Origin: Myxococcota bacterium
GTDB taxonomy: Bacteria > Myxococcota_A > UBA9160 > UBA6930
Reading direction: 5' to 3'
DNA: 64,000 nucleotides
Assembly (NCBI GenBank): GCA_965223415.1
Contig: OZ245002.1
Span: forward strand, 2,368,001-2,432,000
A program made the translations under genes and the position numbers. Below are positions 1-64,000 of this stretch, in pieces. Each line of letters starts with the position of its first letter. The first letter of the stretch is position 1. The notes beneath the pieces are model-generated. The model had not been told where the DNA came from and did not search any database. It saw nothing but the letters and a program-made list of their open reading frames with translations.

Positions 1-1
1 G

Positions 2-769
2 GTCGACGAGGCGGCGCCCTTCGTCCGCCGCATCACCCTCGACCGGCCCGAGAAGCGCAACGCCATCAGCAACGCACTGCGCGCCGAGCTGCTCACGGCC
101 CTGCAGGAGGCCGATCGCGACGACGCGGTGCGCGTGACGATCCTGCGCGGCGCGGGCAAGTGCTTCTCCAGCGGCTACGACCTGAAGAGCGATCTCGGCG
201 CGGACCAGCCCTACTTCACCGCCGATACCGGTCTCCAGTGGGCGAAGCACGTGGGCCAGGGTTGGATGTCGATCTGGGACCTGGCGAAGCCGGTGATCGC
301 GCAGATCCATGGCTATGCCATGGCCGGCGGGCTCGAGCTGGCCGGTGCGTGCGACCTCGCCTACGCGGCTGCGGATGCCCGGCTCTCCCACCCGGTGCTC
401 CAGTTCGCCGGCCTGCCGGACTTCGCCTACTTCCCGGTGATGCTCCAGCCCCGCCACGCCATGGAGCTGCACATCGCCGGGCGGGTCTACAGCGGGGAGG
501 AGGCCGAGCGTGTCGGCTTGGTGAACCAAGCGTTCCCCGCCGAGGAGCTGGAGGCGCAGGTGCTCGAGATCGCCGAGCGCATCGCGCAGACCCCGCCGGC
601 GGTGGTGGCCGTCAACAAGCGCTTCGTCCACGCCGCCCTCGAGGCCCAGGGGGCTCGCGGCGTCGTCCGGATCGGCGCCGACCTCCAGGCCGGCCCCCAC
701 CTCCAGGCCCTCGCGGCCGGTGGCGCCGAGCTCTCCGCCATGGTGAAAGACGCCCAGAAGAAGGGGTGA
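2..769 (+). CDS. Enoyl-CoA hydratase/isomerase family protein (5' partial)
   Basis: Open frame from base 2 (ITLDRPEKRNAIS), FSSGYDL and IAQIHGYAMAGGLEL crotonase motifs. Confidence 0.9.
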   Translation, partial: VDEAAPFVRRITLDRPEKRNAISNALRAELLTALQEADRDDAVRVTILRGAGKCFSSGYDLKSDLGADQPYFTADTGLQWAKHVGQGWMSIWDLAKPVIAQIHGYAMAGGLELAGACDLAYAAADARLSHPVLQFAGLPDFAYFPVMLQPRHAMELHIAGRVYSGEEAERVGLVNQAFPAEELEAQVLEIAERIAQTPPAVVAVNKRFVHAALEAQGARGVVRIGADLQAGPHLQALAAGGAELSAMVKDAQKKG

Positions 770-831
770 GCTTCCCGCTCCGGTCGTTATCCTCCCGCCG
801 CCTGGATCCTGGACCCGATCGGAGACCTTCC

Positions 832-1422
832 ATGCCCGCCCGCAAGACCGGCCTGCTCGTCCCTCACCTCGTCCTCGCCGCTGCCCTCGCCCTGGGCCTC
901 GGCTGCGACCTGCCCGGTGAGGGCTGGCCCGGCACCGAGGCCATCGACGCGGACGTCGTGCGCATCCAGGAGCTGGCCGCCGAGCGGGTGGCTGCCGGTG
1001 AGCCGGCGCCGAAGGGCCCCGCCGAGCTGGCCGTCGCGGCGCCCGCCGCTCCCGCGGAGGCGCCCGCCGAAGAGCCGGAACCGGAGCCCGAGGCGGAGGC
1101 CGAGCCGTTCGTGCCCGACGCCGCCCGCGGCGCCGAGGTCTACGCCCTCAACTGCGCGAGCTGTCACGGCGCCGAGGGGCGAGGCGACGGCCCGGCCGGC
1201 GCCGCGCTGGAGCCGCCGCCCACGAATCACGTCGACGGCGCCTACATGAACGGGCTCAGCAACGACCATCTCTACAAGGCCGTGTACGACGGCGGCGTCG
1301 CGGTCGGCAAGAGCGTGTCGATGGCGCCCTGGGGCGCCGTGCTCGGCGAGGAGAAGGTCTGGGACGTGGTGGCCTACATGCGCCAGCTCGCGGACCCGGC
1401 CTACGAGGGCAGCGTTCCCTAA
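832..1422 (+). CDS. c-type cytochrome lipoprotein
   Basis: Signal peptide ending LGLGC, Pro/Glu/Ala linker, CASCH haem motif, distal Met (SMAPW). Confidence 0.85.
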   Translation: MPARKTGLLVPHLVLAAALALGLGCDLPGEGWPGTEAIDADVVRIQELAAERVAAGEPAPKGPAELAVAAPAAPAEAPAEEPEPEPEAEAEPFVPDAARGAEVYALNCASCHGAEGRGDGPAGAALEPPPTNHVDGAYMNGLSNDHLYKAVYDGGVAVGKSVSMAPWGAVLGEEKVWDVVAYMRQLADPAYEGSVP

Positions 1423-4238
1423 GGGACGAAGCGCTCCCGGCTCGCGACCGTCTTCGGGTGGGCCATCTCCACCGCGTGGGCGTCGACGACGAGCCACTTC
1501 CCGAGCTGGGTCGCGTACTCGGGGCTCGCCGGGTCGCCGGACGGGCCGCCGGGCATGACGTTGGTTCCGCGCACGTTCCCCGGACCGGAGCGGATGCCGG
1601 CCGTGCCGACATAACGACGCACGGGCCCGCCGCCGAAGCGGAAGCCGTTCACGCTGTCGGCCCGGGCCGAGAAGCCGGAGGCGTTCACCACCTCGTAGCC
1701 TCCGTCCCGCGGGAGCCCGGGCAGGCCCGGGGCCAGGTCGCTGAAGCCCGCCGCCGGCGGCAGGGAGAATGCGCCGCCCAGCGGGTGGTCGAAGGTGATG
1801 CGGTGAAGCTTGCCCCAGCGGTAGTCGTCCTGGCTCGTCGATCCCGCGAAGGCCGGCGCGAAGGCGGGCGAGGCCAGCAGGTCGAGGGCGGAGCGCACGG
1901 CCTGGAGGAGCGCCAGGTCCCGCCGATCCGTCGGCGCCAGCTGCGGCGGATCCGGCAGCAGGTCGACGCCGGAGCCCTCGCCCAGGCCGGTGAAGGGCTC
2001 GGTGGAGAAGAGGTGGTGGACGAGCTTCAGGGCGTCGCCGGATCCGATGCCCGGCACGCCGAGCTGGGAGAGGCGTGCGTCGATCGTTCCGCGGATCAGC
2101 TGGCCCCGCCAGACGTTGTAGAGGGTGGCGGCGACGCTCGAGCGGGCTTCGGCGGCGCCCACCTGGGCGCGCAGGCCATAGCGGAACTGGGAGTCGAAGC
2201 CTTCCGGGATGCCGGTGGGCGTCCGGAGGTCCCAGCGCCGGATCCGGCGAACCGCTTCGGCCACCTCCGGGTCGGCGGCCAGGGCCTGGAGCTCGGGCAC
2301 CGAGGAGATCTCGGCGTTCTGCCACGCCCGGCGCAGGAGCGGTCGCATCAGCTCCGCATCGAGCTGCTGGGTGTTGCCCTGGAATCGGCGCATGTCGGTC
2401 TCGGAGATCTTGCGACCCCGCTGGATCTTGCGCTGGAGGAGGCGGGTGATGCGCCCGGCCCGCAGGCCCGTGCCGTAGCCGCCGTTCAGGTAGTAGATGG
2501 AGGCCGGGCTTCCGGGGCGCCCCTGGTTCAGGGCGTCGTTGTCGAGCACCGTGCCCGCCGGGTCGTTGTTGGCGTTGACGAAGAAGCCCGCCTCCGGGTC
2601 GAGGGCCTGGGGCATCTCGTTCGGCGGCAGGATCGCGAAGGGAATGGCCTGGCCCTGGGAGCGCGCCGGGTCGGGCACCCAGTTGGCGGGGCCGGAGCCG
2701 TCGCGCACGAAGAAGGGCGGGAGCCCGTGCACCGTGCCCTGCTCCAGGTCCTTGCGCAGGGGCAGCTCGGCGCTGGCGAAGTAGCCCAGGTGTCCGTCCT
2801 TGTCCGCGTAGGCCCAGTTCTGGGAGCCGACGTCGAAATCCGCCAGGCCGACGAGGAACTCGTTCAGGTCCTTCGCCCGGTTCCAGCTGAGGAAGGTCTG
2901 CACCTCGCGGGTAGCGTGGAAGCCCGTGTACTGGAGCACGAGCACGGTCGTCACGCCGCCGGCGAGGAGCACGTTCGCGTCCTCGATGTCGATGACCGGA
3001 CCGTGGCTCCGGAAGGGGACGGTGATGACCAGGGACGAGGCCGGGGGCAGCTGCTGCAGAGCGAGGTTGTCGGGCACCCCGTCGCCGATCTGGTTGGCGA
3101 GATAGGCCGCCAGATCGATGTTCACCGGATGGAAGGCCCCCTCGGTCTTGATGCAGACGGACGGGCACTGGGGCGTTCGCACGTGGAGCTCGTCCATAAA
3201 GGTGTCGGTCACGTCCATCGGGTTGGTCGTCGCGCCCCAGGTGATGTGCTCGTTCTGGCCGAGGATCACGCCGGGCGTGCCCGGGAAGCCCACACCGTTC
3301 ACGTTGAAGGGGCCGTTCGTCGGATCGTTCGTCCTGAGGTGCCACTCGTAGAACGTGGACGGCATGTCGAGGGAGAGATGGGGATCGTTGGCGATCATCG
3401 GGCGGCCCGTCTTGCTGTGCTGGGCCGCCACGCCCCACTCGTTGCTGCCCAGCGGTAGCTGGGTGCGCTCGAGGGCCCGCGCGAGCCAGGGAACCTGGCG
3501 CATGCGCTCTTCCGCCCGGCCCGCCGCGGCCGCCGCTCGCGCGAGGAGCACCGCGTCCGGCTTCACGGTCTTGCGAGCCACGAAGGGGAAGGTGCCGGTG
3601 GCGTCCGGGACGGTGCTCGCCGGATCCATGGGCGCGGCGCACACCACGTCGGCGTAGAGGGCGGCGCCGTCGTAGCCGCCGGCGCTCCCGGCGGCGACGT
3701 AGGCCTCGTAGTCGAAGGTGCGTCCCACGTCGATGTCGAGGGAGAGGCTCGCCGCGATCGCCTTGCCGATGGCGAGGGTGTCCACCGGCGCCCAGGGCCG
3801 GGCCTGGGTCAGCTCCAGCTGAGCGTACTCGGGCGGCAGCGGGTTGGCGGCGAGCCACGCGTTCACGCCGTCGGCGTAGGCCTGGAGCAGCGCCACCTCC
3901 GAGGGGCCCAACGCGTCGAGGCTGCGCTGGGCGGCGCGATGCAGACCGAAGACCCGCGACTGCACGTCGCTGCCGATCCGTCCCGCGCCCTCCAGCTCGG
4001 CGAGGGTTCCGTCCACCTGGCGCCGGGTGCGGTCCATCTGGAAGAAGCGATCGTCGGCGTGGATCCAGCCCTGGAGGCGGGCCAGGTCCAGGTCGTCCTG
4101 GGCCCAGAGGTGGCGGACGCCGTGCTCATCGGTCGTCACCTCGGCCACACCGGCCAGGCCGGGGAGCGTCGTGTCGGCTCGGACGGCGCCGACCGGGACC
4201 AGGAGGAGGACGAGAGCGAGGAGGGCAAACCGCGGCAT
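1419..4238 (-). CDS. Penicillin acylase (Ntn-hydrolase, S45) family protein
   Basis: Signal peptide MPRFALLALV; DRFFQMD, G-SNEW nucleophile Ser, ANDPHL, WGKLH motifs. Confidence 0.92.
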   Translation of the reverse strand: MPRFALLALVLLLVPVGAVRADTTLPGLAGVAEVTTDEHGVRHLWAQDDLDLARLQGWIHADDRFFQMDRTRRQVDGTLAELEGAGRIGSDVQSRVFGLHRAAQRSLDALGPSEVALLQAYADGVNAWLAANPLPPEYAQLELTQARPWAPVDTLAIGKAIAASLSLDIDVGRTFDYEAYVAAGSAGGYDGAALYADVVCAAPMDPASTVPDATGTFPFVARKTVKPDAVLLARAAAAAGRAEERMRQVPWLARALERTQLPLGSNEWGVAAQHSKTGRPMIANDPHLSLDMPSTFYEWHLRTNDPTNGPFNVNGVGFPGTPGVILGQNEHITWGATTNPMDVTDTFMDELHVRTPQCPSVCIKTEGAFHPVNIDLAAYLANQIGDGVPDNLALQQLPPASSLVITVPFRSHGPVIDIEDANVLLAGGVTTVLVLQYTGFHATREVQTFLSWNRAKDLNEFLVGLADFDVGSQNWAYADKDGHLGYFASAELPLRKDLEQGTVHGLPPFFVRDGSGPANWVPDPARSQGQAIPFAILPPNEMPQALDPEAGFFVNANNDPAGTVLDNDALNQGRPGSPASIYYLNGGYGTGLRAGRITRLLQRKIQRGRKISETDMRRFQGNTQQLDAELMRPLLRRAWQNAEISSVPELQALAADPEVAEAVRRIRRWDLRTPTGIPEGFDSQFRYGLRAQVGAAEARSSVAATLYNVWRGQLIRGTIDARLSQLGVPGIGSGDALKLVHHLFSTEPFTGLGEGSGVDLLPDPPQLAPTDRRDLALLQAVRSALDLLASPAFAPAFAGSTSQDDYRWGKLHRITFDHPLGGAFSLPPAAGFSDLAPGLPGLPRDGGYEVVNASGFSARADSVNGFRFGGGPVRRYVGTAGIRSGPGNVRGTNVMPGGPSGDPASPEYATQLGKWLVVDAHAVEMAHPKTVASRERFVP

Positions 4239-4288
4239 GAAGGCACCTCGTTGGGGGCTGGTGCCCCCAATGCTGCGCCAACCTCGGC

Positions 4289-5032
4289 TCAGCTGCCAGA
4301 CGGCGCGAGGCGGTGCAGGAACACCGGCCCGCCCAAGCGCCGCGCCGCCGCGCGGATGCTCCCGGCGCGCTTCCGCACGTAGGGGCTGGGCGAGGATGCG
4401 GAGAGCCGCTTCGGGCTGGGGAGCACCGCCGCCAGCAGGGCGGCCTGGCGCCGGTCGAGGGCCCGAGCCGACACGCCGAAGTGTCGCCGGGCCGCCGCCT
4501 CGACGCCGAACACGCCGGGACCGAACTCGACCACGTTCAGGTAGACCTCGAGGATGCGCCGCTTTGGCCAGGCCGCTTCCAGGCAGACGGTGAGGCCGGC
4601 CTCGAGCCCCTTGCGCAGCCAGCTCCGCTCGGGCCAGAGGTAGAGGTTCTTCGCCAGCTGCTGGCTCACGGTGCTGGCGCCCCGCAACCTGCCCGAGTCG
4701 TCCTGGATCGCGTCGCCGATCGCCTCCCAGTCGAAGCCGCCATGCTCGGGAAAGCGCTGGTCCTCGCCGGCCAGCACCGCCACGGCCATGTGGGGCGAGA
4801 TGCGCTGCCAAGGCACCCAGCGCTGGTCGACGCGGCCGCCGGGTGCGTCGGCGCGGGCCTGGAGCATGAAGGCGGTGGTGGGCGGGGGGATCCAGCGCCA
4901 GGGAACGACGAGCAGGAAGAGGCCGAGCGCCGCGGCGGCCGCCGCGCGGAGGCCGAGCCCGAGCAGACGGCGCGGCCAGCGCCTGCCCCTCGTTCGTCTC
5001 CTTCGCCGTTGCCCGCGGGCTCGTCTCGCCAC
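4289..5032 (-). CDS. mtgA: Monofunctional biosynthetic peptidoglycan transglycosylase
   Basis: EDQRF, GASTVSQQLAKNL, RKGLE, KRRILEVYLN motifs; start codon uncertain. Confidence 0.9.
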   Translation of the reverse strand: MARRARGQRRRRRTRGRRWPRRLLGLGLRAAAAAALGLFLLVVPWRWIPPPTTAFMLQARADAPGGRVDQRWVPWQRISPHMAVAVLAGEDQRFPEHGGFDWEAIGDAIQDDSGRLRGASTVSQQLAKNLYLWPERSWLRKGLEAGLTVCLEAAWPKRRILEVYLNVVEFGPGVFGVEAAARRHFGVSARALDRRQAALLAAVLPSPKRLSASSPSPYVRKRAGSIRAAARRLGGPVFLHRLAPSGS

Positions 5033-5054
5033 CGTCGGGGTGTAGCATGAGCCC

Positions 5055-5171
5055 ATGACCACTCCCGAGAGCGTCTCCGGCTCCTGCCTGTGCGGCGCCG
5101 TCCGGTTCACGGTGCGCATGCCCACGACCTTCTGCGGCCACTGCCACTGCACCATGTGCCGCCGCCTATGA
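5055..5171 (+). pseudogene. Truncated GFA/CENP-V family protein
   Basis: MTTPESVSGSCLCGAVRF...CHCTMCRRL* is the GFA N-terminus; it stops after 38 aa at the edge of the palindromic element. Confidence 0.8.
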
Positions 5172-5247
5172 AGAAACGGGGCCAGAGTTAAGAATTCAGT
5201 TGCCCAAAGGCAACTGAATTCTTAACTCTGGCCCCGTTTCTTAACTC
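5171..5247. repeat. Perfect 34-bp inverted repeat (REPIN/MITE-like)
   Basis: 5171-5204 AAGAAACGGGGCCAGAGTTAAGAATTCAGTTGCC, 4-nt loop, exact reverse complement 5209-5242; TTCTTAACTC repeated at 5219 and 5238. Confidence 0.9.
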
Positions 5248-6398
5248 ATGCCGAGGATGGCGATGCCGCAGGTCTGGGGGGCGCCGCCGATGTTGTGGCT
5301 GAGGGCGAGGGTGGCGTTCTCGACCTGGCGGCCGGTGGCGCGGCCCTGGAGCTGGAGGACGTTCTCGTAGATCATGCGCACACCGGTGGCGCCGGTGGGG
5401 TGGCCGAAGGTCTTGAGGCCGCCGTCGGTGTTGACCGGGAGCTCGCCGCCCAGCTCGAAGGTGCCGCTTGCGACGTGGTCCTTGGCTTCGCCCTTCTTGC
5501 ACAGGCCCAAGTCCTCGTAGCTGAGCAGCTCGGTCAGGGTGAAGCAATCGTGGAGCTGCACCACGTCGAGCTCGCGGAAGGGCTCGCGGATGCCGGCCTG
5601 CTCGTAGGCGTCCTTGGCGGCGTAGAGGGTGGGCTTCCAGGCGAGGAAGTCGAAATCCGGGTCGCGCTGGGGATGCTCGGCGGTGGCGACGGTCACCGCC
5701 TTCACCAGCGGCGCGTCGTCCCGGAAGCTCTTTGCCAGGTCCGTCCGGGTGATGATCGCCGCCGCGGCACCGTCGCTCTGGGCGGCGCAATCGTAGAGGC
5801 CGAACGGCCAGCTGATGATGCGCGCCTTCAGCACGTCGTCCACGGTGATCTCGCGCTTCAGCATCGACTTCGGCGCCAGCGTGCCGTTGTGGTGGTTCTT
5901 CACGGCGATCTTCGCCAGGTCCTCGCGGCCGGTGTCGTAGGTTTCGAAGTAGCGCGCCGCGCACAGGGAGAACCAGCCGGCGGGGGTGGCGGGGAGCCCG
6001 CGCACCTTGTCGAAGTTCACGCTCGGGCCGGAGACGCCCCGGTCCTTGGGCTTGTCGAAGCCCACCACCAGCACCGTGTCGTAGAGGCCCGCCGCCACCG
6101 AGAACACGCCGCAGCGGAAGGCGTCGGTGCCGGTCTGGCAGTAGTCCATCAGCATGGTGATGGGCTTGCCGAAGAGCTTCAGCGCCTCGGCCACCTCGCC
6201 GCTGCCTTCGCGGGGATAGACGGCGCCGGCGAAGACGGCCTCGATCTGCCGGTCCGGGTCCTCGATGCCCGCGTCCTCGTAGGCCTCGTAGACCGCGTCG
6301 ACGATCATGTCCTCGCGGCTGCTGGTCCAGTTCTCGCCGAACTGGCAGCAGCCGACGCCCACCACGGAGACCTTGTCGCGAATGGCTTCGGGGTTCAA
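5241..6398 (-). CDS. Thiolase family (acetyl-CoA acetyltransferase, SCP2/PhlC-like)
   Basis: DYCQTG active Cys, HDCF, NTDGGLKTFGHPTGATG, HNIGG. Confidence 0.92.
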   Translation of the reverse strand: MNPEAIRDKVSVVGVGCCQFGENWTSSREDMIVDAVYEAYEDAGIEDPDRQIEAVFAGAVYPREGSGEVAEALKLFGKPITMLMDYCQTGTDAFRCGVFSVAAGLYDTVLVVGFDKPKDRGVSGPSVNFDKVRGLPATPAGWFSLCAARYFETYDTGREDLAKIAVKNHHNGTLAPKSMLKREITVDDVLKARIISWPFGLYDCAAQSDGAAAAIITRTDLAKSFRDDAPLVKAVTVATAEHPQRDPDFDFLAWKPTLYAAKDAYEQAGIREPFRELDVVQLHDCFTLTELLSYEDLGLCKKGEAKDHVASGTFELGGELPVNTDGGLKTFGHPTGATGVRMIYENVLQLQGRATGRQVENATLALSHNIGGAPQTCGIAILGMS

Positions 6399-7825
6399 TG
6401 GGCTCTCTCCTCTGACGCAGCGAGGATCGGGCTCGCCTTCCAGAAATAGTTGGCCTTGCCGCCGGCGTCGTGGATCTTGCGGAACACATACTCCACCGGC
6501 AGGTCGAGGCGCACCTGGTCAGGCTGGGTGTTCGCCATCTGCACCTGCACCCGGCAGCCCTCCACCTCCGTCATCACCATGATGGTGGGCGGCTCGGCGG
6601 CGGGGAAGAAATGGTCGAAGGTGAAGGCGAGCACGCGCCCGACCTTGTCCGAGAGCCGGTAGGGCTCCCACTGGTCCTTGGCCTTGCACCCGTAGCAGAC
6701 GCGGGGCTGGGGCAGGTGGAGCTGGCCGCAGCTCGTGCAGCGGCCGGCAAGGAAGCCGATGTCGGCATCGCGCTCCCGGTAGCGCACGGTCGCCGAGAGC
6801 CCGAGATCGGCGCCGCCGTCCCACTCCTTCGGATCGAGCTTGCGCGAGCGCAGGTAGGCGTCGTAGCTCCCGAGGGCGCGACGCCGCGCCAGGTGCCCGC
6901 GCATCCCCCGCCGCGGCGGCAGCTTTCCGAGGTGCTCGGTGGCTTCGAAGGCCAGGGCGTGGGCACCGTCGCCGTAGCTCGCGCACAGGAGCTTCTCACC
7001 GGGTCGGGCGCCCTCGAGCGCGGCCACGAGCAGCATCGGCGCGTAGGCCGTGCCCGTGTTGCCGAGCTTGCCGATCAGCGGATCCTGGAGCGCGTCCTTC
7101 CCGATGCCGGCGCCCTTGGCGACGCCGCCGAGGGTTCGCGCGTCGTGGGCGTAGATCGCAGCCGAAGCGAAGTCGGCGCCGCTGGTTCCGGTCTTGGCGT
7201 AGAGACCGTTCAGCGCCTCGGCGAGGTTCGGGACGACTCCCTCGGTCGTGACGAAGCGATCCTCCCAGCTGTGGGTGAACGCCTCGCCGTCCACGCGCCA
7301 CGTGTCCTGGAACTCGTCGGCCACGGCGGAGCTGGCGGTGAAGGTCGCGACCACCTCTTCGTCACCGATCAGGAAGGCCGCTGCGCCGTCGCCCAGCTTC
7401 GCCTCGAGGGCGCCTCTCGGCGCGCCCATCCGGCAGTCACTCGCCACCACCAGGGCGAGCTTCGCGGCGCCCGCCTGGACGGCATGGATCGCCGCCTCCA
7501 GCGCCGCCGTGCCGGCGCGAAGCGAGCCCGCGTGGTCCGAGGTGAGCACGTCGCGCCTCAGGTCGAGGGCCTTCGCGACCACGGCGGCACCCTGCTTCTC
7601 GCGCAGCTCGTAGGAGGTGGAAGCGAAGTACACCGCGTCCACGCCGCTGCGTTCGAAGCCAGCCAGACAATCGATGGCTGCGGCGACGGCCATCGTCACC
7701 GCATCCTCGTCGTAGTAGGCCACGGCCTTCTCGGGCCCGCCTTGCTTGGCGGGGCGGCCCTGGGCGAGGGCGAAGGGAAGGCGCGTCATCGGCACGTAGG
7801 CGCCGTAGGATCGGATGCCGGTCAT
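6395..7825 (-). CDS. HMG-CoA synthase-like domain fused to Zn-ribbon/OB-fold (DUF35)
   Basis: [28 protein letters not shown]-terminal CxxC...CxxC and OB fold ending YFWKA. Confidence 0.88.
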
Positions 7826-7883
7826 GCTGCAAGACCCCGGATTGGCAGGGGAAATCCCAGGATAGGGGAGATGGGTGCCGCAG

Positions 7884-7901
7884 ATTGTATACAATATACG
7901 A
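7884..7901. promoter_or_regulatory. GntR/FadR-type operator
   Basis: Palindrome ATTGTATACAAT in a divergent intergenic region, upstream of an operon containing a GntR gene. Confidence 0.7.
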
Positions 7902-7903
7902 CC

Positions 7904-8299
7904 ATGTCCGCCCGCGACGAGATGCTGCTCCGCAAGGCCCGCGAGAAGGCGGTAGAGCTCGGCGTCGACCGCATCCGCCACCACATCCTCCTGTGCTGCG
8001 ACCAGACCAAGCCCAAGTGCTCCGGCAAGGAGGAGAGCCTCGCCTCCTGGGAGTACCTGAAGGGTCGCCTGAAGGAGCTCGACCTGGTCGGCGAGGGCGG
8101 CATCTACCGCACGAAGGCGAACTGCCTTCAGGTCTGCGTGAAGGGCCCGGTCGCGGTCGTGTATCCCGAGGGCACCTGGTACCACGGCTGCACGCCGGAG
8201 GTGCTCGAGCGGATCATCCAGGAGCACCTGATCGCCGGGCGCCCCGTCGAGGAGCACGTGCTGCTCACGCACCCGCTCGAGGCCGCCGATGGCCACTGA
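7904..8299 (+). CDS. Thioredoxin-like (2Fe-2S) ferredoxin
   Basis: [35 protein letters not shown]. Confidence 0.9.
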
Positions 8300-8960
8300 G
8301 CCCGCCCCGCGGCTCGTACGCCAGAACGCCAGCCAGGCGGTGATCGAGCACGTCCGCCGTCTCGTGTTCGATGGTGCGCTGCGGCAGGGCGACAAGGTGC
8401 CGCAGCAGGAGATCGCCGACGCACTGGGGGTGAGCCGCATCCCGGTGCGCGAAGCACTGGTCGCCCTCGAGCGGGACGGGGTCGTCACCATCGAGCCCCA
8501 CCGCGGCGCCTTCGTGAACGCCTTCGACCCGGCGGCGATCGAGGACCACTACGCCCTCTACGGCCTGGTCTACGGCTTCGCCACCCGCCGGACCGCGGAG
8601 CGCGCCGACGCGGCGACGATCCGGGAGCTCTCGGGCCTGGCCGACGAGATCGGCGGGGCGGACGATCCCGAGGCGCTCTTCGAACGGGTCGGGCGCTTCC
8701 ACGCGATCATCCACCAGGTGGGCGGCTCTCCGCGGCTGCGGGCGCTGGTGCGCTCGCTCTCCGCCATCGTGCCCGGGAACTTCTTCGCCGTGATCCCCGG
8801 CGCGAGCGACGTCGCCCGCCAGGGCTTCCGGGAGATCGCCCGGGCCCTGCGCGCCGGTGACGCCGACGAGGCGGAGGCCCGCTGCCGGGCGATGCACCGG
8901 GCCCACGGCGCGAGCGTCACCCGCTTCCTGCAGGAGCGCGGGCTCTTCCGCGGCTCCTGA
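8289..8960 (+). CDS. GntR family regulator (FCD domain)
   Basis: [16 protein letters not shown] winged HTH. Confidence 0.92.
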
Positions 8961-9017
8961 GCACCACGCCCGCCGGATGTGGCACTCTGCCAGCCCGGAC
9001 CACGATGGGAGCGCCCC

Positions 9018-11381
9018 GTGCACGGCCTGACCGACCTCCGCGTGATCGACTTCTCCACCGGCATCGCCGGCGGCTATGCGACCAAGCTGCTGGCCGACGC
9101 CGGGGCCGACGTCGTCAAGGTGGAGCCGCCCGGCGGCGACCCCCTGCGGCGGCACTCGGCGACGCGAGGCAGCCTGCCCGAGGGCGAGGACGGCGCCCTC
9201 TTCCGGTTCCTGCACGCGTCGAAGCGCTCGGTCGTCGGTACGCCCGGGGACCCGCAGGTGGAGGAACTGATCGCCGGCGCCGATCTGATCGTCGAGTCGT
9301 TCGACACGGATCGGCCCGACCCGCAGGCCTGGATCGCCCGGGATCCGCGCCTCGTCGTCCTCACCGTCACGCCCTTCGGGACCGAGGGCCCCTACGCCGG
9401 CCGGCCCTGGAGCGACCTCACCCTCCAGGCCGAGAGCGGCTCGATCTCCGGGCGCGGCCTGCCCGAGCAGCCTCCGGTCATGGTCGGCGGGAAGACCACG
9501 TTCTGGGTGGGCGGCACCTTCGCGGGCGTGGCGGCCCTGGCCGCCGTGCAGCGCGCGCGCCGCACCGGGCGCGGCGAGTGGATCGACTTCTCCCTGCTCG
9601 AGGTGATGAACATCGCCGGCGGCGTCTTCGGCGACCTCATCTCGAGCCTGTCCGGCCGGCCGCCGCTCAGCCAGCCCGCGCGCATGGTCGAGATCCCGTC
9701 GATCGAGCCGACCCGGGACGGCTGGGTCGGCTTCAACACGAACTCGCGCCAGCAGTTCGACGACTTCCTGCTGCTGATCGAGCGGCCGGACCTGCGCGGC
9801 GACGAGGAGCTGGCGAGCATCGCCCACCGCTGGGCCCGCCGCGACGAGTGGAACGCCGCCGTGCGGGCCTTCACGACCCAGCACACCACCGCCGAGATCG
9901 TCGAGCGGGCGGCGCTCCTGCGCATCCCGGTCGCGCCGGTCAACGACGGGGCGGGCGCCCTGGCCCACGAGCACTTCGCCGAGCGCGGCGTGTTCCTGAA
10001 GAACCCCAGCGGTGGCTTCCTCCAGCCGCGGGCCCCCTACCTGATCGACGGCGAAGGGCCGCGCCCACCGGGGCCGACCCCGGCGCTGGGCGAGCACCAG
10101 GGGCGCATCGAGGCTCGGGAGCGGAGCGCGTCTCCCGCGCCGGACGGGGCCGGCCTCCCCCTCGAAGGCATCCGGGTCCTCGACGCCACCGCCTGGTGGG
10201 CGGGGCCTTCGGCAACGGGCATGCTCGCGACCCTCGGCGCCGACGTCATCCACCTCGAGGCGGCCCAGCGCCCCGACGGGATGCGCATGATCGGCGGGAT
10301 GTTCGCCGGCGTCCACGAGGAGTGGTGGGAGTACTCGGCACTCTTCCTCGGCGCCAACGTCAACAAGCGCGGCTTGACGCTGAACCTACAGGAGGAGCGC
10401 GGCCGCGAGCTGTGCCTGCAGCTAGCGAGCGAGTGCGACGTCTTCGTCGAGAACTTCTCGCCGCGCGTGGTGGAGCAGTTCGGTCTCGGCTGGGAAGCCG
10501 TCCACGCGCGCAGCCCCGAGACGATCCTCGTGCGTATGCCGGCCTTTGGCCTCTCGGGCCCGTGGCGCGACCACGTGGGCTTCGCCCAGACGATGGAGCA
10601 GATGACCGGCCTCGCCTGGCTCACCGGCCACGCCGACGACCAGCCCCGCATCCAGCGGGGGCCCTGCGACCCGATCGCCGGGATGCACGCGGCCTTCGCC
10701 ACGCTCGTGGCCTTGCAGGAGCGCGAGGCCACCGGCTCGGGATCCCTCGTCGAGTGCACGATGGTGGAGGGCGCGCTCAACGCCGCCGCCGAGCAGATCG
10801 TGGAGTACAGCGCCTACGCGGGGCGCATGCAGCGCGAGGGCAACCGCTGCCCCGACGCCGCCCCCCAGAACCTGTACGCCTGCAGCGGGCACGAGCGTTG
10901 GCTCGCGCTCTCGGTCGAGAGCGAGGCCCAGTGGCGCGCACTGCGCCAGGTGCTGGGCGACCCGGCCTGGACCCGGGCCGACGATCTCCAGACCCATGAA
11001 GGCCGCCGCGCCGGCCACGACCGGATCGACGCCGAGCTCGGCGCCTGGGCCGCGGAGCAGGAGCTCGAGGAGGCGGTGGCGGTCCTGCTCGCCGCGGGCG
11101 TGCCGGCGGCGCCGGTCTTCGACGGCCGCGAGGCGTACCGCCATCCCCAGATGGTCGCGCGCGGGTTCTTCGAAGAGCTCGACCACCCGATCGTGGGAAG
11201 GCACCCCATTCCCGGCGCGCCCTTCCGATACGCCTCCGTCCCCCACTGGCTGCGCTGCGGGGCGCCGACCCTCGGCGAGCACAACCGCGAGATCCTGACG
11301 GAGCTGCTCGGTGTCGGCGAAGACGAGATCGCAGGCCTCGAGGAGCAGGGCGTGATCGGCCAGACGCCGAAGCTGGGCTGA
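9018..11381 (+). CDS. Family III (CaiB/BaiF) CoA transferase, two fused domains
   Basis: Two repeats of LxxxRVxD...LGADV; APTLGEHN C-terminus. Confidence 0.92.
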   Translation: MHGLTDLRVIDFSTGIAGGYATKLLADAGADVVKVEPPGGDPLRRHSATRGSLPEGEDGALFRFLHASKRSVVGTPGDPQVEELIAGADLIVESFDTDRPDPQAWIARDPRLVVLTVTPFGTEGPYAGRPWSDLTLQAESGSISGRGLPEQPPVMVGGKTTFWVGGTFAGVAALAAVQRARRTGRGEWIDFSLLEVMNIAGGVFGDLISSLSGRPPLSQPARMVEIPSIEPTRDGWVGFNTNSRQQFDDFLLLIERPDLRGDEELASIAHRWARRDEWNAAVRAFTTQHTTAEIVERAALLRIPVAPVNDGAGALAHEHFAERGVFLKNPSGGFLQPRAPYLIDGEGPRPPGPTPALGEHQGRIEARERSASPAPDGAGLPLEGIRVLDATAWWAGPSATGMLATLGADVIHLEAAQRPDGMRMIGGMFAGVHEEWWEYSALFLGANVNKRGLTLNLQEERGRELCLQLASECDVFVENFSPRVVEQFGLGWEAVHARSPETILVRMPAFGLSGPWRDHVGFAQTMEQMTGLAWLTGHADDQPRIQRGPCDPIAGMHAAFATLVALQEREATGSGSLVECTMVEGALNAAAEQIVEYSAYAGRMQREGNRCPDAAPQNLYACSGHERWLALSVESEAQWRALRQVLGDPAWTRADDLQTHEGRRAGHDRIDAELGAWAAEQELEEAVAVLLAAGVPAAPVFDGREAYRHPQMVARGFFEELDHPIVGRHPIPGAPFRYASVPHWLRCGAPTLGEHNREILTELLGVGEDEIAGLEEQGVIGQTPKLG

Positions 11382-12337
11382 TGCGCCGCGCCGCCGTCGC
11401 TCTGCTCCTCCTGGCCGCCTCGGCCGTGCTGGCCGCCGGCTGCACGCTGCCGCGCATGACCGCGGTGCGCCTGCTGGTCTGGCTGGAGGGCGGCGAATCG
11501 CCGCCCCTCGCGCCGCCCGCCGACGAGGGCGACGCCGTCCGCTGGCTCGACGACTACTACACCGTCGAGTGGATCGACGCGTCGACGGTCGCCATCGGCG
11601 AGCCACGCTATCACCAGCAGAACTACAGCTACCTGATCCTCGGCGAGGAGCGCGCCGTGCTCTTCGACTCCGGCCCCGGCGTACGGGACATCCGGCCCGT
11701 CGTCGAAGCGCTCACGGAGCTGCCGGTGATCGCCGCCCCGTCCCATCTCCACTTCGACCACCTCGGCAACCAGCATCGCTTCGAGCGGGTGGCGATGATC
11801 GACCTCTCCTACCTGCGCGAGCGCGCCGAGGGCGGCGTGCTGGTTCCCACCGAGGAGGAGCACCTGGGCTTCTCCGAGGGCCGGGAGATCCGCCCTCTGC
11901 GCGTCACCGACTGGTGGGCGCCGGAGCAGGAGGTGGACCTCGGCGGTCGCGTGCTGCGGGTGGTGGCGACCCCGGGCCACACCACCGACTCCTGGTCGCT
12001 CCTCGACGAGGCGCGGGGCCAGCTCTTCACTGGCGACTACCTGTACCCGGGGCCGCTGATCGCGATCTGCCCCAACTCCTCCCTGGGAGACTACCTGACG
12101 ACCGCCGACGACCTCCTCGCGAGGCTCGGCCCGGACGCCCTGCTTCTCACCGCTCACCGGATGGCGCCCCCGGGCGCGCCTCGCCTGGCGTTCCGCGACC
12201 TCTCGGACCTACAGGCTGCGCTCGAAGCGATCCGCGAGGGCGAGCTCGAAGGCGAGGGCTTCTACCCGGTCATCTACACGGTGAACGAGCGCATCAGCTT
12301 GTGGGCGGATCGCCCGGCCGGACGGCGCTGGGACTGA
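11381..12337 (+). CDS. MBL-fold metallo-hydrolase, probable lipoprotein
   Basis: LAAGC lipobox; SHLHFDH, TPGHT, FTGD motifs. Confidence 0.88.
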   Translation: MRRAAVALLLLAASAVLAAGCTLPRMTAVRLLVWLEGGESPPLAPPADEGDAVRWLDDYYTVEWIDASTVAIGEPRYHQQNYSYLILGEERAVLFDSGPGVRDIRPVVEALTELPVIAAPSHLHFDHLGNQHRFERVAMIDLSYLRERAEGGVLVPTEEEHLGFSEGREIRPLRVTDWWAPEQEVDLGGRVLRVVATPGHTTDSWSLLDEARGQLFTGDYLYPGPLIAICPNSSLGDYLTTADDLLARLGPDALLLTAHRMAPPGAPRLAFRDLSDLQAALEAIREGELEGEGFYPVIYTVNERISLWADRPAGRRWD

Positions 12338-12343
12338 TCGCGC

Positions 12344-13027
12344 TCAGTACTCGATCACCCAGAGCTTCTCGAGCAGCCACGCGGCGCCACGCACCACGAC
12401 CTGGACCGGTCCCCAGATCACGCGCTCGTGCTCGCGCTCGGTGAGGTGGACCTCGAGGGTGCTCATGGCCACGTCCTTGCGCAGGCGCTCGAGGCGCCCG
12501 GTGATGGAGTCGACCCGGGCCTGCACCCGCGCCAGCTCGCGCTCCACCTGGAGCACCTCCTCGACCTTCTGGGCCCGGGCCGCCAGCTCGCGGAGGCGAT
12601 CCCGGAGCGCGACCTGGTTGGCGAGCTCTGCGTCGAGGTCGGCGACCGCTTCGGTCACGTCCTCCGCCGTTACCTGGCGGCTCTTCTCCTCGCCGAGCGC
12701 GGCGACCGCCTCGAGGAGGCCGTCGAGCTCCGCCGTAGGCACCCGCACGCGCTGGGTGGCCGTGCGCTCCTCGATCCGGCTGGACTCGATGCGTCCTCCA
12801 CGCTCGGCGACGAGTCGCTCCAGCAGGGTGACCGCGCTCGCGAGCTCGTCGACCTCCACGCTCTGGTGGCCGCGGCGGATCAGCAGCCGCTCCGCCGGAG
12901 CCGATGCTTCCGAGGCGACCCGCGCTCGGGCCCCGTCCATGGCAAGAGCCGGGGGGCTCGCGGCGGGCTCGGAGAGGCTCGCGCAGCCGGTCAGGAGCAG
13001 GGTCACGAGGGCGAGGGCACGCAGCAC
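12344..13027 (-). CDS. DUF4349-like lipoprotein
   Basis: LTGC lipobox; RVP...EDVT...coiled coil (VEEVLQVERELARVQ). Confidence 0.75.
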   Translation of the reverse strand: MLRALALVTLLLTGCASLSEPAASPPALAMDGARARVASEASAPAERLLIRRGHQSVEVDELASAVTLLERLVAERGGRIESSRIEERTATQRVRVPTAELDGLLEAVAALGEEKSRQVTAEDVTEAVADLDAELANQVALRDRLRELAARAQKVEEVLQVERELARVQARVDSITGRLERLRKDVAMSTLEVHLTEREHERVIWGPVQVVVRGAAWLLEKLWVIEY

Positions 13028-13065
13028 GGAAGGCCTCCTTCGAGGGGACGGAGCATCGAAACCGA

Positions 13066-13560
13066 TCAGCGCCGGCGGGTTCCCCGGGCGAGGCGGGAAC
13101 AGAGCGCGAAGCCCGCCACGCCGACCACCGGCGATGTGACCAGCCCTGGGAAGTAGCCGCCGGCCCGGAGCGACAGCATCGGGTGGGCGACTGCGTTTCC
13201 GACCATCGCCAGCCCGAGGAACCAGAGGGGGACGAGCAGCCCGCGGGCGCCTTCCCGGAGTGCCGCCGCCGAGACCACCCAGATGCCGATCCACAGCACG
13301 TTGAAGGGAACGAAGATCCAGCCGGGCCAGGGCGCGAGCCCCAGCAGCTCGGGCAGGCGCCGGTCGAAGCCGGTCAGGAACTCCTCGGTGAAGTGGACGC
13401 ACTGGAGGGCAATGACGACGGCCGCGAGCCTGCGCAGGGCATCGAGCTCGGCGGGCTCGCCTCGCAGCGGCGAACGCATCCCCGTCAGCGCGATCCCCAC
13501 GCCGAGGGCCACGCCCAGCAGGGCCGTGCTGGGGAGGAAGCTCTGCAGCAGCTCGCTCAT
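13066..13560 (-). CDS. HXXEE-domain membrane protein
   Basis: HFTEEF, NAVAHP, YFPGLVTS motifs in a hydrophobic protein. Confidence 0.8.
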   Translation of the reverse strand: MSELLQSFLPSTALLGVALGVGIALTGMRSPLRGEPAELDALRRLAAVVIALQCVHFTEEFLTGFDRRLPELLGLAPWPGWIFVPFNVLWIGIWVVSAAALREGARGLLVPLWFLGLAMVGNAVAHPMLSLRAGGYFPGLVTSPVVGVAGFALCSRLARGTRRR

Positions 13561-13816
13561 GCCAGGCTGCGGGCCCAGTAGACCTCGCGTCCTCCGTTCC
13601 AGCGAGTCTCGGTCTGGGGAGCGAAGCCCGCTCGGCGGTAGAACGCCTGGGCCGGCTCGTTGTGCTCGTTGGTGTGCAGGCCGACGGCGACGGCACCGCG
13701 GGTGCGGGCGCGCTCCAGGACGAAGTCCATCAGCTGGCGCCCCATCCCTTGGCCCCGGCGAGGATCAGCTCCACGAGGTCCGGGACGTCGCCGGCCGTCG
13801 CGAGCCGGATCGTCAC
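13557..13816 (-). pseudogene. GNAT acetyltransferase with internal deletion and frameshift
   Basis: N-terminus VTIRLATAGDVPDLVELI joined out of frame to RRGQGMGRQL...NEPAQAFYRRAGF. Confidence 0.75.
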
Positions 13817-14208
13817 GCGGCGGCCGGTCGGAAGAGCGGCAGGGTGATCTCGTCGGTCATCTCCCGGAAGCACACCTCGAGGGGCATGCCGATCCGGATC
13901 GCGTCGGGCTCCACGTCGACCAGGTTCGAGAGCATGTGCCAGCCCTCCTCGAGCTCGACGATCACCACCGTGTAGGGCACCTCAAACTCCGGGCGCTGGG
14001 GTCGGTGCACGGTCGTGTAGCTGTAGAGCGTGCCGCGGCCCGAGCTCTCGACCCAATCGAGTTCCGTGCCGAGACAACGGGTGCAGACCGGCCGCGGGAT
14101 GAAGACGTGGGTTCCGCAGCCGGTGCAGCGCTGCACGCGCAGGCGGCCCTCGCGGCAGCCCTCCCAGTGCGGGCGGGAGAGGGTCGTCGGGGTGGGCAGC
14201 GGGATCAC
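13813..14208 (-). CDS. Zn-ribbon OB-fold protein (DUF35)
   Basis: CTGC...CTRC, GRGTLYSYT, ELEEG, LPLFRP. Confidence 0.92.
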   Translation of the reverse strand: MIPLPTPTTLSRPHWEGCREGRLRVQRCTGCGTHVFIPRPVCTRCLGTELDWVESSGRGTLYSYTTVHRPQRPEFEVPYTVVIVELEEGWHMLSNLVDVEPDAIRIGMPLEVCFREMTDEITLPLFRPAAA

Positions 14209-15359
14209 AGGGGCTCCTTTCCGACCAGCATCACGTCGCAGAACAGGGCGCCGGAGCCGCCGTTGCTCGCCATGGCCACCTCGGCCTCAGGAAGGGTCAG
14301 CTCCGCCGGGAGCTTCCCCTGCAGCTGGAGTGCGGCGTTCACCGCCTTCTGCAGCATCTGGGCGAGGCCGGCGTGGCTGAAGGAGAGGAGCCCGCCGTTG
14401 GTGGCGACGGGTAGCTCCCCGTCGATGCGGATGCGGCCATCCATCACGAAGCCGCCTCCCTCGCCCTCCTTGCAGAAGCCGAAGGCCTCGAGCTGGCGGA
14501 TGATCTCGAACGAGAACGGGTCGTAGAGCTCGGCCACGTCGACGTCGCGGGGCATGAGGCCGCACTGGGAGAAGGCGAGCTCCGCTGCGCGGCGGCCCAC
14601 CCAGCCGTAGCGGTCCCAGACCGGTGCCGTGGTGTAGGCCATGCCCTGACGGTCCATGCCGCCGCCCAGGACGTAGATGGGGGTCACCCCCAGATCCCGC
14701 GCCCGTTCCTCGGTGGTCATCACCAGCCCGGCGCCGCCTTCGGAGTTGATGCAGCAATCGAGGAGGTGGAAGGGGTGGGCCACCAGCCGCGAGGCCTCCA
14801 CGTCCCTCGGGCCCACCTCCTTGCCGTACATCACGGCCTCCGGGTTGCGGGCGCCGTTCATGCGGATGGCGGCGGCGACCTCGGAGAGGGCCTCGCGCTT
14901 CGTGCCGTACACGTGCATGTGTCGCTGGGCCATGAGCGCGAACTCGGCAGCGGTGTAGAGGCCGAAGCACTCGACGAACTCGTTGCTCGGCCGGGTCCAG
15001 GAGACGGTGGCCGCGTGGTCCGTGTACTCGCCGCACTGGGCGGCGGCCACCACCGCCGTGTGGCACTGGCCCGTGGCAATGGCCGCCGCGGCCTCGAGCA
15101 CTGCCTCGATGCCCGCCGGCCCCGTGCCGTTCCACATCGGGCGGCCGCCCATCCACTGGGCCACGTCCCGGGAGTTGACGCGCCCGACCCAGGTGGAGGC
15201 GTTCAGGCCGTCGACGTCGTCCGGCGTCAGGTTCGCTTCGCGGAGGCAGCCGAGAATCGCGTCGAGCAGCAGCTCCGGCTCGCTCAGGTGGGTGATCTTC
15301 TTCGCCTGGACGGTGTTGTAGGCGCCGACGATCGCCACGCCCTGGTACGGACTCTTCAT
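14205..15359 (-). CDS. Thiolase-like protein (SCP-x/Ltp2-type)
   Basis: LLDCC, LYDPF, TNGGLLSFSH motifs; coupled to the DUF35 gene. Confidence 0.88.
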   Translation of the reverse strand: MKSPYQGVAIVGAYNTVQAKKITHLSEPELLLDAILGCLREANLTPDDVDGLNASTWVGRVNSRDVAQWMGGRPMWNGTGPAGIEAVLEAAAAIATGQCHTAVVAAAQCGEYTDHAATVSWTRPSNEFVECFGLYTAAEFALMAQRHMHVYGTKREALSEVAAAIRMNGARNPEAVMYGKEVGPRDVEASRLVAHPFHLLDCCINSEGGAGLVMTTEERARDLGVTPIYVLGGGMDRQGMAYTTAPVWDRYGWVGRRAAELAFSQCGLMPRDVDVAELYDPFSFEIIRQLEAFGFCKEGEGGGFVMDGRIRIDGELPVATNGGLLSFSHAGLAQMLQKAVNAALQLQGKLPAELTLPEAEVAMASNGGSGALFCDVMLVGKEPL

Positions 15360-15393
15360 GGGCGGGAGTGTGCCACAGCGGTAGAGTCCGTTC

Positions 15394-15954
15394 GTGCCGG
15401 GCCCGCAGGTCGACCGAGGTGCCGATCGCCTGGCGATGCTGCTGCTCGGAGTGTGCGTCGCCGTCGCCGCGCTGCTGCTCTGGGCGGCGGCGGGCGAGCC
15501 GCACCCCGACGCCGCGGGCACGGCGCACCCGGAGCGGGCGAGCCTGCTCTCCGGCGGCGACGGTGCGGCGCGAGGGCGCCCCCTCCTTGATCTCGCCTGG
15601 GCCTACGGAGCCGCCGCGATCGCGTTCTTCGCCATCGCCTTCGCCCTGGCGCTGCGCCGACGCGGCCAGGGCCTGGGCCCCGTACGCGTCCCCTTCTGGA
15701 TCTCGGTGGGGCTCTACCAGCTCGCCTGGCTGGGCCTCCTGCTGGCCTATGCAGCGTTCCTGCGTGCCCCCGCCGAAGCCCCCTTCGTGTTCGGCTTCCC
15801 GCTGCCCACCGCCATCATGCTGTTCGTGCTGTGGCCGCTGCCCGTGCTCTTCATGCTGATCTACCTGCGCTTCTTCTCGCGCTGGGTGTGGACCGCCGAG
15901 GACGAGGAGCGGGCGGCGCGGCTCGTCGCCGCCGCCCGGGCCGACGCCGAGTGA
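15394..15954 (+). CDS. Membrane protein, probable symporter accessory subunit
   Basis: About four TM segments, FVFGFPLPTA motif; its stop overlaps the symporter start; start codon uncertain. Confidence 0.65.
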   Translation: MPGPQVDRGADRLAMLLLGVCVAVAALLLWAAAGEPHPDAAGTAHPERASLLSGGDGAARGRPLLDLAWAYGAAAIAFFAIAFALALRRRGQGLGPVRVPFWISVGLYQLAWLGLLLAYAAFLRAPAEAPFVFGFPLPTAIMLFVLWPLPVLFMLIYLRFFSRWVWTAEDEERAARLVAAARADAE

Positions 15955-17444
15955 CGGACGTGGACCGCTCGCTCGTCACGCTGGTCTGCGTCGGCGGCTA
16001 CCTCGCGCTCTGCATCGCCGTGGGCCTGTGGGCCATGACGCGCACGCGCACCAGCCGCGATTTCTTCGTCGCCGGCCGCAACCTGGGCGTCCTCGTGACC
16101 GGCGTGGCGATTTTCTCGAGCACCCTCTCCGGCTTCGGCTTCGTGGGCGGGCCGGGCCTCACCTACCGCATGGGCATGAGCTCGGTGTGGATGATCCTCA
16201 CCTCCGTCACCGGCTACGTGCTGGCCTTCGCGCTGCTGGCCAAGCGCATCCGGGTGATCGCCGAGCTGCGCGACTCGGTCTCGCTCCCCGATCTGGTCGC
16301 CGCCCGCTACGGCAGCGAGCTGACGCGCTTCCTGATGGCGCTGGCCATCCTGCTCGGCGTGCTCGGCTACCTGGCCACCCAGGTGCTGGCGATGGCGACC
16401 GTGCTCCAGGACATCCTGCGAGGGATGGACTGGGAGGTGGGGCTCGTCGCCTGCGCGGTGTTCTCCTCGGCGATCCTGATCTTCTACTGCGTGACCGGCG
16501 GCGTCATCGCCTCCGTCTACACGGATCTGCTCCAGGGCGTGATGATGTTCGTGGCCGCCTTCCTGGTCGTGCTCACCGCCCAGGGCGCGGTGGAGGGCGG
16601 CTTCGAGGGGATGTCGCGCACGATCCTGGCCGACGATCCGGAGGCGATCGGGCCGTGGGGCACCTTCGGCATGCTCGCCACCCTCTCGTGGTTCTTCCTC
16701 TTCCTGCTCGGCACCTGCGGCCAGCCCCACGTGGTGACGAAGTTCATGATGTTCCGCCGGGTCTCCGACGCGCGGCACATCCTCCCGCTCTCGCTGGCGG
16801 GCTACACGGTCTCCGCGTTGCTCTGGATCTTCGTCGGCCTCGCGATGCGGGCGCTCGTGCTGCAGGGTGCGCACCCGGAGCTCGAGTCCGCGGACGCGGC
16901 CTCCGCCGCCTTCCTCCAGGCCTTCGCCCATCCCGTGCTGGCCGGCGTCGTCTTCGCCGGCCTGCTGGCGGCGATCATGTCGACCGCCGACGCCTTCCTC
17001 GGGATCGGCGCCGCCGTGATCGTGCACGACATCCCCGTCGCCCTGCGCGGACGGCCCCTCGAGGGAGAGCTGCGCTGGGCGCGCATCGCGACGGCGGGGC
17101 TCGGCGCCGCGGCCACCGCCTTCGCCCTCTACTCCCACTACGTGAACCAGCGCCTGGTGCTCTTCCTCGGCGTCTTCGGCGCGGCCACCTTCGCGGCGGC
17201 GATGGTCCCGACCCTGGCCATCGGCTTCAACTGGAAGCGGGCCACGGCCCGCGCCGCCAACGCGGCGATCGCCGCGAGCCTGCTGATCAACGTGGGCCTG
17301 GAGCTGGCGGACGTGAAGCTGCCCTACGGCATCCACGGCGGGATTCCGGCGCTCCTGGCGGCGCTGATCCTCTTCCTGGGGATCTCGCTGCTCTCGAAGC
17401 CGGAGCCGTTGCCGCCGGACATCGATGCGGCGATGGAGCTCTAG
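15951..17444 (+). CDS. Sodium:solute symporter (SSS/PutP-like)
   Basis: DFFVAGRNLG, GFGFVGGPG, ASVYTDLLQG, AAIMSTAD. Confidence 0.92.
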   Translation: MTDVDRSLVTLVCVGGYLALCIAVGLWAMTRTRTSRDFFVAGRNLGVLVTGVAIFSSTLSGFGFVGGPGLTYRMGMSSVWMILTSVTGYVLAFALLAKRIRVIAELRDSVSLPDLVAARYGSELTRFLMALAILLGVLGYLATQVLAMATVLQDILRGMDWEVGLVACAVFSSAILIFYCVTGGVIASVYTDLLQGVMMFVAAFLVVLTAQGAVEGGFEGMSRTILADDPEAIGPWGTFGMLATLSWFFLFLLGTCGQPHVVTKFMMFRRVSDARHILPLSLAGYTVSALLWIFVGLAMRALVLQGAHPELESADAASAAFLQAFAHPVLAGVVFAGLLAAIMSTADAFLGIGAAVIVHDIPVALRGRPLEGELRWARIATAGLGAAATAFALYSHYVNQRLVLFLGVFGAATFAAAMVPTLAIGFNWKRATARAANAAIAASLLINVGLELADVKLPYGIHGGIPALLAALILFLGISLLSKPEPLPPDIDAAMEL

Positions 17445-17510
17445 ATCTATAGCGATGCGACGACGGCGACGACCCACCCGGTGATGGCTGCATCGAGACG
17501 CCGCCGAGCC

Positions 17511-17561
17511 TTGCCCCTCAAGCGGAGTCCAGTATCATCCGAAGATACCCCCTAGGGGTAT
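17511..17561 (+). promoter_or_regulatory. Sigma70-like promoter plus CsoR/RcnR-type operator
   Basis: TTGCCC-16-TATCAT followed by palindrome ATACCCC-CTA-GGGGTAT (17545-17561). Confidence 0.75.
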
Positions 17562-17572
17562 ATGGTGCCTCC

Positions 17573-17986
17573 ATGAAGCGACACGGCTGGCTCATCCTTT
17601 CGCTCGTCGCCCTATTCGGGCTCCGGGCTCCGCTCTGCGTGTACGCCTGTGTCGCGGTCGGGGCGCAGCCCGCAACGGCTTCGACCCCGCCGCTCTCCGA
17701 AGCCTACGCCTCCTGCCACGGGGACGGCAGGGATGGAGACGCAGGCGCGGGGCCCGACGCGCCGGCACCGACGCACCACGAGTGCGATTGCGGCCGGGTC
17801 CAGATGCTCGTTGCCAAGAGCCAGGCGAAGCAAGCCGCGGGCCTCTCGAAGATGCACGCTCCTTCCGTTGCAGCCGCGGCCGTCGTCCTGCCCGCCGCCC
17901 ACCGCCGCCCGATCCGCGCCTGGAAGCGCTTCGAACGCCTTCCGCCCCCCGACCTCCTCGCCCTGAACTCGACGCTCCGGCTCTGA
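17573..17986 (+). CDS. Small exported Cys/His-rich protein (DUF2946-like leader ORF)
   Basis: Signal-like N-terminus, CVYAC, SCHG, HHECDC, C-terminal RLPPP; first gene of the efflux operon. Confidence 0.65.
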   Translation: MKRHGWLILSLVALFGLRAPLCVYACVAVGAQPATASTPPLSEAYASCHGDGRDGDAGAGPDAPAPTHHECDCGRVQMLVAKSQAKQAAGLSKMHAPSVAAAAVVLPAAHRRPIRAWKRFERLPPPDLLALNSTLRL

Positions 17987-18112
17987 CGCCTCCGGTCTCG
18001 GGACCCGGCCGTTCGCCGTCGGTCCCGCACCCTGGTGGAGCGCGCGCGCTCCGCCAGCCTCGCCCGCGCTTCGACGCGAGCGGGTGTGTCACCGAGATCC
18101 AGGAGAATCTGC

Positions 18113-19396
18113 ATGAGGAGCTTCCCGCCTCTGCCGGGCTGCGCCGCGCTGCTGGCGTGCTTCGGCTTCGCCACGTCTCTCGCCGCCGAGTCGCTCCCGT
18201 CCCCGCTTCCGCTCGTCTGGTGTCTGGAGCGCGCCGCGGTCGCGAACCCGTCGATTGCACACGGCGCGGCGCGCCGGGACGCCGCTCGGGCGCGCGTTCG
18301 GCCCGCGGGGGCCCTGGACGATCCCCGCATCCGCTACGAGGCGAGCAACGTTCCGGTCGGTGATCTGGACTTCCGCTCGACGCCGCTGTCCGGCCATCAG
18401 CTCGGTCTGAGCCAACGCTTGCCGTTTCCCGGGCTGCTCGCGAACCGCGAGGCCGCGGCCGAGGCCGGCGCCGAGGCCGCCGCGTTCGCGCTCGAGGACC
18501 GGGAGCTCGCCATCGCTGCGGCGGTAGAGACCGCCTGGGCCGAGCTTGGCTTCGCTCAGCGCGCGTTCGACATCACGGACCGCAACATCGACCTGCTCAA
18601 GCGGCTCGTGCAGGCCGCTGAGGCGCGGTACCGGGTCGGCTCGGGCCTCCAGCAGGACGTCCTCCGCGCCCAGGTCGAGCTGACGGCCCTCCTTGCCGAG
18701 AAGCTGACCCGTCAGGCGTGGATCGAACGCGCCTCCGGAGCCCTCGAGTCCCTCCTCGACCTTCCGGCAAAGACGTCCTTCCCGCGCACGGAGGGCCTCT
18801 CGGATGCCGCGACCGTTCCACAGCTCCCGCACCTCGCCGAGGAACTCGAGACCCGGAACGCGCGGCTCCTCTCGCTCGCTTCCGACGTGCGGGAGGCGGA
18901 GCGACTCGTCCGGGTGGCGGAGCTGGAGGGCTATCCGGACTTCGATCTCGGGCTCGGCTACCGCGTTCGTCACGCCGTAGGCGGCGACGCGGTCCGGGGC
19001 GACGACTTCCTGGGGGCCTTCGTAAGCGTTCGCCTTCCGGTGAACCGTGCCAAGTGGCACGACCGGGCGGCCGAGCGCCGAGCTCTCCTCCGACGTTCAC
19101 AGGCCGCCTACCGCGGTGCGCGTGCCGAGCTGCACGGCGCGTTGCGGACGGCGTACGCCGAGCTGGTGCGCGCCGATGCCGAGCGTACTCTGCTTCGCAC
19201 CGGCCTCGTGCCCCAGGCCCGCCAGTCCCTCGATTCGAGCCGCTCGGCCTACGCGGTCGGGCGCATCGATTTCCCGGCCTTGCTCGACAGCCAGGTGCGC
19301 TTCCATTCGGCGGAGCTCCGCCTGGTCCGCGCCGAGGCGGATCGCCGACAGGCCTACGCGGCCCTCGAGGTCGCAGCCGGGGAGAACCTCCGATGA
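18113..19396 (+). CDS. cusC: Outer-membrane efflux factor (TolC/CusC-like)
   Basis: SQRLPFPG, QQDVLRAQVEL, YAVGRIDF; AGGAGA RBS; precedes MFP and RND genes. Confidence 0.85.
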   Translation: MRSFPPLPGCAALLACFGFATSLAAESLPSPLPLVWCLERAAVANPSIAHGAARRDAARARVRPAGALDDPRIRYEASNVPVGDLDFRSTPLSGHQLGLSQRLPFPGLLANREAAAEAGAEAAAFALEDRELAIAAAVETAWAELGFAQRAFDITDRNIDLLKRLVQAAEARYRVGSGLQQDVLRAQVELTALLAEKLTRQAWIERASGALESLLDLPAKTSFPRTEGLSDAATVPQLPHLAEELETRNARLLSLASDVREAERLVRVAELEGYPDFDLGLGYRVRHAVGGDAVRGDDFLGAFVSVRLPVNRAKWHDRAAERRALLRRSQAAYRGARAELHGALRTAYAELVRADAERTLLRTGLVPQARQSLDSSRSAYAVGRIDFPALLDSQVRFHSAELRLVRAEADRRQAYAALEVAAGENLR

Positions 19397-20844
19397 GTCG
19401 CAACACCCTCTTCTCGGTCTTCGCCGTCTTCCTGGGGCTCGCCGCTGGCTGGTGGGGTCGCAGCGTCCTGGGCGGCGAGCAGGCCCACGACGCCTCGCCC
19501 GCCGCGTCCGAGGGCGGGCCCTGTCGAGGCGGCACTGCTCCCCTGTACTGGAAGGCTCCGATGGACCCCACCTACATCCGGCAGCAGCCGGGCATGTCTC
19601 CGATGGGCATGGACCTGGTGCCCGTGTGTCCCGGCGAGGCCGGGGCGCCCTCGGAAGGCGCCGTCGAGATCGATCCCCACACCGTCCAGAACATCGGCGT
19701 CCGCACGCAGACCGTGACCCGCCGTGATCTCGCCCGCTCGATCCGCGCGGTGGGCCGCGTCGTCTACGACGAGCGGCGAGTGGAGCACGTCCACACCAAG
19801 GTGCAGGGCTGGGTCGAGCGGCTCCACGTGGACTTCGTGGGCCAGGAGGTGCGGCGCGGGCAGCCCCTCCTCGAGGTCTACTCCCCGGAGCTGGTCGCGA
19901 CCCAGGAGGAGCTGCTCGTCGCTGCACGCTATCGGGAGGCCACGAGCACGAGCCCCTTCGAAGACGTGCGGGGAGGGGGCGCCTCCCTCTACGAGGCCAC
20001 GCGGCGCCGTCTCGAGCTGTGGGACATCCCGGATCGGGACATCGACCGGCTCCTCGAGACGGGCGAGATCCAGAAGACGCTCACCATGTATGCGCCCACC
20101 CGCGGCGTCGTCACCTCGCTCGGAGTGCGCGCCGGCATGGAGGTCGGGCCGAACCAGAACCTCTACACCATCGCCGACCTGTCGCAGGTCTGGGTGGTCG
20201 CCGACGTCTACGAGTACGAGCTCCCGTGGCTCGCCCTCGGCCAGACCGGCACCGTCGAGCTCGCGTACCTTCCCGGCAAGACGTTCTCCGGCCCGCTCAC
20301 CTACGTATCGCCGTTCCTCGACTCGAAGACCCGCACCGCCGAGGTGCGACTCGAGCTCCCCAACCCGGACGGAGCGCTCCGGCCGGAGATGTTCGGGAAC
20401 ATGATCATCCGCGGTGCGCCGCGCGAAGCGGTCGTCGCAGTCCCTTCCGAGGCCGTGATCCGATCCGGGCGGCGGAGCCTCGTCGTCGTCGCGCTCGGCG
20501 AGGGGCGCTTCGCCCCGCGTCCCGTCTCCATGGGCCTCGACTCGGGTGACGGCTGGCTCGAGGTGCAAGGCGGGTTGTCGGCCGGCGAGGAGATCGTCGT
20601 ATCGAGCCACTTCCTGATCGACAGCGAGAGCAACCTCCAGGAGGCCGTCCGCAAGCTTCTCGCCGCCGGCGCTCCGGAGGGCGAGGGGCACGCGGGTCAC
20701 GAGATGCCGTCGGCCGCGGATCCGCACGCGGGTCACGAGATGCCGTCGGCCGCGGATCCGCACGCGGGTCACGAGATGCCGGGGGCATCGGACGCGCCTC
20801 CAGCCGGTGACCAAGGCGGTGCCCACGACGGCGGCCAGGAGTAG
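19393..20844 (+). CDS. cusB: Heavy-metal RND periplasmic adaptor
   Basis: YWKAPMDP..SPMGMDLVP metal-binding domain, YSPELVATQEE, FLIDSESNL. Confidence 0.9.
   Translation: MSRNTLFSVFAVFLGLAAGWWGRSVLGGEQAHDASPAASEGGPCRGGTAPLYWKAPMDPTYIRQQPGMSPMGMDLVPVCPGEAGAPSEGAVEIDPHTVQNIGVRTQTVTRRDLARSIRAVGRVVYDERRVEHVHTKVQGWVERLHVDFVGQEVRRGQPLLEVYSPELVATQEELLVAARYREATSTSPFEDVRGGGASLYEATRRRLELWDIPDRDIDRLLETGEIQKTLTMYAPTRGVVTSLGVRAGMEVGPNQNLYTIADLSQVWVVADVYEYELPWLALGQTGTVELAYLPGKTFSGPLTYVSPFLDSKTRTAEVRLELPNPDGALRPEMFGNMIIRGAPREAVVAVPSEAVIRSGRRSLVVVALGEGRFAPRPVSMGLDSGDGWLEVQGGLSAGEEIVVSSHFLIDSESNLQEAVRKLLAAGAPEGEGHAGHEMPSAADPHAGHEMPSAADPHAGHEMPGASDAPPAGDQGGAHDGGQE
20689..20781 (+). repeat. In-frame 36-bp tandem repeat (about 2.6 copies) encoding HAGHEMPSAADP
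   Basis: CACGCGGGTCACGAGATGCCGTCGGCCGCGGATCCG identical at 20689 and 20725, partial at 20761. Confidence 0.95.
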
Positions 20845-20847
20845 GCC

Positions 20848-23800
20848 ATGCTGAAGCGCGTCGTCGAGGCCTCCGCCCGCAACCCCTTCTTCGTCGCCCT
20901 CGGGGTGGCCGTGCTGGTCGCTTGGGGGGGCTACGCCGTCTGGAATACGGCGCTCGATGCGATCCCGGACCTCTCCGACGTCCAGGTCATCGTCTTCACG
21001 GAGTACCCGGGGCAGGCGCCCCAGGTCGTCGAGGACCAGGTCACCTATCCGCTCTCGACGGCGATGCTCGGCGTCCCCCAGGCCGAGGTGGTCCGCGGCT
21101 ACTCCTTCTTCGGTCTCTCTTTCGTCTACGTCATCTTCGACGAGGGGACCGATCTCTACTGGGCGAGGAGCCGGGTCCTCGAGTCCCTGAACTTCGTCTC
21201 CGCTCGCCTTCCCCAGGGCGTCGCGCCCATCCTCGGCCCCGACGCGACCGGCGTCGGCTGGGTGTACGAGTACGCGCTCGTGGACCGGAGCGGGAACCAC
21301 GATCTCTCCGAGCTCCGCTCGATCCAGGACTGGCACCTGCGCTACGAGCTCCAGACGGTGCCCGGCGTGGCAGAGGTGGCCAGCGTCGGAGGCTATGTCC
21401 GCCAATACCAGGTGGAGCTCGACCCGACCAGGCTCGCGGCCCACGCCGTCTCCTTGGGCCAGGTGCGGCGCGCCATCCAGCGGAGCAACAGCGACGTCGG
21501 TGGGCGACTCCTCGAGATGGCCGAGTCGGAGTTCATGATCCGCGGGCGCGGCTACGTCCAATCGGTGCGGGACCTCGAGGAGGTGGCCGTCGGCGTCGAT
21601 CAGCACGGGACGCCGATCCTGCTCCGGAACGTGGGGACCGTCGCGTTGGGTCCGGAGCTCCGCCGGGGCGTCACTGATCTGGACGGGGAAGGCGAGGTCG
21701 CCGCGGGGGTGGTCGTCATGCGCTTCGGTGAGAACGCCCTCGAGACGATCCGGGGCGTCCGGAACCGTCTGGCGGAGCTGGCTGATACGCTTCCGGAGGG
21801 CGTCGAGATCGTCCCCGTCTACGACCGCGCTCCGCTCATCGAGCGCGCTGTCGACAACCTCCGGGGGAAGCTCCTCCAGCAGGGGCTCATCGTCGCGCTG
21901 ATCTGCTTCCTGTTCCTCGTCCACCTGCGGAGTGCACTCGTCGCGATCCTGATCCTTCCGCTGGGCATCCTCTTCTCCTTCATCGTCATGTACCACCAGG
22001 GCATCAACGCGAACATCATGTCCCTGGGTGGCATCGCGATCGCCATCGGGACGATGATCGACGCCGGGATCGTGATGGTCGAGAACGCCCACAAGCACCT
22101 GGAGCGCGACGCGGGCCGCTCCCGGCTCGACGTCCTCGTCGCCGCGGCGTCGGAGGTCGGCCCCTCGCTCTTCTTCTCGCTCCTGATCATCACCGTCTCT
22201 TTCCTGCCCATCTTCGCCCTCGAGGCCCAGGAGGGTCGGCTCTTCAAGCCCCTCGCCTTCACCAAGACCTACGCGATGGCGGGCGCGGCGATTCTCTCCA
22301 TCACCGTGGTGCCCGCGCTCATGGTCTGGCTCGTCCGGGGCCGGATCCTCCCGGAGGCGCGCAACCCCCTGAATCGGCTCGTGCTCCGGCTCTACCGGCC
22401 CGCCCTGCACGGCGCGCTCCGCTTCCGATGGGGAATCCTGGCCGCCGCCTCGGTCGCTGTGGTTGCGACTCTCTACCCACTTCGCCAGCTGGGCGGCGAG
22501 TTCATGCCGCCCCTCGACGAGGGCGACCTGCTCTACATGCCGACCACGCTTCCCGGCGTCTCGGTCACCAAGGCCAAGGAGCTGCTCCAGCAGACGGACC
22601 GCATCATCGCGAGCTTTCCCGAGGTCGAGCGGGTCTTCGGCAAGGTCGGGCGCGCGGAGACCGCCACCGATCCGGCGCCGCTCTCGATGATCGAGACGAC
22701 GATCACGCTCAAGCCGGCGTCCGAGTGGCGGGAGGGCATGACCACTCGGAAGCTCATCGCCGAGCTCGATCGCGCCATCCCCTTCCCCGGCGTCACGAAC
22801 GCCTGGACCATGCCGATCAAGACCCGCATCGACATGCTCTCGACCGGCATCAAGACGCCCGTCGGCATCAAGATCGGGGGGGCCGACCTGACCGAGCTGC
22901 AGCGCATCGGTGCGGACGTGGAAGCTGCGCTCCGCGGCGTCCCCGGGACGCTTAGCGTCTACGCCGAGCGAGTGGTCGGTGGCAACTACCTCGACTTCGA
23001 GATCGACCGGCGTCGCATCGCGCGCTACGGGCTCACGGTGGGGGACGTCCAGGACGTCATCCAGACCGCGATCGGCGGCCAGAACGTGAGCCAGGCGATC
23101 GTGGGCCTCGAGCGCTACCCGGTGAACCTTCGCTACAGCCGGGAGCTTCGCCACGACGTGGCCTCCCTCGAGCGGGTCCTGGTGCCGACCCCCGGCGGTG
23201 CCCAGGTCCCCCTCGCGCAGCTGGCCGACTTCGAGCTGCGCAAGGGCCCTTCCTCCATCAAGACCGAGAACGGCCGGCCCAACGCCTGGGTGTACGTCGA
23301 CCTGGACGGGATCGATGTCGGGAGCTACGTGGCCGCCGCGACGCGAGCGATCGAGGAGCGCGTCGAGCTGCCGCCCGGGTACACGCTCACATGGAGCGGG
23401 CAGTACGAGTACCTGGAGCGTGTGACGGCGCGTCTCTCTCTCATCGTCCCCGTGACGCTCGGGATCATCTTCCTTCTGCTCTACGTGAGCTTCCGTCGCG
23501 TAGGCGACACGCTGATCGTGATCGCCTGCATTCCCTTCGCCCTCGTCGGCGGCGTGGTCCTCCTCTGGCTCCTCGACTACGACTTCAGCGCCGCCGTGGC
23601 CGCCGGCTTCCTGGCCCTTGCCGGACTGACGGCCGAGACGGGCGTCATCATGCTGCTCTTCCTGAACCAGGCGAGGGCCCGCCTCCTCGAGGAAGGCCGG
23701 CTGCGGAACCGGGCGGACCTGTGGAACGCGATCGTCCAGGGTGCCACCGATCGCGCCAGGCCCCTGCTCATGACCGTTGCCTCCGACGTGATCGGCCTGC

Positions 23801-24006
23801 TGCCCATCATGTGGGGTGCGGGCACGGGCTCGGAGACCATGCGCCGGATCGCCGCGCCCATGGTCGGCGGCGTGCTCTCCGCCACCTTCGCCGCGCTCAT
23901 CGTCGTGCCGATCCTCTTCGCGCTCGTCCACGGTCGGGGCCTCGCGGCCGGAGAAGGGGCGCCTAGGCGACCGAGCCCCCGTCGACCACGAGCTCGGTGC
24001 CGGTGA
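20848..24006 (+). CDS. cusA: Cu(I)/Ag(I) RND efflux permease
   Basis: DAIPDLSDVQVI, GPDATGVGWVYEYAL, EFMPPLDEG, WTMPIKTRIDMLSTG. Confidence 0.95.
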   Translation: MLKRVVEASARNPFFVALGVAVLVAWGGYAVWNTALDAIPDLSDVQVIVFTEYPGQAPQVVEDQVTYPLSTAMLGVPQAEVVRGYSFFGLSFVYVIFDEGTDLYWARSRVLESLNFVSARLPQGVAPILGPDATGVGWVYEYALVDRSGNHDLSELRSIQDWHLRYELQTVPGVAEVASVGGYVRQYQVELDPTRLAAHAVSLGQVRRAIQRSNSDVGGRLLEMAESEFMIRGRGYVQSVRDLEEVAVGVDQHGTPILLRNVGTVALGPELRRGVTDLDGEGEVAAGVVVMRFGENALETIRGVRNRLAELADTLPEGVEIVPVYDRAPLIERAVDNLRGKLLQQGLIVALICFLFLVHLRSALVAILILPLGILFSFIVMYHQGINANIMSLGGIAIAIGTMIDAGIVMVENAHKHLERDAGRSRLDVLVAAASEVGPSLFFSLLIITVSFLPIFALEAQEGRLFKPLAFTKTYAMAGAAILSITVVPALMVWLVRGRILPEARNPLNRLVLRLYRPALHGALRFRWGILAAASVAVVATLYPLRQLGGEFMPPLDEGDLLYMPTTLPGVSVTKAKELLQQTDRIIASFPEVERVFGKVGRAETATDPAPLSMIETTITLKPASEWREGMTTRKLIAELDRAIPFPGVTNAWTMPIKTRIDMLSTGIKTPVGIKIGGADLTELQRIGADVEAALRGVPGTLSVYAERVVGGNYLDFEIDRRRIARYGLTVGDVQDVIQTAIGGQNVSQAIVGLERYPVNLRYSRELRHDVASLERVLVPTPGGAQVPLAQLADFELRKGPSSIKTENGRPNAWVYVDLDGIDVGSYVAAATRAIEERVELPPGYTLTWSGQYEYLERVTARLSLIVPVTLGIIFLLLYVSFRRVGDTLIVIACIPFALVGGVVLLWLLDYDFSAAVAAGFLALAGLTAETGVIMLLFLNQARARLLEEGRLRNRADLWNAIVQGATDRARPLLMTVASDVIGLLPIMWGAGTGSETMRRIAAPMVGGVLSATFAALIVVPILFALVHGRGLAAGEGAPRRPSPRRPRARCR

Positions 24007-24709
24007 CGTAGGCCGACGCGTCCGAGAGCAGGAACAGCACCGCGTCGGAGATGTCGTCCTTCGTCCCGTAGCGCTGGATCGGGAACGCCTTCGCGGCCTC
24101 GGCGATGGTCTCGCGGTCCCGGGTCGAGCCGAACATCCCCGTCTCCTCGATGCCGCCCGGGTGGATCGAGTTCACCCGGATCCCGTCGGGGCCCAGCTCC
24201 ACGGCCGCGGCCTTCGTGAGCCCGCGCACCGCCCACTTGGAGGTCATGTAGGAGCTGAGGCCCGGGAAGGCCTTCAGCCCCGCGGTCGACGAGATGTTCA
24301 CGATCGAGCCGCCCTCCCCCGCGCGCAGCAGCGGTGCCGCTTTGCGGATTCCCCACCAGGTGCCGACGACGTTCACGCGCAGCAGCCGCTCGAAGCCTTC
24401 CGGGTCCTCCTCTTCGAGGAGCGCCTGGCGCAGCAAGGCGGCGTTGTTCACCAGGCCATCGAGGCCTCCGAAGCGGTCGCGGGCCAGGGACACGGCGCGG
24501 TCCCAGTCCTCCTCGCGGGAGACGTCCTGGGCCACGAAGGCGGCGGCGTCGCCGAGCTCCTTGGCGACGGCACGCCCCGCCTCCTCGGCCACGTCGGTGA
24601 GCACGACGCGGGCGCCGGCCGCCACGAGCCGCCGCGCGTGGTTCTCGCCCATTCCCCGGGCGGCACCGGTCACGAGCACGACCTTGCCGTCGAGCTGCTG
24701 CATCGCCAT
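23963..24709 (-). CDS. SDR oxidoreductase (3alpha,20beta-HSD-like)
   Basis: TGAARGMG, NNA, YxxSK, RVNSIHPG. Confidence 0.92.
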   Translation of the reverse strand: MAMQQLDGKVVLVTGAARGMGENHARRLVAAGARVVLTDVAEEAGRAVAKELGDAAAFVAQDVSREEDWDRAVSLARDRFGGLDGLVNNAALLRQALLEEEDPEGFERLLRVNVVGTWWGIRKAAPLLRAGEGGSIVNISSTAGLKAFPGLSSYMTSKWAVRGLTKAAAVELGPDGIRVNSIHPGGIEETGMFGSTRDRETIAEAAKAFPIQRYGTKDDISDAVLFLLSDASAYVTGTELVVDGGSVA

Positions 24710-24716
24710 GGGACGG

Positions 24717-26285
24717 CTAGACGATCGCCCGATCGTGGCCTTCCCAGTACGGGTCGCGGAGCTTCCGCTTGTAGAGCTTGCCGTTCGGGTCGCGGGGCAT
24801 CTCGGTGGTGAAGTCGATCGAGCGCGGCCACTTCTGCTTGGCCATGCGGTCCTGGTAGTAGGCGACGATGTCGTCCTTCACCGCGTCCGAGGGCTCGGTT
24901 CCGGGCATCAGCTCGATCACCGCCTTGATCTCCTCGCCGGTGTCCTCGTTGGGCACGCCGAAGACCGCCACGTCCTGCACCTTCTCGTGCTGCTGGATCA
25001 CGCCCTCGATCTCGGCCGGGTAGATGTTCACCCCGCCGGCGATGATCATGTCGTTCGCCCGGTCGTTCAGGAAGAGGTAGCCGTCCTCGTTGAAGTAGCC
25101 GATGTCGCCGACGGTGAAGAAGCCCTTCATGCGGGCCTTGTCTGTCTTCGCGTCGTCCTTGTAGTACTTGAACTCGTTACCGCCCATGCGCATGTAGATC
25201 GTGCCGCTCGCGCCGGTGGGCATCTCGTTGCCGTCGTCGTCGAAGATCACGACCTCGGAGTTGGGCCAGGCCTTGCCGACGGTGCCCGGGTACTTGCGCC
25301 ACTCCTCGGGCGAGACGATCGTGCCGCCGCCCTCGGTGGCCGCGTAGTACTCCCAGATCACGTCGCCCCACCAGTCGAACATCTTCCACTTGGTTTCGAC
25401 CGGGCACGGCGCCGCGGCGTGGATCATCGTGCGCAGGGACGAGACGTCGTACTTCGCGCGGACCTCGTCCGGCAGCTTCAGCAGCCGGTTGAACATGGTC
25501 GGGACCATGTGCGAGTAGGTGACCTCGTACTTCTCGATGCGCTCGAGCGCGCCCTCCGGCGTCCACCTGCCCATCAGGACCACCGGGTGGCCCCAGTGCA
25601 GCGCCGTGATCGTCCAGTTGTTCACCGCCGTGTGGTAGAGCGGCGCCTGGGTGATCTCGACGTGGCCGTCGTGGGGCTGGATGCCGAACAGCAGGAACAG
25701 CATCCCGGCCATCTTGGCCATGTCGTCGGGGTGGGCTTCGGGCAGGTCGCGGCGCACGCCCTTGGGCCGGCCGGTGGTGCCCGAGGTGTAGAACATGAAG
25801 GAGCCGGCCTGGAGATCGTCGGGGCGGGTGCTCGGCTGGCTGGCGGTCAGCTCCGCGAGGGGCCGGAAGCCCGGCACGTCGCCGATCGCGAAGAGGCGCT
25901 GCGGGTCCAGGGTGCCCGCCTCGTCGACGGCGCGACGGGACTCGGCGGCGAATTGTTCGTGGGTGACGTAGATCTTCGTCTCGGCGTCCTGGAGGATGTA
26001 GGCGATCTCGGGCCCGACCAGGTGCCAGTTGATGGTCGTGATGTAGAGGCCGGTCTGGAAGGCCGCGAGGCCGAGGGCGACCTGCTCGATCGAGTTGGGC
26101 AGGGTGGTGGCGACGTGATCGCCGCGCTCGAGGCCCAGGGCGCGGAAGCCGTGGGAGATCCGGTTCACCAGCTCGAAGAGCTCGCCGAAGGTGATCTCCT
26201 TGTAGTCCGGATCGGCGATGGCGAGACGGTCCGGCTCTTCCTGGGCAATGGCCCAGAAGCCGGTGGTGGGGGAGGCGTCGCTCAC
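24717..26285 (-). CDS. Acyl-CoA synthetase (AMP-forming)
   Basis: YTSGTTGRPKG, EYYAATEG, GDIGY, NIYPAEIE, NGKLYK. Confidence 0.93.
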   Translation of the reverse strand: MSDASPTTGFWAIAQEEPDRLAIADPDYKEITFGELFELVNRISHGFRALGLERGDHVATTLPNSIEQVALGLAAFQTGLYITTINWHLVGPEIAYILQDAETKIYVTHEQFAAESRRAVDEAGTLDPQRLFAIGDVPGFRPLAELTASQPSTRPDDLQAGSFMFYTSGTTGRPKGVRRDLPEAHPDDMAKMAGMLFLLFGIQPHDGHVEITQAPLYHTAVNNWTITALHWGHPVVLMGRWTPEGALERIEKYEVTYSHMVPTMFNRLLKLPDEVRAKYDVSSLRTMIHAAAPCPVETKWKMFDWWGDVIWEYYAATEGGGTIVSPEEWRKYPGTVGKAWPNSEVVIFDDDGNEMPTGASGTIYMRMGGNEFKYYKDDAKTDKARMKGFFTVGDIGYFNEDGYLFLNDRANDMIIAGGVNIYPAEIEGVIQQHEKVQDVAVFGVPNEDTGEEIKAVIELMPGTEPSDAVKDDIVAYYQDRMAKQKWPRSIDFTTEMPRDPNGKLYKRKLRDPYWEGHDRAIV

Positions 26286-26326
26286 GGGGTTCTCCTTGCG
26301 CTCGGTCGTCGCAGCGGCGGACGATG

Positions 26327-26749
26327 TTAGCGGGGCTCGAACGCCCGGTCCTCCTCCCAGTCCACGACCAGGAGACGCTCGGAGAACCGCCACGAGTCCT
26401 CCTTCTTCGTGAAGCGATCGCGGTAGCGGATCGCCATCGTGAAGATCCGCGGCGTTCCGTCCTTCTCGTAGCGATGCCGAGCCAGGCACGGCGTGACGCC
26501 GTGGGCCTCCTCGGAGCCGCCCTCGAGGCTCGGCAAGCCGACCAGGTGGTGGGTGGCGTCGTAGCGTTCGATCGTGCGGAATCCCCGCACGATCGCCTCG
26601 CGGCCCTGGAGGCGGGCGTTGCCGTACACGAGCACCGCATCCTCGTGGAAGAGGGTGCCGAGGCGGTCGTAGTCCCGGGCGTCCACGCCCCGGGCGTAGG
26701 CGGCGACGTGCTCCTGGATCGCCAGCCGGTCGTCGGGAGAGAGAGCCAT
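26327..26749 (-). CDS. SnoaL/NTF2-like protein
   Basis: YARGVD, THH, YRDRF..WRF pattern. Confidence 0.85.
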   Translation of the reverse strand: MALSPDDRLAIQEHVAAYARGVDARDYDRLGTLFHEDAVLVYGNARLQGREAIVRGFRTIERYDATHHLVGLPSLEGGSEEAHGVTPCLARHRYEKDGTPRIFTMAIRYRDRFTKKEDSWRFSERLLVVDWEEDRAFEPR

Positions 26750-26871
26750 CCGGCCGGGAAGGGTAGGGCATCCTCCGGGCGAGCCGGCCCCTCACCCTGC
26801 GGCGCTTCCCCGACATGGGCGCCTTCGTCGGCTGAGCTGGCCTACGTTCGGTGGGATCCGGAGGTATCGAC

Positions 26872-28095
26872 ATGACCGACATCATGCGCGGCATCCGCGT
26901 TCTCGAGGTGGCCCAGTGGTGGTTCGTTCCCGCCGCGGGCGCGCTCCTCGCCGATTGGGGCGCGGACGTCATCAAGGTGGAGCATCCCGAGGGCGGCGAT
27001 GGGCAGCGCGGGCTGATCGCTTCCGGCCTCGTCTCCGCCACCGGTGGCGTGAACTTCATGATGGAGCAGTCGAACCGGGGCAAGCGCAGCGTCGGCATCG
27101 ACATCGGGCATCCGGACGGACGCGAGCTGATCTACCGCCTCGCCGAGACCAGCGACGTGTTCCTGACGAACTTCCTGCCGCCGGCGCGCAAGAAGCTTGA
27201 GATCGACGTGGAGCACATCCGGGCGCGGAACCCGGAGATCATCTACGTGCGCGGCAGCGGGCAGGGCGTGCGCGGGCCCCACGCGGAGAAGGCCGGCTAC
27301 GACGCGGTCTCCTTCTGGGCCCGCGGCGGCATCGGCGACGCCCTCACCCGGCCCTTCGACGACGTGCCCGTCGGGCCCCGGGCCGCCTTCGGCGATTCGA
27401 TCGGCGCCATGACCATCGCCGGCGGCATCTCCGCGGCGCTCTTCCGTCGCGCCCAGCACGGAGAGACATCGGTGGTGGACGTCTCGCTGCTCTCGACGGC
27501 CATGTGGACCCTCGGCCCGGACCTCGTCGCCAGCAAGCTGATGGGCTTCGACAAGATGGGCGTGGGCATGGGCTCGAAGGACGCGGCTCCCCCGAACCCG
27601 GTCGTCAACTCCTATCAGACGAAGGACGATCGCTGGATCATGCTGAACCTGCTCCAGGCGGATCGCTGGTGGCCGGACTTCTGTCGGCACATCGACCGCC
27701 CGGAGCTCGTCTCCGACGATCGCTTCGCGGACATGAAGGCGCGCTTCGAGAACCGGGAGGCCTGCGTGCAGATCCTCCGCGAGGCGTTCCGCGAGCGGAC
27801 CTACGAGGAGTGGAAGCAGAAGCTCGATACGATGGAGGGCGCCTGGGCCCCGTGGCAGACCCCGAAGGAGGCCACGGAGGATCCCCAGACCCTCGCCAAC
27901 GGCTACATGCCCGAGGTGACCTCCGCCGACGGCAAGACCTTCCACCTCGTCGCCAACCCGATCCAGTTCGACGAGAACGCCCCCGCGCTCAGCCCCGCGC
28001 CCGAGCACGGCCAGCACACCGAAGAGGTGCTGATGGAGCTCGGGCTCGCCTGGGACGACATCGCCCGCCACAAGGAGACCGGCGCCGTTCTCTAG
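26872..28095 (+). CDS. Family III CoA transferase (CaiB/BaiF)
   Basis: LADWGADVIKVE, NRGKRS, FGD, APEHGQHT. Confidence 0.93.
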   Translation: MTDIMRGIRVLEVAQWWFVPAAGALLADWGADVIKVEHPEGGDGQRGLIASGLVSATGGVNFMMEQSNRGKRSVGIDIGHPDGRELIYRLAETSDVFLTNFLPPARKKLEIDVEHIRARNPEIIYVRGSGQGVRGPHAEKAGYDAVSFWARGGIGDALTRPFDDVPVGPRAAFGDSIGAMTIAGGISAALFRRAQHGETSVVDVSLLSTAMWTLGPDLVASKLMGFDKMGVGMGSKDAAPPNPVVNSYQTKDDRWIMLNLLQADRWWPDFCRHIDRPELVSDDRFADMKARFENREACVQILREAFRERTYEEWKQKLDTMEGAWAPWQTPKEATEDPQTLANGYMPEVTSADGKTFHLVANPIQFDENAPALSPAPEHGQHTEEVLMELGLAWDDIARHKETGAVL

Positions 28096-28096
28096 A

Positions 28097-28118
28097 TGCA
28101 ACGCCCCCGGTTGCGTTC
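28097..28118. repeat. Short hairpin / degenerate arm-type element between convergent genes
   Basis: GCAAC-N7-GTTGC, containing the GTTGCGTT arm also seen at 38565 and 51307. Confidence 0.4.
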
Positions 28119-29460
28119 AGCTCTCGTCGGGGACGAAGTTGCCGTGGAAGCCGAAGGGGACGCGGGTGGGGAGGAGGATGGTGGCGATGGGACCGGCGGC
28201 GATGTGGGTGGCGTCGAGGACGACGACCTCCGAGCGGTTCTCGGCGGCGTCGTAGACGTAGGAGAGGAGCCAGCCCTCGTCCTCCGCCGCGTCGTCGCTC
28301 TTCGGGACGAAGACGGGCTCCATCGGGGCGCGTCCCGGACCGGCGACCCAGCTCTCGCAGCCGTTCTTCTCGAGGTCGTACTTCAGCAGCTCCCTGAAGT
28401 CGACGGCGCCTTCGCCCGCCTCAACGAAGCTGGCCGCGTAGCCGTAGCGCAGCGCACGGCCGACCCTTCGTTCGTCGTGGCGCGGGAACTCGACCTGGCG
28501 CTCGTCGAGGCGTTCTTCCTTGACGCTGCCCCCGGCCAGGTCGAAGGTCCACCGCGCCAGCACGGGGTTGCCTTCGGTGGGGCCGTTCCGGTTGCGATCG
28601 AACACACGCTCGTGTCGGACCGCGTCGAACACCACCTGGTCCGGGCCGACGTCGAAGGCGTTCAGGGGATGGAAGACGTAGCAGGAATCGATCTCGAACC
28701 ATCGCACCTCCTCGGCGGTGCCTTCGAGAGGCAGGAGGCCGATGCGCGCGCCGTACTCCGGATGCCAGGCGTAGGGGAAGCTCCCGCCCTGCTCCATCAC
28801 CTCCGGGTCGAAGATGCAGGGCAGGTCCATCAGCACGACGTGGCTCTCGGTGATGGCGGTATCGTGCACCATCGGGCCGCCGGGAACCGGAACCCCGACC
28901 GAGCGGCGTACCCGGCCGTCGGCGCCGACGACCACATGCTTGATGTGGTCCCACTCCCAGTAGTAGGTCACGGCGTGGAGCTCGCCGGTCGCCGGGTCCT
29001 TCTTCGGGTGGGCGGTGAAGCTGCCCTGGAGCGTGCCGCCGAAATCGCTGCGCGCGACGGTCTCCAGATCTTCGGTCAGCTCCACCGGCAGGCCACCGGC
29101 CTCGACGATTGCCCAGGTCTTGCCGGCGTGACCGATCACGTTGGTGTTGGCGGTGTTGCCGCCGGTACCGTGACGCGGGCCGGGGACCTCCGGCCAGCCC
29201 TTGGCCTCGCACACGCCGTCGTCGCGCACGTAGCGGTTCCGGTACCACTCGGCACGGCCGTCGCGCAGCCGCAGCCCGTGCACCATGCCGTTGCCGGTAA
29301 ACCAGTGGTAGGGCTCGGCCGGCGCGACCGGGTTCGGGCCGATGCGCAGGAGCCGCCCGTTCAGCTCGCGGGGCAGCTCGCCTCGTACCGGAAGATCGGT
29401 GACGGTGAGCTCCTCCTCGAGGGGAGCGAAGTTGCCGGAGAGAAACGGAGAGCTGGTCAT
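28117..29460 (-). CDS. Carotenoid oxygenase / lignostilbene dioxygenase family
   Basis: LSGNFAP, HWFTGNGMVHG, FTAHPK, MVHD, VFHPLNA, EPVFVP, GFHG. Confidence 0.93.
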   Translation of the reverse strand: MTSSPFLSGNFAPLEEELTVTDLPVRGELPRELNGRLLRIGPNPVAPAEPYHWFTGNGMVHGLRLRDGRAEWYRNRYVRDDGVCEAKGWPEVPGPRHGTGGNTANTNVIGHAGKTWAIVEAGGLPVELTEDLETVARSDFGGTLQGSFTAHPKKDPATGELHAVTYYWEWDHIKHVVVGADGRVRRSVGVPVPGGPMVHDTAITESHVVLMDLPCIFDPEVMEQGGSFPYAWHPEYGARIGLLPLEGTAEEVRWFEIDSCYVFHPLNAFDVGPDQVVFDAVRHERVFDRNRNGPTEGNPVLARWTFDLAGGSVKEERLDERQVEFPRHDERRVGRALRYGYAASFVEAGEGAVDFRELLKYDLEKNGCESWVAGPGRAPMEPVFVPKSDDAAEDEGWLLSYVYDAAENRSEVVVLDATHIAAGPIATILLPTRVPFGFHGNFVPDES

Positions 29461-30101
29461 GTCGTCGGTCCTCGAAGGGTGACGCCGAGGTCGTCGGCGG
29501 GGTGTGTTCGGGCGCCGCGGATGAGTGAGCTGAGCAGGGGCGGGAGGAGATCCCCGAGCTCGGGGCCCATCACGAGCTTGCCGGCCAGGTGGAGCGAGAC
29601 GAGGCCGTGGGTCGCGCTCCAGAGCAGGTGCGCGAGCACCTCGGGATCGCCCTCGAGCTCGCCGGCGCGGACGGCTTCCTCGACCGCGCGGGAGAGCGGA
29701 TGCCAGGCGCGCAGCTCGCCCTCGCGTACGTCCGGGTAGCCGTCGGGGCATGGCTGGGAGAGCGAGAATTGGAGTCGATAGGCGTCGGGCCGCTCGAGGG
29801 CGAAGGCTACGTACGCCCGGCCGAGGGCCGCGAGGCGTTCGAGCGGCGACTGGCCCGGGAGGATCGCCGCCTCCTGGGCCTCGGCGAACTCGCGGTAGGC
29901 AGCCGCGCGCACGGCGGCGAAGATCTCGTCCCGATCGCGGAAGTAGCGGTACGGGGTCATCGGGCTGCAGCCCATCTCGCGGGCGATGGCGCGCAGGGTG
30001 ACGCCGGCGTAGCCGTCCCGGACGAAGAGCCGGGTGGCGATCTCGACCAGCCGCTCCCGGAACGTCTGGATCTCTTCTTCGCTGAGCGCAGCTCGGCCCA
30101 T
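29457..30101 (-). CDS. TetR/AcrR regulator (WHG-type C-terminus)
   Basis: VTLRAIAREMGCSPMTPYRYF; LWSATHGL. Confidence 0.92.
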   Translation of the reverse strand: MGRAALSEEEIQTFRERLVEIATRLFVRDGYAGVTLRAIAREMGCSPMTPYRYFRDRDEIFAAVRAAAYREFAEAQEAAILPGQSPLERLAALGRAYVAFALERPDAYRLQFSLSQPCPDGYPDVREGELRAWHPLSRAVEEAVRAGELEGDPEVLAHLLWSATHGLVSLHLAGKLVMGPELGDLLPPLLSSLIRGARTHPADDLGVTLRGPTT

Positions 30102-30113
30102 GGAGATGGGTTT

Positions 30114-30134
30114 ACATCAAAAATTTTACGATGT
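30114..30134. promoter_or_regulatory. Probable TetR operator
   Basis: AT-rich imperfect palindrome ACATC-AAAAATTTTAC-GATGT between tetR and the divergent ligase. Confidence 0.5.
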
Positions 30135-30165
30135 CTACTCAAAGCTGAGATACCGTGCGCCGGCC

Positions 30166-31581
30166 ATGGCCCTGGTCTCGTACGCCGCCGCCTTCGCCGA
30201 GCTCGCCGCCGAGGCCCCGGACCGCCTGGCCCTGGTCTTCGAGGGCCGGGAGGTCCGCCGCGGCGAGCTCGATCGCCAGGCGAACCGGCTCGCCCGGTCC
30301 TTCGCCGAGCGCGGGGTCTGTGAGGGCGACCGCGTGGTGATCGCCCTCCCGAACTCGGTGGAGTTCGTGGCCGCGACCCTGGCGGTCTGGAAGCTCGGAG
30401 CCGTGCCCACGCCCGTCTCGTCCCGCCTGCCGGAGCGGGAGAGGCAGGAGATCGTCGCCCTGGCCGATCCGCGGCTGATGGTGGCGAAGGCGGAGGACGC
30501 CGTCCCTGCGGAGGGGCTCTCGGACGCGCCGCTTCCCGACCGCACGGCGCCCCATTCCCAGGCGATCGCGTCCGGCGGCAGCACCGGCCGGCCGAAGCTC
30601 ATCGTCGACGCGAACCCCGCCGCCTTCGATCCCGAGGCGGCCCACTACGGGGTCGGCGCCGGCACGGTGGTGCTCACGCCGGGCCCGCTCTTCCACACCG
30701 GGCCGTTCATCAACACCCGCGAGGCCCTGGTGCGCGGGGGCGTGGTCGTCCTCATGAGTCGCTTCGATCCCGAGGAGGCGCTCCGGCTGATCACCGAGCG
30801 CCGGGTGAACTGGGTGAATTTCGTGCCCACGATGCTTCACCGGATCTGGCGGCTGCCCGACGCGGTGAAGCAGGAGGCGGACCTCTCGTCGCTGCAGCGC
30901 GTCGTCTCGACCGGCGCCGCCTGCGCGGACTGGCTGATGCGCGCCTGGATCGAGTGGGTCGGGCCCGACCGCATGTTCGAGGCCTACGGCGGCACCGAGC
31001 GGATCGGCGGCACGTTGATCTCCGGCCGCGAGTGGCTCGAGCATCCCGGCTCCGTCGGGAAGCCCACCGGCGGCCGCCAGGTGCGGATCCTCGGCCCCGA
31101 CGGCGACGAGCTGCCTCCCGGCGAGGTCGGAGAGATCTTCATGCTGCCCCCCGGCGGGCAGGGCTCCACCTATCGCTACCTGGGCGCCCGGGCCAAGGCG
31201 ACCAGCGACGGCTGGGAGACGTTGGGCGATCTCGGCTACCTGGACGAGGACGGCTTCCTGTACCTGGTCGATCGCCGCACCGACATGATCGTGACCGGCG
31301 GCGAGAACGTGTACCCGGCCGAGGTGGAGGGCGCGATCGACGCGCACCCCGCCGTTCAGTCGAGCGCGGTGATCGGCCTGCCGGACGACGACCTGGGCGC
31401 CCGCATCCACGCCATCGTCGAGGCCGATCCGCCCGTGAGCGACGAGGCGCTGCGTGCCCACCTCGCCGAGCGCCTCGTCCGTTACAAGATCCCCCGCACC
31501 TTCGAGTTCGTGCAGGAGCCCCTCCGCGACGACGCCGGCAAGGTCCGCCGCTCCCGCCTCCGCGAAGAGCGCACAACTTAA
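30166..31581 (+). CDS. Acyl-CoA synthetase / bile-acid CoA ligase-like
   Basis: SGGSTGRPK, YGGTE, GDLGY, ENVYPAEVE, AGKVRR. Confidence 0.9.
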   Translation: MALVSYAAAFAELAAEAPDRLALVFEGREVRRGELDRQANRLARSFAERGVCEGDRVVIALPNSVEFVAATLAVWKLGAVPTPVSSRLPERERQEIVALADPRLMVAKAEDAVPAEGLSDAPLPDRTAPHSQAIASGGSTGRPKLIVDANPAAFDPEAAHYGVGAGTVVLTPGPLFHTGPFINTREALVRGGVVVLMSRFDPEEALRLITERRVNWVNFVPTMLHRIWRLPDAVKQEADLSSLQRVVSTGAACADWLMRAWIEWVGPDRMFEAYGGTERIGGTLISGREWLEHPGSVGKPTGGRQVRILGPDGDELPPGEVGEIFMLPPGGQGSTYRYLGARAKATSDGWETLGDLGYLDEDGFLYLVDRRTDMIVTGGENVYPAEVEGAIDAHPAVQSSAVIGLPDDDLGARIHAIVEADPPVSDEALRAHLAERLVRYKIPRTFEFVQEPLRDDAGKVRRSRLREERTT

Positions 31582-31608
31582 CAAACGGAACCGGCCCCTA
31601 ACTTAACA
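31575..31608 (-). repeat. Arm-core-arm mini element, copy A
   Basis: + strand AACTTAACA-AACGGAACCGGCCCCT-AACTTAACA, 25-bp arm period. Confidence 0.85.
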
Positions 31609-32401
31609 GGAAGTCGACGATGTGGGGGTTGGCTTTGGGGTCCTGGACGAGGAAGAGGTGGCCGCCTTCGAAGACGGCGAGCTCGGCGCCGGGGATCTGG
31701 GAGGCGATGGCTTCGCTGTTGGCGAGGGGGGCGATGCCGTCGTAGCGGCCGGCGCAGATGAGGGTGGGCATCGCCAGGGTGGGGAGCCGGTCGTAGACGT
31801 CGTGGTGTCGGCGCGCCTCGAGCTGGCGGGCGGCACCCTCGGCGCGGCCCGGCTCGCCGGCGCCGACGGTGGCGCGCTTCGCCATCATCGCCAGGACGTT
31901 CTCGAAGGCTTCCGGGTTCGCGGCGCGCCAGGCCGCGTCCATGCGCGTGTCGGCGAGCTCGAGGCCGTGGAGCGCGCGTTCGTCGTCGGGAAGCGACTGG
32001 AGCTCGTGCAGCGGATACGACGCACGGCCCGCGCCTCCGGGGCTCGTGCAGCACAGGACGAGGCGCTCGATCCGCTCGGGATACCGCACGGCCAGCTCCT
32101 GGGCGACCATCCCGCCGAAGGACACGCCGATGACCGAGCAGCGCTCCCACCCCACGTGATCGAGAAGCGCCGCGGCATCCTCGGCGTAGTCCTCCATCGT
32201 GTAGGGGCCGTCGGGCCTGTCCGTCTGGCCGAGCCCGCGCTGGTCGTGGGCCAGCAGGTCGAAATGCTCGCCTAACGGCCCCTCGAAGGGACCAGGACGT
32301 GCCCGCAGGTCGCCCTGACTCCCGTTCACGAAGAGCAGCGGTGGGCCCTTTCCCGCGCGCTCGTAGTAGATTCGGATCCCACGGAGCTCGACGTATGCCA
32401 T
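31598..32401 (-). CDS. Alpha/beta hydrolase (3-oxoadipate enol-lactonase-like)
   Basis: DQRGLG, GVSFGG nucleophile elbow, GRYD, GGH. Confidence 0.9.
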   Translation of the reverse strand: MAYVELRGIRIYYERAGKGPPLLFVNGSQGDLRARPGPFEGPLGEHFDLLAHDQRGLGQTDRPDGPYTMEDYAEDAAALLDHVGWERCSVIGVSFGGMVAQELAVRYPERIERLVLCCTSPGGAGRASYPLHELQSLPDDERALHGLELADTRMDAAWRAANPEAFENVLAMMAKRATVGAGEPGRAEGAARQLEARRHHDVYDRLPTLAMPTLICAGRYDGIAPLANSEAIASQIPGAELAVFEGGHLFLVQDPKANPHIVDFLLS

Positions 32402-32428
32402 GGTGCGGATGCTACCCTGGGAGGCCTG

Positions 32429-33250
32429 ATGGCGACCGCCCATTCTATCGTCGTTCGGCGACCCGAGCTCGCGCTGGGCGACGAGATCCCCCGCTACTGG
32501 TACGCCGGCGATCCCTTCGCCACCCACTTCCTGAACGCCCTCTCCTCGGTCTTCCCGGACGGCGAGGCCTTCTTCGTGCGCTCGGTGCTGGCCTTCCGGG
32601 ATCGCATCGAGGATCCGGAGCTCCAAGAGGCGATCCGCCGCTTCGCCGCCCAGGAGGGTCAGCACAGCCATCAGCACGACCGGCACCTGAAGATGCTCGC
32701 CCGCCAGGGCTACACCGCCCTCGCCGGGCGCAACCGGCTCATGCGCAAGATCATGGACTGGAGCGTGCGCCGCGCGCCGCGCCTCTCCCTCGCCTCGACG
32801 GCGGCCCTCGAGCACCTCACTGCGCTCCTCGCCCGGCGCCTGCTCTCGGAGCCGGAGCGCTGGATCGCGGCCATGGATCCGCGCATGGGGCCGCTCTGGC
32901 AGTGGCACGCCCTGGAAGAAGCCGAGCACAAGGCCGTCGCCTACGACGTGCTGATGCAGACCGCGCCGGGAGAGGGCCTGCGTGCCTGGGCGCTGGCCTC
33001 CAACACCCTCGGCCTGGTGCTCGAGACCTTGGACCGCACCGTCTACATGCTTTGGAAGGACGGTCTGCTCTTCCGGCGCGGCACCTGGGCCAGTGCCTGG
33101 CGTTTCCTGCTGGGTCGGGACGGCTTCCTGCGTGGTCTCGGTGCCGACTACTCCGCCTGGTACCGGCGCGGCTTCCACCCCCAGCATCAGGACGACGGCC
33201 CGCTCGTCGAGGCAGGGCGTCGGGCTCTGGAGGCCGGGGCGATCGCCTAG
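32429..33250 (+). CDS. Predicted metal-dependent hydrolase (ferritin-like)
   Basis: FPDGEAFF, QEGQH, ALEH, WHALEEAEHK, FHP motifs. Confidence 0.88.
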   Translation: MATAHSIVVRRPELALGDEIPRYWYAGDPFATHFLNALSSVFPDGEAFFVRSVLAFRDRIEDPELQEAIRRFAAQEGQHSHQHDRHLKMLARQGYTALAGRNRLMRKIMDWSVRRAPRLSLASTAALEHLTALLARRLLSEPERWIAAMDPRMGPLWQWHALEEAEHKAVAYDVLMQTAPGEGLRAWALASNTLGLVLETLDRTVYMLWKDGLLFRRGTWASAWRFLLGRDGFLRGLGADYSAWYRRGFHPQHQDDGPLVEAGRRALEAGAIA

Positions 33251-33627
33251 GGCCGGGTCGAGGCGGCGAGCGCACCCATGGCTCTCGAGATCGTCGGCGC
33301 GACCGGCGCCCTCCCCGACGACCGGGGGAACCTCCGCCAGCAGCGCGTGCCGCCCGCGGTCGATCGCCTCGCCGGCGAGCTCGGCCTCCAGCGTCGCCGG
33401 CTCCCCGGCGACGACCCGCAGCGCTTCGGGGCGGAAGAGGCGCTCCTCGGCGTCGCGCAGGCAGACGAGCTCGTTCAGGAAGCGGAGTGGCGCGGTCATC
33501 GGGCCCCGATGCTCCGAGGGTTCGCGCTCGGGGCGGCCTTTGCCAGGTGTGCCCCGCCTCACGTACGCTGTCGCCCCTTTTCCCGGGTTCTTCGGATTCC
33601 CCGGAGTCATCGGGTTCGGAGGTCGTG

Positions 33628-35292
33628 ATGCTGCGACTCGTCTTCGTCACCGTGGGCGTTCTGCTTACCCCTCTACCCGCGGTGGCGGCTCAACCGGCCG
33701 ACCGCCTCTTCCTCGGCGATCACGTCGTCACCCTCGAGAAGGACACGACCGACGCCACTGCCGTCGCCGTCGTGGACGGCCGGATCGCCTGGGTGGGGGC
33801 GCGGGCCGAGGCGGAGCCGTGGAAGGGGCCCGACACGCAGGTCACGGAGCTCGGCTCCCGCGCGCTCGTGCCGGGCTTCGTCGATGCCCACGGCCACCTC
33901 ATGCTCCAGGCGCTCCTGATCGACAACGCCAACGTCTCGTCGCCACCGGTCGGACCCGCGAAGGACATCGCCGGCGTGCAGCAGGTGCTGCGCGAGCACA
34001 TGACGAAGAACGCCGTCGCACCCGGGCAAGCGGTGCTCGGCTACGGCTACGACGATTCGCTGCTGGCAGAGAGCCGCCACCCGACGCGCCAGGAGCTCGA
34101 CGCCGTCTCGACGGAGAGCCCGATCGTCTTGCTGCACGTCTCCGGCCACCTGATGACCGCGAACAGCCTGGCGCTCGAGCAGGCGGGCCTGACCGCGGAG
34201 ACGCCGAATCCGGAGGGGGGCACGATCCGACGCGAGGCGGACGGCAAGACCCCGAACGGCGTGCTCGAGGAGACCGCCACCTACGCACTCCGCGGTCTTC
34301 TCTCCGCCGCGCCCGCCGACGAGCAGATCGAGCGCGCGGTCCGCCACTTCGCCTCCTTCGGCGTCACCACGATCCAGGACGGCGCGAGCTCGGTCGAGGC
34401 GGTCGCCCAGCTGGAGAAGCTCGATCGCGCTGGGCGGCTCGCGGTGGACGTCGTCGCCTACCCGGTCGGGATGGATCCCAAGGCCATTCCCGCCGATTTC
34501 AGCTTCGGCGCTCGGGACCGTCTGCGGGTGCCGGGCGTGAAGCTGGTGCTCGACGGCTCGCCCCAGGGCAAGACCGCCTACCTCAGCGAGCCCTACCACG
34601 TACCGCCGGAGGGGCTCGGAGCCGGTTACCGTGGCTATCCCATCGTCCCTGCCGAGGCCGCCAGCCAGCTCGTGGCCCAGTGGTCGTCCCGCAAGGTCCC
34701 GATCCTGGCCCACGCCAACGGTGACGCCGCGGCCGAGATGCTGATCGACGCGGTGCAGGCCGCGGCCGCGGACTGGGACCACCGCACCGTGATGATCCAC
34801 GCCCAGACCGTGCGCGACGACCAACTCGACCGCATGGCGAAGCTCGGCATCATCCCCTCCTTCTTCTCGACCCACACCTTCTACTGGGGCGATTGGCACC
34901 GCGATTCGGTGCTCGGCCCCGAGCGGGCGTCGCGCATCAGCCCGACCCGCTCCGCGACCGAACGCCGCATGCACTTCACCGTGCACAACGACGCGCCGGT
35001 GGTGCCGCCGGACATGGTGCGCCTCCTGTGGTCGACGACGAACCGGAAGACGCGCAGCGGCGCGACGCTCGGCGAGGCCCAGCGGCTCACCGTCGAGGAG
35101 GCGCTGCGCGCCGTCACCCTCGAGGGCGCCTACCAGCACTTCGAGGAGGCCGAGAAGGGAACGATCGCGGTCGGCAAGCGGGCGGACCTGGTCGTGCTGA
35201 GCGCCAATCCCCTGGAGACGCCCCGGGCGGACCTGCTGGAGCTCCGGGTGGAGGAGACGATCTCGCGGGGCGATGTCGTCTTCTCGCGCTGA
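33628..35292 (+). CDS. Amidohydrolase (YtcJ-like), exported
   Basis: PGFVDAHGH, HANGD, IHAQ, HNDAP, GKRADLVVL. Confidence 0.92.
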   Translation: MLRLVFVTVGVLLTPLPAVAAQPADRLFLGDHVVTLEKDTTDATAVAVVDGRIAWVGARAEAEPWKGPDTQVTELGSRALVPGFVDAHGHLMLQALLIDNANVSSPPVGPAKDIAGVQQVLREHMTKNAVAPGQAVLGYGYDDSLLAESRHPTRQELDAVSTESPIVLLHVSGHLMTANSLALEQAGLTAETPNPEGGTIRREADGKTPNGVLEETATYALRGLLSAAPADEQIERAVRHFASFGVTTIQDGASSVEAVAQLEKLDRAGRLAVDVVAYPVGMDPKAIPADFSFGARDRLRVPGVKLVLDGSPQGKTAYLSEPYHVPPEGLGAGYRGYPIVPAEAASQLVAQWSSRKVPILAHANGDAAAEMLIDAVQAAAADWDHRTVMIHAQTVRDDQLDRMAKLGIIPSFFSTHTFYWGDWHRDSVLGPERASRISPTRSATERRMHFTVHNDAPVVPPDMVRLLWSTTNRKTRSGATLGEAQRLTVEEALRAVTLEGAYQHFEEAEKGTIAVGKRADLVVLSANPLETPRADLLELRVEETISRGDVVFSR

Positions 35293-35312
35293 GGGCGCGG
35301 TACCCTCCCGCC

Positions 35313-35750
35313 ATGGAAGATCGCGACCGACTGCTGATCGAGCGCGCCTGCGAGCGCCTCGTCACTGCCTACTGCCACCACGTCGACCACGGGGAGGCGA
35401 GCCGCGTGGCCGAGCTCTTCACCGAGGATGGCGTGTGGACGGGGCCCGGTGTGCGCATGGAGGGACGCGAGCAGCTTCAGAAGGGCTTCGCCGCCCGCGA
35501 GGCCCAGAGGGAGCGCATGTCCCGCCACGTCTGCCACAACTTCCTGTGCGATGTCCTCGACGGGGAACACGCCGAAGGCGTCGTCTACCTCACGCTCTAC
35601 CGGCACGACGGTGATCCGGACCGGAAGGTCTCGCCTCTGGTCGGCCCGGCGATGGTGGGGGAGTACCGCGATCGCTTCGTCCGCACGCCGGAGGGCTGGC
35701 GCATCGCGGCCCGGGATACGCGGGTGAGCTTCCTGGCCGAAGGCGCATGA
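35313..35750 (+). CDS. SnoaL/NTF2-like protein
   Basis: YCHHVD, LFTEDG, RH, YRDRFVRTPEGWRI. Confidence 0.85.
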   Translation: MEDRDRLLIERACERLVTAYCHHVDHGEASRVAELFTEDGVWTGPGVRMEGREQLQKGFAAREAQRERMSRHVCHNFLCDVLDGEHAEGVVYLTLYRHDGDPDRKVSPLVGPAMVGEYRDRFVRTPEGWRIAARDTRVSFLAEGA

Positions 35751-36547
35751 GCGCCGTGCCGCGGCGCCTCGTCGGGCGCCGCGCCTTCGTGACCGGCGGC
35801 GGCAGCGGCATCGGCCGGGCGACGGCATTGCGCCTGGCCGACGAGGGGGCGGCGGTCGCCATCGCCGACAAGCGGGCGGAGCCCGCCCGGGAAGCCGCCG
35901 AGGCGATCACCGCGGCGGGCGGCCAGGCACTGCCCCTCGCCTGCGACGTGAGCGACGAGTCCTCGGTGGCGTCCTCGGTGGCCGCCGCCGCAGAGGCGTT
36001 CCGCGGCCTCGATGCGGTCTTCGCCAACGCGGGCACTGCGGGCTCCGGCTGGATCCACGAGACGGCTCTCGAGGACTGGGAGGCGGTGCTGCGGGTGAAC
36101 CTGACCGGCGTCTTCCTGACCGCCAAGCACACCCTGCCGCACCTGCTCGCGGCCGGCGGCGGCGCCCTCGTGACCACCGGTTCGATCGCGTCGCTCGTGG
36201 TCGGCCCCGGCGGCTCGGCGGCGAGCTACGCGGCGTCGAAGGGGGGTGTGCTGCAGCTGACGAAGCAGATCGCCGTGGACTACGGCCCGCAGAACGTGCG
36301 GGCCAACTGCCTGTGTCCGGGCGGGGTGAAGACCGCCCTGACCGCCCACGCGGCGGAGGACCAGGCCGGCCACTCGACGCCGGTGCCGGAGGGCGGCCGG
36401 CTCCCGCGCAGCCTCTTCCGCTCGCCCCTCGCGCGGGTCTCCGATCCCGCCGAGCAGGCCGCGGTGGTCGCCTTCCTGCTCTCCGACGATGCCTCCTTCG
36501 TGACCGGGAGCGCGATGCTCGTCGACGGCGGGCTCACGGCCATCTGA
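35747..36547 (+). CDS. SDR oxidoreductase
   Basis: TGGGSGIG, NAG, YAASK. Confidence 0.92.
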   Translation: MSAVPRRLVGRRAFVTGGGSGIGRATALRLADEGAAVAIADKRAEPAREAAEAITAAGGQALPLACDVSDESSVASSVAAAAEAFRGLDAVFANAGTAGSGWIHETALEDWEAVLRVNLTGVFLTAKHTLPHLLAAGGGALVTTGSIASLVVGPGGSAASYAASKGGVLQLTKQIAVDYGPQNVRANCLCPGGVKTALTAHAAEDQAGHSTPVPEGGRLPRSLFRSPLARVSDPAEQAAVVAFLLSDDASFVTGSAMLVDGGLTAI

Positions 36548-38494
36548 GTGCGCAGGCTCGCTCTCGCCCTCGTCCTGCTGGCGGTCGTCGCCTCTGTCGT
36601 CCTCCTGTGTGACGTGGCGATGCTGGTCGGGCCGGGCCATGCGCCGTGGACGCCGCCGGGCGGGCCGGCCACGGCGCGCCCGCTCGCCCCGCGCGAGCCC
36701 TGCGCCCAGCGCGATCCCGCCCGGCGCGCCTTCTTCGGCGATCTCCACGTCCATACCGGTCTCTCGATGGACGCCACGATCCGCGGCGGAACGTCGACGC
36801 CCGACGAGGCCTACCGCTTCGCCCGGGGCGAGCCGATTCGGCTGCCGCCGGACCGCAGCCACGCCCTCGCGCGCCCCCTGGACTTCGCCGCCGTGACCGA
36901 CCACGCCGAGTGGCTGGGGGAAACCTCCCTCTGCAAGCGTCCGGGCTCGCCGGTCCACGACAGCACGGCGTGCCGCACCTTCCGGGGCGAGGAGCCCTCC
37001 TGGATGGGCGACAACCTGTTCGGTCGCATCGCTGCCGTGGTCGGCTTCCTCGGGCGCAACACCGACGTGTGTGGGGAGGGAGCCGCCGCCTGTCGCGCGG
37101 AGCTGGGCCTGGCTTGGCAGGAGACCCGGGCCGCCGCCGAGCGCTGGTACGACCGCTCGTCCGCGTGCTCCTTCACCACCTTCCACGCCTGGGAATACAG
37201 CGCCTCGCCCGGGCGCTCGAAGGTCCATCGCAACGTGATCTTGCGCAACGAGATCGTGCCCGAGCTGCCGATCTCCTGGATCGACGAGCCCTCCGCGGAG
37301 GGGCTCTGGCGCAAGCTGCTGGAGCGCTGCAACGACACCGGCACCGGCTGCGAGGCCCTGGCGATTCCCCACAACCCGAACGTGTCGAACGGCCAGATGT
37401 TCGTGCTCGACCGGAGTGGCGGCCGCGAGGCGGAGCGTGCCCGCGCGGAGCTGCGGGCCCGCCTCGAGCCGCTGGTCGAGATGGCCCAGGCGAAGGGCGA
37501 GTCCGAGTGCCGCAGCGGCTTCGCCGGCGTGCTCGGCGAGGACGAGCTGTGCGACGACGAGAAGATCCGTTGGATCGACGGGGCGCCGCCGCCGGACTGC
37601 GGCGACGGCAGCAGTCGCGGCGCCATGGCGGGCCGCGGCTGCCAGTCGCGCCTCGATTTTGTGCGCTACGTGCTGATCGAAGGCCTGCGGGAGGAAGCGC
37701 GCCTCGGCGTGAACCCCTACCGCCACGGCTGGATCGGCAGCACGGATACCCACAACGGCACGCCCGGCGCCACCGACGAGCCTTCTTATCCCGGCCACAA
37801 CGGCCTGACCGACGCCACCCTCGAGCAGCGCATCGGCACCGAGCAGGACAACTACGCGCCCTATCCGCTGCGCAACCCGGGCGGCCTGGTCGGGATCTGG
37901 GCAGAGGAGAACACTCGCGACGCCCTCTTCGACGCCATGAAGCGCCGGGAGACCTTCGCCACCAGCGGAACGCGCATCACGCCGCGCTTGTTCGCGGGCT
38001 GGGATCTGCCGGCGGACGCCTGCGAACGCGTCGGCGCCGAAGGTGTCCCGATGGGTGCCGTGCTGCCGCCGCCTCCCGCCGGCTCCGGCGCGCCCTCGTT
38101 TCACGTGTCCGCCCTGCGCGACGCCGCCGGCGGCCAGCTCCAACGCATCCAGATCGTGAAGGCGTGGGTCGGCGGCGACGGTGCCTTCCGCCAGCAGGTC
38201 CACGACGTCGCCGGCTTCGCTTCCGGCGAGGCCGACGTGGACCGAGCCACCTGCACCCCGACCGGCCGCGGCGCGGATTCCCTCTGCGCCGTCTGGCAGG
38301 ACCCGGGCTTCGACCCCGCCCGCCCCGCCATCTACTACGCCCGCATCCTCGAGAACCCGAGCTGCCGCTGGAACGCCCACCAGTGCAACGCCCTCCCGGA
38401 ACCCCAACGCCCCGTCGCCTGCACCGACCCCACCCTCCCCTGGCGCACCCAGGAACGCGCCTGGACCTCCGCCATCTGGTACACGTTAAGATAG
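36548..38494 (+). CDS. DUF3604 family (PHP-like) exported protein
   Basis: FFGDLHVHT, LDFAAVTDHAE, HRNVI, IPHN, GSTDTH, QERAWTSAIWY. Confidence 0.88.
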   Translation: MRRLALALVLLAVVASVVLLCDVAMLVGPGHAPWTPPGGPATARPLAPREPCAQRDPARRAFFGDLHVHTGLSMDATIRGGTSTPDEAYRFARGEPIRLPPDRSHALARPLDFAAVTDHAEWLGETSLCKRPGSPVHDSTACRTFRGEEPSWMGDNLFGRIAAVVGFLGRNTDVCGEGAAACRAELGLAWQETRAAAERWYDRSSACSFTTFHAWEYSASPGRSKVHRNVILRNEIVPELPISWIDEPSAEGLWRKLLERCNDTGTGCEALAIPHNPNVSNGQMFVLDRSGGREAERARAELRARLEPLVEMAQAKGESECRSGFAGVLGEDELCDDEKIRWIDGAPPPDCGDGSSRGAMAGRGCQSRLDFVRYVLIEGLREEARLGVNPYRHGWIGSTDTHNGTPGATDEPSYPGHNGLTDATLEQRIGTEQDNYAPYPLRNPGGLVGIWAEENTRDALFDAMKRRETFATSGTRITPRLFAGWDLPADACERVGAEGVPMGAVLPPPPAGSGAPSFHVSALRDAAGGQLQRIQIVKAWVGGDGAFRQQVHDVAGFASGEADVDRATCTPTGRGADSLCAVWQDPGFDPARPAIYYARILENPSCRWNAHQCNALPEPQRPVACTDPTLPWRTQERAWTSAIWYTLR

Positions 38495-38517
38495 GGGCCG
38501 GTTCCGTTTGTTAAGTT
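38485..38517 (+). repeat. Arm-core-arm mini element, copy B
   Basis: GTTAAGAT-AGGGGCCGGTTCCGTTT-GTTAAGTT; core identical to copy A. Confidence 0.85.
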
Positions 38518-38539
38518 GCTTCGCCCAGCTACCGCACCT

Positions 38540-38572
38540 GTTGCGCAAGGGGCCGGTTCCGTCCGTTGCGTT
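38540..38572 (+). repeat. Arm-core-arm mini element, copy C
   Basis: GTTGCGCA-AGGGGCCGGTTCCGTCC-GTTGCGTT. Confidence 0.8.
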
Positions 38573-38584
38573 CCGAACGACGGA

Positions 38585-39124
38585 TCAGCGGATGTAGCCG
38601 GGGAGGCAGTCGGCGGCGCGGCGGCAGGCGTCGAACAGGCCGTCGTCGGCCCAGTCGCGGGCTTCTTCGAGCTTGTTCTCGGCGGCGTCGAGGCGGCCGC
38701 GCTCGTAGGTGGAGCAGCCGGGCGGCACCTCGTAGAGGGAGCGCCGCTCCTCCACGCCGCGGCAGCGCGTGCGCCAGTGCTCGAAATCGCGCTCGGCGCT
38801 GGACAGCTCGCGCCGGGCCTTCCGGGCCCGGCTCGACCAACGCTCTCGCGCCCGCTCCTCGCGCTCCTCCCGGGCCCGTCTCTGGGCGATGGTGGGCTTC
38901 GAGACGGGCTCCTTCTTCACCGGCGCCTCGCGAAGCTCCGTCGGCTGGACCGTGACCTTGCCGCTTGGCCGGTAGTTCTTCGACTCGACGGTCGCTCCCT
39001 GGGGCACCAGGTCCGGCGAGGCGAAGCCGATCTTCCCGTCCGGCGTCCGGTACTTCACCATCCCCTGGCCGAGCGCCGGCCCGGCGAAGAGAGAGAGGAA
39101 GACGAGGACGATCGGGGTCCGCAC
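38585..39124 (-). CDS. Secreted hypothetical protein (DUF4124-like N-terminus, coiled coil)
   Basis: Signal peptide, VKYRTPDGKIGF, EERW..RARKAR coil, terminal CLPGYIR. Confidence 0.7.
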   Translation of the reverse strand: MRTPIVLVFLSLFAGPALGQGMVKYRTPDGKIGFASPDLVPQGATVESKNYRPSGKVTVQPTELREAPVKKEPVSKPTIAQRRAREEREERARERWSSRARKARRELSSAERDFEHWRTRCRGVEERRSLYEVPPGCSTYERGRLDAAENKLEEARDWADDGLFDACRRAADCLPGYIR

Positions 39125-39183
39125 GCAAGGCACATCGGCGCCTCGCAGCGAGCCCTTGAGGCGAAGAGGGCTAGCATGCCGGC

Positions 39184-40014
39184 ATGAAGCTCGACGATCG
39201 CATCGCTGTCATCACCGGGGGCGCGAGCGGCATCGGCAAGGGCCTGGCCGAGCGCTTTCATCGGGAAGGGGCCCGCCACGTGGTCGTGGCCGATCGGGAC
39301 GAGGCCGGGGCGCGCAGCGTGGCCGAGGCCATCGGGGGCACCGGCGTCGGCGTCGACGTCTCCGACGAAGGCGCCGTCCGCGCCCTGGTACAGGAGACCG
39401 AGCGCACCCATGGCGCCATCGATCTACTCGTCTCCAACGCCGGCTACGTCACCATCGGTGGTCTCGAGGCGCCGACCGCGGACCTGCAGCGCATGTGGGA
39501 GGTGCACGTGCTCGCACACCTCTTCGCGGCCCGCGCCGCCCTGCCGGGCATGATCGCTCGCGGCCGTGGCTACCTGCTCAACACCGCCTCCGCCGCTGGC
39601 CTCCTCACCCAGCTCGGCTCGCTCCACTATTCGGTGACCAAGCACGCGGCCATCGCCCTGGCCGAGTGGCTCGCCATCACCCACGGCCATCAGGGCATCC
39701 GCGTCTCCGTGCTGTGTCCCCAGGCCGTCGAGACCAACATCGGCGCCAATAGCCCGGACCGCGACAGGATGGAAGGCGGCGGCGCCGACGTGGCCAGCCA
39801 GGACGGCGTCCTCCAGCCCGAGGACGTGGGCCAATGCGTCGTCGAAGCTCTCGACGAGGAGCGCTTCTGGGTGCTGCCCCACCCCGAGGTCGCCGAGTAC
39901 GCGCGCCGCAAGGCCTCGGACGTCGATCGCTGGCTCGGGGGCATGATGCGCTTCCAGAAGCAGCTGTTCGGTGAGGCGAACCAGCCCGCGGACTGGCTCA
40001 CCCCGCGACGTTAG
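39184..40014 (+). CDS. SDR oxidoreductase
   Basis: TGGASGIG, NAG, YSVTK. Confidence 0.92.
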   Translation: MKLDDRIAVITGGASGIGKGLAERFHREGARHVVVADRDEAGARSVAEAIGGTGVGVDVSDEGAVRALVQETERTHGAIDLLVSNAGYVTIGGLEAPTADLQRMWEVHVLAHLFAARAALPGMIARGRGYLLNTASAAGLLTQLGSLHYSVTKHAAIALAEWLAITHGHQGIRVSVLCPQAVETNIGANSPDRDRMEGGGADVASQDGVLQPEDVGQCVVEALDEERFWVLPHPEVAEYARRKASDVDRWLGGMMRFQKQLFGEANQPADWLTPRR

Positions 40015-41004
40015 GTGAACCTCGCCTCCCTGGACCTGGAAGGCCTTCTCGGGGCTGGCCTGGGCGGGCGCGCCGGCACCTTCAGCGTGCGCTTCCGCGA
40101 CGACCAGACCCACGCCGGCGAGGGCCGCTTCCCCATCTACAGCATCGCCAAGGTGGTGATCGCGGTGCTCCTGGTCCAGCAGGCCGACGAAGAACGCCTC
40201 TCCCTCGACGACCCGCTCGCTCGCTGGCACCCGGAGGTTCCCGGCGCCGACGCCATGACCCTCCGCCAGGTGCTCCGGCACCGTGCCGGGCTGCGGGATT
40301 ACGGCTCGCTCCGGGCCTACCACGAGGCGCTGCGCAGCTCATCGCAGCGCGCCTGGAGTCGAGCCACCTACGGCGAGCACACCTGGCTGCGCGGTCCCGT
40401 TTCGGAGCCCGGCGAGCGCTTCCTCTACAGCAACCCGGGCTACCGGCTCCTCCGCGAGATCGCCGAGCGCGTGGACGGCGGAGGCTTCGCGGAGCTCGTC
40501 GCACGGCGCATCACCGGCCCGCTGGGTCTCGTTCGCACTCGCGTCCTCGAGAGCGCGGCGGATTACGCCGAGCTGGTTCCGTCCACGACGACGCGTTTCT
40601 CGACCGACGGCTCGCCTCGCGACCTGCGGACGATGGACCCGGACTGGGTGTTCCACGGTACCCTCTCCTCTACGGCGCCGGAGACCTTGCGCCTTCTCGA
40701 TGCGTTCGCGAACGGCTCCCTGGTCTCCCGGGAAGGGCTCGCGGCGATGACCCAGCTCGTCCCCATCGGGCAGGAGCTTCCCGGCCGCGGCGAGCCCAGC
40801 TACGGGCTCGGCCTGATGGGCGATCCGCACTCGCCCCACGGCCTTTCCTGGGGCCACAACGGAGGCGGCCCGGGCTACCAGGCGAGCGTCTTCCACCTTC
40901 CCGAGCACGACCTCAGCGCTTGCGCGCTCTGCGCCGACGAGCGGGACGGTGCGGCGGAGGCGCTCGTGCGGCGGGTCTTCGAGGCTCTCGTTCAGCCGAG
41001 GTAG
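40015..41004 (+). CDS. Serine hydrolase, beta-lactamase/D-peptidase family
   Basis: SIAK (SxxK), YSN, GHNG motifs. Confidence 0.88.
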   Translation: MNLASLDLEGLLGAGLGGRAGTFSVRFRDDQTHAGEGRFPIYSIAKVVIAVLLVQQADEERLSLDDPLARWHPEVPGADAMTLRQVLRHRAGLRDYGSLRAYHEALRSSSQRAWSRATYGEHTWLRGPVSEPGERFLYSNPGYRLLREIAERVDGGGFAELVARRITGPLGLVRTRVLESAADYAELVPSTTTRFSTDGSPRDLRTMDPDWVFHGTLSSTAPETLRLLDAFANGSLVSREGLAAMTQLVPIGQELPGRGEPSYGLGLMGDPHSPHGLSWGHNGGGPGYQASVFHLPEHDLSACALCADERDGAAEALVRRVFEALVQPR

Positions 41005-41681
41005 GCGAAGCCCTCGGCCAGGGCCTCGCGTCCGCCCTTCTCCCGCACCTCGCCGTGGCCCACGATCACCCGATCGAACTCCCAGCCGAGGATCTCGTCG
41101 ATGGCGGCTCGCGCCGTCGCCCCGTCACGGATGAATGCGCGGATCATGCGATGGGGACCGAAGCGATCGGTGGCCCCGATCAGCCGGTGGAAGAGACGCG
41201 CCCGGTTGCCCGGCCCGGACTTCACGTTGAAGGCGAGATCCGTCAGCACGAGCGTACGGCTCGCCGGGTGCAGGAACACCACCTCGTTCAATCGGGGCGC
41301 GCCCGGGACGAAGCGCGTCCGGATCTCCTCGCCCCAGGGATGGCTCCCGTCCTCGCCGAGCACGACGTCGAAGGAGAGGTCCTCGCGCTTCTCCGGCAAT
41401 CCGGGTGCTGCCACCAGCTGGGCATCCGGATAGGCCTCGGCCCAGTCGCCCAGGTAGAAGTGGTGCACCGCACTCGGTCCGACCAGCCAGCGCACCGCGC
41501 CCACCGCATCCACCGCAGCGCGGGTCGCGGCGTCGAAGGGCACCGGCGAGTGCAGCAGCAGGCCGCCGTCGGCCAGACGGATCACCGTCATCCGGCAACC
41601 GATGTCGCCCACCCACAGCGCAAGGGGGCGGCTGGCGACCCAGAGATCCTGGTCGAGACGCTGGAGGGCCTGCTCCTGCAT
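40992..41681 (-). CDS. DUF4336 family protein
   Basis: RMTVIRL..GLLLHSPV, EVVFLH..SRTLVLTD, GHG. Confidence 0.85.
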   Translation of the reverse strand: MQEQALQRLDQDLWVASRPLALWVGDIGCRMTVIRLADGGLLLHSPVPFDAATRAAVDAVGAVRWLVGPSAVHHFYLGDWAEAYPDAQLVAAPGLPEKREDLSFDVVLGEDGSHPWGEEIRTRFVPGAPRLNEVVFLHPASRTLVLTDLAFNVKSGPGNRARLFHRLIGATDRFGPHRMIRAFIRDGATARAAIDEILGWEFDRVIVGHGEVREKGGREALAEGFAYLG

Positions 41682-41800
41682 GCCGGAAATCTAACCTACG
41701 CGGGCTAGCGGCTGCCGTTGGTCGAGCCGTCCCAGCCTCAAGCGCGGATCCCCGCGCTCCGATTCCCTAGGCTGGCCGCGCATCCTGGCAGGAGAAAAGC

Positions 41801-42301
41801 GTGCAGCACGTGCTCTGGTTCGTTCCCGAGAAGCTCGCCGGTCGTGCCGGGCCGAACCGCGAGCCCTGGGATCCCGCGGCCCTGGAGGCGGGCGGGATCG
41901 GAGCGGTGCTCTCCCTCGACACCCGCGCGGTGGACGGCGATGCGCTCCGCGCCGCCGGCCTCGAGCACGCGGTGATCGAGCTGCCCGCCGACGATTCGGC
42001 CACCGCCGAGACCGAGGCCACCTGCCTCGCCCGGCTGCCCGAGGCCCAGGCCTTCCTGGAGGCCCAGAGCAAGGCCGGCCGGGCCACCCTCGTCCACTGC
42101 AGCAAGGGTCGAGATCGGACGGCCCTGGTCTCCGCCTACTTCATCGCCTGCGCCGAAGACCTCGACGCGGACTTCGCCGTCTCGCGGATCCGCGACGTCC
42201 GCCCCGACGCTCTCTTCGCCCCCGGCTGGGAGCCCCTGGCCCTGCGCGTGATCGACGAGCTGATGAGCCGCCGCAAGCGCCGGCCCGGCCGGAGTCGTTA
42301 G
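41801..42301 (+). CDS. Dual-specificity/tyrosine protein phosphatase family
   Basis: HCSKGRDRT (CX5R) P-loop. Confidence 0.85.
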   Translation: MQHVLWFVPEKLAGRAGPNREPWDPAALEAGGIGAVLSLDTRAVDGDALRAAGLEHAVIELPADDSATAETEATCLARLPEAQAFLEAQSKAGRATLVHCSKGRDRTALVSAYFIACAEDLDADFAVSRIRDVRPDALFAPGWEPLALRVIDELMSRRKRRPGRSR

Positions 42302-43969
42302 GCTACTTCCCGTCCGAGAAGAGCCGTTCGTCGGCCTCTTAGTGGATCGTTGGCGGTCTTCGCGGGCGTTGAGAGTAGCGATGTCACAGCAGTCCCGGAG
42401 CCGTCGGGGTGAGTGAGCGACCGTGTTCCGATGCGCGGGCGCACGTGTCCACCGACCGAACCACTCTCAGGGGTTCAGGCGAACTCGCGAGTCAGCAGGT
42501 GGCGGGCCAAGGCGACGAGGTTGAAGCTCGTCACACTGGCCCAGACATAGGCCTTGAAGGACGCCAGGCCCCGCCAGGTGCATCGGTCCATCTGGAACGC
42601 TCGCTTGAGCGTCGAGATCACGCCCTCGATCCCCGAGCGGAAGTCACGAAGGCGCCGGAAGACCCAGGCGCTGCGCACCATCTCGTGGACCTCGAGTCCG
42701 CTCTTCTTGTTGAAGGCCATGTCTTCCACGCCGAGCGCCTTGGCCTTGGCAACGTTGTCCATGGACGCGAAGCCTCCGTCCATCGCCACTTGGCGGGGTG
42801 CCTTGCCGAAGAGATCTGCATGGCGCTCGAGCGTACGTTCGACCAGCGTCGAGTCCGTAGGGTTTCCTTCCTCGATGACACAGTCGAGGACGAGTGACGA
42901 CCTGCCGCCAGTCAGACAGACCTTGTGACCGTAGTAGGTGCCTCGATTGTCCTTCACGAGGATGTCCGAGTGCGGCTCGAAGATCGACACGATCTTCTCG
43001 GCTGCAGGGACGCGCTCGCCTTCGAGGACACGGCGACGGCTCTGATCGATGACGCGCTCGACGAGGGGAAGCACCGCGAGGAGCTCTTCGCGAAGCGGCG
43101 TCGTGTCTTCGACTCGGGCGACCCTCTCCGCGACGCTACGGGCCGCTTGGCAGACCTCTTCCGTGGCCCGGATCATGCACCGATAGCTCGCGACCAGGTT
43201 GATCGACCGCCGGTGGAACTTGATCGCGTAGGCGCGTCGCTTCACGCAACGACGACGATCCGGGAACATCTTGCGCAGCGAAGGGCGTTGCTTCGCCATC
43301 CTTCGCAAAATCCGCGTCATCACCCGAACGCTGTCCCAGAGCAGGGCCGAGTCGGCGGGCTCGTGGATGTTCGCCTCGACGACCGTCGTATCCGCCCGAA
43401 TCGTCTCGCCTCGTTCGATTCCTTCCCGGCGAGCCAGGCCGATCAACGCACGGTGGATGGCTTCCCACGTCTCGGGCCGGATCCGTTTGACGTTGTCCTG
43501 AAGGGTCTGGAAGCGGGGCCAGTCACCGAGCCCGAGTCCTACGAAGCTGCGGAAGGCGGCCGAGTCCTGGAGGTGAAACTCCAACTCCCGGTAGCTCAGC
43601 CCGTGGATCTGCTTGAGTAGGGCGATTCGAAGGACCTGATCGCCGCTGAGGCCCCGACGGCCGGTATCGGCGCGACGTTCCCCGATCAGATCTCCGTGCA
43701 CAACAGCACCCAAGCGCGGATCCGCCCCGAGGATCCTGGCGATCATCTGCAGCTCTCGGGTATGTTGATGCGGACCCCATGTGGGCGTGAGTGAGAGCTG
43801 AGTTTCTCGGAATCGGCGCATCGCTTCACCCCCCGGTTGGCGAATTGCTGTGTATGTTCGGTAGGTTGGCACCACCTAACATACACCAATCGAAACTCGA
43901 TCGGGAGGCGCGTTTGCGCCAATTCCTTTTCTTCTCAGTGACTTACGAGTTCTTGGACGGGAAGTAGGC
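42301..43969. mobile_element. Insertion sequence (ISNCY/IS5-like)
   Basis: Terminal IRs GGCTACTTCCCGTCCGAGAA / GCCTACTTCCCGTCCAAGAA (18/20) around a transposase; visibly lower GC. Confidence 0.9.
42475..43821 (-). CDS. DDE transposase (ISNCY/IS5-like)
   Basis: RADTTVVEANI..P.D, KIVSIFEPH, MDGGF, FRSGIEGVIS.LKR. Confidence 0.92.
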   Translation of the reverse strand: MRRFRETQLSLTPTWGPHQHTRELQMIARILGADPRLGAVVHGDLIGERRADTGRRGLSGDQVLRIALLKQIHGLSYRELEFHLQDSAAFRSFVGLGLGDWPRFQTLQDNVKRIRPETWEAIHRALIGLARREGIERGETIRADTTVVEANIHEPADSALLWDSVRVMTRILRRMAKQRPSLRKMFPDRRRCVKRRAYAIKFHRRSINLVASYRCMIRATEEVCQAARSVAERVARVEDTTPLREELLAVLPLVERVIDQSRRRVLEGERVPAAEKIVSIFEPHSDILVKDNRGTYYGHKVCLTGGRSSLVLDCVIEEGNPTDSTLVERTLERHADLFGKAPRQVAMDGGFASMDNVAKAKALGVEDMAFNKKSGLEVHEMVRSAWVFRRLRDFRSGIEGVISTLKRAFQMDRCTWRGLASFKAYVWASVTSFNLVALARHLLTREFA

Positions 43970-44114
43970 TAGCAGGCGAGCTCGGAGGGCGGGAGACCGA
44001 AGATCAGCCAGCCGCCGCCCACGTCGACGTGAGGGAAGCCGAGGACGTCGCGCAGGAAGGCGCGGTCGGCGTCGGGGCGCTGCTGTAGAGGATGGTGTGG
44101 GCTCCGACGATCAT
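43969..44114 (-). pseudogene. VOC/glyoxalase (extradiol dioxygenase-like) fragment
   Basis: MIVGAHTILYSS, then a frameshift to PDADRAFLRDVLGFPHVDVGGGWLIFGLPPSELA, cut at the IS end. Confidence 0.75.
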
Positions 44115-44133
44115 GTGCACTCCTCCCCTCGGG

Positions 44134-45357
44134 TCAGGATACCTCCTCCCGCCGGACGAAGGCGAGCAGCAGGAGCGCCACGGCGTTCAGGCACGCGAAG
44201 AGCGCGAAGGCAGGGGTGTAGCTGCCCAGCCGGTCCGAGGCGGCGCCCGCGGCGATGGAGCCGGGTGAGCCGCCGACGAGCAGCATCACGGTGAGGGCGC
44301 CGTAGATCTGCGCCAGGTATCGCGGGCCGAAGCAGTGGACGACGATCAGCGGGTAGACGACGTCCCGGGCGGCCGCCGCGAAGCCGTAGGTGACGATGAA
44401 GAGGGCGAGCCAGGGCTCTTCCGGAAGCGCGAGGCAGAGGATCGAGCTCGCCAGGAAGACCGCCGTGTTCACGACGGCGCCGGTCTTGGGCGAGAGATGG
44501 TCCGCGAGCACGCCGTAGCCGAGCTTCGCGATCAGGCCCATGCCGATGGCGCGGGTGAAGGCGCCGGCGGCGTCGCCGCGCGAGAGGCCTTCGTCCATCA
44601 GGAAGGTGACGAAGTGGTCGGTGATCGCCATGAAGAAGGCGAAGTAGGAGAAGAGCACGAAGCCCAGGATCCAGAAGCTGCGGGTGCGCAGGGCCTGGGC
44701 GAGGCTCAGCGATTCCTCCGAGGCGCCTGCGAGTGCCAGCGCGTCCGAAGGCTCCGCGTCGTCGGCTGCCAGCTCCTCCCGCGCGGGCTCGCGCACGGCA
44801 AACGCCGCGAAGGGGAGCAGCAGGAGCGCCGTGCCGACGCCGACGAATCGCCAGGCCTCCCGCCAGGACGCGTCGCCGGCGAGGCCCGTGGTGAGCGGCA
44901 CCAGCAGCATGCCGCCGAGGTTCGAGCCCACGTAGATCAGGCCGAGGGCCAGGCCGCGCCGCTCGCGAACCCACTTGACGGCCACGTGCCCCACGACGAC
45001 GTCGCCCACGCCCACCAAGGCGAGGCCGAGCACCAGGTTCCAGAGCAGGAGCTCACCGACGCTCTGCACCTGGGAGAGAGCCCAGCTGCACACCCCCAGC
45101 ACGCAGACCGCGCCGACCAGGATCGTGCGGGCGCCCCACTGCACGACCAGCGCGCCGATCAGCGGGCTGGCCAGGGCGATCACGAAGATGCGCGGGCTCA
45201 CGGCGGAGGCCCACTCGGCGCGGCTCCAGCCCAGGTCGTCCAGCACGAATGGCATGAGCGGCGAGAAGGTGTAGCCGAAGCCGATGGCCAGCTGGCAGGC
45301 GAAGCAGCCCAGCACCGCGACCAGGGCGCGGCCCCGCAGATCGCCGAGCAGGGTCAC
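44134..45357 (-). CDS. MFS transporter
   Basis: About 12 TM segments, DDLGWSRA, G.LADH motif. Confidence 0.88.
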   Translation of the reverse strand: MTLLGDLRGRALVAVLGCFACQLAIGFGYTFSPLMPFVLDDLGWSRAEWASAVSPRIFVIALASPLIGALVVQWGARTILVGAVCVLGVCSWALSQVQSVGELLLWNLVLGLALVGVGDVVVGHVAVKWVRERRGLALGLIYVGSNLGGMLLVPLTTGLAGDASWREAWRFVGVGTALLLLPFAAFAVREPAREELAADDAEPSDALALAGASEESLSLAQALRTRSFWILGFVLFSYFAFFMAITDHFVTFLMDEGLSRGDAAGAFTRAIGMGLIAKLGYGVLADHLSPKTGAVVNTAVFLASSILCLALPEEPWLALFIVTYGFAAAARDVVYPLIVVHCFGPRYLAQIYGALTVMLLVGGSPGSIAAGAASDRLGSYTPAFALFACLNAVALLLLAFVRREEVS

Positions 45358-45358
45358 G

Positions 45359-46918
45359 TCAGGGGCGCGCGGGGTAGCGCGGCGCGCCCAGAGCCAGGGT
45401 GGCTTCGAGCTGGGCGGCCACCTCGTCGAGCCACTGGCAGAGCAGGGGCCGGGTATCGCGCGGGTCGATCAGCTCGTGGATGCCGAACTCCTCGGCGCGG
45501 GGGAAGACGGACTGGGCTCGGGCCAGCTCGTCCTCGAGCTCGCGGCGACGGGCCTCGGGGTCGGCGGCGGCGGCGATCTCGCGGCCGTAGGCGAGCGCGA
45601 CCCCGCCTTCCACCGGCATGGCGCCGAACTCCGCCGAGGGCCAGGCGAAGGTGGTGCTGCCCGGCCCCAGGTGGATGCCCGCGGCCACGCCGAAGGACTT
45701 GCGCACGATCACCGAGGCCCACGGCACGCGGGACTGCATGGCGGCGGCGAGGGCTTCGACGCCGTGGCGGATCGTACCCGCCTTCTCGCTTTCGCTGCCG
45801 ATCAGGAAGCCGGGCTCGTCCACCAGGGCGATCACCGGCAGGTTGAACTGGTCGCAGAGCTCGACGAAGCGGCGCACCTTGCGGGCGCCGTCGGCGGTCA
45901 TCGAGCCGCCCTGGTGCACCGGGTCGTTGGCGAAGACGCCGACGCTGCGGCCCCCGAGGCGGGCGAGGCCCGTGACCTGGCTGCGACCGAAGAGTGGGGC
46001 GATCTCGAAGAAGGAGCCCGCGTCGACGACGGCCTCGATCAGCCTTCGCATCTTGTAGGCGCGCCGGCGCTCGCGGGGCACGATCTCGAGGAGCTTCGGG
46101 TCCCGGCGCTCGCGGGGGTCGCCGGACTCCACGACCGGCGGCGCTTCGCCGACCCGGCTCGGCAGGTAGGAGAGGAAGGCGCGGACCTGTCGCCAGACGT
46201 CGGCCTCGTCCTCGGCCACGTTGTCGACGACCCCGCTGCGCAGGTGCACCTGGGCGCCGCCGAGCTCCTCCTTCGTGAGCTTCTCCCGGGTGGCGCGCTC
46301 GACCAGGGCCGGGCCGCCGATCAGCACCTGGGCGGTGTCCTTGGTCATGATGGAGAGGTGGGAGGTGACCAGGCGCGCCGCCGGGAAGCCGGCGACCGGG
46401 CCCAGGGCCGCGCACACCACCGGCACGCTGCGGAAGGCCTCGAGCATCGCGATGTTCAGGATCGAGGGCTGGGTCAGGTCGTAGCCGGAGCGTCCGCCTT
46501 CTCCGAGGCCCGTGATGCGGGCGCCCCCACCCTCGAGCAGCCGCACCATCGGCATACGCCGCCGCGCGGCCAGCTCGTCGGCGTAGACGCCCTTCTTCAT
46601 GCCCGCCTGGGAGTAGGAGGCGCCGGCGACGGTGAAGTCGTCGCCGCAGACCACCACCGGGCGACCGTCCAGCTCGCCGACGCCGGCGACCACGTTCGCC
46701 GGTGTGAAGCTCTTCAGCCGCCCCTGGTCGTCCTGCTCCCCTGTGCCGGTGACGCCGGCGTGCTCGCGAAAGCTCCCGGGGTCGAGCAGTGCCTCCACGC
46801 GTTCGCGGACCGTGAGCCGGCCCCGGTCGTGCTGCTTCGCCACCTGCTCGGGGCCGCCGTGCTCCTTCGCCGCTTCGCGGCGCGCTCGGATGCCGCGGAC
46901 CTCTTCCTCCCAGCTCAT
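45359..46918 (-). CDS. Acyl-CoA carboxylase carboxyltransferase subunit
   Basis: GRLTVRER..LLDPGSF, DFTV.G.S, GGPALV, VDEPGF, IDPRDTR. Confidence 0.92.
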   Translation of the reverse strand: MSWEEEVRGIRARREAAKEHGGPEQVAKQHDRGRLTVRERVEALLDPGSFREHAGVTGTGEQDDQGRLKSFTPANVVAGVGELDGRPVVVCGDDFTVAGASYSQAGMKKGVYADELAARRRMPMVRLLEGGGARITGLGEGGRSGYDLTQPSILNIAMLEAFRSVPVVCAALGPVAGFPAARLVTSHLSIMTKDTAQVLIGGPALVERATREKLTKEELGGAQVHLRSGVVDNVAEDEADVWRQVRAFLSYLPSRVGEAPPVVESGDPRERRDPKLLEIVPRERRRAYKMRRLIEAVVDAGSFFEIAPLFGRSQVTGLARLGGRSVGVFANDPVHQGGSMTADGARKVRRFVELCDQFNLPVIALVDEPGFLIGSESEKAGTIRHGVEALAAAMQSRVPWASVIVRKSFGVAAGIHLGPGSTTFAWPSAEFGAMPVEGGVALAYGREIAAAADPEARRRELEDELARAQSVFPRAEEFGIHELIDPRDTRPLLCQWLDEVAAQLEATLALGAPRYPARP

Positions 46919-46929
46919 CGCCGCGCTGC

Positions 46930-47715
46930 CTAACGTCGCCGGTACTTGGGCTCGCGGCCCGCCTCGCGGGCCGCCTTCATCTCGGCGTAGTCGTCCGAGC
47001 CGAAGACCAGGGTCTGGGTGGCCGCCTCGTCGACGATCGACTTCCTCACCTCGTCGTGGGCCAGGAGCCCGAGGTTGCGTCGGAACATCTTCACCGTGAA
47101 GGCGGGAGCCTTGGCGATCTCGTGGGCGACGGCCAGGGCCGCCTCCTCGAGCTCGTCGTCCGGGACGACCCGGGACACCACGCCGTGGCGAAGCGCCTCC
47201 TCCGCGTCCATCACGCGTCCTGTGAGCGCCAGATCGGCGACCAGGCCGTGGCCCGCCATCTGGAAGAGGCGCGCGGTGCCGCCGCTGTCCGGGATCACGC
47301 CGTGCTTCACCTCCGGCAGCATCATGCGCGTGCTCTCGGCGGCGACGCGCATGTCGCAGAGCAGGGCGCGCTCGAAGGAGCCGCCGATCACCCAGCCCTT
47401 CATGGCCACGAGGATGGGGGCGGGCATGCTGAAGAAGAGCTGGGCACCCCGGTGGCCGCGCTCGATGAAGTCCAGGTTGCTGATGTCCTCGGTGCGCACG
47501 CCGATCTCGGCGACGTCGCGGCCGGAGGAGAAGCTCTTGCCGTTGCCCCGCCAGAGGATCGCGCGCACCTCCGGGTGGTCGTCGTGGAGCTCCCGGAGCA
47601 CCTCCCAGAGGCGCGTGTCCATCGCGTCGTTGGCGGCGTTGTGCTTCTCCGGCCGGTTGTTGCTCATCACGGCCACCGGGCCGTCGAACTCGAGGGTGAT
47701 CAGCGCCTCGCTCAT
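46930..47715 (-). CDS. Enoyl-CoA hydratase/isomerase family
   Basis: NRPEKHNA, FSSGRD, GGSFE, PEVKHG. Confidence 0.9.
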   Translation of the reverse strand: MSEALITLEFDGPVAVMSNNRPEKHNAANDAMDTRLWEVLRELHDDHPEVRAILWRGNGKSFSSGRDVAEIGVRTEDISNLDFIERGHRGAQLFFSMPAPILVAMKGWVIGGSFERALLCDMRVAAESTRMMLPEVKHGVIPDSGGTARLFQMAGHGLVADLALTGRVMDAEEALRHGVVSRVVPDDELEEAALAVAHEIAKAPAFTVKMFRRNLGLLAHDEVRKSIVDEAATQTLVFGSDDYAEMKAAREAGREPKYRRR

Positions 47716-47765
47716 CGGGATCTCCTCAGGCGGCGTGGTAGAAAGGGTAGGCCGCAGGGTCGGCC

Positions 47766-47792
47766 CAGAATTGTATATTGTATGCAATTCTG
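47766..47792. promoter_or_regulatory. GntR-type operator (second copy)
   Basis: CAGAATTGTATA-TTG-TATGCAATTCTG; 16/18 match to the reverse complement of 7884-7901. Confidence 0.7.
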
Positions 47793-47837
47793 CGTATGGT
47801 GCGAGACTCGGGGCGACCCGAGCCGCGGGAGGGGTCG

Positions 47838-48800
47838 ATGTTCACGATGCGATTCGACATGCGGGCGCCCGCCTCCGGGGCGCCGATCCAGGACCTGTAC
47901 CAGGCTGCTCTCGAGATGAGCGCCTGGGCGGAGACCCGCGGGTGCCTGATGTCGATCGTGTCCGAGCACCACGGGTCTTCGGACGGCTACCTCTCGGCGC
48001 CCTTCGTGCTCGCCTCCGCCCTCGCCGCGCGGACGAGCACGCTGCCGATCCAGGTGGCCGCCCTGCTGGTGCCGCTCCACGACCCGATCGAGCTGGCCGA
48101 GCAGATGGCTGTGCTCGACGTGCTCTCGGGCGGCCGTGTCTCCTACGTGTGCGCCATCGGCTACCGCGCCGAGGAGTACGCGATGTTCGGCCGCGACATG
48201 AAGCAGCGGGGCAAGCGCATGGACGCCTGCCTCCAGGCGATGCGGAAGGCATGGACCGGCGAATCCTTCACCTACGAGGGGCGCCCGGTCAGCGTGACGC
48301 CGACTCCGCTCACGCCGGGAGGGCCGACGCTCTTCATGGGCGGCTCGTCGCCGGCCGCGATCCGGCGCGCCGCCCGCTTCGGAATGGGGATGCTGGGCCA
48401 GGGCGGGCCGCCGGAGCTGGAGCAGCTCTACCTCGATGCCTGCAAGGAGTACGGCACGACGCCCGGCATGTTCGTCAACCCGCCCCCGGACGCGCCGACC
48501 AGCGTCTTCGTCGCCGAGGACCCGGACCGCGCCTGGGCCGAGATCGGCCCCTACCTGCTGCACGACGCGAACATGTACGCCGAATGGATGGGCGCCGGCT
48601 CGGATCGCGCCAGCGGCTCCGGCGCCCTGACCGTCGATGCTCTGCGCGCAGAGAACGGCAACTACCGGATCCTGACGCCCGAGCAGGCCAAGGGCCTGAT
48701 CGCCGCCGGCGCGCCGCTCCTCCTCCAGCCCCTCGTCGGCGGTCTGCCCCCCGAGCACGGCTGGCGCTGTCTGGAGCTCGTCACGACCAAGGTCCTGTGA
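47838..48800 (+). CDS. LLM-class flavin-dependent oxidoreductase
   Basis: SEHH, LAARTS, LAEQ.A.LD.LSGGR, GYR..EY. Confidence 0.9.
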   Translation: MFTMRFDMRAPASGAPIQDLYQAALEMSAWAETRGCLMSIVSEHHGSSDGYLSAPFVLASALAARTSTLPIQVAALLVPLHDPIELAEQMAVLDVLSGGRVSYVCAIGYRAEEYAMFGRDMKQRGKRMDACLQAMRKAWTGESFTYEGRPVSVTPTPLTPGGPTLFMGGSSPAAIRRAARFGMGMLGQGGPPELEQLYLDACKEYGTTPGMFVNPPPDAPTSVFVAEDPDRAWAEIGPYLLHDANMYAEWMGAGSDRASGSGALTVDALRAENGNYRILTPEQAKGLIAAGAPLLLQPLVGGLPPEHGWRCLELVTTKVL

Positions 48801-48818
48801 ACGAGAGCCTCGCGTTCA
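48798..48818. terminator. Hairpin between convergent genes
   Basis: TGAACG...CGTTCA spanning both stop codons; no U-tract. Confidence 0.3.
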
Positions 48819-49790
48819 GGGCTCGACGACGACCTTGCCGACGACGCGGCGTTCCTGGAGATCTCGGAGAGCCTGGGGCGCCTCCTCCAGGGAATAGCGC
48901 TTCGAGACGTGGGGCTTCAGCTGGCCGGTGACGATCAGCTCGTCGAGGTCGCGCAGGATGGCTTCGCGGGTCTCGGGCTCGCGGCTCACCATCGATCCGA
49001 AGAAGACGCCGACGATCTGGCAGCCCTTGAGCAGCGTCAGGTTGAGCGGGATCTTCGGGATGCCGGCGGTGAAGCCGATCACCAGGAAGCGGCCGTTCCA
49101 GGCGGTGGCGCGGAGGGCGGCCTCGGCGTAGTCGCCGCCGACGGCGTCGTAGACCACGTCCGCGCCAGCACCGCCGGTGAGCTCCTTGGTCCGCTCCTTC
49201 AGGTCCTCGCGGCTGTAGTCGATGGCCTCGTCGGCGCCGCGCTCGCGGCACAGGGCGAGCTTCTCGGCCGACGACGCGGCGGCGATCACGCGCGCACCGG
49301 TGATCTTGCCCAGCTCGACGGCCGCGAGGCCGACGTTGCCGCCGGCGCCGAGCACGAGGAGCGTCTCGCCCTTCTGCAGCTGCCCGCGGTGCGCGAGGGC
49401 GTAGCGCGCCGTGCCGTAGGCGTACATCATGCCGGTCACTTCCGCGAAGCCGATGCCGTCCGGCAACCGGCGCAGCCCCGCCGCCGGGAGCAGCGCCCGC
49501 TCCGCGAACCCGCCGGTGATTCCCAGGCTGCCGACCACCGCGTCACCGACCGCGACACCCTCCACGCCTTCTCCGAGCTCGCGGACCACGCCGGCGACCT
49601 CGCCTCCCGGAACGAACGGCGGCGTGGCCTTGAACTGGTACGCATCCTCGATGACCAGCGCGTCCGGGAAGGTGACGCCGGCGGCGCGCACGTCCACCAC
49701 GACCTGGCCCGGGCCGGCGACGGGATCCGGGATCTCCTCGACGACCAGGCTCTCCGGCGGCCCGAACTGCTTGCAGACGACGGCTCTCAC
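48816..49790 (-). CDS. NADPH:quinone oxidoreductase (MDR) family
   Basis: PFVPGGEVAG, GAGGNVG, DAVGG, GKVVV. Confidence 0.92.
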   Translation of the reverse strand: MRAVVCKQFGPPESLVVEEIPDPVAGPGQVVVDVRAAGVTFPDALVIEDAYQFKATPPFVPGGEVAGVVRELGEGVEGVAVGDAVVGSLGITGGFAERALLPAAGLRRLPDGIGFAEVTGMMYAYGTARYALAHRGQLQKGETLLVLGAGGNVGLAAVELGKITGARVIAAASSAEKLALCRERGADEAIDYSREDLKERTKELTGGAGADVVYDAVGGDYAEAALRATAWNGRFLVIGFTAGIPKIPLNLTLLKGCQIVGVFFGSMVSREPETREAILRDLDELIVTGQLKPHVSKRYSLEEAPQALRDLQERRVVGKVVVEP

Positions 49791-49817
49791 GGCTCTTCCT
49801 CCGATCGGGGCGGGGTG

Positions 49818-51308
49818 CTAGCGCCAACCCCGCGGGTTGCTCTCGACGTCGTCCGCCAGGCGCTGGACGGCGTCGGCGAGGCGCGCCCCTTCCTCCGGGA
49901 AGCGGCGGATCAGGTTGTGGGCCTCCCGGTCTCGGCGCACGTCGCTCAGCATCGGCTTGTCGCGGCCCAGGTCGCCGGTCGAGGCGAGGTATTTGAAGCG
50001 GGCATCCCGCGCCCCGGCGGGCACACCTCCGGTCGTCGGGAAGTAGAAGACGAGGTCGTGGGGGGTGGGCGAGCTGCCCTCGAGGAGGCCGCTCAGGTCG
50101 GCCCCGTCGACCACGCGATCGTCCGGAAGCGGGAGCCCGGCCAGGGCGAGGAGCGTCGGGAAGACGTCGATGTTCATGGCGATGGCGTCGCTCACGCCGC
50201 CGGCCGCGATACGCCCCGGCCAACGGGCGATCATCGGCACCCGCTGTCCGCCTTCGAGCACCTCGCCCTTGCGCCCGCGGAGGAAGCCCGGGCTGCCGTT
50301 GTAGTCCGCCCCGTTGTCACTCGTGATCAGGACGAGCGTCTGCTCGGCGAGGCCGAGCCGGTCGAGGGCGGCCAGGATCCTGCCGGTGCTGCGGTCGAGG
50401 TCCTCCACCACGTCGCCGTAGATGCCGCCTTCGGACGAGCCCGCGTGCTCCGGATCCGCGAAGTGGGGAACGTGGGGGAAGGTGTGGGCGAGGTAGAGGA
50501 AGAAGGGCTCGTCCCGGTGGGCTTCGAGGAAGGTGATCGCCCCCTCGGTGTAGCGGCGGGTGAGCCCCCGCTGGTCGACGCCCTTCATCGGGGCGTCTTC
50601 GTCCTCGTCCCGGAACGCGCCCCAGCCGATCGTCGGCGTCTCGTCGCGCGCCTCGATCTCGCCGTTCCGGTAGAGGTGGAGCGGCTGCATGTCGTTGCTG
50701 TAGCGGACGCCCAGGTACTCCTGGAAGCCGAAGTCGTTCGGCAGGTGGCCGGGCAGGTCGCCCAGGTGCCACTTGCCGATCATGCCGGTCGCGTACCCGG
50801 CGGCGCCCAGCGCCTCCGGGAGCAGGATCTCGTCGGTGGGCAGCTCGTTCCCCAAGCCCGCCATGCGGCGTGCGACGCCCACCGGGCTCCCGTGGGGGAA
50901 GAAGACGTGGTTGTGGGTGCCCGAGCGCACCGGGTAGCGCCCGGTGAGGAGCGCCGCCCGGGAGGGCGTGCAGACCGGCGAAGCGGAGTAGAAGTCCGTC
51001 ATGCGCAGGCCCTCGGCCGCGGCCCCGTCGATGTGAGGCGTGGAGATCAGCTCGCTGCCGTAGCTCGAGAGGTCTCCCCAGCCGAGATCGTCGAAGAAGA
51101 TCACGACGAAGCGGGGCGCGCTCGCTGGGTCCACCGCGCCGATCGAAGCCAGATACGCCGCCTTCTCCGCTGCGTGCTCCGGCTCCGTGGGCTGGTAGAA
51201 GAAGGTCACCTGCGCCCAGCGCAGGCCGAGCACCACGATGGCGAGGCCGAGTCCGAGCAGCAGGATGCTGCCCAGGAACGTCGAGAGCCCCCGGAGTCGT
51301 CTCAGCAA
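49818..51308 (-). CDS. Sulfatase (formylglycine type)
   Basis: DDLGW, CTPSRAALLTGR, GKWHLG, SDNG; TTG start lies in the element arm. Confidence 0.92.
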   Translation of the reverse strand: MLRRLRGLSTFLGSILLLGLGLAIVVLGLRWAQVTFFYQPTEPEHAAEKAAYLASIGAVDPASAPRFVVIFFDDLGWGDLSSYGSELISTPHIDGAAAEGLRMTDFYSASPVCTPSRAALLTGRYPVRSGTHNHVFFPHGSPVGVARRMAGLGNELPTDEILLPEALGAAGYATGMIGKWHLGDLPGHLPNDFGFQEYLGVRYSNDMQPLHLYRNGEIEARDETPTIGWGAFRDEDEDAPMKGVDQRGLTRRYTEGAITFLEAHRDEPFFLYLAHTFPHVPHFADPEHAGSSEGGIYGDVVEDLDRSTGRILAALDRLGLAEQTLVLITSDNGADYNGSPGFLRGRKGEVLEGGQRVPMIARWPGRIAAGGVSDAIAMNIDVFPTLLALAGLPLPDDRVVDGADLSGLLEGSSPTPHDLVFYFPTTGGVPAGARDARFKYLASTGDLGRDKPMLSDVRRDREAHNLIRRFPEEGARLADAVQRLADDVESNPRGWR

Positions 51309-51340
51309 CGCAACAAAGGGAACCGGTCCCTAACGCAACA
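51307..51340 (-). repeat. Arm-core-arm mini element, copy D
   Basis: + strand AACGCAACA-AAGGGAACCGGTCCCT-AACGCAACA, 25-bp period. Confidence 0.85.
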
Positions 51341-52417
51341 CTACTTGAAGTCGATGACGGAGCGGATGACTTCGCCTTCCTGCATGGCGCGGAAGGCGTC
51401 GTTGACCTCGTCGAGCTTGATGCGGCGGCTGACCATGTTCTCGAGGTCGAGCTTGCCGGCCTTCCAGAGGCGCAGGAGCTTCGGCATGAAGGTGCGCACG
51501 TTGGCGCTGCCGTACATGGAGCCGCGCAGGGTCTTGTCGGCGTAGAAGAGCTCGAAGGCGGTGAACTCGATCTTCTGCTCCATGCGCCCGACGCCCACGA
51601 TCACCGCGGTGCCGCCCCGGCGGGCGGCGTCGTAGGTGGCGCGGATCGTGGCCGGGTTGCCGATGCACTCGAGCGCGTAGTCGAAGCCTTCGCCGCCGGT
51701 GATCTCGGTCTTCAGGCCCTCGAAGTCGTCGGGCTTGCATACGTGGGTGGCGCCGAACTGCTTGGCCATGTTGAGCTTCGAGTCGACCAGGTCGACGGCC
51801 AGGATCTCCGCCGCGCCGGCGATGCGCGCGCCCTGGATCGCCGAGATGCCGACGCCCCCGGCGCCGAACACGACGACGGAGCTGCCCGGCGTCACCTGGG
51901 CGGTATTGATCGCCGCGCCCACGCCGGTGGTCACGCCGCAGCCGATCAGGGACACCAGGTCGAGGGGGATGTCTGCGTCCACCTTCACGACGGCGCTCTC
52001 GGGGACGATCATCTCCTCGGCGAAGGTGCCGCAGCCGGTCATGCCCGAGACCGGGTTGCCGTCGATGCGGAAGTGCGGCGTCACCGCCATCACCATCATC
52101 GCGTCGCACAGGTAGGCCTGGCCGCGAAGGCAGTTCTTGCAGGCCCGGCAAGCCGGAGTGAAGGAGACGATCACCGGATCGCCGGCCTTCACCTCGGTGA
52201 CGCCCGCGCCCACTTCCTGGATCACGCCGGCACCCTCGTGGCCGAGCACGCAGGGCGTGCCGACGGGGATCGTGCCGTTCTGCGCCGACACGTCCGAGTG
52301 GCACACGCCGCTCGAGACGATCTTCACGTGCACCTCGCCGGGGCCGAGATCGGCGAGCCCAACGTCGTCGCGGATCTCGAGGGGCTGGTTGAGTTCGGTG
52401 AGGACGGCCGCCTTCAT
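51341..52417 (-). CDS. Zn-dependent alcohol dehydrogenase
   Basis: GVCHSD, GHEGAG, CxxCxxC...C, GCGVTTG. Confidence 0.93.
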   Translation of the reverse strand: MKAAVLTELNQPLEIRDDVGLADLGPGEVHVKIVSSGVCHSDVSAQNGTIPVGTPCVLGHEGAGVIQEVGAGVTEVKAGDPVIVSFTPACRACKNCLRGQAYLCDAMMVMAVTPHFRIDGNPVSGMTGCGTFAEEMIVPESAVVKVDADIPLDLVSLIGCGVTTGVGAAINTAQVTPGSSVVVFGAGGVGISAIQGARIAGAAEILAVDLVDSKLNMAKQFGATHVCKPDDFEGLKTEITGGEGFDYALECIGNPATIRATYDAARRGGTAVIVGVGRMEQKIEFTAFELFYADKTLRGSMYGSANVRTFMPKLLRLWKAGKLDLENMVSRRIKLDEVNDAFRAMQEGEVIRSVIDFK

Positions 52418-52504
52418 GGTTTCCTCCGGCTTTTAGGAAGAGGGGAGAAGAGAACGCCGGATGCTATCGCCGGGTCCAGAGCGCGTCCAGCCGGATCGGT
52501 GCGG

Positions 52505-53512
52505 CTACGCCAGCGCGGGAGCGAGCTTGCGGTCGAGGTGCCCCGCCTCGATCAGCCAGCGCAGGGAGTCTTCGAGGGTCTCGCGGGTGGGGCGCCATTG
52601 GACTCCCAGCTCCGCCAGCTCCGCCGAGCTTTCGATCGGCCGGAAGCGCGTGACGAAGGTCATCGCCTCTCGGGTCATGGGGAAGTCGAAGTCGACGACG
52701 TGCCGGGCGAGGTCGCCCAGTACGCCCAGGCCCCGGAACATCCAGCCGGGGCCCGGAATCCGGCGCACGGGCCGGCCTGTGAGCCCGGTGAGGAGATCGC
52801 CCAGGGCCGGCCAGGTCAGGAAGTGGCCGGCCGCGATCATGCGTCCGCCGCGACCCGTCTCCAGCACGCGAACGAGCCCCTGGGCGAGATCGCGGGCGTC
52901 GACGCAGAGGTAGCCCCCCGAGGTGGAGAGGATGGTGTCGCGCACGAAGGTCACGAGACCGTGGGAGGTCTCCGAGAGACCCGGATCGTCCGGGCCGTGG
53001 ATCGCGCTCGGGTAGATCGTCGCTACCGGCGCACCGCGTTCCTGGAGCGCGCGGACGGCGTGCTCGCACCGGGCCTTCGAACGGCTGTAGGCGTTGCCCG
53101 CATCGACCACGGGCCCGTCCGCGCGGGTCTCGTCGCCCCAGGGGTCGAAGATCGCGCCGAGACTCGAGACGTACACGACGTGGGAGAGGCCGCGCTCCAC
53201 CGCGCCCCCGACGACGAGCTCGGTGCCGCGGGTGTTCGTGGTCATCACCTCGTCGGCGCGCTTCGATTCGATGCTCACGAGGCCGGCGGCGTGCAGCACA
53301 CCGTCGCAGCCCTCGAAGGCCTTGGCCACGGCCTCGCCGTCGGTCATGTCGCCGACCACGAAGTCCGGCACGGGCACCGGCGCGCGCTCGAAGGCGCGCT
53401 TCAGCTTCTCCTCGCTGCGCACCAGACAGCGCGGCGAGTGGCCGGCCCGCGCCAGGGCCACCGTCGCATGGAAGCCCGTCAGACCCGTCGCACCCGTGAC
53501 CAGCACCCGCAT
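52505..53512 (-). CDS. NAD-dependent epimerase/dehydratase
   Basis: TGATGLTG, HAAG, YSRSK. Confidence 0.9.
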   Translation of the reverse strand: MRVLVTGATGLTGFHATVALARAGHSPRCLVRSEEKLKRAFERAPVPVPDFVVGDMTDGEAVAKAFEGCDGVLHAAGLVSIESKRADEVMTTNTRGTELVVGGAVERGLSHVVYVSSLGAIFDPWGDETRADGPVVDAGNAYSRSKARCEHAVRALQERGAPVATIYPSAIHGPDDPGLSETSHGLVTFVRDTILSTSGGYLCVDARDLAQGLVRVLETGRGGRMIAAGHFLTWPALGDLLTGLTGRPVRRIPGPGWMFRGLGVLGDLARHVVDFDFPMTREAMTFVTRFRPIESSAELAELGVQWRPTRETLEDSLRWLIEAGHLDRKLAPALA

Positions 53513-54387
53513 CAATCGAGCTCGAAGGGGCCCTTGCCCATCTGCTCGCGAATCGGGACGAACGCGGGCTGGCGCATCGCGCGCCGCTGCCAGTTGACGC
53601 CGTCCACCACGAGGGTCTCGCCGCTGATGAAGGAGGCGTAGGGTGAAGCGAGGAAGGTGGCGGCCCAGCCGAGCTCCCGCGTGCGGCCGGTGCGCATGGC
53701 CGGGCAGCTCGCCTCTTCGTCCGGAGCGCCGCGGCCCGGCACGTTCTGGATGTCCTCGGTCTCGTCGGCGTGGGGGAAGAGGCCGGGCACCAGGCCGTTC
53801 ACCCGCAGGCCGTAGGGCGCCCACTCGACGGCGAGGGTCTCGGTCATGTTCTTCACGCCCGCCTTCGCCGCCGACGAGTGGGCGAAGCCGGGGCCGCCGG
53901 TCCACGCGTAGGAGGCACCGATGTTGATCACGTTTCCCGGCGTGTCCGCGGCGATGTGACGGCGTCCGAACTCCCGGGACATGTAGAAGGTGCCGTTCAG
54001 CACGATGTCCACCACGGTTCGCCAGCCGTTCGGCGAGAGGTCCTCCGCCGGCACCGGGAAGTTCCCCGCCGCGTTGTTCACCAGCACGTCCGGCAGGCCC
54101 AGCTCCTTCTCCACGGTCTCGAAGGCCTCGGCGACGAGCTCGGGCTGTCGGATGTCGCAGCCCACGCCGACGGCCCGGGCGCCGAGCTCCTGGGCCGCTG
54201 CAACCCCTGCCTTGCGGTGCTCCTCCTGGCGCGAGACGATCGCCAGCCCGGCGCCGAGCCGCGCGAACTCGAGGGCGATTGCGCGCCCGAGGCCCGTGCC
54301 GCCCCCGGTCACCAGGACCGTGCGGCCCTCGAAGGTGCCCGGCGGAAGCGCCGAGGCACCGAGGGGAGGCGGTTCGGGCAGGCCCAT
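53512..54387 (-). CDS. SDR, 2,4-dienoyl-CoA reductase-like
   Basis: TGGGTGLG, NNAAGNF, HSSAAKAG. Confidence 0.9.
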   Translation of the reverse strand: MGLPEPPPLGASALPPGTFEGRTVLVTGGGTGLGRAIALEFARLGAGLAIVSRQEEHRKAGVAAAQELGARAVGVGCDIRQPELVAEAFETVEKELGLPDVLVNNAAGNFPVPAEDLSPNGWRTVVDIVLNGTFYMSREFGRRHIAADTPGNVINIGASYAWTGGPGFAHSSAAKAGVKNMTETLAVEWAPYGLRVNGLVPGLFPHADETEDIQNVPGRGAPDEEASCPAMRTGRTRELGWAATFLASPYASFISGETLVVDGVNWQRRAMRQPAFVPIREQMGKGPFELD

Positions 54388-54462
54388 GGACTCTCCTGTG
54401 AACGGGCCGGCCAGGGTAGCGCGGGAGCGGATCCCCCGTGCCCGCGATAGGTTCCACGATCG

Positions 54463-55278
54463 ATGAGCGAGCGCCGACTCCTTCCGACCTGCACGCCCGA
54501 AGTGCTGTGCCACGTGGAGGATCGGGTCGCGGTGGTCACCCTCAACCGCCCCGAGGCGCGCAACGCGATCACCCTGGACATGAAGCGCGCACTCGTCGAG
54601 CTGATCCAGGTGCTGGGCGAGGCCCCCGACGTGGGCTGCCTGCTCCTGACCGGGGCCGGCGGTGCGTTCTGCGCCGGCGGGGACACGAAGCGGATGGCCG
54701 CGGATGGCAAGCCCGCCTCGCCGGAGGAGCGCAAGCGCCAGCTGCGCTGGGAGCATCAGATCCCCGCTGGCCTCTTCCGCCTCGAGAAGCCGACCGTCGC
54801 GGCGCTGCCCGGCCCGGCGGCCGGCGCGGGCTTCGCCCTGGCCCTGGCCTGCGACCTGCGGGTGATGGCCGCGAGCGCCTTCGTCACCACCGCCTACGTG
54901 AAGCTCGGCCTCTCCGGCGACTACGGGATGAGCTGGTTCCTGACGCGCCTGGTCGGGACGGCCAAGGCCAAGGAGATCCAGTTCACCGGCATGCGGCTCC
55001 CGGCGGAGGAGTGCGAGCGGCTGGGTCTCGCCAACCGCGTCGCGCCGGACGGTCAGTTGATGGACGCGGCGATCGGGCTCGCCCGCGAGATCGCGGGGGG
55101 TCCGCCGATCGCGCTCCGGCTGATGAAGGACAACCTCAACCGGGCGACCCAGGAGACCCTCGAGTCGATCCTGGCGGTCGAGGCGGAGCGCATGGTGCAG
55201 GGCGCCACGACCGACGACTACGTCGAAGCCGTGAACGCCCTGCGGGAGAAGCGCGCGCCCGTCTTCAAGGGGCGTTAG
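54463..55278 (+). CDS. Enoyl-CoA hydratase/isomerase family
   Basis: LNRPEARNA, FCAGGD, AAGAGFALALACD. Confidence 0.92.
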   Translation: MSERRLLPTCTPEVLCHVEDRVAVVTLNRPEARNAITLDMKRALVELIQVLGEAPDVGCLLLTGAGGAFCAGGDTKRMAADGKPASPEERKRQLRWEHQIPAGLFRLEKPTVAALPGPAAGAGFALALACDLRVMAASAFVTTAYVKLGLSGDYGMSWFLTRLVGTAKAKEIQFTGMRLPAEECERLGLANRVAPDGQLMDAAIGLAREIAGGPPIALRLMKDNLNRATQETLESILAVEAERMVQGATTDDYVEAVNALREKRAPVFKGR

Positions 55279-55283
55279 GCGCT

Positions 55284-56168
55284 TCAGTTCGCGCCGGGCA
55301 GCTGGAACAGCACGCCCGACTCGCCGCCCATCAGGGTGCGCGGATAGGCGCCGTCCCAGCGCTCCACCTCGTTGTAGCGGAGCAGCTCCGGGGTGACGGA
55401 GCCCGCGATGCGGGAGTTGCCTTCGGCGCGGGCCTCGGCCTCCGCGCGGATGCGGTAGGCCTCCGCGTCGGCCTCCGTGCGCTTGGCGTTCGCCTCGGCG
55501 ATCGCCGCCTGCTCGCGGGCCTGGGCTTTCTTCACCAGCTGCTGGGCCTGCTGTTCGACGATGCGCAGCTGCGCCTTCTCGCGCTCCAGCTGCTCCTGGC
55601 GCTCCTTGGTCTGGATCACCGCGTCGCGCACGACCGGGGGCAGGGTGATGTCCCGGAACAGCACGGCCTCCACTTTCACGCCCTTGGGCGCGAGGTAGTC
55701 GATGAGCCCCGCCTCCATGTAGCGCTGCAGCTCCTGCTGCACGCTCTCCTGGAAGAAGTCCTGGGACTTCTCGACGCTCTTGCCGGCCTCGCGCAGGAGC
55801 GAACGCACCTTCGGGGTGACGTGCTTGTCCACCACGTCCTCGAGCCGGCCGGTGCTCTGGAGGATGGTCGGCGTCTGGTCGCCGAGGATGCGGAAGGTGA
55901 CGGACACGTCCATGGTCGTCTTGAGCTTGTCCTGGGAGGGGACCTCCACCTGCTTCCAGGTGTGGGTCTGCTCGCGCAGGTCGAAGGGAGTGAAGGCGAG
56001 CAGGGGGTTCACGACGTGCAGGCCCTCGGGGTAGGGCTCTGCCCGCACCTCGCCGAACAGGGTGGCGACGTGGTTGTGGCCCGGCTCGACCGTGGTGACA
56101 CAGCAGCTGAGCACGCCCAGCGCGAACAGGGTGGCCGCGAGGAAGGTGGCGAGCTTGATCTTCATCAT
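55284..56168 (-). CDS. SPFH/prohibitin (band 7) protein
   Basis: EGLHVVNP, SQDKL, RDITLP, Ala/Glu-rich coil, RWDG..P. Confidence 0.9.
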   Translation of the reverse strand: MMKIKLATFLAATLFALGVLSCCVTTVEPGHNHVATLFGEVRAEPYPEGLHVVNPLLAFTPFDLREQTHTWKQVEVPSQDKLKTTMDVSVTFRILGDQTPTILQSTGRLEDVVDKHVTPKVRSLLREAGKSVEKSQDFFQESVQQELQRYMEAGLIDYLAPKGVKVEAVLFRDITLPPVVRDAVIQTKERQEQLEREKAQLRIVEQQAQQLVKKAQAREQAAIAEANAKRTEADAEAYRIRAEAEARAEGNSRIAGSVTPELLRYNEVERWDGAYPRTLMGGESGVLFQLPGAN

Positions 56169-56274
56169 GGGACTTCTCCTTTTCGTGATTGCGTGTCTCG
56201 CGCCGGGCCCGAGGGGGTGGGCGCCGCGAGACAGACATTCGCGAGGAGACGTCCGCGCGGGCGCACGGGAGGAG

Positions 56275-56290
56275 AGCAAGAGGCATGCCG
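56275..56290 (-). promoter_or_regulatory. Sigma54 (-24/-12) promoter
   Basis: Minus strand CGGCAT-GCCTC-TTGCT, about 105 bp upstream of the SPFH start. Confidence 0.6.
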
Positions 56291-56392
56291 AACCGGATTT
56301 CAGGAACTTGCGACGGCTTCTTCGCGCAGGTTCCGCAGCCCGCGGCGGCACTGCCGCCCCGGGCGGCCACCCCTGGGGTAGACTGCGCGCCC

Positions 56393-56902
56393 ATGAGCGA
56401 ACTCGAACGGCGGGTCGCCGATCTCGAGCGGCGCGTCGACGCCGCCGAGTCGGTGCTGGCGATCCAGAACCTGAAAGCGCGTTACGCCCAGCTCGTGGAT
56501 CAGCGCTACACGCGGGGCAGCGTCGTGGACGAAGCGCGGCTCGCCGAGATCGCCGAGCAGATCGCAGGCCTCTTCGCCGAGGACGGCGTCTGGGACGCGG
56601 GCAAGGCCCTCGGCATCGCGCGCGGTCGCGCCGAGATCGCCGAGCGCATGCGCAAGCCGACCCTCGCGTTCTCCTGGCACTACTTCGTGAAGCCCGAGAT
56701 CCACGTCGACGGCGACCGCGCGCGAGCGCGCTGGGACATCCTCTCCCCCTGCACCACCCCGGATGGACAACCCCAGTGGATGAGCGGGTTCGAGGACGAC
56801 GAGTACGTCCGCATGGGCGGCCTCTGGCTCCACCAGCACATGAAGCTGGGCGTCGTCTTCATGGCGCCCCACGCCACCGGCTGGCAGAAGATCTTCACCT
56901 GA
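56393..56902 (+). CDS. SnoaL/NTF2-like (BaiE-like) protein
   Basis: IQNLKARYAQLVD, LFAEDG, WHYF, EDDEY. Confidence 0.85.
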   Translation: MSELERRVADLERRVDAAESVLAIQNLKARYAQLVDQRYTRGSVVDEARLAEIAEQIAGLFAEDGVWDAGKALGIARGRAEIAERMRKPTLAFSWHYFVKPEIHVDGDRARARWDILSPCTTPDGQPQWMSGFEDDEYVRMGGLWLHQHMKLGVVFMAPHATGWQKIFT

Positions 56903-56930
56903 ACCCGGCAGGGGTTGGCGCGTTCAGGTG
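56896..56930. terminator. Hairpin between convergent genes
   Basis: CACCTGAAC...GTTCAGGTG inverted repeat. Confidence 0.35.
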
Positions 56931-57477
56931 GCGAGCTGACGTTCGCGCTCCTTGCGTTCGAGCTCTTCGAGGCGCTTCTCGAGGGCTTCGAGGCGTTCGC
57001 GGAGGAGCTCGGCGCCGTCGCGCATGCCGCGCTTCCAGCGGCGGCCCAGCTCGCGCCAGGGATCGGGACCGGCCCAGGGGACCGAGAGGCCTTCGGGGCG
57101 CACGCTGAGGCTCTGGGCCTCGCCCATGCGGTGGAGCTGGAGCGTGAGTGGTTCGTCCTCCGGTGCGGCGGCGACGGTGCGGACGAGGTCGAAGGTCTCC
57201 TCGATCGGCTCGCCGCCGGCGTCCGTGATGACGTCGCCCACCTTCACGCCGGCCGCCGCGGCGGGGGAATCCTCCAGCACGCGCACCACGAGCACGCCGC
57301 GCTCGGTCGGCGCCTCCATGAACTCGCGGAGCTCCGGGTCATGGACTGCACCTGCACGCCGATGCGGCTCGGCCCGAGCCATGTGTCGTGGCCGAGGCGC
57401 ATCGGCCGGTCGGCCCAGGCCGCTCCGGCGGCGAGGAGCACCGGGATCACGGCGGAGATGGAGACGAGGAATCGCAT
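56924..57477 (-). pseudogene. Secreted PDZ-domain protein, frameshifted (or sequencing error)
   Basis: Signal peptide + IGVQVQSMT in one frame, PELREF..GVLVVRV..SPAAAAG..GDVI in another; 1-nt loss near 57336. Confidence 0.75.
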
Positions 57478-57566
57478 GGGAAGTCCCTCCTGGGCGCAAT
57501 GACACCGTAGAGCGACGGCCCGTTCCCGTCTCCTGCAGCTCGGAAGCTGCACCGTCCGGCGCTCCC

Positions 57567-58586
57567 TCAGTGGTGGCGGGCGTAGTGCTCCGCCAGCAGA
57601 TCGGCCCCGAAGTCACCCGGAAAGGACCGCAGCACCGCATGGATGTGATCCCCGTCCTCGGTGTTGTCGAACTCCAGGCGGAAGGTCGGCCCCTCGATCC
57701 GGTAGTAGAAGGAGAAGGCGGGCTCCCGGGCTTCCGCCCAGGCGAAGCGCATCTCCGCGCGCCCCGCCGCATCGAGGCTCGCACGCCAGGCGTCGGCGAT
57801 CTCGGCCCGGAAGTTGGCGAGGTAGAGCTCGACCACGCCGTCGAGCAGCGCCTGCTGGGCCGCCGCGAGGTCCGCACGGCGCACGCCAACGGGCTCGCCC
57901 GGTGCCGCGTGCCGCACCTGGGAGAGCATGTGGCCCCGATCCGGCCGGTAGGGCAGCGCGGCCGCCGCTCGCTGCGTGTCGTCCAGGCTGGCGGCCAGCT
58001 CCCGCGCCCGCGCCTCCTCCTCTCGCAACAGCTGGAGGCCGCCGTTCTGCCAGCCCTCGGGCACGACGCGCGGCTGGGCGCCGAGGAAGAGCGGCGTCAC
58101 GGCGGGAAGCTCGCCCTTCGCCGGCACGGTGACGTTGAGCGAGAGATGGTGGCCCTCGAGCCGATATCCCCACGCACCTTCGCCCGGGACGCCGAACAGA
58201 GCCACGTAGTAGCGGCCGGGGTCGCGGAAGCCGCCGGTGATCCACTCGACGAAGGCGTTGCCGTCGGCGCGGTGCACCGCCGTCTCGAGCTGGCGGACGT
58301 CCGCGACGCGCTGCACACCCGTCCGGCTCAAGGTGACGGCGAGCAGCTCGTCCACGAGCCCGCGGGTGCGGTCGTCCAGGGCATCCAGCCGCACGCCGTC
58401 GATGAGGAACGGTGCGAAGTGGATATCCCTGCGCTCGTCGTCGTCGAAGTCCCACGCCGCAGCCGACGGCAGGGCCTGCGCCAGCGCGCCGCCCCGCTCG
58501 TTCAGCTCCGGAACCGGCCCGTCGCCGGCGACGGCCGGGCTGCCGGCGAGGGCTCCGGCCAGCGCTGCCACGAGGAGTCGCCCCAT
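57567..58586 (-). CDS. DUF3500 family exported protein
   Basis: WGYRLEGHHLSLN, TPLFLG, YYRIEGP, HIHAV. Confidence 0.85.
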   Translation of the reverse strand: MGRLLVAALAGALAGSPAVAGDGPVPELNERGGALAQALPSAAAWDFDDDERRDIHFAPFLIDGVRLDALDDRTRGLVDELLAVTLSRTGVQRVADVRQLETAVHRADGNAFVEWITGGFRDPGRYYVALFGVPGEGAWGYRLEGHHLSLNVTVPAKGELPAVTPLFLGAQPRVVPEGWQNGGLQLLREEEARARELAASLDDTQRAAAALPYRPDRGHMLSQVRHAAPGEPVGVRRADLAAAQQALLDGVVELYLANFRAEIADAWRASLDAAGRAEMRFAWAEAREPAFSFYYRIEGPTFRLEFDNTEDGDHIHAVLRSFPGDFGADLLAEHYARHH

Positions 58587-58603
58587 GCCGGCAGGATACA
58601 CCG

Positions 58604-58726
58604 GGGTCAGTCGCCGAGGAGGTTCAGTACGCTCCCGGCTCCCTGGGTCAGTCGCCGAGGACGTTCAGCACGCTCCTGGCTCCCCGGGTCAGTTGCCGAG
58701 GACGTTCAGTACGCTCCCGGCTCCCT
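58604..58726. repeat. 3 x 41-bp tandem repeat of a gene 3' end
   Basis: Units start at 58604, 58645, 58686; no spacers; the extra copies differ from the in-gene copy at 2 and 4 positions. Confidence 0.95.
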
Positions 58727-59339
58727 GGTTGTTCTCGAAGAAGTCGAAGTCGATGCTGATGGCGGCCGCGAAGATCACCGCGCGCTCGGCCGCGCTCCAA
58801 CTGGCCTGGCCGTAGTCGACGAGGAAGCTGTCCGCGTCGGCGAAGGTCTCCCGAAGCACGCCCCCCCAGCGCTTGGTGATCACCGCGTCCCCGGTGCCGC
58901 GGGCGCTCTCGATCGGGAAGGTCCATAGCCGCCAGAGGGGGCTCTTCACCCGGGCGAAGGTGGCGCCGGTGGCGTCGCGCAGGTCGTAGCGCTTGTAGAG
59001 GATCCCGAAGCGCCGGCGCACGCTGCCGAGCGCCTGCCCCTCGGGTCCCACCACCGCCAGGTCGGAGAACAGGAAGAAGAAGGAGCGCGAGAGATCGAGG
59101 AGCGGCCGGCCCTCCGGGTCCACCACGCCGATCTCGAAGCCCCGGTGGGAGCGCAGGAAGGAGCGCCGGAGGAAGCTCCCGAAGCCGCCGGATCGCTCGG
59201 CGATGGCACCGACGGTCTCCTGCTCGGCACTCATCACCTCGTATCGGTTGCGCGTCTCCCAGTCGATCGCGATCTCCGTCCACTCCTTGCGCTGGCGGAC
59301 GAAGAGCTGGCGATGGCCTTCGAAGAAGTGGGAGAGCAT
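58689..59339 (-). CDS. Phospholipid scramblase / LURP-one-like protein
   Basis: ETRNRY, ITKRWGG...FADADSF, AAISIDFDFFE. Confidence 0.85.
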   Translation of the reverse strand: MLSHFFEGHRQLFVRQRKEWTEIAIDWETRNRYEVMSAEQETVGAIAERSGGFGSFLRRSFLRSHRGFEIGVVDPEGRPLLDLSRSFFFLFSDLAVVGPEGQALGSVRRRFGILYKRYDLRDATGATFARVKSPLWRLWTFPIESARGTGDAVITKRWGGVLRETFADADSFLVDYGQASWSAAERAVIFAAAISIDFDFFENNQGAGSVLNVLGN

Positions 59340-59376
59340 CGGGTCGACCTCCGGATCGCTTGTGAGCCGCCGCGTG

Positions 59377-60159
59377 TCAGGCGCGCCGCACCCGGGCCGC
59401 GCCCAGCGCGCCGGCGCGCTCGAGCACGCCCAGCACGACCAGGAGCAGCAGGGCGGTCGAGATGGCCGCCACGACGCCGCGGCCCACGAACAGTCGCACG
59501 TAGAAGAGGCTGGCGACCAGGGGCGTGGTCGAGAGGGCGTAGGCCAGGCCGGCGAGCGGCGGGAGGAGGAGGGTCGCGAGCCGGGCCGCCTGCCGGGTTC
59601 CGGCGTGCACGCCGTCGTCCCGGACCAAAGCCGGCAGGCGCTCCCTCCACCGCCGCGCGGCCACGATCAGGGCCACCCCGCCCAGGAGCGTGCTGCCGTG
59701 CTGCAGGAAGCGGTAGGCGTGCAGCTCGTAGGTGGGCAGGGAGCCCAGGCTCTGGCCCAGGATCGGAAGCTCCTCGACGGCGAAGCCGTTTCCGTGGGTG
59801 AAGGCGTCCCACAGGACGTGGGTGAGGGCGCCCAGGGCGACGGAGCTCGCCGCGACGACGGGGGTCGGAGCCGGCGGCGGAGCCAGGGGGATGCGCCGGC
59901 CGAAGCTCTGCGGGGCCAGCATCCGCGCCGGTCGTCGCAGCAGGGAGCGCCAGGTGAGCAGCGTCAGGAGGCCCATCGGCAGGCCAAACCACAGCACGCC
60001 CGGGAGCGAGTGGGTCGCCGCCCGCTCCAACGGCAGGCCCAGGAAGTAGGGGAGGTCCGGGGCCATGCTGCCGATCGCCAGGGCTGCGAAGTCGGCTCGC
60101 GGGCCGAGCCACCCCTTGAGGGGCAGGGCGGCGGCGACGTGGGAAGGCGTGAAGGGCAT
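59377..60159 (-). CDS. DUF4184 family membrane protein
   Basis: MPFTPSH, GSMAPD, THVLWDAFTH, LQHGST. Confidence 0.88.
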   Translation of the reverse strand: MPFTPSHVAAALPLKGWLGPRADFAALAIGSMAPDLPYFLGLPLERAATHSLPGVLWFGLPMGLLTLLTWRSLLRRPARMLAPQSFGRRIPLAPPPAPTPVVAASSVALGALTHVLWDAFTHGNGFAVEELPILGQSLGSLPTYELHAYRFLQHGSTLLGGVALIVAARRWRERLPALVRDDGVHAGTRQAARLATLLLPPLAGLAYALSTTPLVASLFYVRLFVGRGVVAAISTALLLLVVLGVLERAGALGAARVRRA

Positions 60160-60232
60160 GGCGTCCGATCTCCGGGACCATCGGCAGAACGATCGGCGGA
60201 TTCGACCCCGACCCGCGGGCCAGGTTCCGCCT

Positions 60233-60799
60233 CTAGCGGCGGCGGACGGCCATCAGTAGCCCGCTCCCGGCGGCGAGCTCCGTCGCGACGAGGTCCCGGT
60301 GCCCGACCAACGTGTCCCGCACGCCATCGAGTGCCCGGACGAGCGCCGGGTCGTCGTGCTGGGCCCGGTCCATGTCGTCGACGAGGAGCACGCCTCGGGG
60401 GCGCAGGGCCGCGATCGTCCCCTCCAGGTTCGTGAGCTTGCCGCCCGGCGCGTCCGCGAAGATCAGGTCGAAGTGCCCGAGCTGCTCGACCTGCTCGGCG
60501 CCATCGCCTCGCACGAGCCGCACCCACGCCGGCAGGCTCGCTTCCGCAGCGAGGGCCTGCATGGCCGGGTCGAGCTCGACGCTCACCACCCGGGCGTCGC
60601 TTCGTCGCCCCAGGCCGTGGAGGATCCAGGCGAGCCCCACGCCCGCGCCGGTCCCGAGCTCCAGGATGCGACCGCCCTCCGGCACGGCCGCGGCCAGGGC
60701 GGCGAGCAGGCTCCCGGCGACGGGCTCGCAGGAGAGCGCGAAGCCCGCGCGGCGGGCCCGCTCCTCGGCGCGAGCTACCCGGTCCGGCCGTGCCGTCAC
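60233..60799 (-). CDS. SAM-dependent O-methyltransferase
   Basis: ILELGTGAG, FDLIFADA, LRPRG. Confidence 0.88.
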   Translation of the reverse strand: MTARPDRVARAEERARRAGFALSCEPVAGSLLAALAAAVPEGGRILELGTGAGVGLAWILHGLGRRSDARVVSVELDPAMQALAAEASLPAWVRLVRGDGAEQVEQLGHFDLIFADAPGGKLTNLEGTIAALRPRGVLLVDDMDRAQHDDPALVRALDGVRDTLVGHRDLVATELAAGSGLLMAVRRR

Positions 60800-62085
60800 G
60801 CCGTCGCCCGGGCAGATTGGGCCAGGTCTTCGCGCAGGGTGCGCGCGGCCAGGGCGAAGCACACGCCGGCCAGGAGCCCGGCGCAGGCCATGGCGCTGAG
60901 CGAGTAGCGGATCGCGTCGTCGCCGAAGCGCCCGGCCAGCGCATCGTTGGCCAGCCCGATCAGCTGCGGGCCGATCCCGAGGCCCACCAGGTTCAGCACC
61001 GCGAGCAGGGTGGCGGCGGCGAGGGCGCGCATGCGCGGCGCCACGAGCCCCTGGGAGAGGGACCACATCGGCCCGACGTACATGTTGTTCAGCAGGTAGA
61101 ACACGCCGAAGCTGGCCAGGGCGAGCCCGGTCTCCGTGCTCAGGTAGAAGGGCAGCGCGAAGGGAAAGGCCGCGAGCGAGACCAGGGATGGAAGCCACAG
61201 GTTCCAACGCACGTCGCGCACCTGCAGGCGGTCGTTCAGCACGCCGCCCAGGGTCGTCCCGGCGGCACCCGTGAGACCCGCGATCAGGCCGAAGGTCATG
61301 CCCAGCTCGGTGCCGCTCAGGCCCTGTACGCGGATCAGGTAGATCGGGCCCCAGGCGAGCACCGAGTAGCCGACCAGGGCCTGGAAGCAGCCGGCGGCCA
61401 CCATCACCACGAAGGAGCGCTTGCGGGCGAGGGTGCGCACCACCTCGCCGATCGTGGGCACGTTGGCATCCGGGCCGGCCTGCTCCGCGGCGCCGCGCTG
61501 GGGCTCCCGGATCGTGGCGAAGATCAAGAGGGCCAGCGGAACGCCCGGCAGGCCCGCGACCAGGAAGGCGGTGCGCCAGTCGAAGAGGTCGCGCACGATG
61601 CCGCCGCCCATGAAGCCGAACATCAGGCCCAGGTAGATTCCCCAGCCGTAGATGGCGAGGGCGGTGGCCCGCCGGGCCGGCGGGAAGAAGTCGCTGATCA
61701 GGGAGTGGGAGGGCGGCGTGCCAGCGGCCTCCCCGATGCCGACCCCGAAGCGCGCGATGGCCAGGCTGACGAAGCCGACGGCGAGGCCGCACAGGGCGGT
61801 CATGGCGCTCCACACCGCGAGCCCGAGGGAGATGACGAGCTTGCGCGAGCCGACGTCGGCCCAGCGCGCGAGGGGGAAGCTCGCCAGCACGTTCAGGGTG
61901 GCGAAGGCCGGCCCGATCAGGAAGCCGAGCTGGGTATCGCTGAGACCCATCTCGCCCTTGATGTCCTCGGCGACGATCGAGAGGATGTTCCGGTCGACGA
62001 AGTTCAGGATGTAGGCGAGGAGCAGCAGGAAGAGGACGTACCAGGCTCGTCCCCGGGGCGTGGCGCATTCGCCGGCCTCGCTCAT
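60796..62085 (-). CDS. MFS transporter (spinster-like)
   Basis: NFVDR, LSDTQLG, GVGIGEA..PPSHSLISDFFP. Confidence 0.92.
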   Translation of the reverse strand: MSEAGECATPRGRAWYVLFLLLLAYILNFVDRNILSIVAEDIKGEMGLSDTQLGFLIGPAFATLNVLASFPLARWADVGSRKLVISLGLAVWSAMTALCGLAVGFVSLAIARFGVGIGEAAGTPPSHSLISDFFPPARRATALAIYGWGIYLGLMFGFMGGGIVRDLFDWRTAFLVAGLPGVPLALLIFATIREPQRGAAEQAGPDANVPTIGEVVRTLARKRSFVVMVAAGCFQALVGYSVLAWGPIYLIRVQGLSGTELGMTFGLIAGLTGAAGTTLGGVLNDRLQVRDVRWNLWLPSLVSLAAFPFALPFYLSTETGLALASFGVFYLLNNMYVGPMWSLSQGLVAPRMRALAAATLLAVLNLVGLGIGPQLIGLANDALAGRFGDDAIRYSLSAMACAGLLAGVCFALAARTLREDLAQSARATA

Positions 62086-63260
62086 GCCGGCGAAGGCTCC
62101 CCGGCGCCGAGACGGCCGGGTCGCAGGCCGCGGCTCTGGACCATCACCAGGGCCATCAATCCGGCGGCGAGCCAGAAGGGCCACGCCATCTGGACGTCGA
62201 AGAGGAAGCCCGCGAGCGCGGGGCCGAAGATCCGCGCGAAGGACGCCATCGACTGGAAGGTGCCCATCACGGCGCCCCGGGTCTCGGGGCGGGCCTCGAA
62301 GGAGGTCAGGCTCATCAGCGCGGGCTGGGAGATCGCGCGGCCCACCGCCGAGGCGGTGAGCGGGAGCAGGAGCAGCCCGATCCCCGGCGCGAGCGGCACG
62401 AAGAGGAAGGCCACCGCCATCAGCAGGGCGCCGCTGGTCACGAGGCTCCGCTCCGCATAACGAGCTGCGAGCGCACGCATGCCGCCGCCCTGGATCGCGC
62501 CCATGACCAGTGCCATTCCGACGAGCAGGAAGCCCACGCCCCGCGCGTCGAGCCCGAAGGCGCCCTCCATGAAGGGCGCGAACATGTTCTCGAGCTGGGT
62601 GACGGCGAGGGAGAAGAGCAGGTAGGCCAGGCAGGCGTGCCGGATGCGCGGGTCGCGCAGCACCTCGAGGCGCGAGGCCGTGCGCTGGGGCGCCGCGTGA
62701 CGCGGCGGCTCGGGCAAGGCGAAGAGGGCGAACACGAAGTTCACCGCGGCCAGGCCCGCCGCGGCCAGCATCGGCACCGCGTAGCCGTAGGGCGCGAGCA
62801 GCGCGCCGATCGCCGGACCGAGCAGGAAGCCCACGCCGAAGCTCGCGCCCAGCATGCCCATCCAGCGCGTCCGCTCCTCCTCGCTGGTCACGTCGGTGAT
62901 GTAGGCCGAGGCGACGCTCACGTTCGCCGCGAACCCGCCGGCCACGAGGCGTGCGGCGAAGATGCCGACGAGCGAGCCCGCGAGCCCGAGCCAGAGCAGC
63001 GCGACGGCGGTACCGAAGATCGTCGCGAGCAGCACCGGCCGCCGCCCGACGCGATCCGAGAGCCGTCCCCAGAGCGGCGCGAACACGAACTGCGCCAGGG
63101 CGTAGGCGCTCTGGATGAGCCCGTAGGTGAAGCCGTCCGCACCGAAATCGCTGGCCCAGAACCAGAGGACCGGCATCACGATGCCGAACCCGATCAAGTC
63201 GACGATGACGACGCTGAACAGGATGGCGAGGGAGGCTCTGGACGGGGCAGCGGCGGCCAT
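62082..63260 (-). CDS. MFS transporter (TetA/DHA1-like)
   Basis: DLIGFGIVMP, GRLSDRVGRRPVL, GFLLGPAIG. Confidence 0.92.
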   Translation of the reverse strand: MAAAAPSRASLAILFSVVIVDLIGFGIVMPVLWFWASDFGADGFTYGLIQSAYALAQFVFAPLWGRLSDRVGRRPVLLATIFGTAVALLWLGLAGSLVGIFAARLVAGGFAANVSVASAYITDVTSEEERTRWMGMLGASFGVGFLLGPAIGALLAPYGYAVPMLAAAGLAAVNFVFALFALPEPPRHAAPQRTASRLEVLRDPRIRHACLAYLLFSLAVTQLENMFAPFMEGAFGLDARGVGFLLVGMALVMGAIQGGGMRALAARYAERSLVTSGALLMAVAFLFVPLAPGIGLLLLPLTASAVGRAISQPALMSLTSFEARPETRGAVMGTFQSMASFARIFGPALAGFLFDVQMAWPFWLAAGLMALVMVQSRGLRPGRLGAGEPSPA

Positions 63261-63314
63261 CGGGGGGCGGAGCATGCCGGCGGCCTGCGAGGGCCGCAAG
63301 GCGGTACGCGGCGC

Positions 63315-63788
63315 TCAGCGCTCTCCGAGCAGCCCCTCCAGGTAGCCCGCACTCTCCTCCTCGAGCAGCGCGCAGCTCTCGAGCACCTGCTGCGCCTCGG
63401 AATCACTGCTGGCCGCACGGAGCCCGCGCCACGCGGCCGCGCCCTGGCGCTCGGCGTCGGCCTGGATCGCCCACTGCTCCCGCAGCGAGAGCCCGGCGAA
63501 GACGTCGAAGTACGCGTCGCGGGCCGCGGGGAAGGCGGCGTCGATGGCGGCCTGGGCTGCGGCGTCGATGCTCACCAGCTTCTCCACCCGGGTCGCGATC
63601 TCGTCCTCGCGCTCGGCGCAGGCGGTGAGGCCGCGGGCGACCTCCGGGTCGTCGGTCTGCTCCGCCCACTGCCGGTAGCGGCCGGCGGCGCCGCGCTCGA
63701 GGGTGGCGAGGAAGCGCGGCACGGCGGCTTCCGGCACGGATTGGATCATCGGGGCGAGCAGCTCGCCGAAGTTCGGGGCGTCGGCCAT
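63315..63788 (-). CDS. Hypothetical ferritin-like four-helix protein
   Basis: LERGAAGRY, EREDE, AERQGA, LEEES helices; typical codon usage. Confidence 0.7.
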   Translation of the reverse strand: MADAPNFGELLAPMIQSVPEAAVPRFLATLERGAAGRYRQWAEQTDDPEVARGLTACAEREDEIATRVEKLVSIDAAAQAAIDAAFPAARDAYFDVFAGLSLREQWAIQADAERQGAAAWRGLRAASSDSEAQQVLESCALLEEESAGYLEGLLGER

Positions 63789-63834
63789 AGGGGAAAGTTA
63801 GCCCAGCGCCGGGTGTGGGGTGCATACTGCGCGG

Positions 63835-64000
63835 GTGAAGGTCGTGGCGCTCGGAGGCAGTGGAGCCATGGGCCGGTGGGCGGTGCGAGCCGCTCTCGCC
63901 GACCCGAAGGTCGAGGCGCTCGTCGTCGCGGATCTCGACGGCGTGGCAGCGGCTCGCGCCGCCGAGGAGGCGGGCCCGCGGGCCAGCGCGGCGACGATCG
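63835..64000 (+). CDS. Saccharopine dehydrogenase-like NAD(P)-binding protein (3' partial)
   Basis: VKVVALGGSGAMG Rossmann motif, VVADLD. Confidence 0.75.
   Translation, partial: MKVVALGGSGAMGRWAVRAALADPKVEALVVADLDGVAAARAAEEAGPRASAATI

Follow-up and report, generated by a model that had tools for sequence, protein, structure and literature searches.

Sites at which Rho loads onto RNA (rut sites, or "C>G bubbles") are described as C-rich, G-poor, YC-rich, and weakly structured tracts of about 80 to more than 150 nucleotides (nt), lying upstream of a pause at the gene end (PMC13613805, PMC13323073). Rho-terminated fragments are reported to carry stretches of >150 nt in which C exceeds G, and in Bacillus subtilis the synonymous recoding of one gene sufficed for Rho termination (PMC13323073). 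The same source describes a purine bias by which C-rich sequence, and with it Rho, is avoided gene-wide, so that a termination factor shapes synonymous composition (Dierksheide et al. 2026, PMC13323073). In four species, the reported peak of predicted rut sites lies ∼50 nt past the 3' stem-loop rather than before it (PMC13613805). In mycobacteria, Rho is reported to act at and before weak, "I-shaped" hairpin terminators just past stop codons (bioRxiv 10.1101/2022.07.21.500918), and Rho termination is reported to be dominant in Mycobacterium (PMC12288462); according to bioRxiv 10.1101/2022.07.21.500918, the rut site of mycobacterial Rho is undefined, and it is not known what constitutes a rut site in GC-rich bacteria. 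The REP elements of Escherichia coli (REP/BIME) are short, dispersed, hairpin-capable repeats located 3' of tandem and convergent genes; they are reported to be partial Rho-dependent terminators and mRNA stabilizers and are proposed to act in both directions (bioRxiv 10.64898/2026.03.23.713779). At human gene ends, positive GC skew has been linked to R-loops and termination (PMC3787257).

We analyzed a 64-kb stretch of DNA (the window) in which genes ending at small repeat or hairpin elements have G-poor synonymous codon usage across their last 40 to 150 codons. This pattern is real and strong. The tails are like rut sites in composition, but they lie inside the translated 3' end, are almost wholly a matter of synonymous choice, stand upstream of a hairpin, and are tied to specific repeat elements; their dependence on Rho is our proposal. 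The most frequent element, here called the core element, resembles REP in being a short dispersed repeat 3' of tandem and convergent genes. Unlike REP, it holds the stop codons of its genes and is not an imperfect palindrome with a stable stem-loop on either strand. Among the 59 proteins of the window, Pfam matches included no REP-type tyrosine transposase. The REP motif itself is described as lacking C>G skew, in an account that reports no recoding of neighboring genes (bioRxiv 10.64898/2026.03.23.713779). Whereas Rho avoidance is gene-wide, here C is gained locally at the gene end, and the sense strands are not purine-biased. The mycobacterial terminators share with our junctions a GC-rich genome and hairpins without U-tracts near the stop codon, and Rho acts at or before their hairpin (bioRxiv 10.1101/2022.07.21.500918), as we propose for ours, but a 41-kb Mycobacterium stretch had no G-poor tails. 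The human regions are similar in that nascent RNA becomes G-rich shortly beyond the gene end, but they are eukaryotic, noncoding, and kilobases in scale (PMC3787257). Our literature search, which covered sources other than subscription journals, returned no description of synonymous G depletion next to repeats in bacteria.

Results

Gene ends that abut elements are depleted of G at synonymous sites

Genes in the window were called from a codon-usage frame plot, and 53 of the 59 called genes had Pfam matches. As a metric, we used G/(G+C) at four-fold degenerate sites, for which the window background is 0.40 (4764 G:7147 C). In the last 50 codons, the 12 ends that abut an element had 43 G:282 C at these sites, versus 581:776 in the other 47 ends (Fisher, P = 8e-26). 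This set of 12 consists of 8 ends from the initial annotation of this DNA and 4 added post hoc, which were picked by their depletion first, the small palindromes beside them being seen only later. The 8 earlier ends alone gave 22 G:193 C, versus 602:865 in the other 51 ends (Mann-Whitney, P = 1e-5). When only convergent junctions were compared, the G fraction was 0.03 to 0.31 with an element (10 ends) and 0.31 to 0.48 without one (12 ends), an almost complete separation. When 18,066 windows of 40 codons each were scanned without bias, depletion at P < 1e-4 was detected in 6 genes; in 5 of these it lay at a 3' end beside an element, and in the remaining one (39184..40014) it was internal. The features are collected in Table 1.

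Depletion was strongest next to the element: G was 8 to 12% in the last 40 codons and 21 to 27% at codons 40 to 70, and the fraction was again ∼0.4 by about codon 140. Pfam domains end 1 to 3 residues before the stop codon in the thiolase, RPE65, DUF3604, and two ADH genes. Control ends vary widely (G fraction, 0.16 to 0.75), and the per-end counts reveal no trend to G-rich tails at junctions inside operons. One exception is the end of gene 2..769, which is moderately G-poor (5:26) and has no element.

The link between elements and G-poor tails had been made in the initial annotation from hand counts of G-ending four-fold codons, which we almost exactly reproduced: 2/43 for the thiolase (5241-5450; about 2/43 by hand), 4/36 for the hydrolase (31600-31790; 3/35), 3/26 for DUF3604 (38341-38490; 3/26), and 1/20 at 38585-38700 (1/21). 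The adh end (51341-51500), also named as G-poor, gave 3/25, and the two sides of position 28097 gave 1/31 (RPE65, 28117-28270) and 6/26 (CoA-transferase, 27940-28095). Within 31400-31860, the AMP-ligase tail had 5/36 G and the hydrolase tail 6/50. The element-free control end at 55070-55278 had 21/42 (about 22/43 by hand). Element-free ends lack the skew, including 12 convergent ends and 8 followed by a gap of at least 70 nt, so the link holds against them. Nor were there C-rich gaps downstream of such ends: of 10 gaps of at least 70 nt, 9 had C/G ratios of 0.84 to 1.2 and one had 1.55.

Table 1. Elements and G-poor gene tails in the window. Counts are G:C for the tail and, after "vs", for the rest of the gene.
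Feature	Position	Strand	Details
Perfect palindrome, 34-bp arms, thiolase end/transglycosylase start	5171..5242	.	Stops in 6/6 frames; RNA fold −65 to −67 kcal/mol on either strand
Thiolase tail, last 150 codons	5244..5693	-	9:71 vs 55:69; strongest in last 64 codons; last 50 codons 1:28
CoA-transferase tail, weaker depletion	27940..28092	+	6:19 in last 50 codons; 0:8 in last 16
Small palindrome with CoA-transferase and RPE65-family stops	28093..28119	.	Hairpin −8 to −10 kcal/mol
RPE65-family oxygenase tail, last 52 codons	28120..28275	-	1:30 vs 75:127
AMP-binding (acyl-CoA ligase) tail, last 41 codons	31456..31578	+	1:22 vs 120:166; Pfam AMP-binding_C match to residue 495/515
Core element, TT type	31574..31607	-	G/U-rich strand is -, hence in hydrolase mRNA; carries stop codons of both convergent genes; inverted match to 38485-38518, exact pattern match; stops in 6/6 frames; 100% identity over 34 nt to L002 7466-7499
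Alpha/beta hydrolase tail, last 92 codons	31601..31876	-	6:48 vs 42:53; last 50 codons 1:25; 120-nt C/G ratio up to 2.4
DUF3604 tail, last 125 codons	38117..38491	+	9:60 vs 122:188; Pfam DUF3604 to residue 646/648
Core element, TT type	38485..38518	+	G/U-rich strand on +; carries DUF3604 stop codon; 100% identity over 36 nt to L001 1159-1194
Second core copy, GC type	38545..38575	+	Oriented as 38485..38518; core 38548-38562, - strand match of A/C form
182-aa gene without Pfam family, tail, last 45 codons	38588..38722	-	1:24 vs 41:38
Luciferase-like monooxygenase tail, moderately G-poor	48498..48797	+	17:44 over 100 codons vs 74:63
Small palindrome with both stops, convergent luciferase-like/zinc ADH	48798..48818	.	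Found via depleted flanks
Zinc-ADH gene 48816..49790 tail, moderately G-poor	48819..48968	-	6:23 in last 50 codons
Core element, GC type, adh end/sulfatase start	51309..51343	-	G/U-rich strand is - (adh mRNA); fold −14 kcal/mol (- strand), −6.4 (+ strand)
Zinc-ADH gene 51341..52417 tail, last 43 codons	51344..51472	-	0:19 vs 65:117
SnoaL-like gene tail, last 120 codons	56540..56899	+	11:46 vs 27:19
Small palindrome with both stops, convergent SnoaL-like/PDZ	56900..56926	.	1 mismatch; hairpin ∼−20 kcal/mol; found via depleted flanks
PDZ-domain gene tail, last 98 codons	56927..57220	-	6:51 vs 16:16; last 50 codons 1:27

The tails accompany several unrelated types of element

G-poor tails are common to core elements, small palindromes, long palindromes, and, at one locus of a relative, a tandem 33-nt unit (L002). 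A pattern scan of one collection of genome contigs found the core element at two loci, L001 and L002, of one relative with 64% GC. With one copy at each of these and 4 copies in the 64 kb, every copy is at gene ends. Dispersed as a repeat, the core element is 100% identical over 34 to 36 nt between the two genomes in unrelated gene contexts, which implies either mobility or strong conservation. It did not qualify as a MITE, since terminal inverted repeats and target duplications were not found; its 8-nt flanking repeats are direct, not inverted, and because they are alike in copies at different sites they are part of the element, not target duplications.

As DNA, the core element is not palindromic; its A/C strand folds with −2.0 to −6.4 kcal/mol and its G/U-rich strand with −4.5 to −14 kcal/mol. 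It is also polar: at 5 of 5 loci the G/U-rich strand is part of the transcript of whichever gene has the longer or stronger tract, and for codons 50 to 100 the counts were 12:49 versus 24:30 (P = 0.005). The 4 TT-type copies and the long palindrome have stop codons in 5 or 6 of the 6 frames. An intrinsic terminator (hairpin plus U-tract) was rejected, the core having only a weak, G·U-dependent stem and a U-rich 3' side. A consensus scan for hairpin-plus-T-run terminators gave 4, 2, and 4 sites versus 4.3, 4.2, and 5.1 in shuffled sequences, none of them at element ends. Across the window there was no Rfam match at gathering thresholds, and two element regions gave chance-level matches only.

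G-poor tails recur in a relative and are absent from two other GC-rich bacteria

Beside the same 34- to 36-nt element, G-poor tails recur in the 64%-GC relative, an independent assembly; between its L001 and L002 loci and the window there are no orthologous genes, just a 26%-identical paralogue. Each of its two depleted ends has counts of G 1, C 18, and A 5, with A-ending two-fold codons at 5:0 and 6:0, and the 30-nt noncoding spacer before the L002 element is likewise C-rich and G-poor. There were two exceptions: the L002 7498..8097 end flanks an element yet is not depleted (9:13), and the end at L002 11880 is depleted (4:20) without an element. A G fraction of ≤0.12 was found at 7 of the 59 ends in the window versus none of 34 Streptomyces ends and none of 37 ends in the Mycobacterium stretch. 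These 0/71 control ends rule out a general trait of GC-rich genomes or of hairpin junctions; in Streptomyces, four convergent junctions with hairpins showed no depletion.

Codon and RNA composition of the tails

In the last 40 codons of the tails, 271 four-fold sites held C 236, G 26, T 7, and A 2; C is up, and G, A, and T are all down. Four-fold A+T was 3.3% in tails versus 7.6% in gene bodies (P = 0.0065). The glutamate codons GAA:GAG stood at 16:29 (16/45) in tails versus 125:936 (125/1061) in bodies and 12:130 in control ends. The codon rule of the tails reads as maximal C and, where C is not synonymous, avoidance of G. Selection for C-rich, G-poor RNA fits this pattern better than a single mutational bias does; the initial annotation had named selection on mRNA 3' composition as its alternative.

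At the level of RNA, the last 120 nt of the 12 element ends differed from the others in mean C/G (1.58 versus 1.03), in YC dinucleotides (28.2 versus 21.5; P = 8e-6), and in fold energy (−40.5 versus −53.0 kcal/mol; P = 2.5e-5), i.e., the tails are more weakly structured. Three of the 12 tails are poor rut candidates by their C/G ratios over all positions (1.05, 1.15, and 1.24), and stretches with C/G of at least 1.8 also occur inside 8 other genes.

Three structural roles were considered, and the first two were rejected. The first was pairing of the tail with the far G-rich flank as a long hairpin; native junctions were no more stable or cross-paired than chimeras or four element-free junctions. 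The second was a structural insulator helping the element hairpin, but pair probabilities with native or other depleted tails were not above, and were often below, those with control tails (24 of the 47, every second one). The third, G-quadruplexes on the G-rich strand, proved inconsistent: a G4Hunter threshold was passed in >5% of windows in only 5 of 12 tails, and a canonical motif was found in 1 of 12.

Discussion

A possible composite terminator or insulator

Our best explanation for the G-poor tails, which we offer tentatively, is that they are a selected transcript signal that forms, with the element, a composite transcription terminator or insulator made up of a rut-like tract, stop codons, and a pause hairpin. 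From the codon pattern we infer selection rather than mutation; roles for Rho and for pausing at the element are likewise proposed. By synonymous choice, at least the last 120 nt of coding RNA would be kept C-rich, G-poor, and weakly folded, which is the composition for Rho loading. The element would provide ribosome-releasing stop codons, in some copies in every reading frame, and a weak hairpin (U-rich in core elements) as a putative pause site for RNA polymerase. Once the last ribosome had gone, the C-rich tail would be vacated, and a Rho-type factor could load and catch the paused polymerase within a very short gap. Convergent genes have the tract on both approaches, and there the module would act in both directions.

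As in rut sites, C exceeds G in the tails over a YC-rich tract of at least ∼78 nt (weakly so at 3 of the 12 ends), and structure is low. Hairpin-plus-T-run terminators are no more frequent than in shuffled sequences, so there is a need for another signal, and this supports a composite terminator. Other observations count against it. The tract is not ribosome-free RNA but a coding 3' end, with Pfam domains reaching its last residues; ribosomes normally shield rut sites in translated RNA, and the tail would be free only once the last ribosome has left. The RNA made past the element is G-rich, the opposite of rut, and the reported peak of predicted rut sites downstream of the stem-loop also disagrees with our arrangement. 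The sense strands of the window are more C-rich than the antisense strands, which is the reverse of the Rho-avoidance pattern. The Mycobacterium control lacks such tails although Rho termination is reported to be dominant in that genus. Element-free ends are without C-rich tails or gaps, and thus the signal is no general requirement here. Neither rho nor nusG was found by Pfam in the 64-kb window.

Alternative explanations

The initial annotation had suggested that DNA at the elements is repeatedly damaged, cut, resected, or filled in with errors in a strand-asymmetric way, with G lost from the element-ward strand on both sides; we consider this rather unlikely. Purifying selection would confine the trace to synonymous sites, and a repeat of ∼30 nt would reshape a few hundred bases of adjacent coding DNA. 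Consistent with this, the skew is centered on the element and falls off with distance on either side, and the noncoding L002 spacer shares it. Furthermore, where transcription leads away from an element, all three flanks lean to G, the mirrored direction: the transglycosylase start has 18 G:10 C, the highest sense skew among the 59 gene starts; the sulfatase start has 17:13 (25/50 G on recount; about 24/45, called ambiguous, by hand); and the L001 nuclease start has 9:1 in its first 20 codons. This mirrored lean would not be expected from a sense-transcript signal alone and so argues against a terminator. It would fit a skew that follows element position and not transcription direction, but the effect is weak and comes from three cases. 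Several elements are palindromic, and SbcCD of E. coli can cut palindromes. However, no single bias fits, as four-fold sites lose A, T, and G while glutamate codons gain A, and G-to-C transversions are an uncommon mutational outcome. The core element is not palindromic and is polar relative to the stronger tail, and enzymes that cleave cruciforms or hairpins act poorly on stems of 5 to 9 bp. In L002, one end beside an element is undepleted, and gene starts show the mirrored effect far less strongly than tails show depletion.

Also unlikely, in our judgment, is selection on the strand asymmetry of DNA or of RNA:DNA hybrids without any part for Rho. Regardless of gene order, the strand being read goes from C-rich through the element to G-rich in every case, as such selection would have it. 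A polymerase that passed the element would make G-rich, R-loop-forming, transcription-blocking RNA from a C-rich template; G-rich nontemplate strands do block RNA polymerases in vitro. The C-rich approach would prevent nascent RNA from hybridizing at places where polymerases linger, and each tail would shield its own gene from its neighbor's read-through. The human gene ends described above offer a parallel (PMC3787257), but the literature search found no bacterial precedent. The inconsistent G-quadruplex potential also counts against this reading, as do tandem genes, in which the G-rich stretch would fall within the 5' end of the downstream gene and impede that gene's transcription.

Causality might be reversed: the tails would exist for another reason, and elements would insert or survive best at switches from C-rich to G-rich skew. 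The dispersal of an identical core element among unrelated contexts agrees with this, as do the few depleted ends without an element (gene 2..769 and L002 11880). Such ends are, however, few and milder, unrelated element types would all need the same target preference, and the origin of the tails would be left unexplained; we regard this as quite improbable. The spread of G fractions among control ends would favor chance, gene-calling error, or ordinary codon-usage variation, but the prospect is negligible and is already contradicted by P values of 1e-5 to 8e-26, by Pfam domains that run to the tail ends, by recurrence in an independent assembly, and by the control ends of the other two genera.

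Implications

If the tails are factor-loading sites, they would make termination concretely readable from sequence in a GC-rich lineage without classical terminators. A termination signal could then fill 40 to 150 codons of coding sequence, which would bear on how codon usage is read, on tests for selection at synonymous sites, and on the recoding of genes for expression. If instead they are a mutational footprint, small repeats would drive local sequence change in their neighbors, which would be a new phenomenon. In both cases, the pattern is easily scored, and the ends of transcription units in related uncultured genomes may be predictable from sequence alone.

Synonymous G depletion at gene ends next to repeat elements

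Four-fold codons in all genes of the window numbered 4764 G:7147 C, a G fraction of 0.40. The initial annotation had claimed that gene ends next to small repeats or hairpins (elements) have few G-ending synonymous codons; we call such 3' coding ends tails. Recounting reproduced its hand counts nearly exactly (2/43, 4/36, 3/26, and 1/20 in tails, 21/42 at a control end, and 25/50 at the start of the sulfatase gene). In the last 50 codons, the 8 ends that it had named gave 22 G:193 C versus 602:865 at the other 51 ends (Mann-Whitney, 1e-5). With 4 more ends added post hoc, the values were 43:282 versus 581:776 (Fisher, 8e-26). The depletion relative to element-free ends also held when only convergent junctions were compared (G fraction 0.03 to 0.31, n = 10, versus 0.31 to 0.48, n = 12).

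When all 18,066 windows of forty codons were scanned without regard to position, depletion at P < 1e-4 turned up in 6 genes. Five of the 6 were 3' ends at elements; the sixth was internal, a 44-codon stretch (39334-39465; 1 G:25 C) of the SDR gene 39184..40014 with no element near. Depletion peaked in the last 40 codons (8 to 12% G), was intermediate until about codon 70, and was absent by about codon 140; fitted tract lengths were 41 to 150 codons.

The 59 genes in the window (71% G+C) were called by a codon-usage frame plot, and 53 had Pfam matches (19/20 plus 34/39). They encode chiefly enzymes of acyl-CoA and lipid metabolism, transporters, and regulators. In the thiolase, RPE65, DUF3604, and ADH genes the Pfam domains end a few residues before the stop, and by this reach the G-poor tails are genuine coding sequence. 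A 182-amino-acid protein with no Pfam match (38585-39133) resembled DUF4124 clusters in a protein-atlas feature search (score 0.91), which we take as a lead only. At 42302-44133, GC drops to 63 to 66%; this stretch contains a DDE transposase gene (42475..43821; DUF772 and DDE_Tnp_1 domains) and is probably an insertion sequence.

Several other gene ends had features of their own. The enoyl-CoA hydratase gene 2..769, whose stop overlaps the start of the next gene with no element there, has a moderately G-poor tail (610-769; 5 G:26 C). The HlyD-family gene 19393..20844 contains three tandem 36-nt units at its 3' end (20688-20795), and its tail is G enriched, opposite to the finding (16 G:7 C over its final 52 codons). 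Strong G enrichment also marks the end of the sodium:solute symporter gene (17265-17444; 29 G:9 C in the last 60 codons), after which comes a 128-nt gap with a promoter-like site (17511-17538). At 58601-58728, a 41-nt unit occurs three times in tandem (89 to 100% alike), each unit repeating the final codons and stop of the scramblase-family gene 58689..59339.

Three kinds of elements

The elements of the initial annotation sorted into the three kinds listed in the table. The core element, about 33 nt long, consists of AAC-nn-AAC, a short A-rich link, a GGAACCGG-centered core, and a second AAC-nn-AAC. It has a TT and a GC subtype, between which both flanking 8-nt repeats switch in concert. Stop codons occupy 5 to 6 of the 6 reading frames in TT-type copies and in the long palindrome; GC-type copies have them in 0 to 3 frames, and the small palindromes have just both genes' own stops. 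The last two palindromes in the table were spotted only after depletion of the flanking genes was seen, and their inclusion is therefore post hoc.

Elements at gene ends in the window
Kind	Position	Remark
Core element	31574-31607	
Core element	38485-38518	
Core element	38545-38575	
Core element	51309-51343	
Perfect palindrome	5171-5242	34-bp arms
Small palindrome	28093-28119	arms contain stops of both convergent genes
Small palindrome	48798-48818	arms contain stops of both convergent genes
Small palindrome	56900-56926	arms contain stops of both convergent genes

Selection versus mutation

Counting four-fold sites over the final 40 codons at the 12 ends gave 236 C, 26 G, 7 T, and 2 A. A and T fell along with G, A+T being 3.3% in tails versus 7.6% in gene bodies (p 0.0065). 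For Glu, which has no synonymous codon ending in C, GAA made up 16/45 in tails, 125/1061 in bodies, and 12/142 at control ends. First-position G dropped slightly in tails, from 0.43 to 0.385. This pattern, C wherever allowed and G avoided otherwise, matches the expectation from selection on composition. Recurrent strand-biased mutagenesis or repair, the cause proposed in the initial annotation, is unlikely; a single mutational bias does not yield both the four-fold and the Glu effects. A mix of mutational biases filtered by GC pressure could still have given rise to the codon pattern.

In three flanks, transcription leads away from an element. At the start of the transglycosylase gene (18 G:10 C in 50 codons), sense skew was the highest among the 59 gene starts, the sulfatase start was unremarkable (17:13), and a nuclease start in a related genome (locus L001) gave 9:1 in its first 20 codons; gene starts overall were at 0.40 to 0.43. 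Because all three leaned in the mirrored direction, although far more weakly than the tails, the skew was not shown to follow transcription instead of the element. These three cases are at most a hint that it is centered on the element. The divergent junction at 47700-47900 (genes 46930..47787 and 47778..48800) also has starts that are G rich at four-fold sites (6:3 and 8:1 in 20 codons), so that the + strand turns from C to G there as it does at elements.

The core element is itself polar. Only its G/U-rich strand folds in RNA predictions, and at 5 of 5 loci the mRNA carrying this strand is that of the gene whose tract is longer or stronger. Codons 50 to 100 at core-element loci gave 12:49 on the G/U-strand side versus 24:30 on the other (p 0.005). 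This polarity is evidence against a DNA process that is purely symmetric. A model built on R-loops or strand asymmetry, without Rho, seems to us quite improbable as the source of the tails.

Recurrence in a related genome

A pattern that fits all 4 core copies in the window was used to scan a genome collection. It matched two loci, L001 and L002, in one metagenome-assembled genome (63 to 65% G+C); the source genome was not among the matches. These loci share no orthologous genes with the window, and their sole DNA match is the element, 100% identical over 34 to 36 nt (31575-31608 and 38485-38520 in the window; L002 7466-7499; L001 1159-1194). Since it is identical across genomes despite unrelated neighbor genes, the core element either is mobile or has a strongly constrained sequence. 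Insertion preference of the elements as the explanation for their link to the tails is very unlikely.

In this relative, two genes that run into the element encode arginine decarboxylase and a CoA-transferase. Over its last 40 codons, each had 1 G, 18 C, and 5 A at four-fold sites, and their A- versus G-ending two-fold codons were 5:0 and 6:0. In this lower-GC genome the replacement bases included A as well as C, which likewise reads as G avoidance. The gene across the L002 element from the depleted end was not depleted (9:13). Further depleted L002 ends precede structures of other types, namely a long palindrome, a palindrome with stop codons in it, and a 33-nt unit in tandem, and one has no recognizable structure 3' of the gene. 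Two such gene-end structures with G-poor tails upstream lie at L002 5137-5200 and 690-775: a tandem pair of 33-nt units 3' of a lytic transglycosylase gene and a long palindrome 3' of a tyrosine recombinase gene.

For outside control we used two annotated 41-kb stretches whose gene content is like that of the window, one from a Streptomyces plasmid (70% G+C, 34 genes) and the other from a Mycobacterium branderi replicon (66%, 37 genes). Their lowest end G fractions were 0.19 and 0.25, respectively, and depletion was absent at four convergent junctions in the Streptomyces stretch that carry clear hairpins. Ends with a G fraction of ≤0.12 numbered 0/71 in the controls and 7/59 in the window. From the recurrence in the relative and the clean controls, the pattern is therefore lineage specific; GC-rich genomes do not share it in general.

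A possible composite terminator or insulator

Over their final 120 nt, the 12 tails averaged 27.6% G and 41.7% C; YC dinucleotides were more frequent than in control tails, and the predicted structure was weaker. Hairpin-plus-T-run terminators in the window did not exceed shuffle expectation. A long hairpin joining both flanks, an insulating role of the tail in hairpin folding, G-quadruplexes, and membership in an Rfam family were each dropped after testing.

Tentatively, we read the tails as selected rut-like loading tracts; such a tract in the coding tail and the element would together form a composite terminator or insulator. Rho targets are reported to be marked by long C>G stretches, and synonymous recoding is reported to be able to create such a target (PMC13323073). 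Mycobacterial Rho is described as acting at and before weak hairpins adjoining stop codons (bioRxiv 10.1101/2022.07.21.500918), and E. coli REP repeats as partial Rho-dependent terminators (bioRxiv 10.64898/2026.03.23.713779). The arrangement resembles a factor-dependent terminator, except that here the signal sits in coding sequence and is linked to a conserved repeat. This reading meets serious objections. The tract is translated RNA, and predicted rut sites are reported to lie downstream of the stem-loop in the species studied (PMC13613805). Some tails are weak in all-position C/G ratio, and comparable windows occur inside other genes. An equivalent signal is absent at element-free ends, and the pattern is absent from the Mycobacterium control.

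A full-text literature search, with subscription journals mostly outside its coverage, returned no paper describing depletion of G at synonymous sites next to repeat elements in bacteria. If the mutagenic reading were true, the finding would be categorically new.
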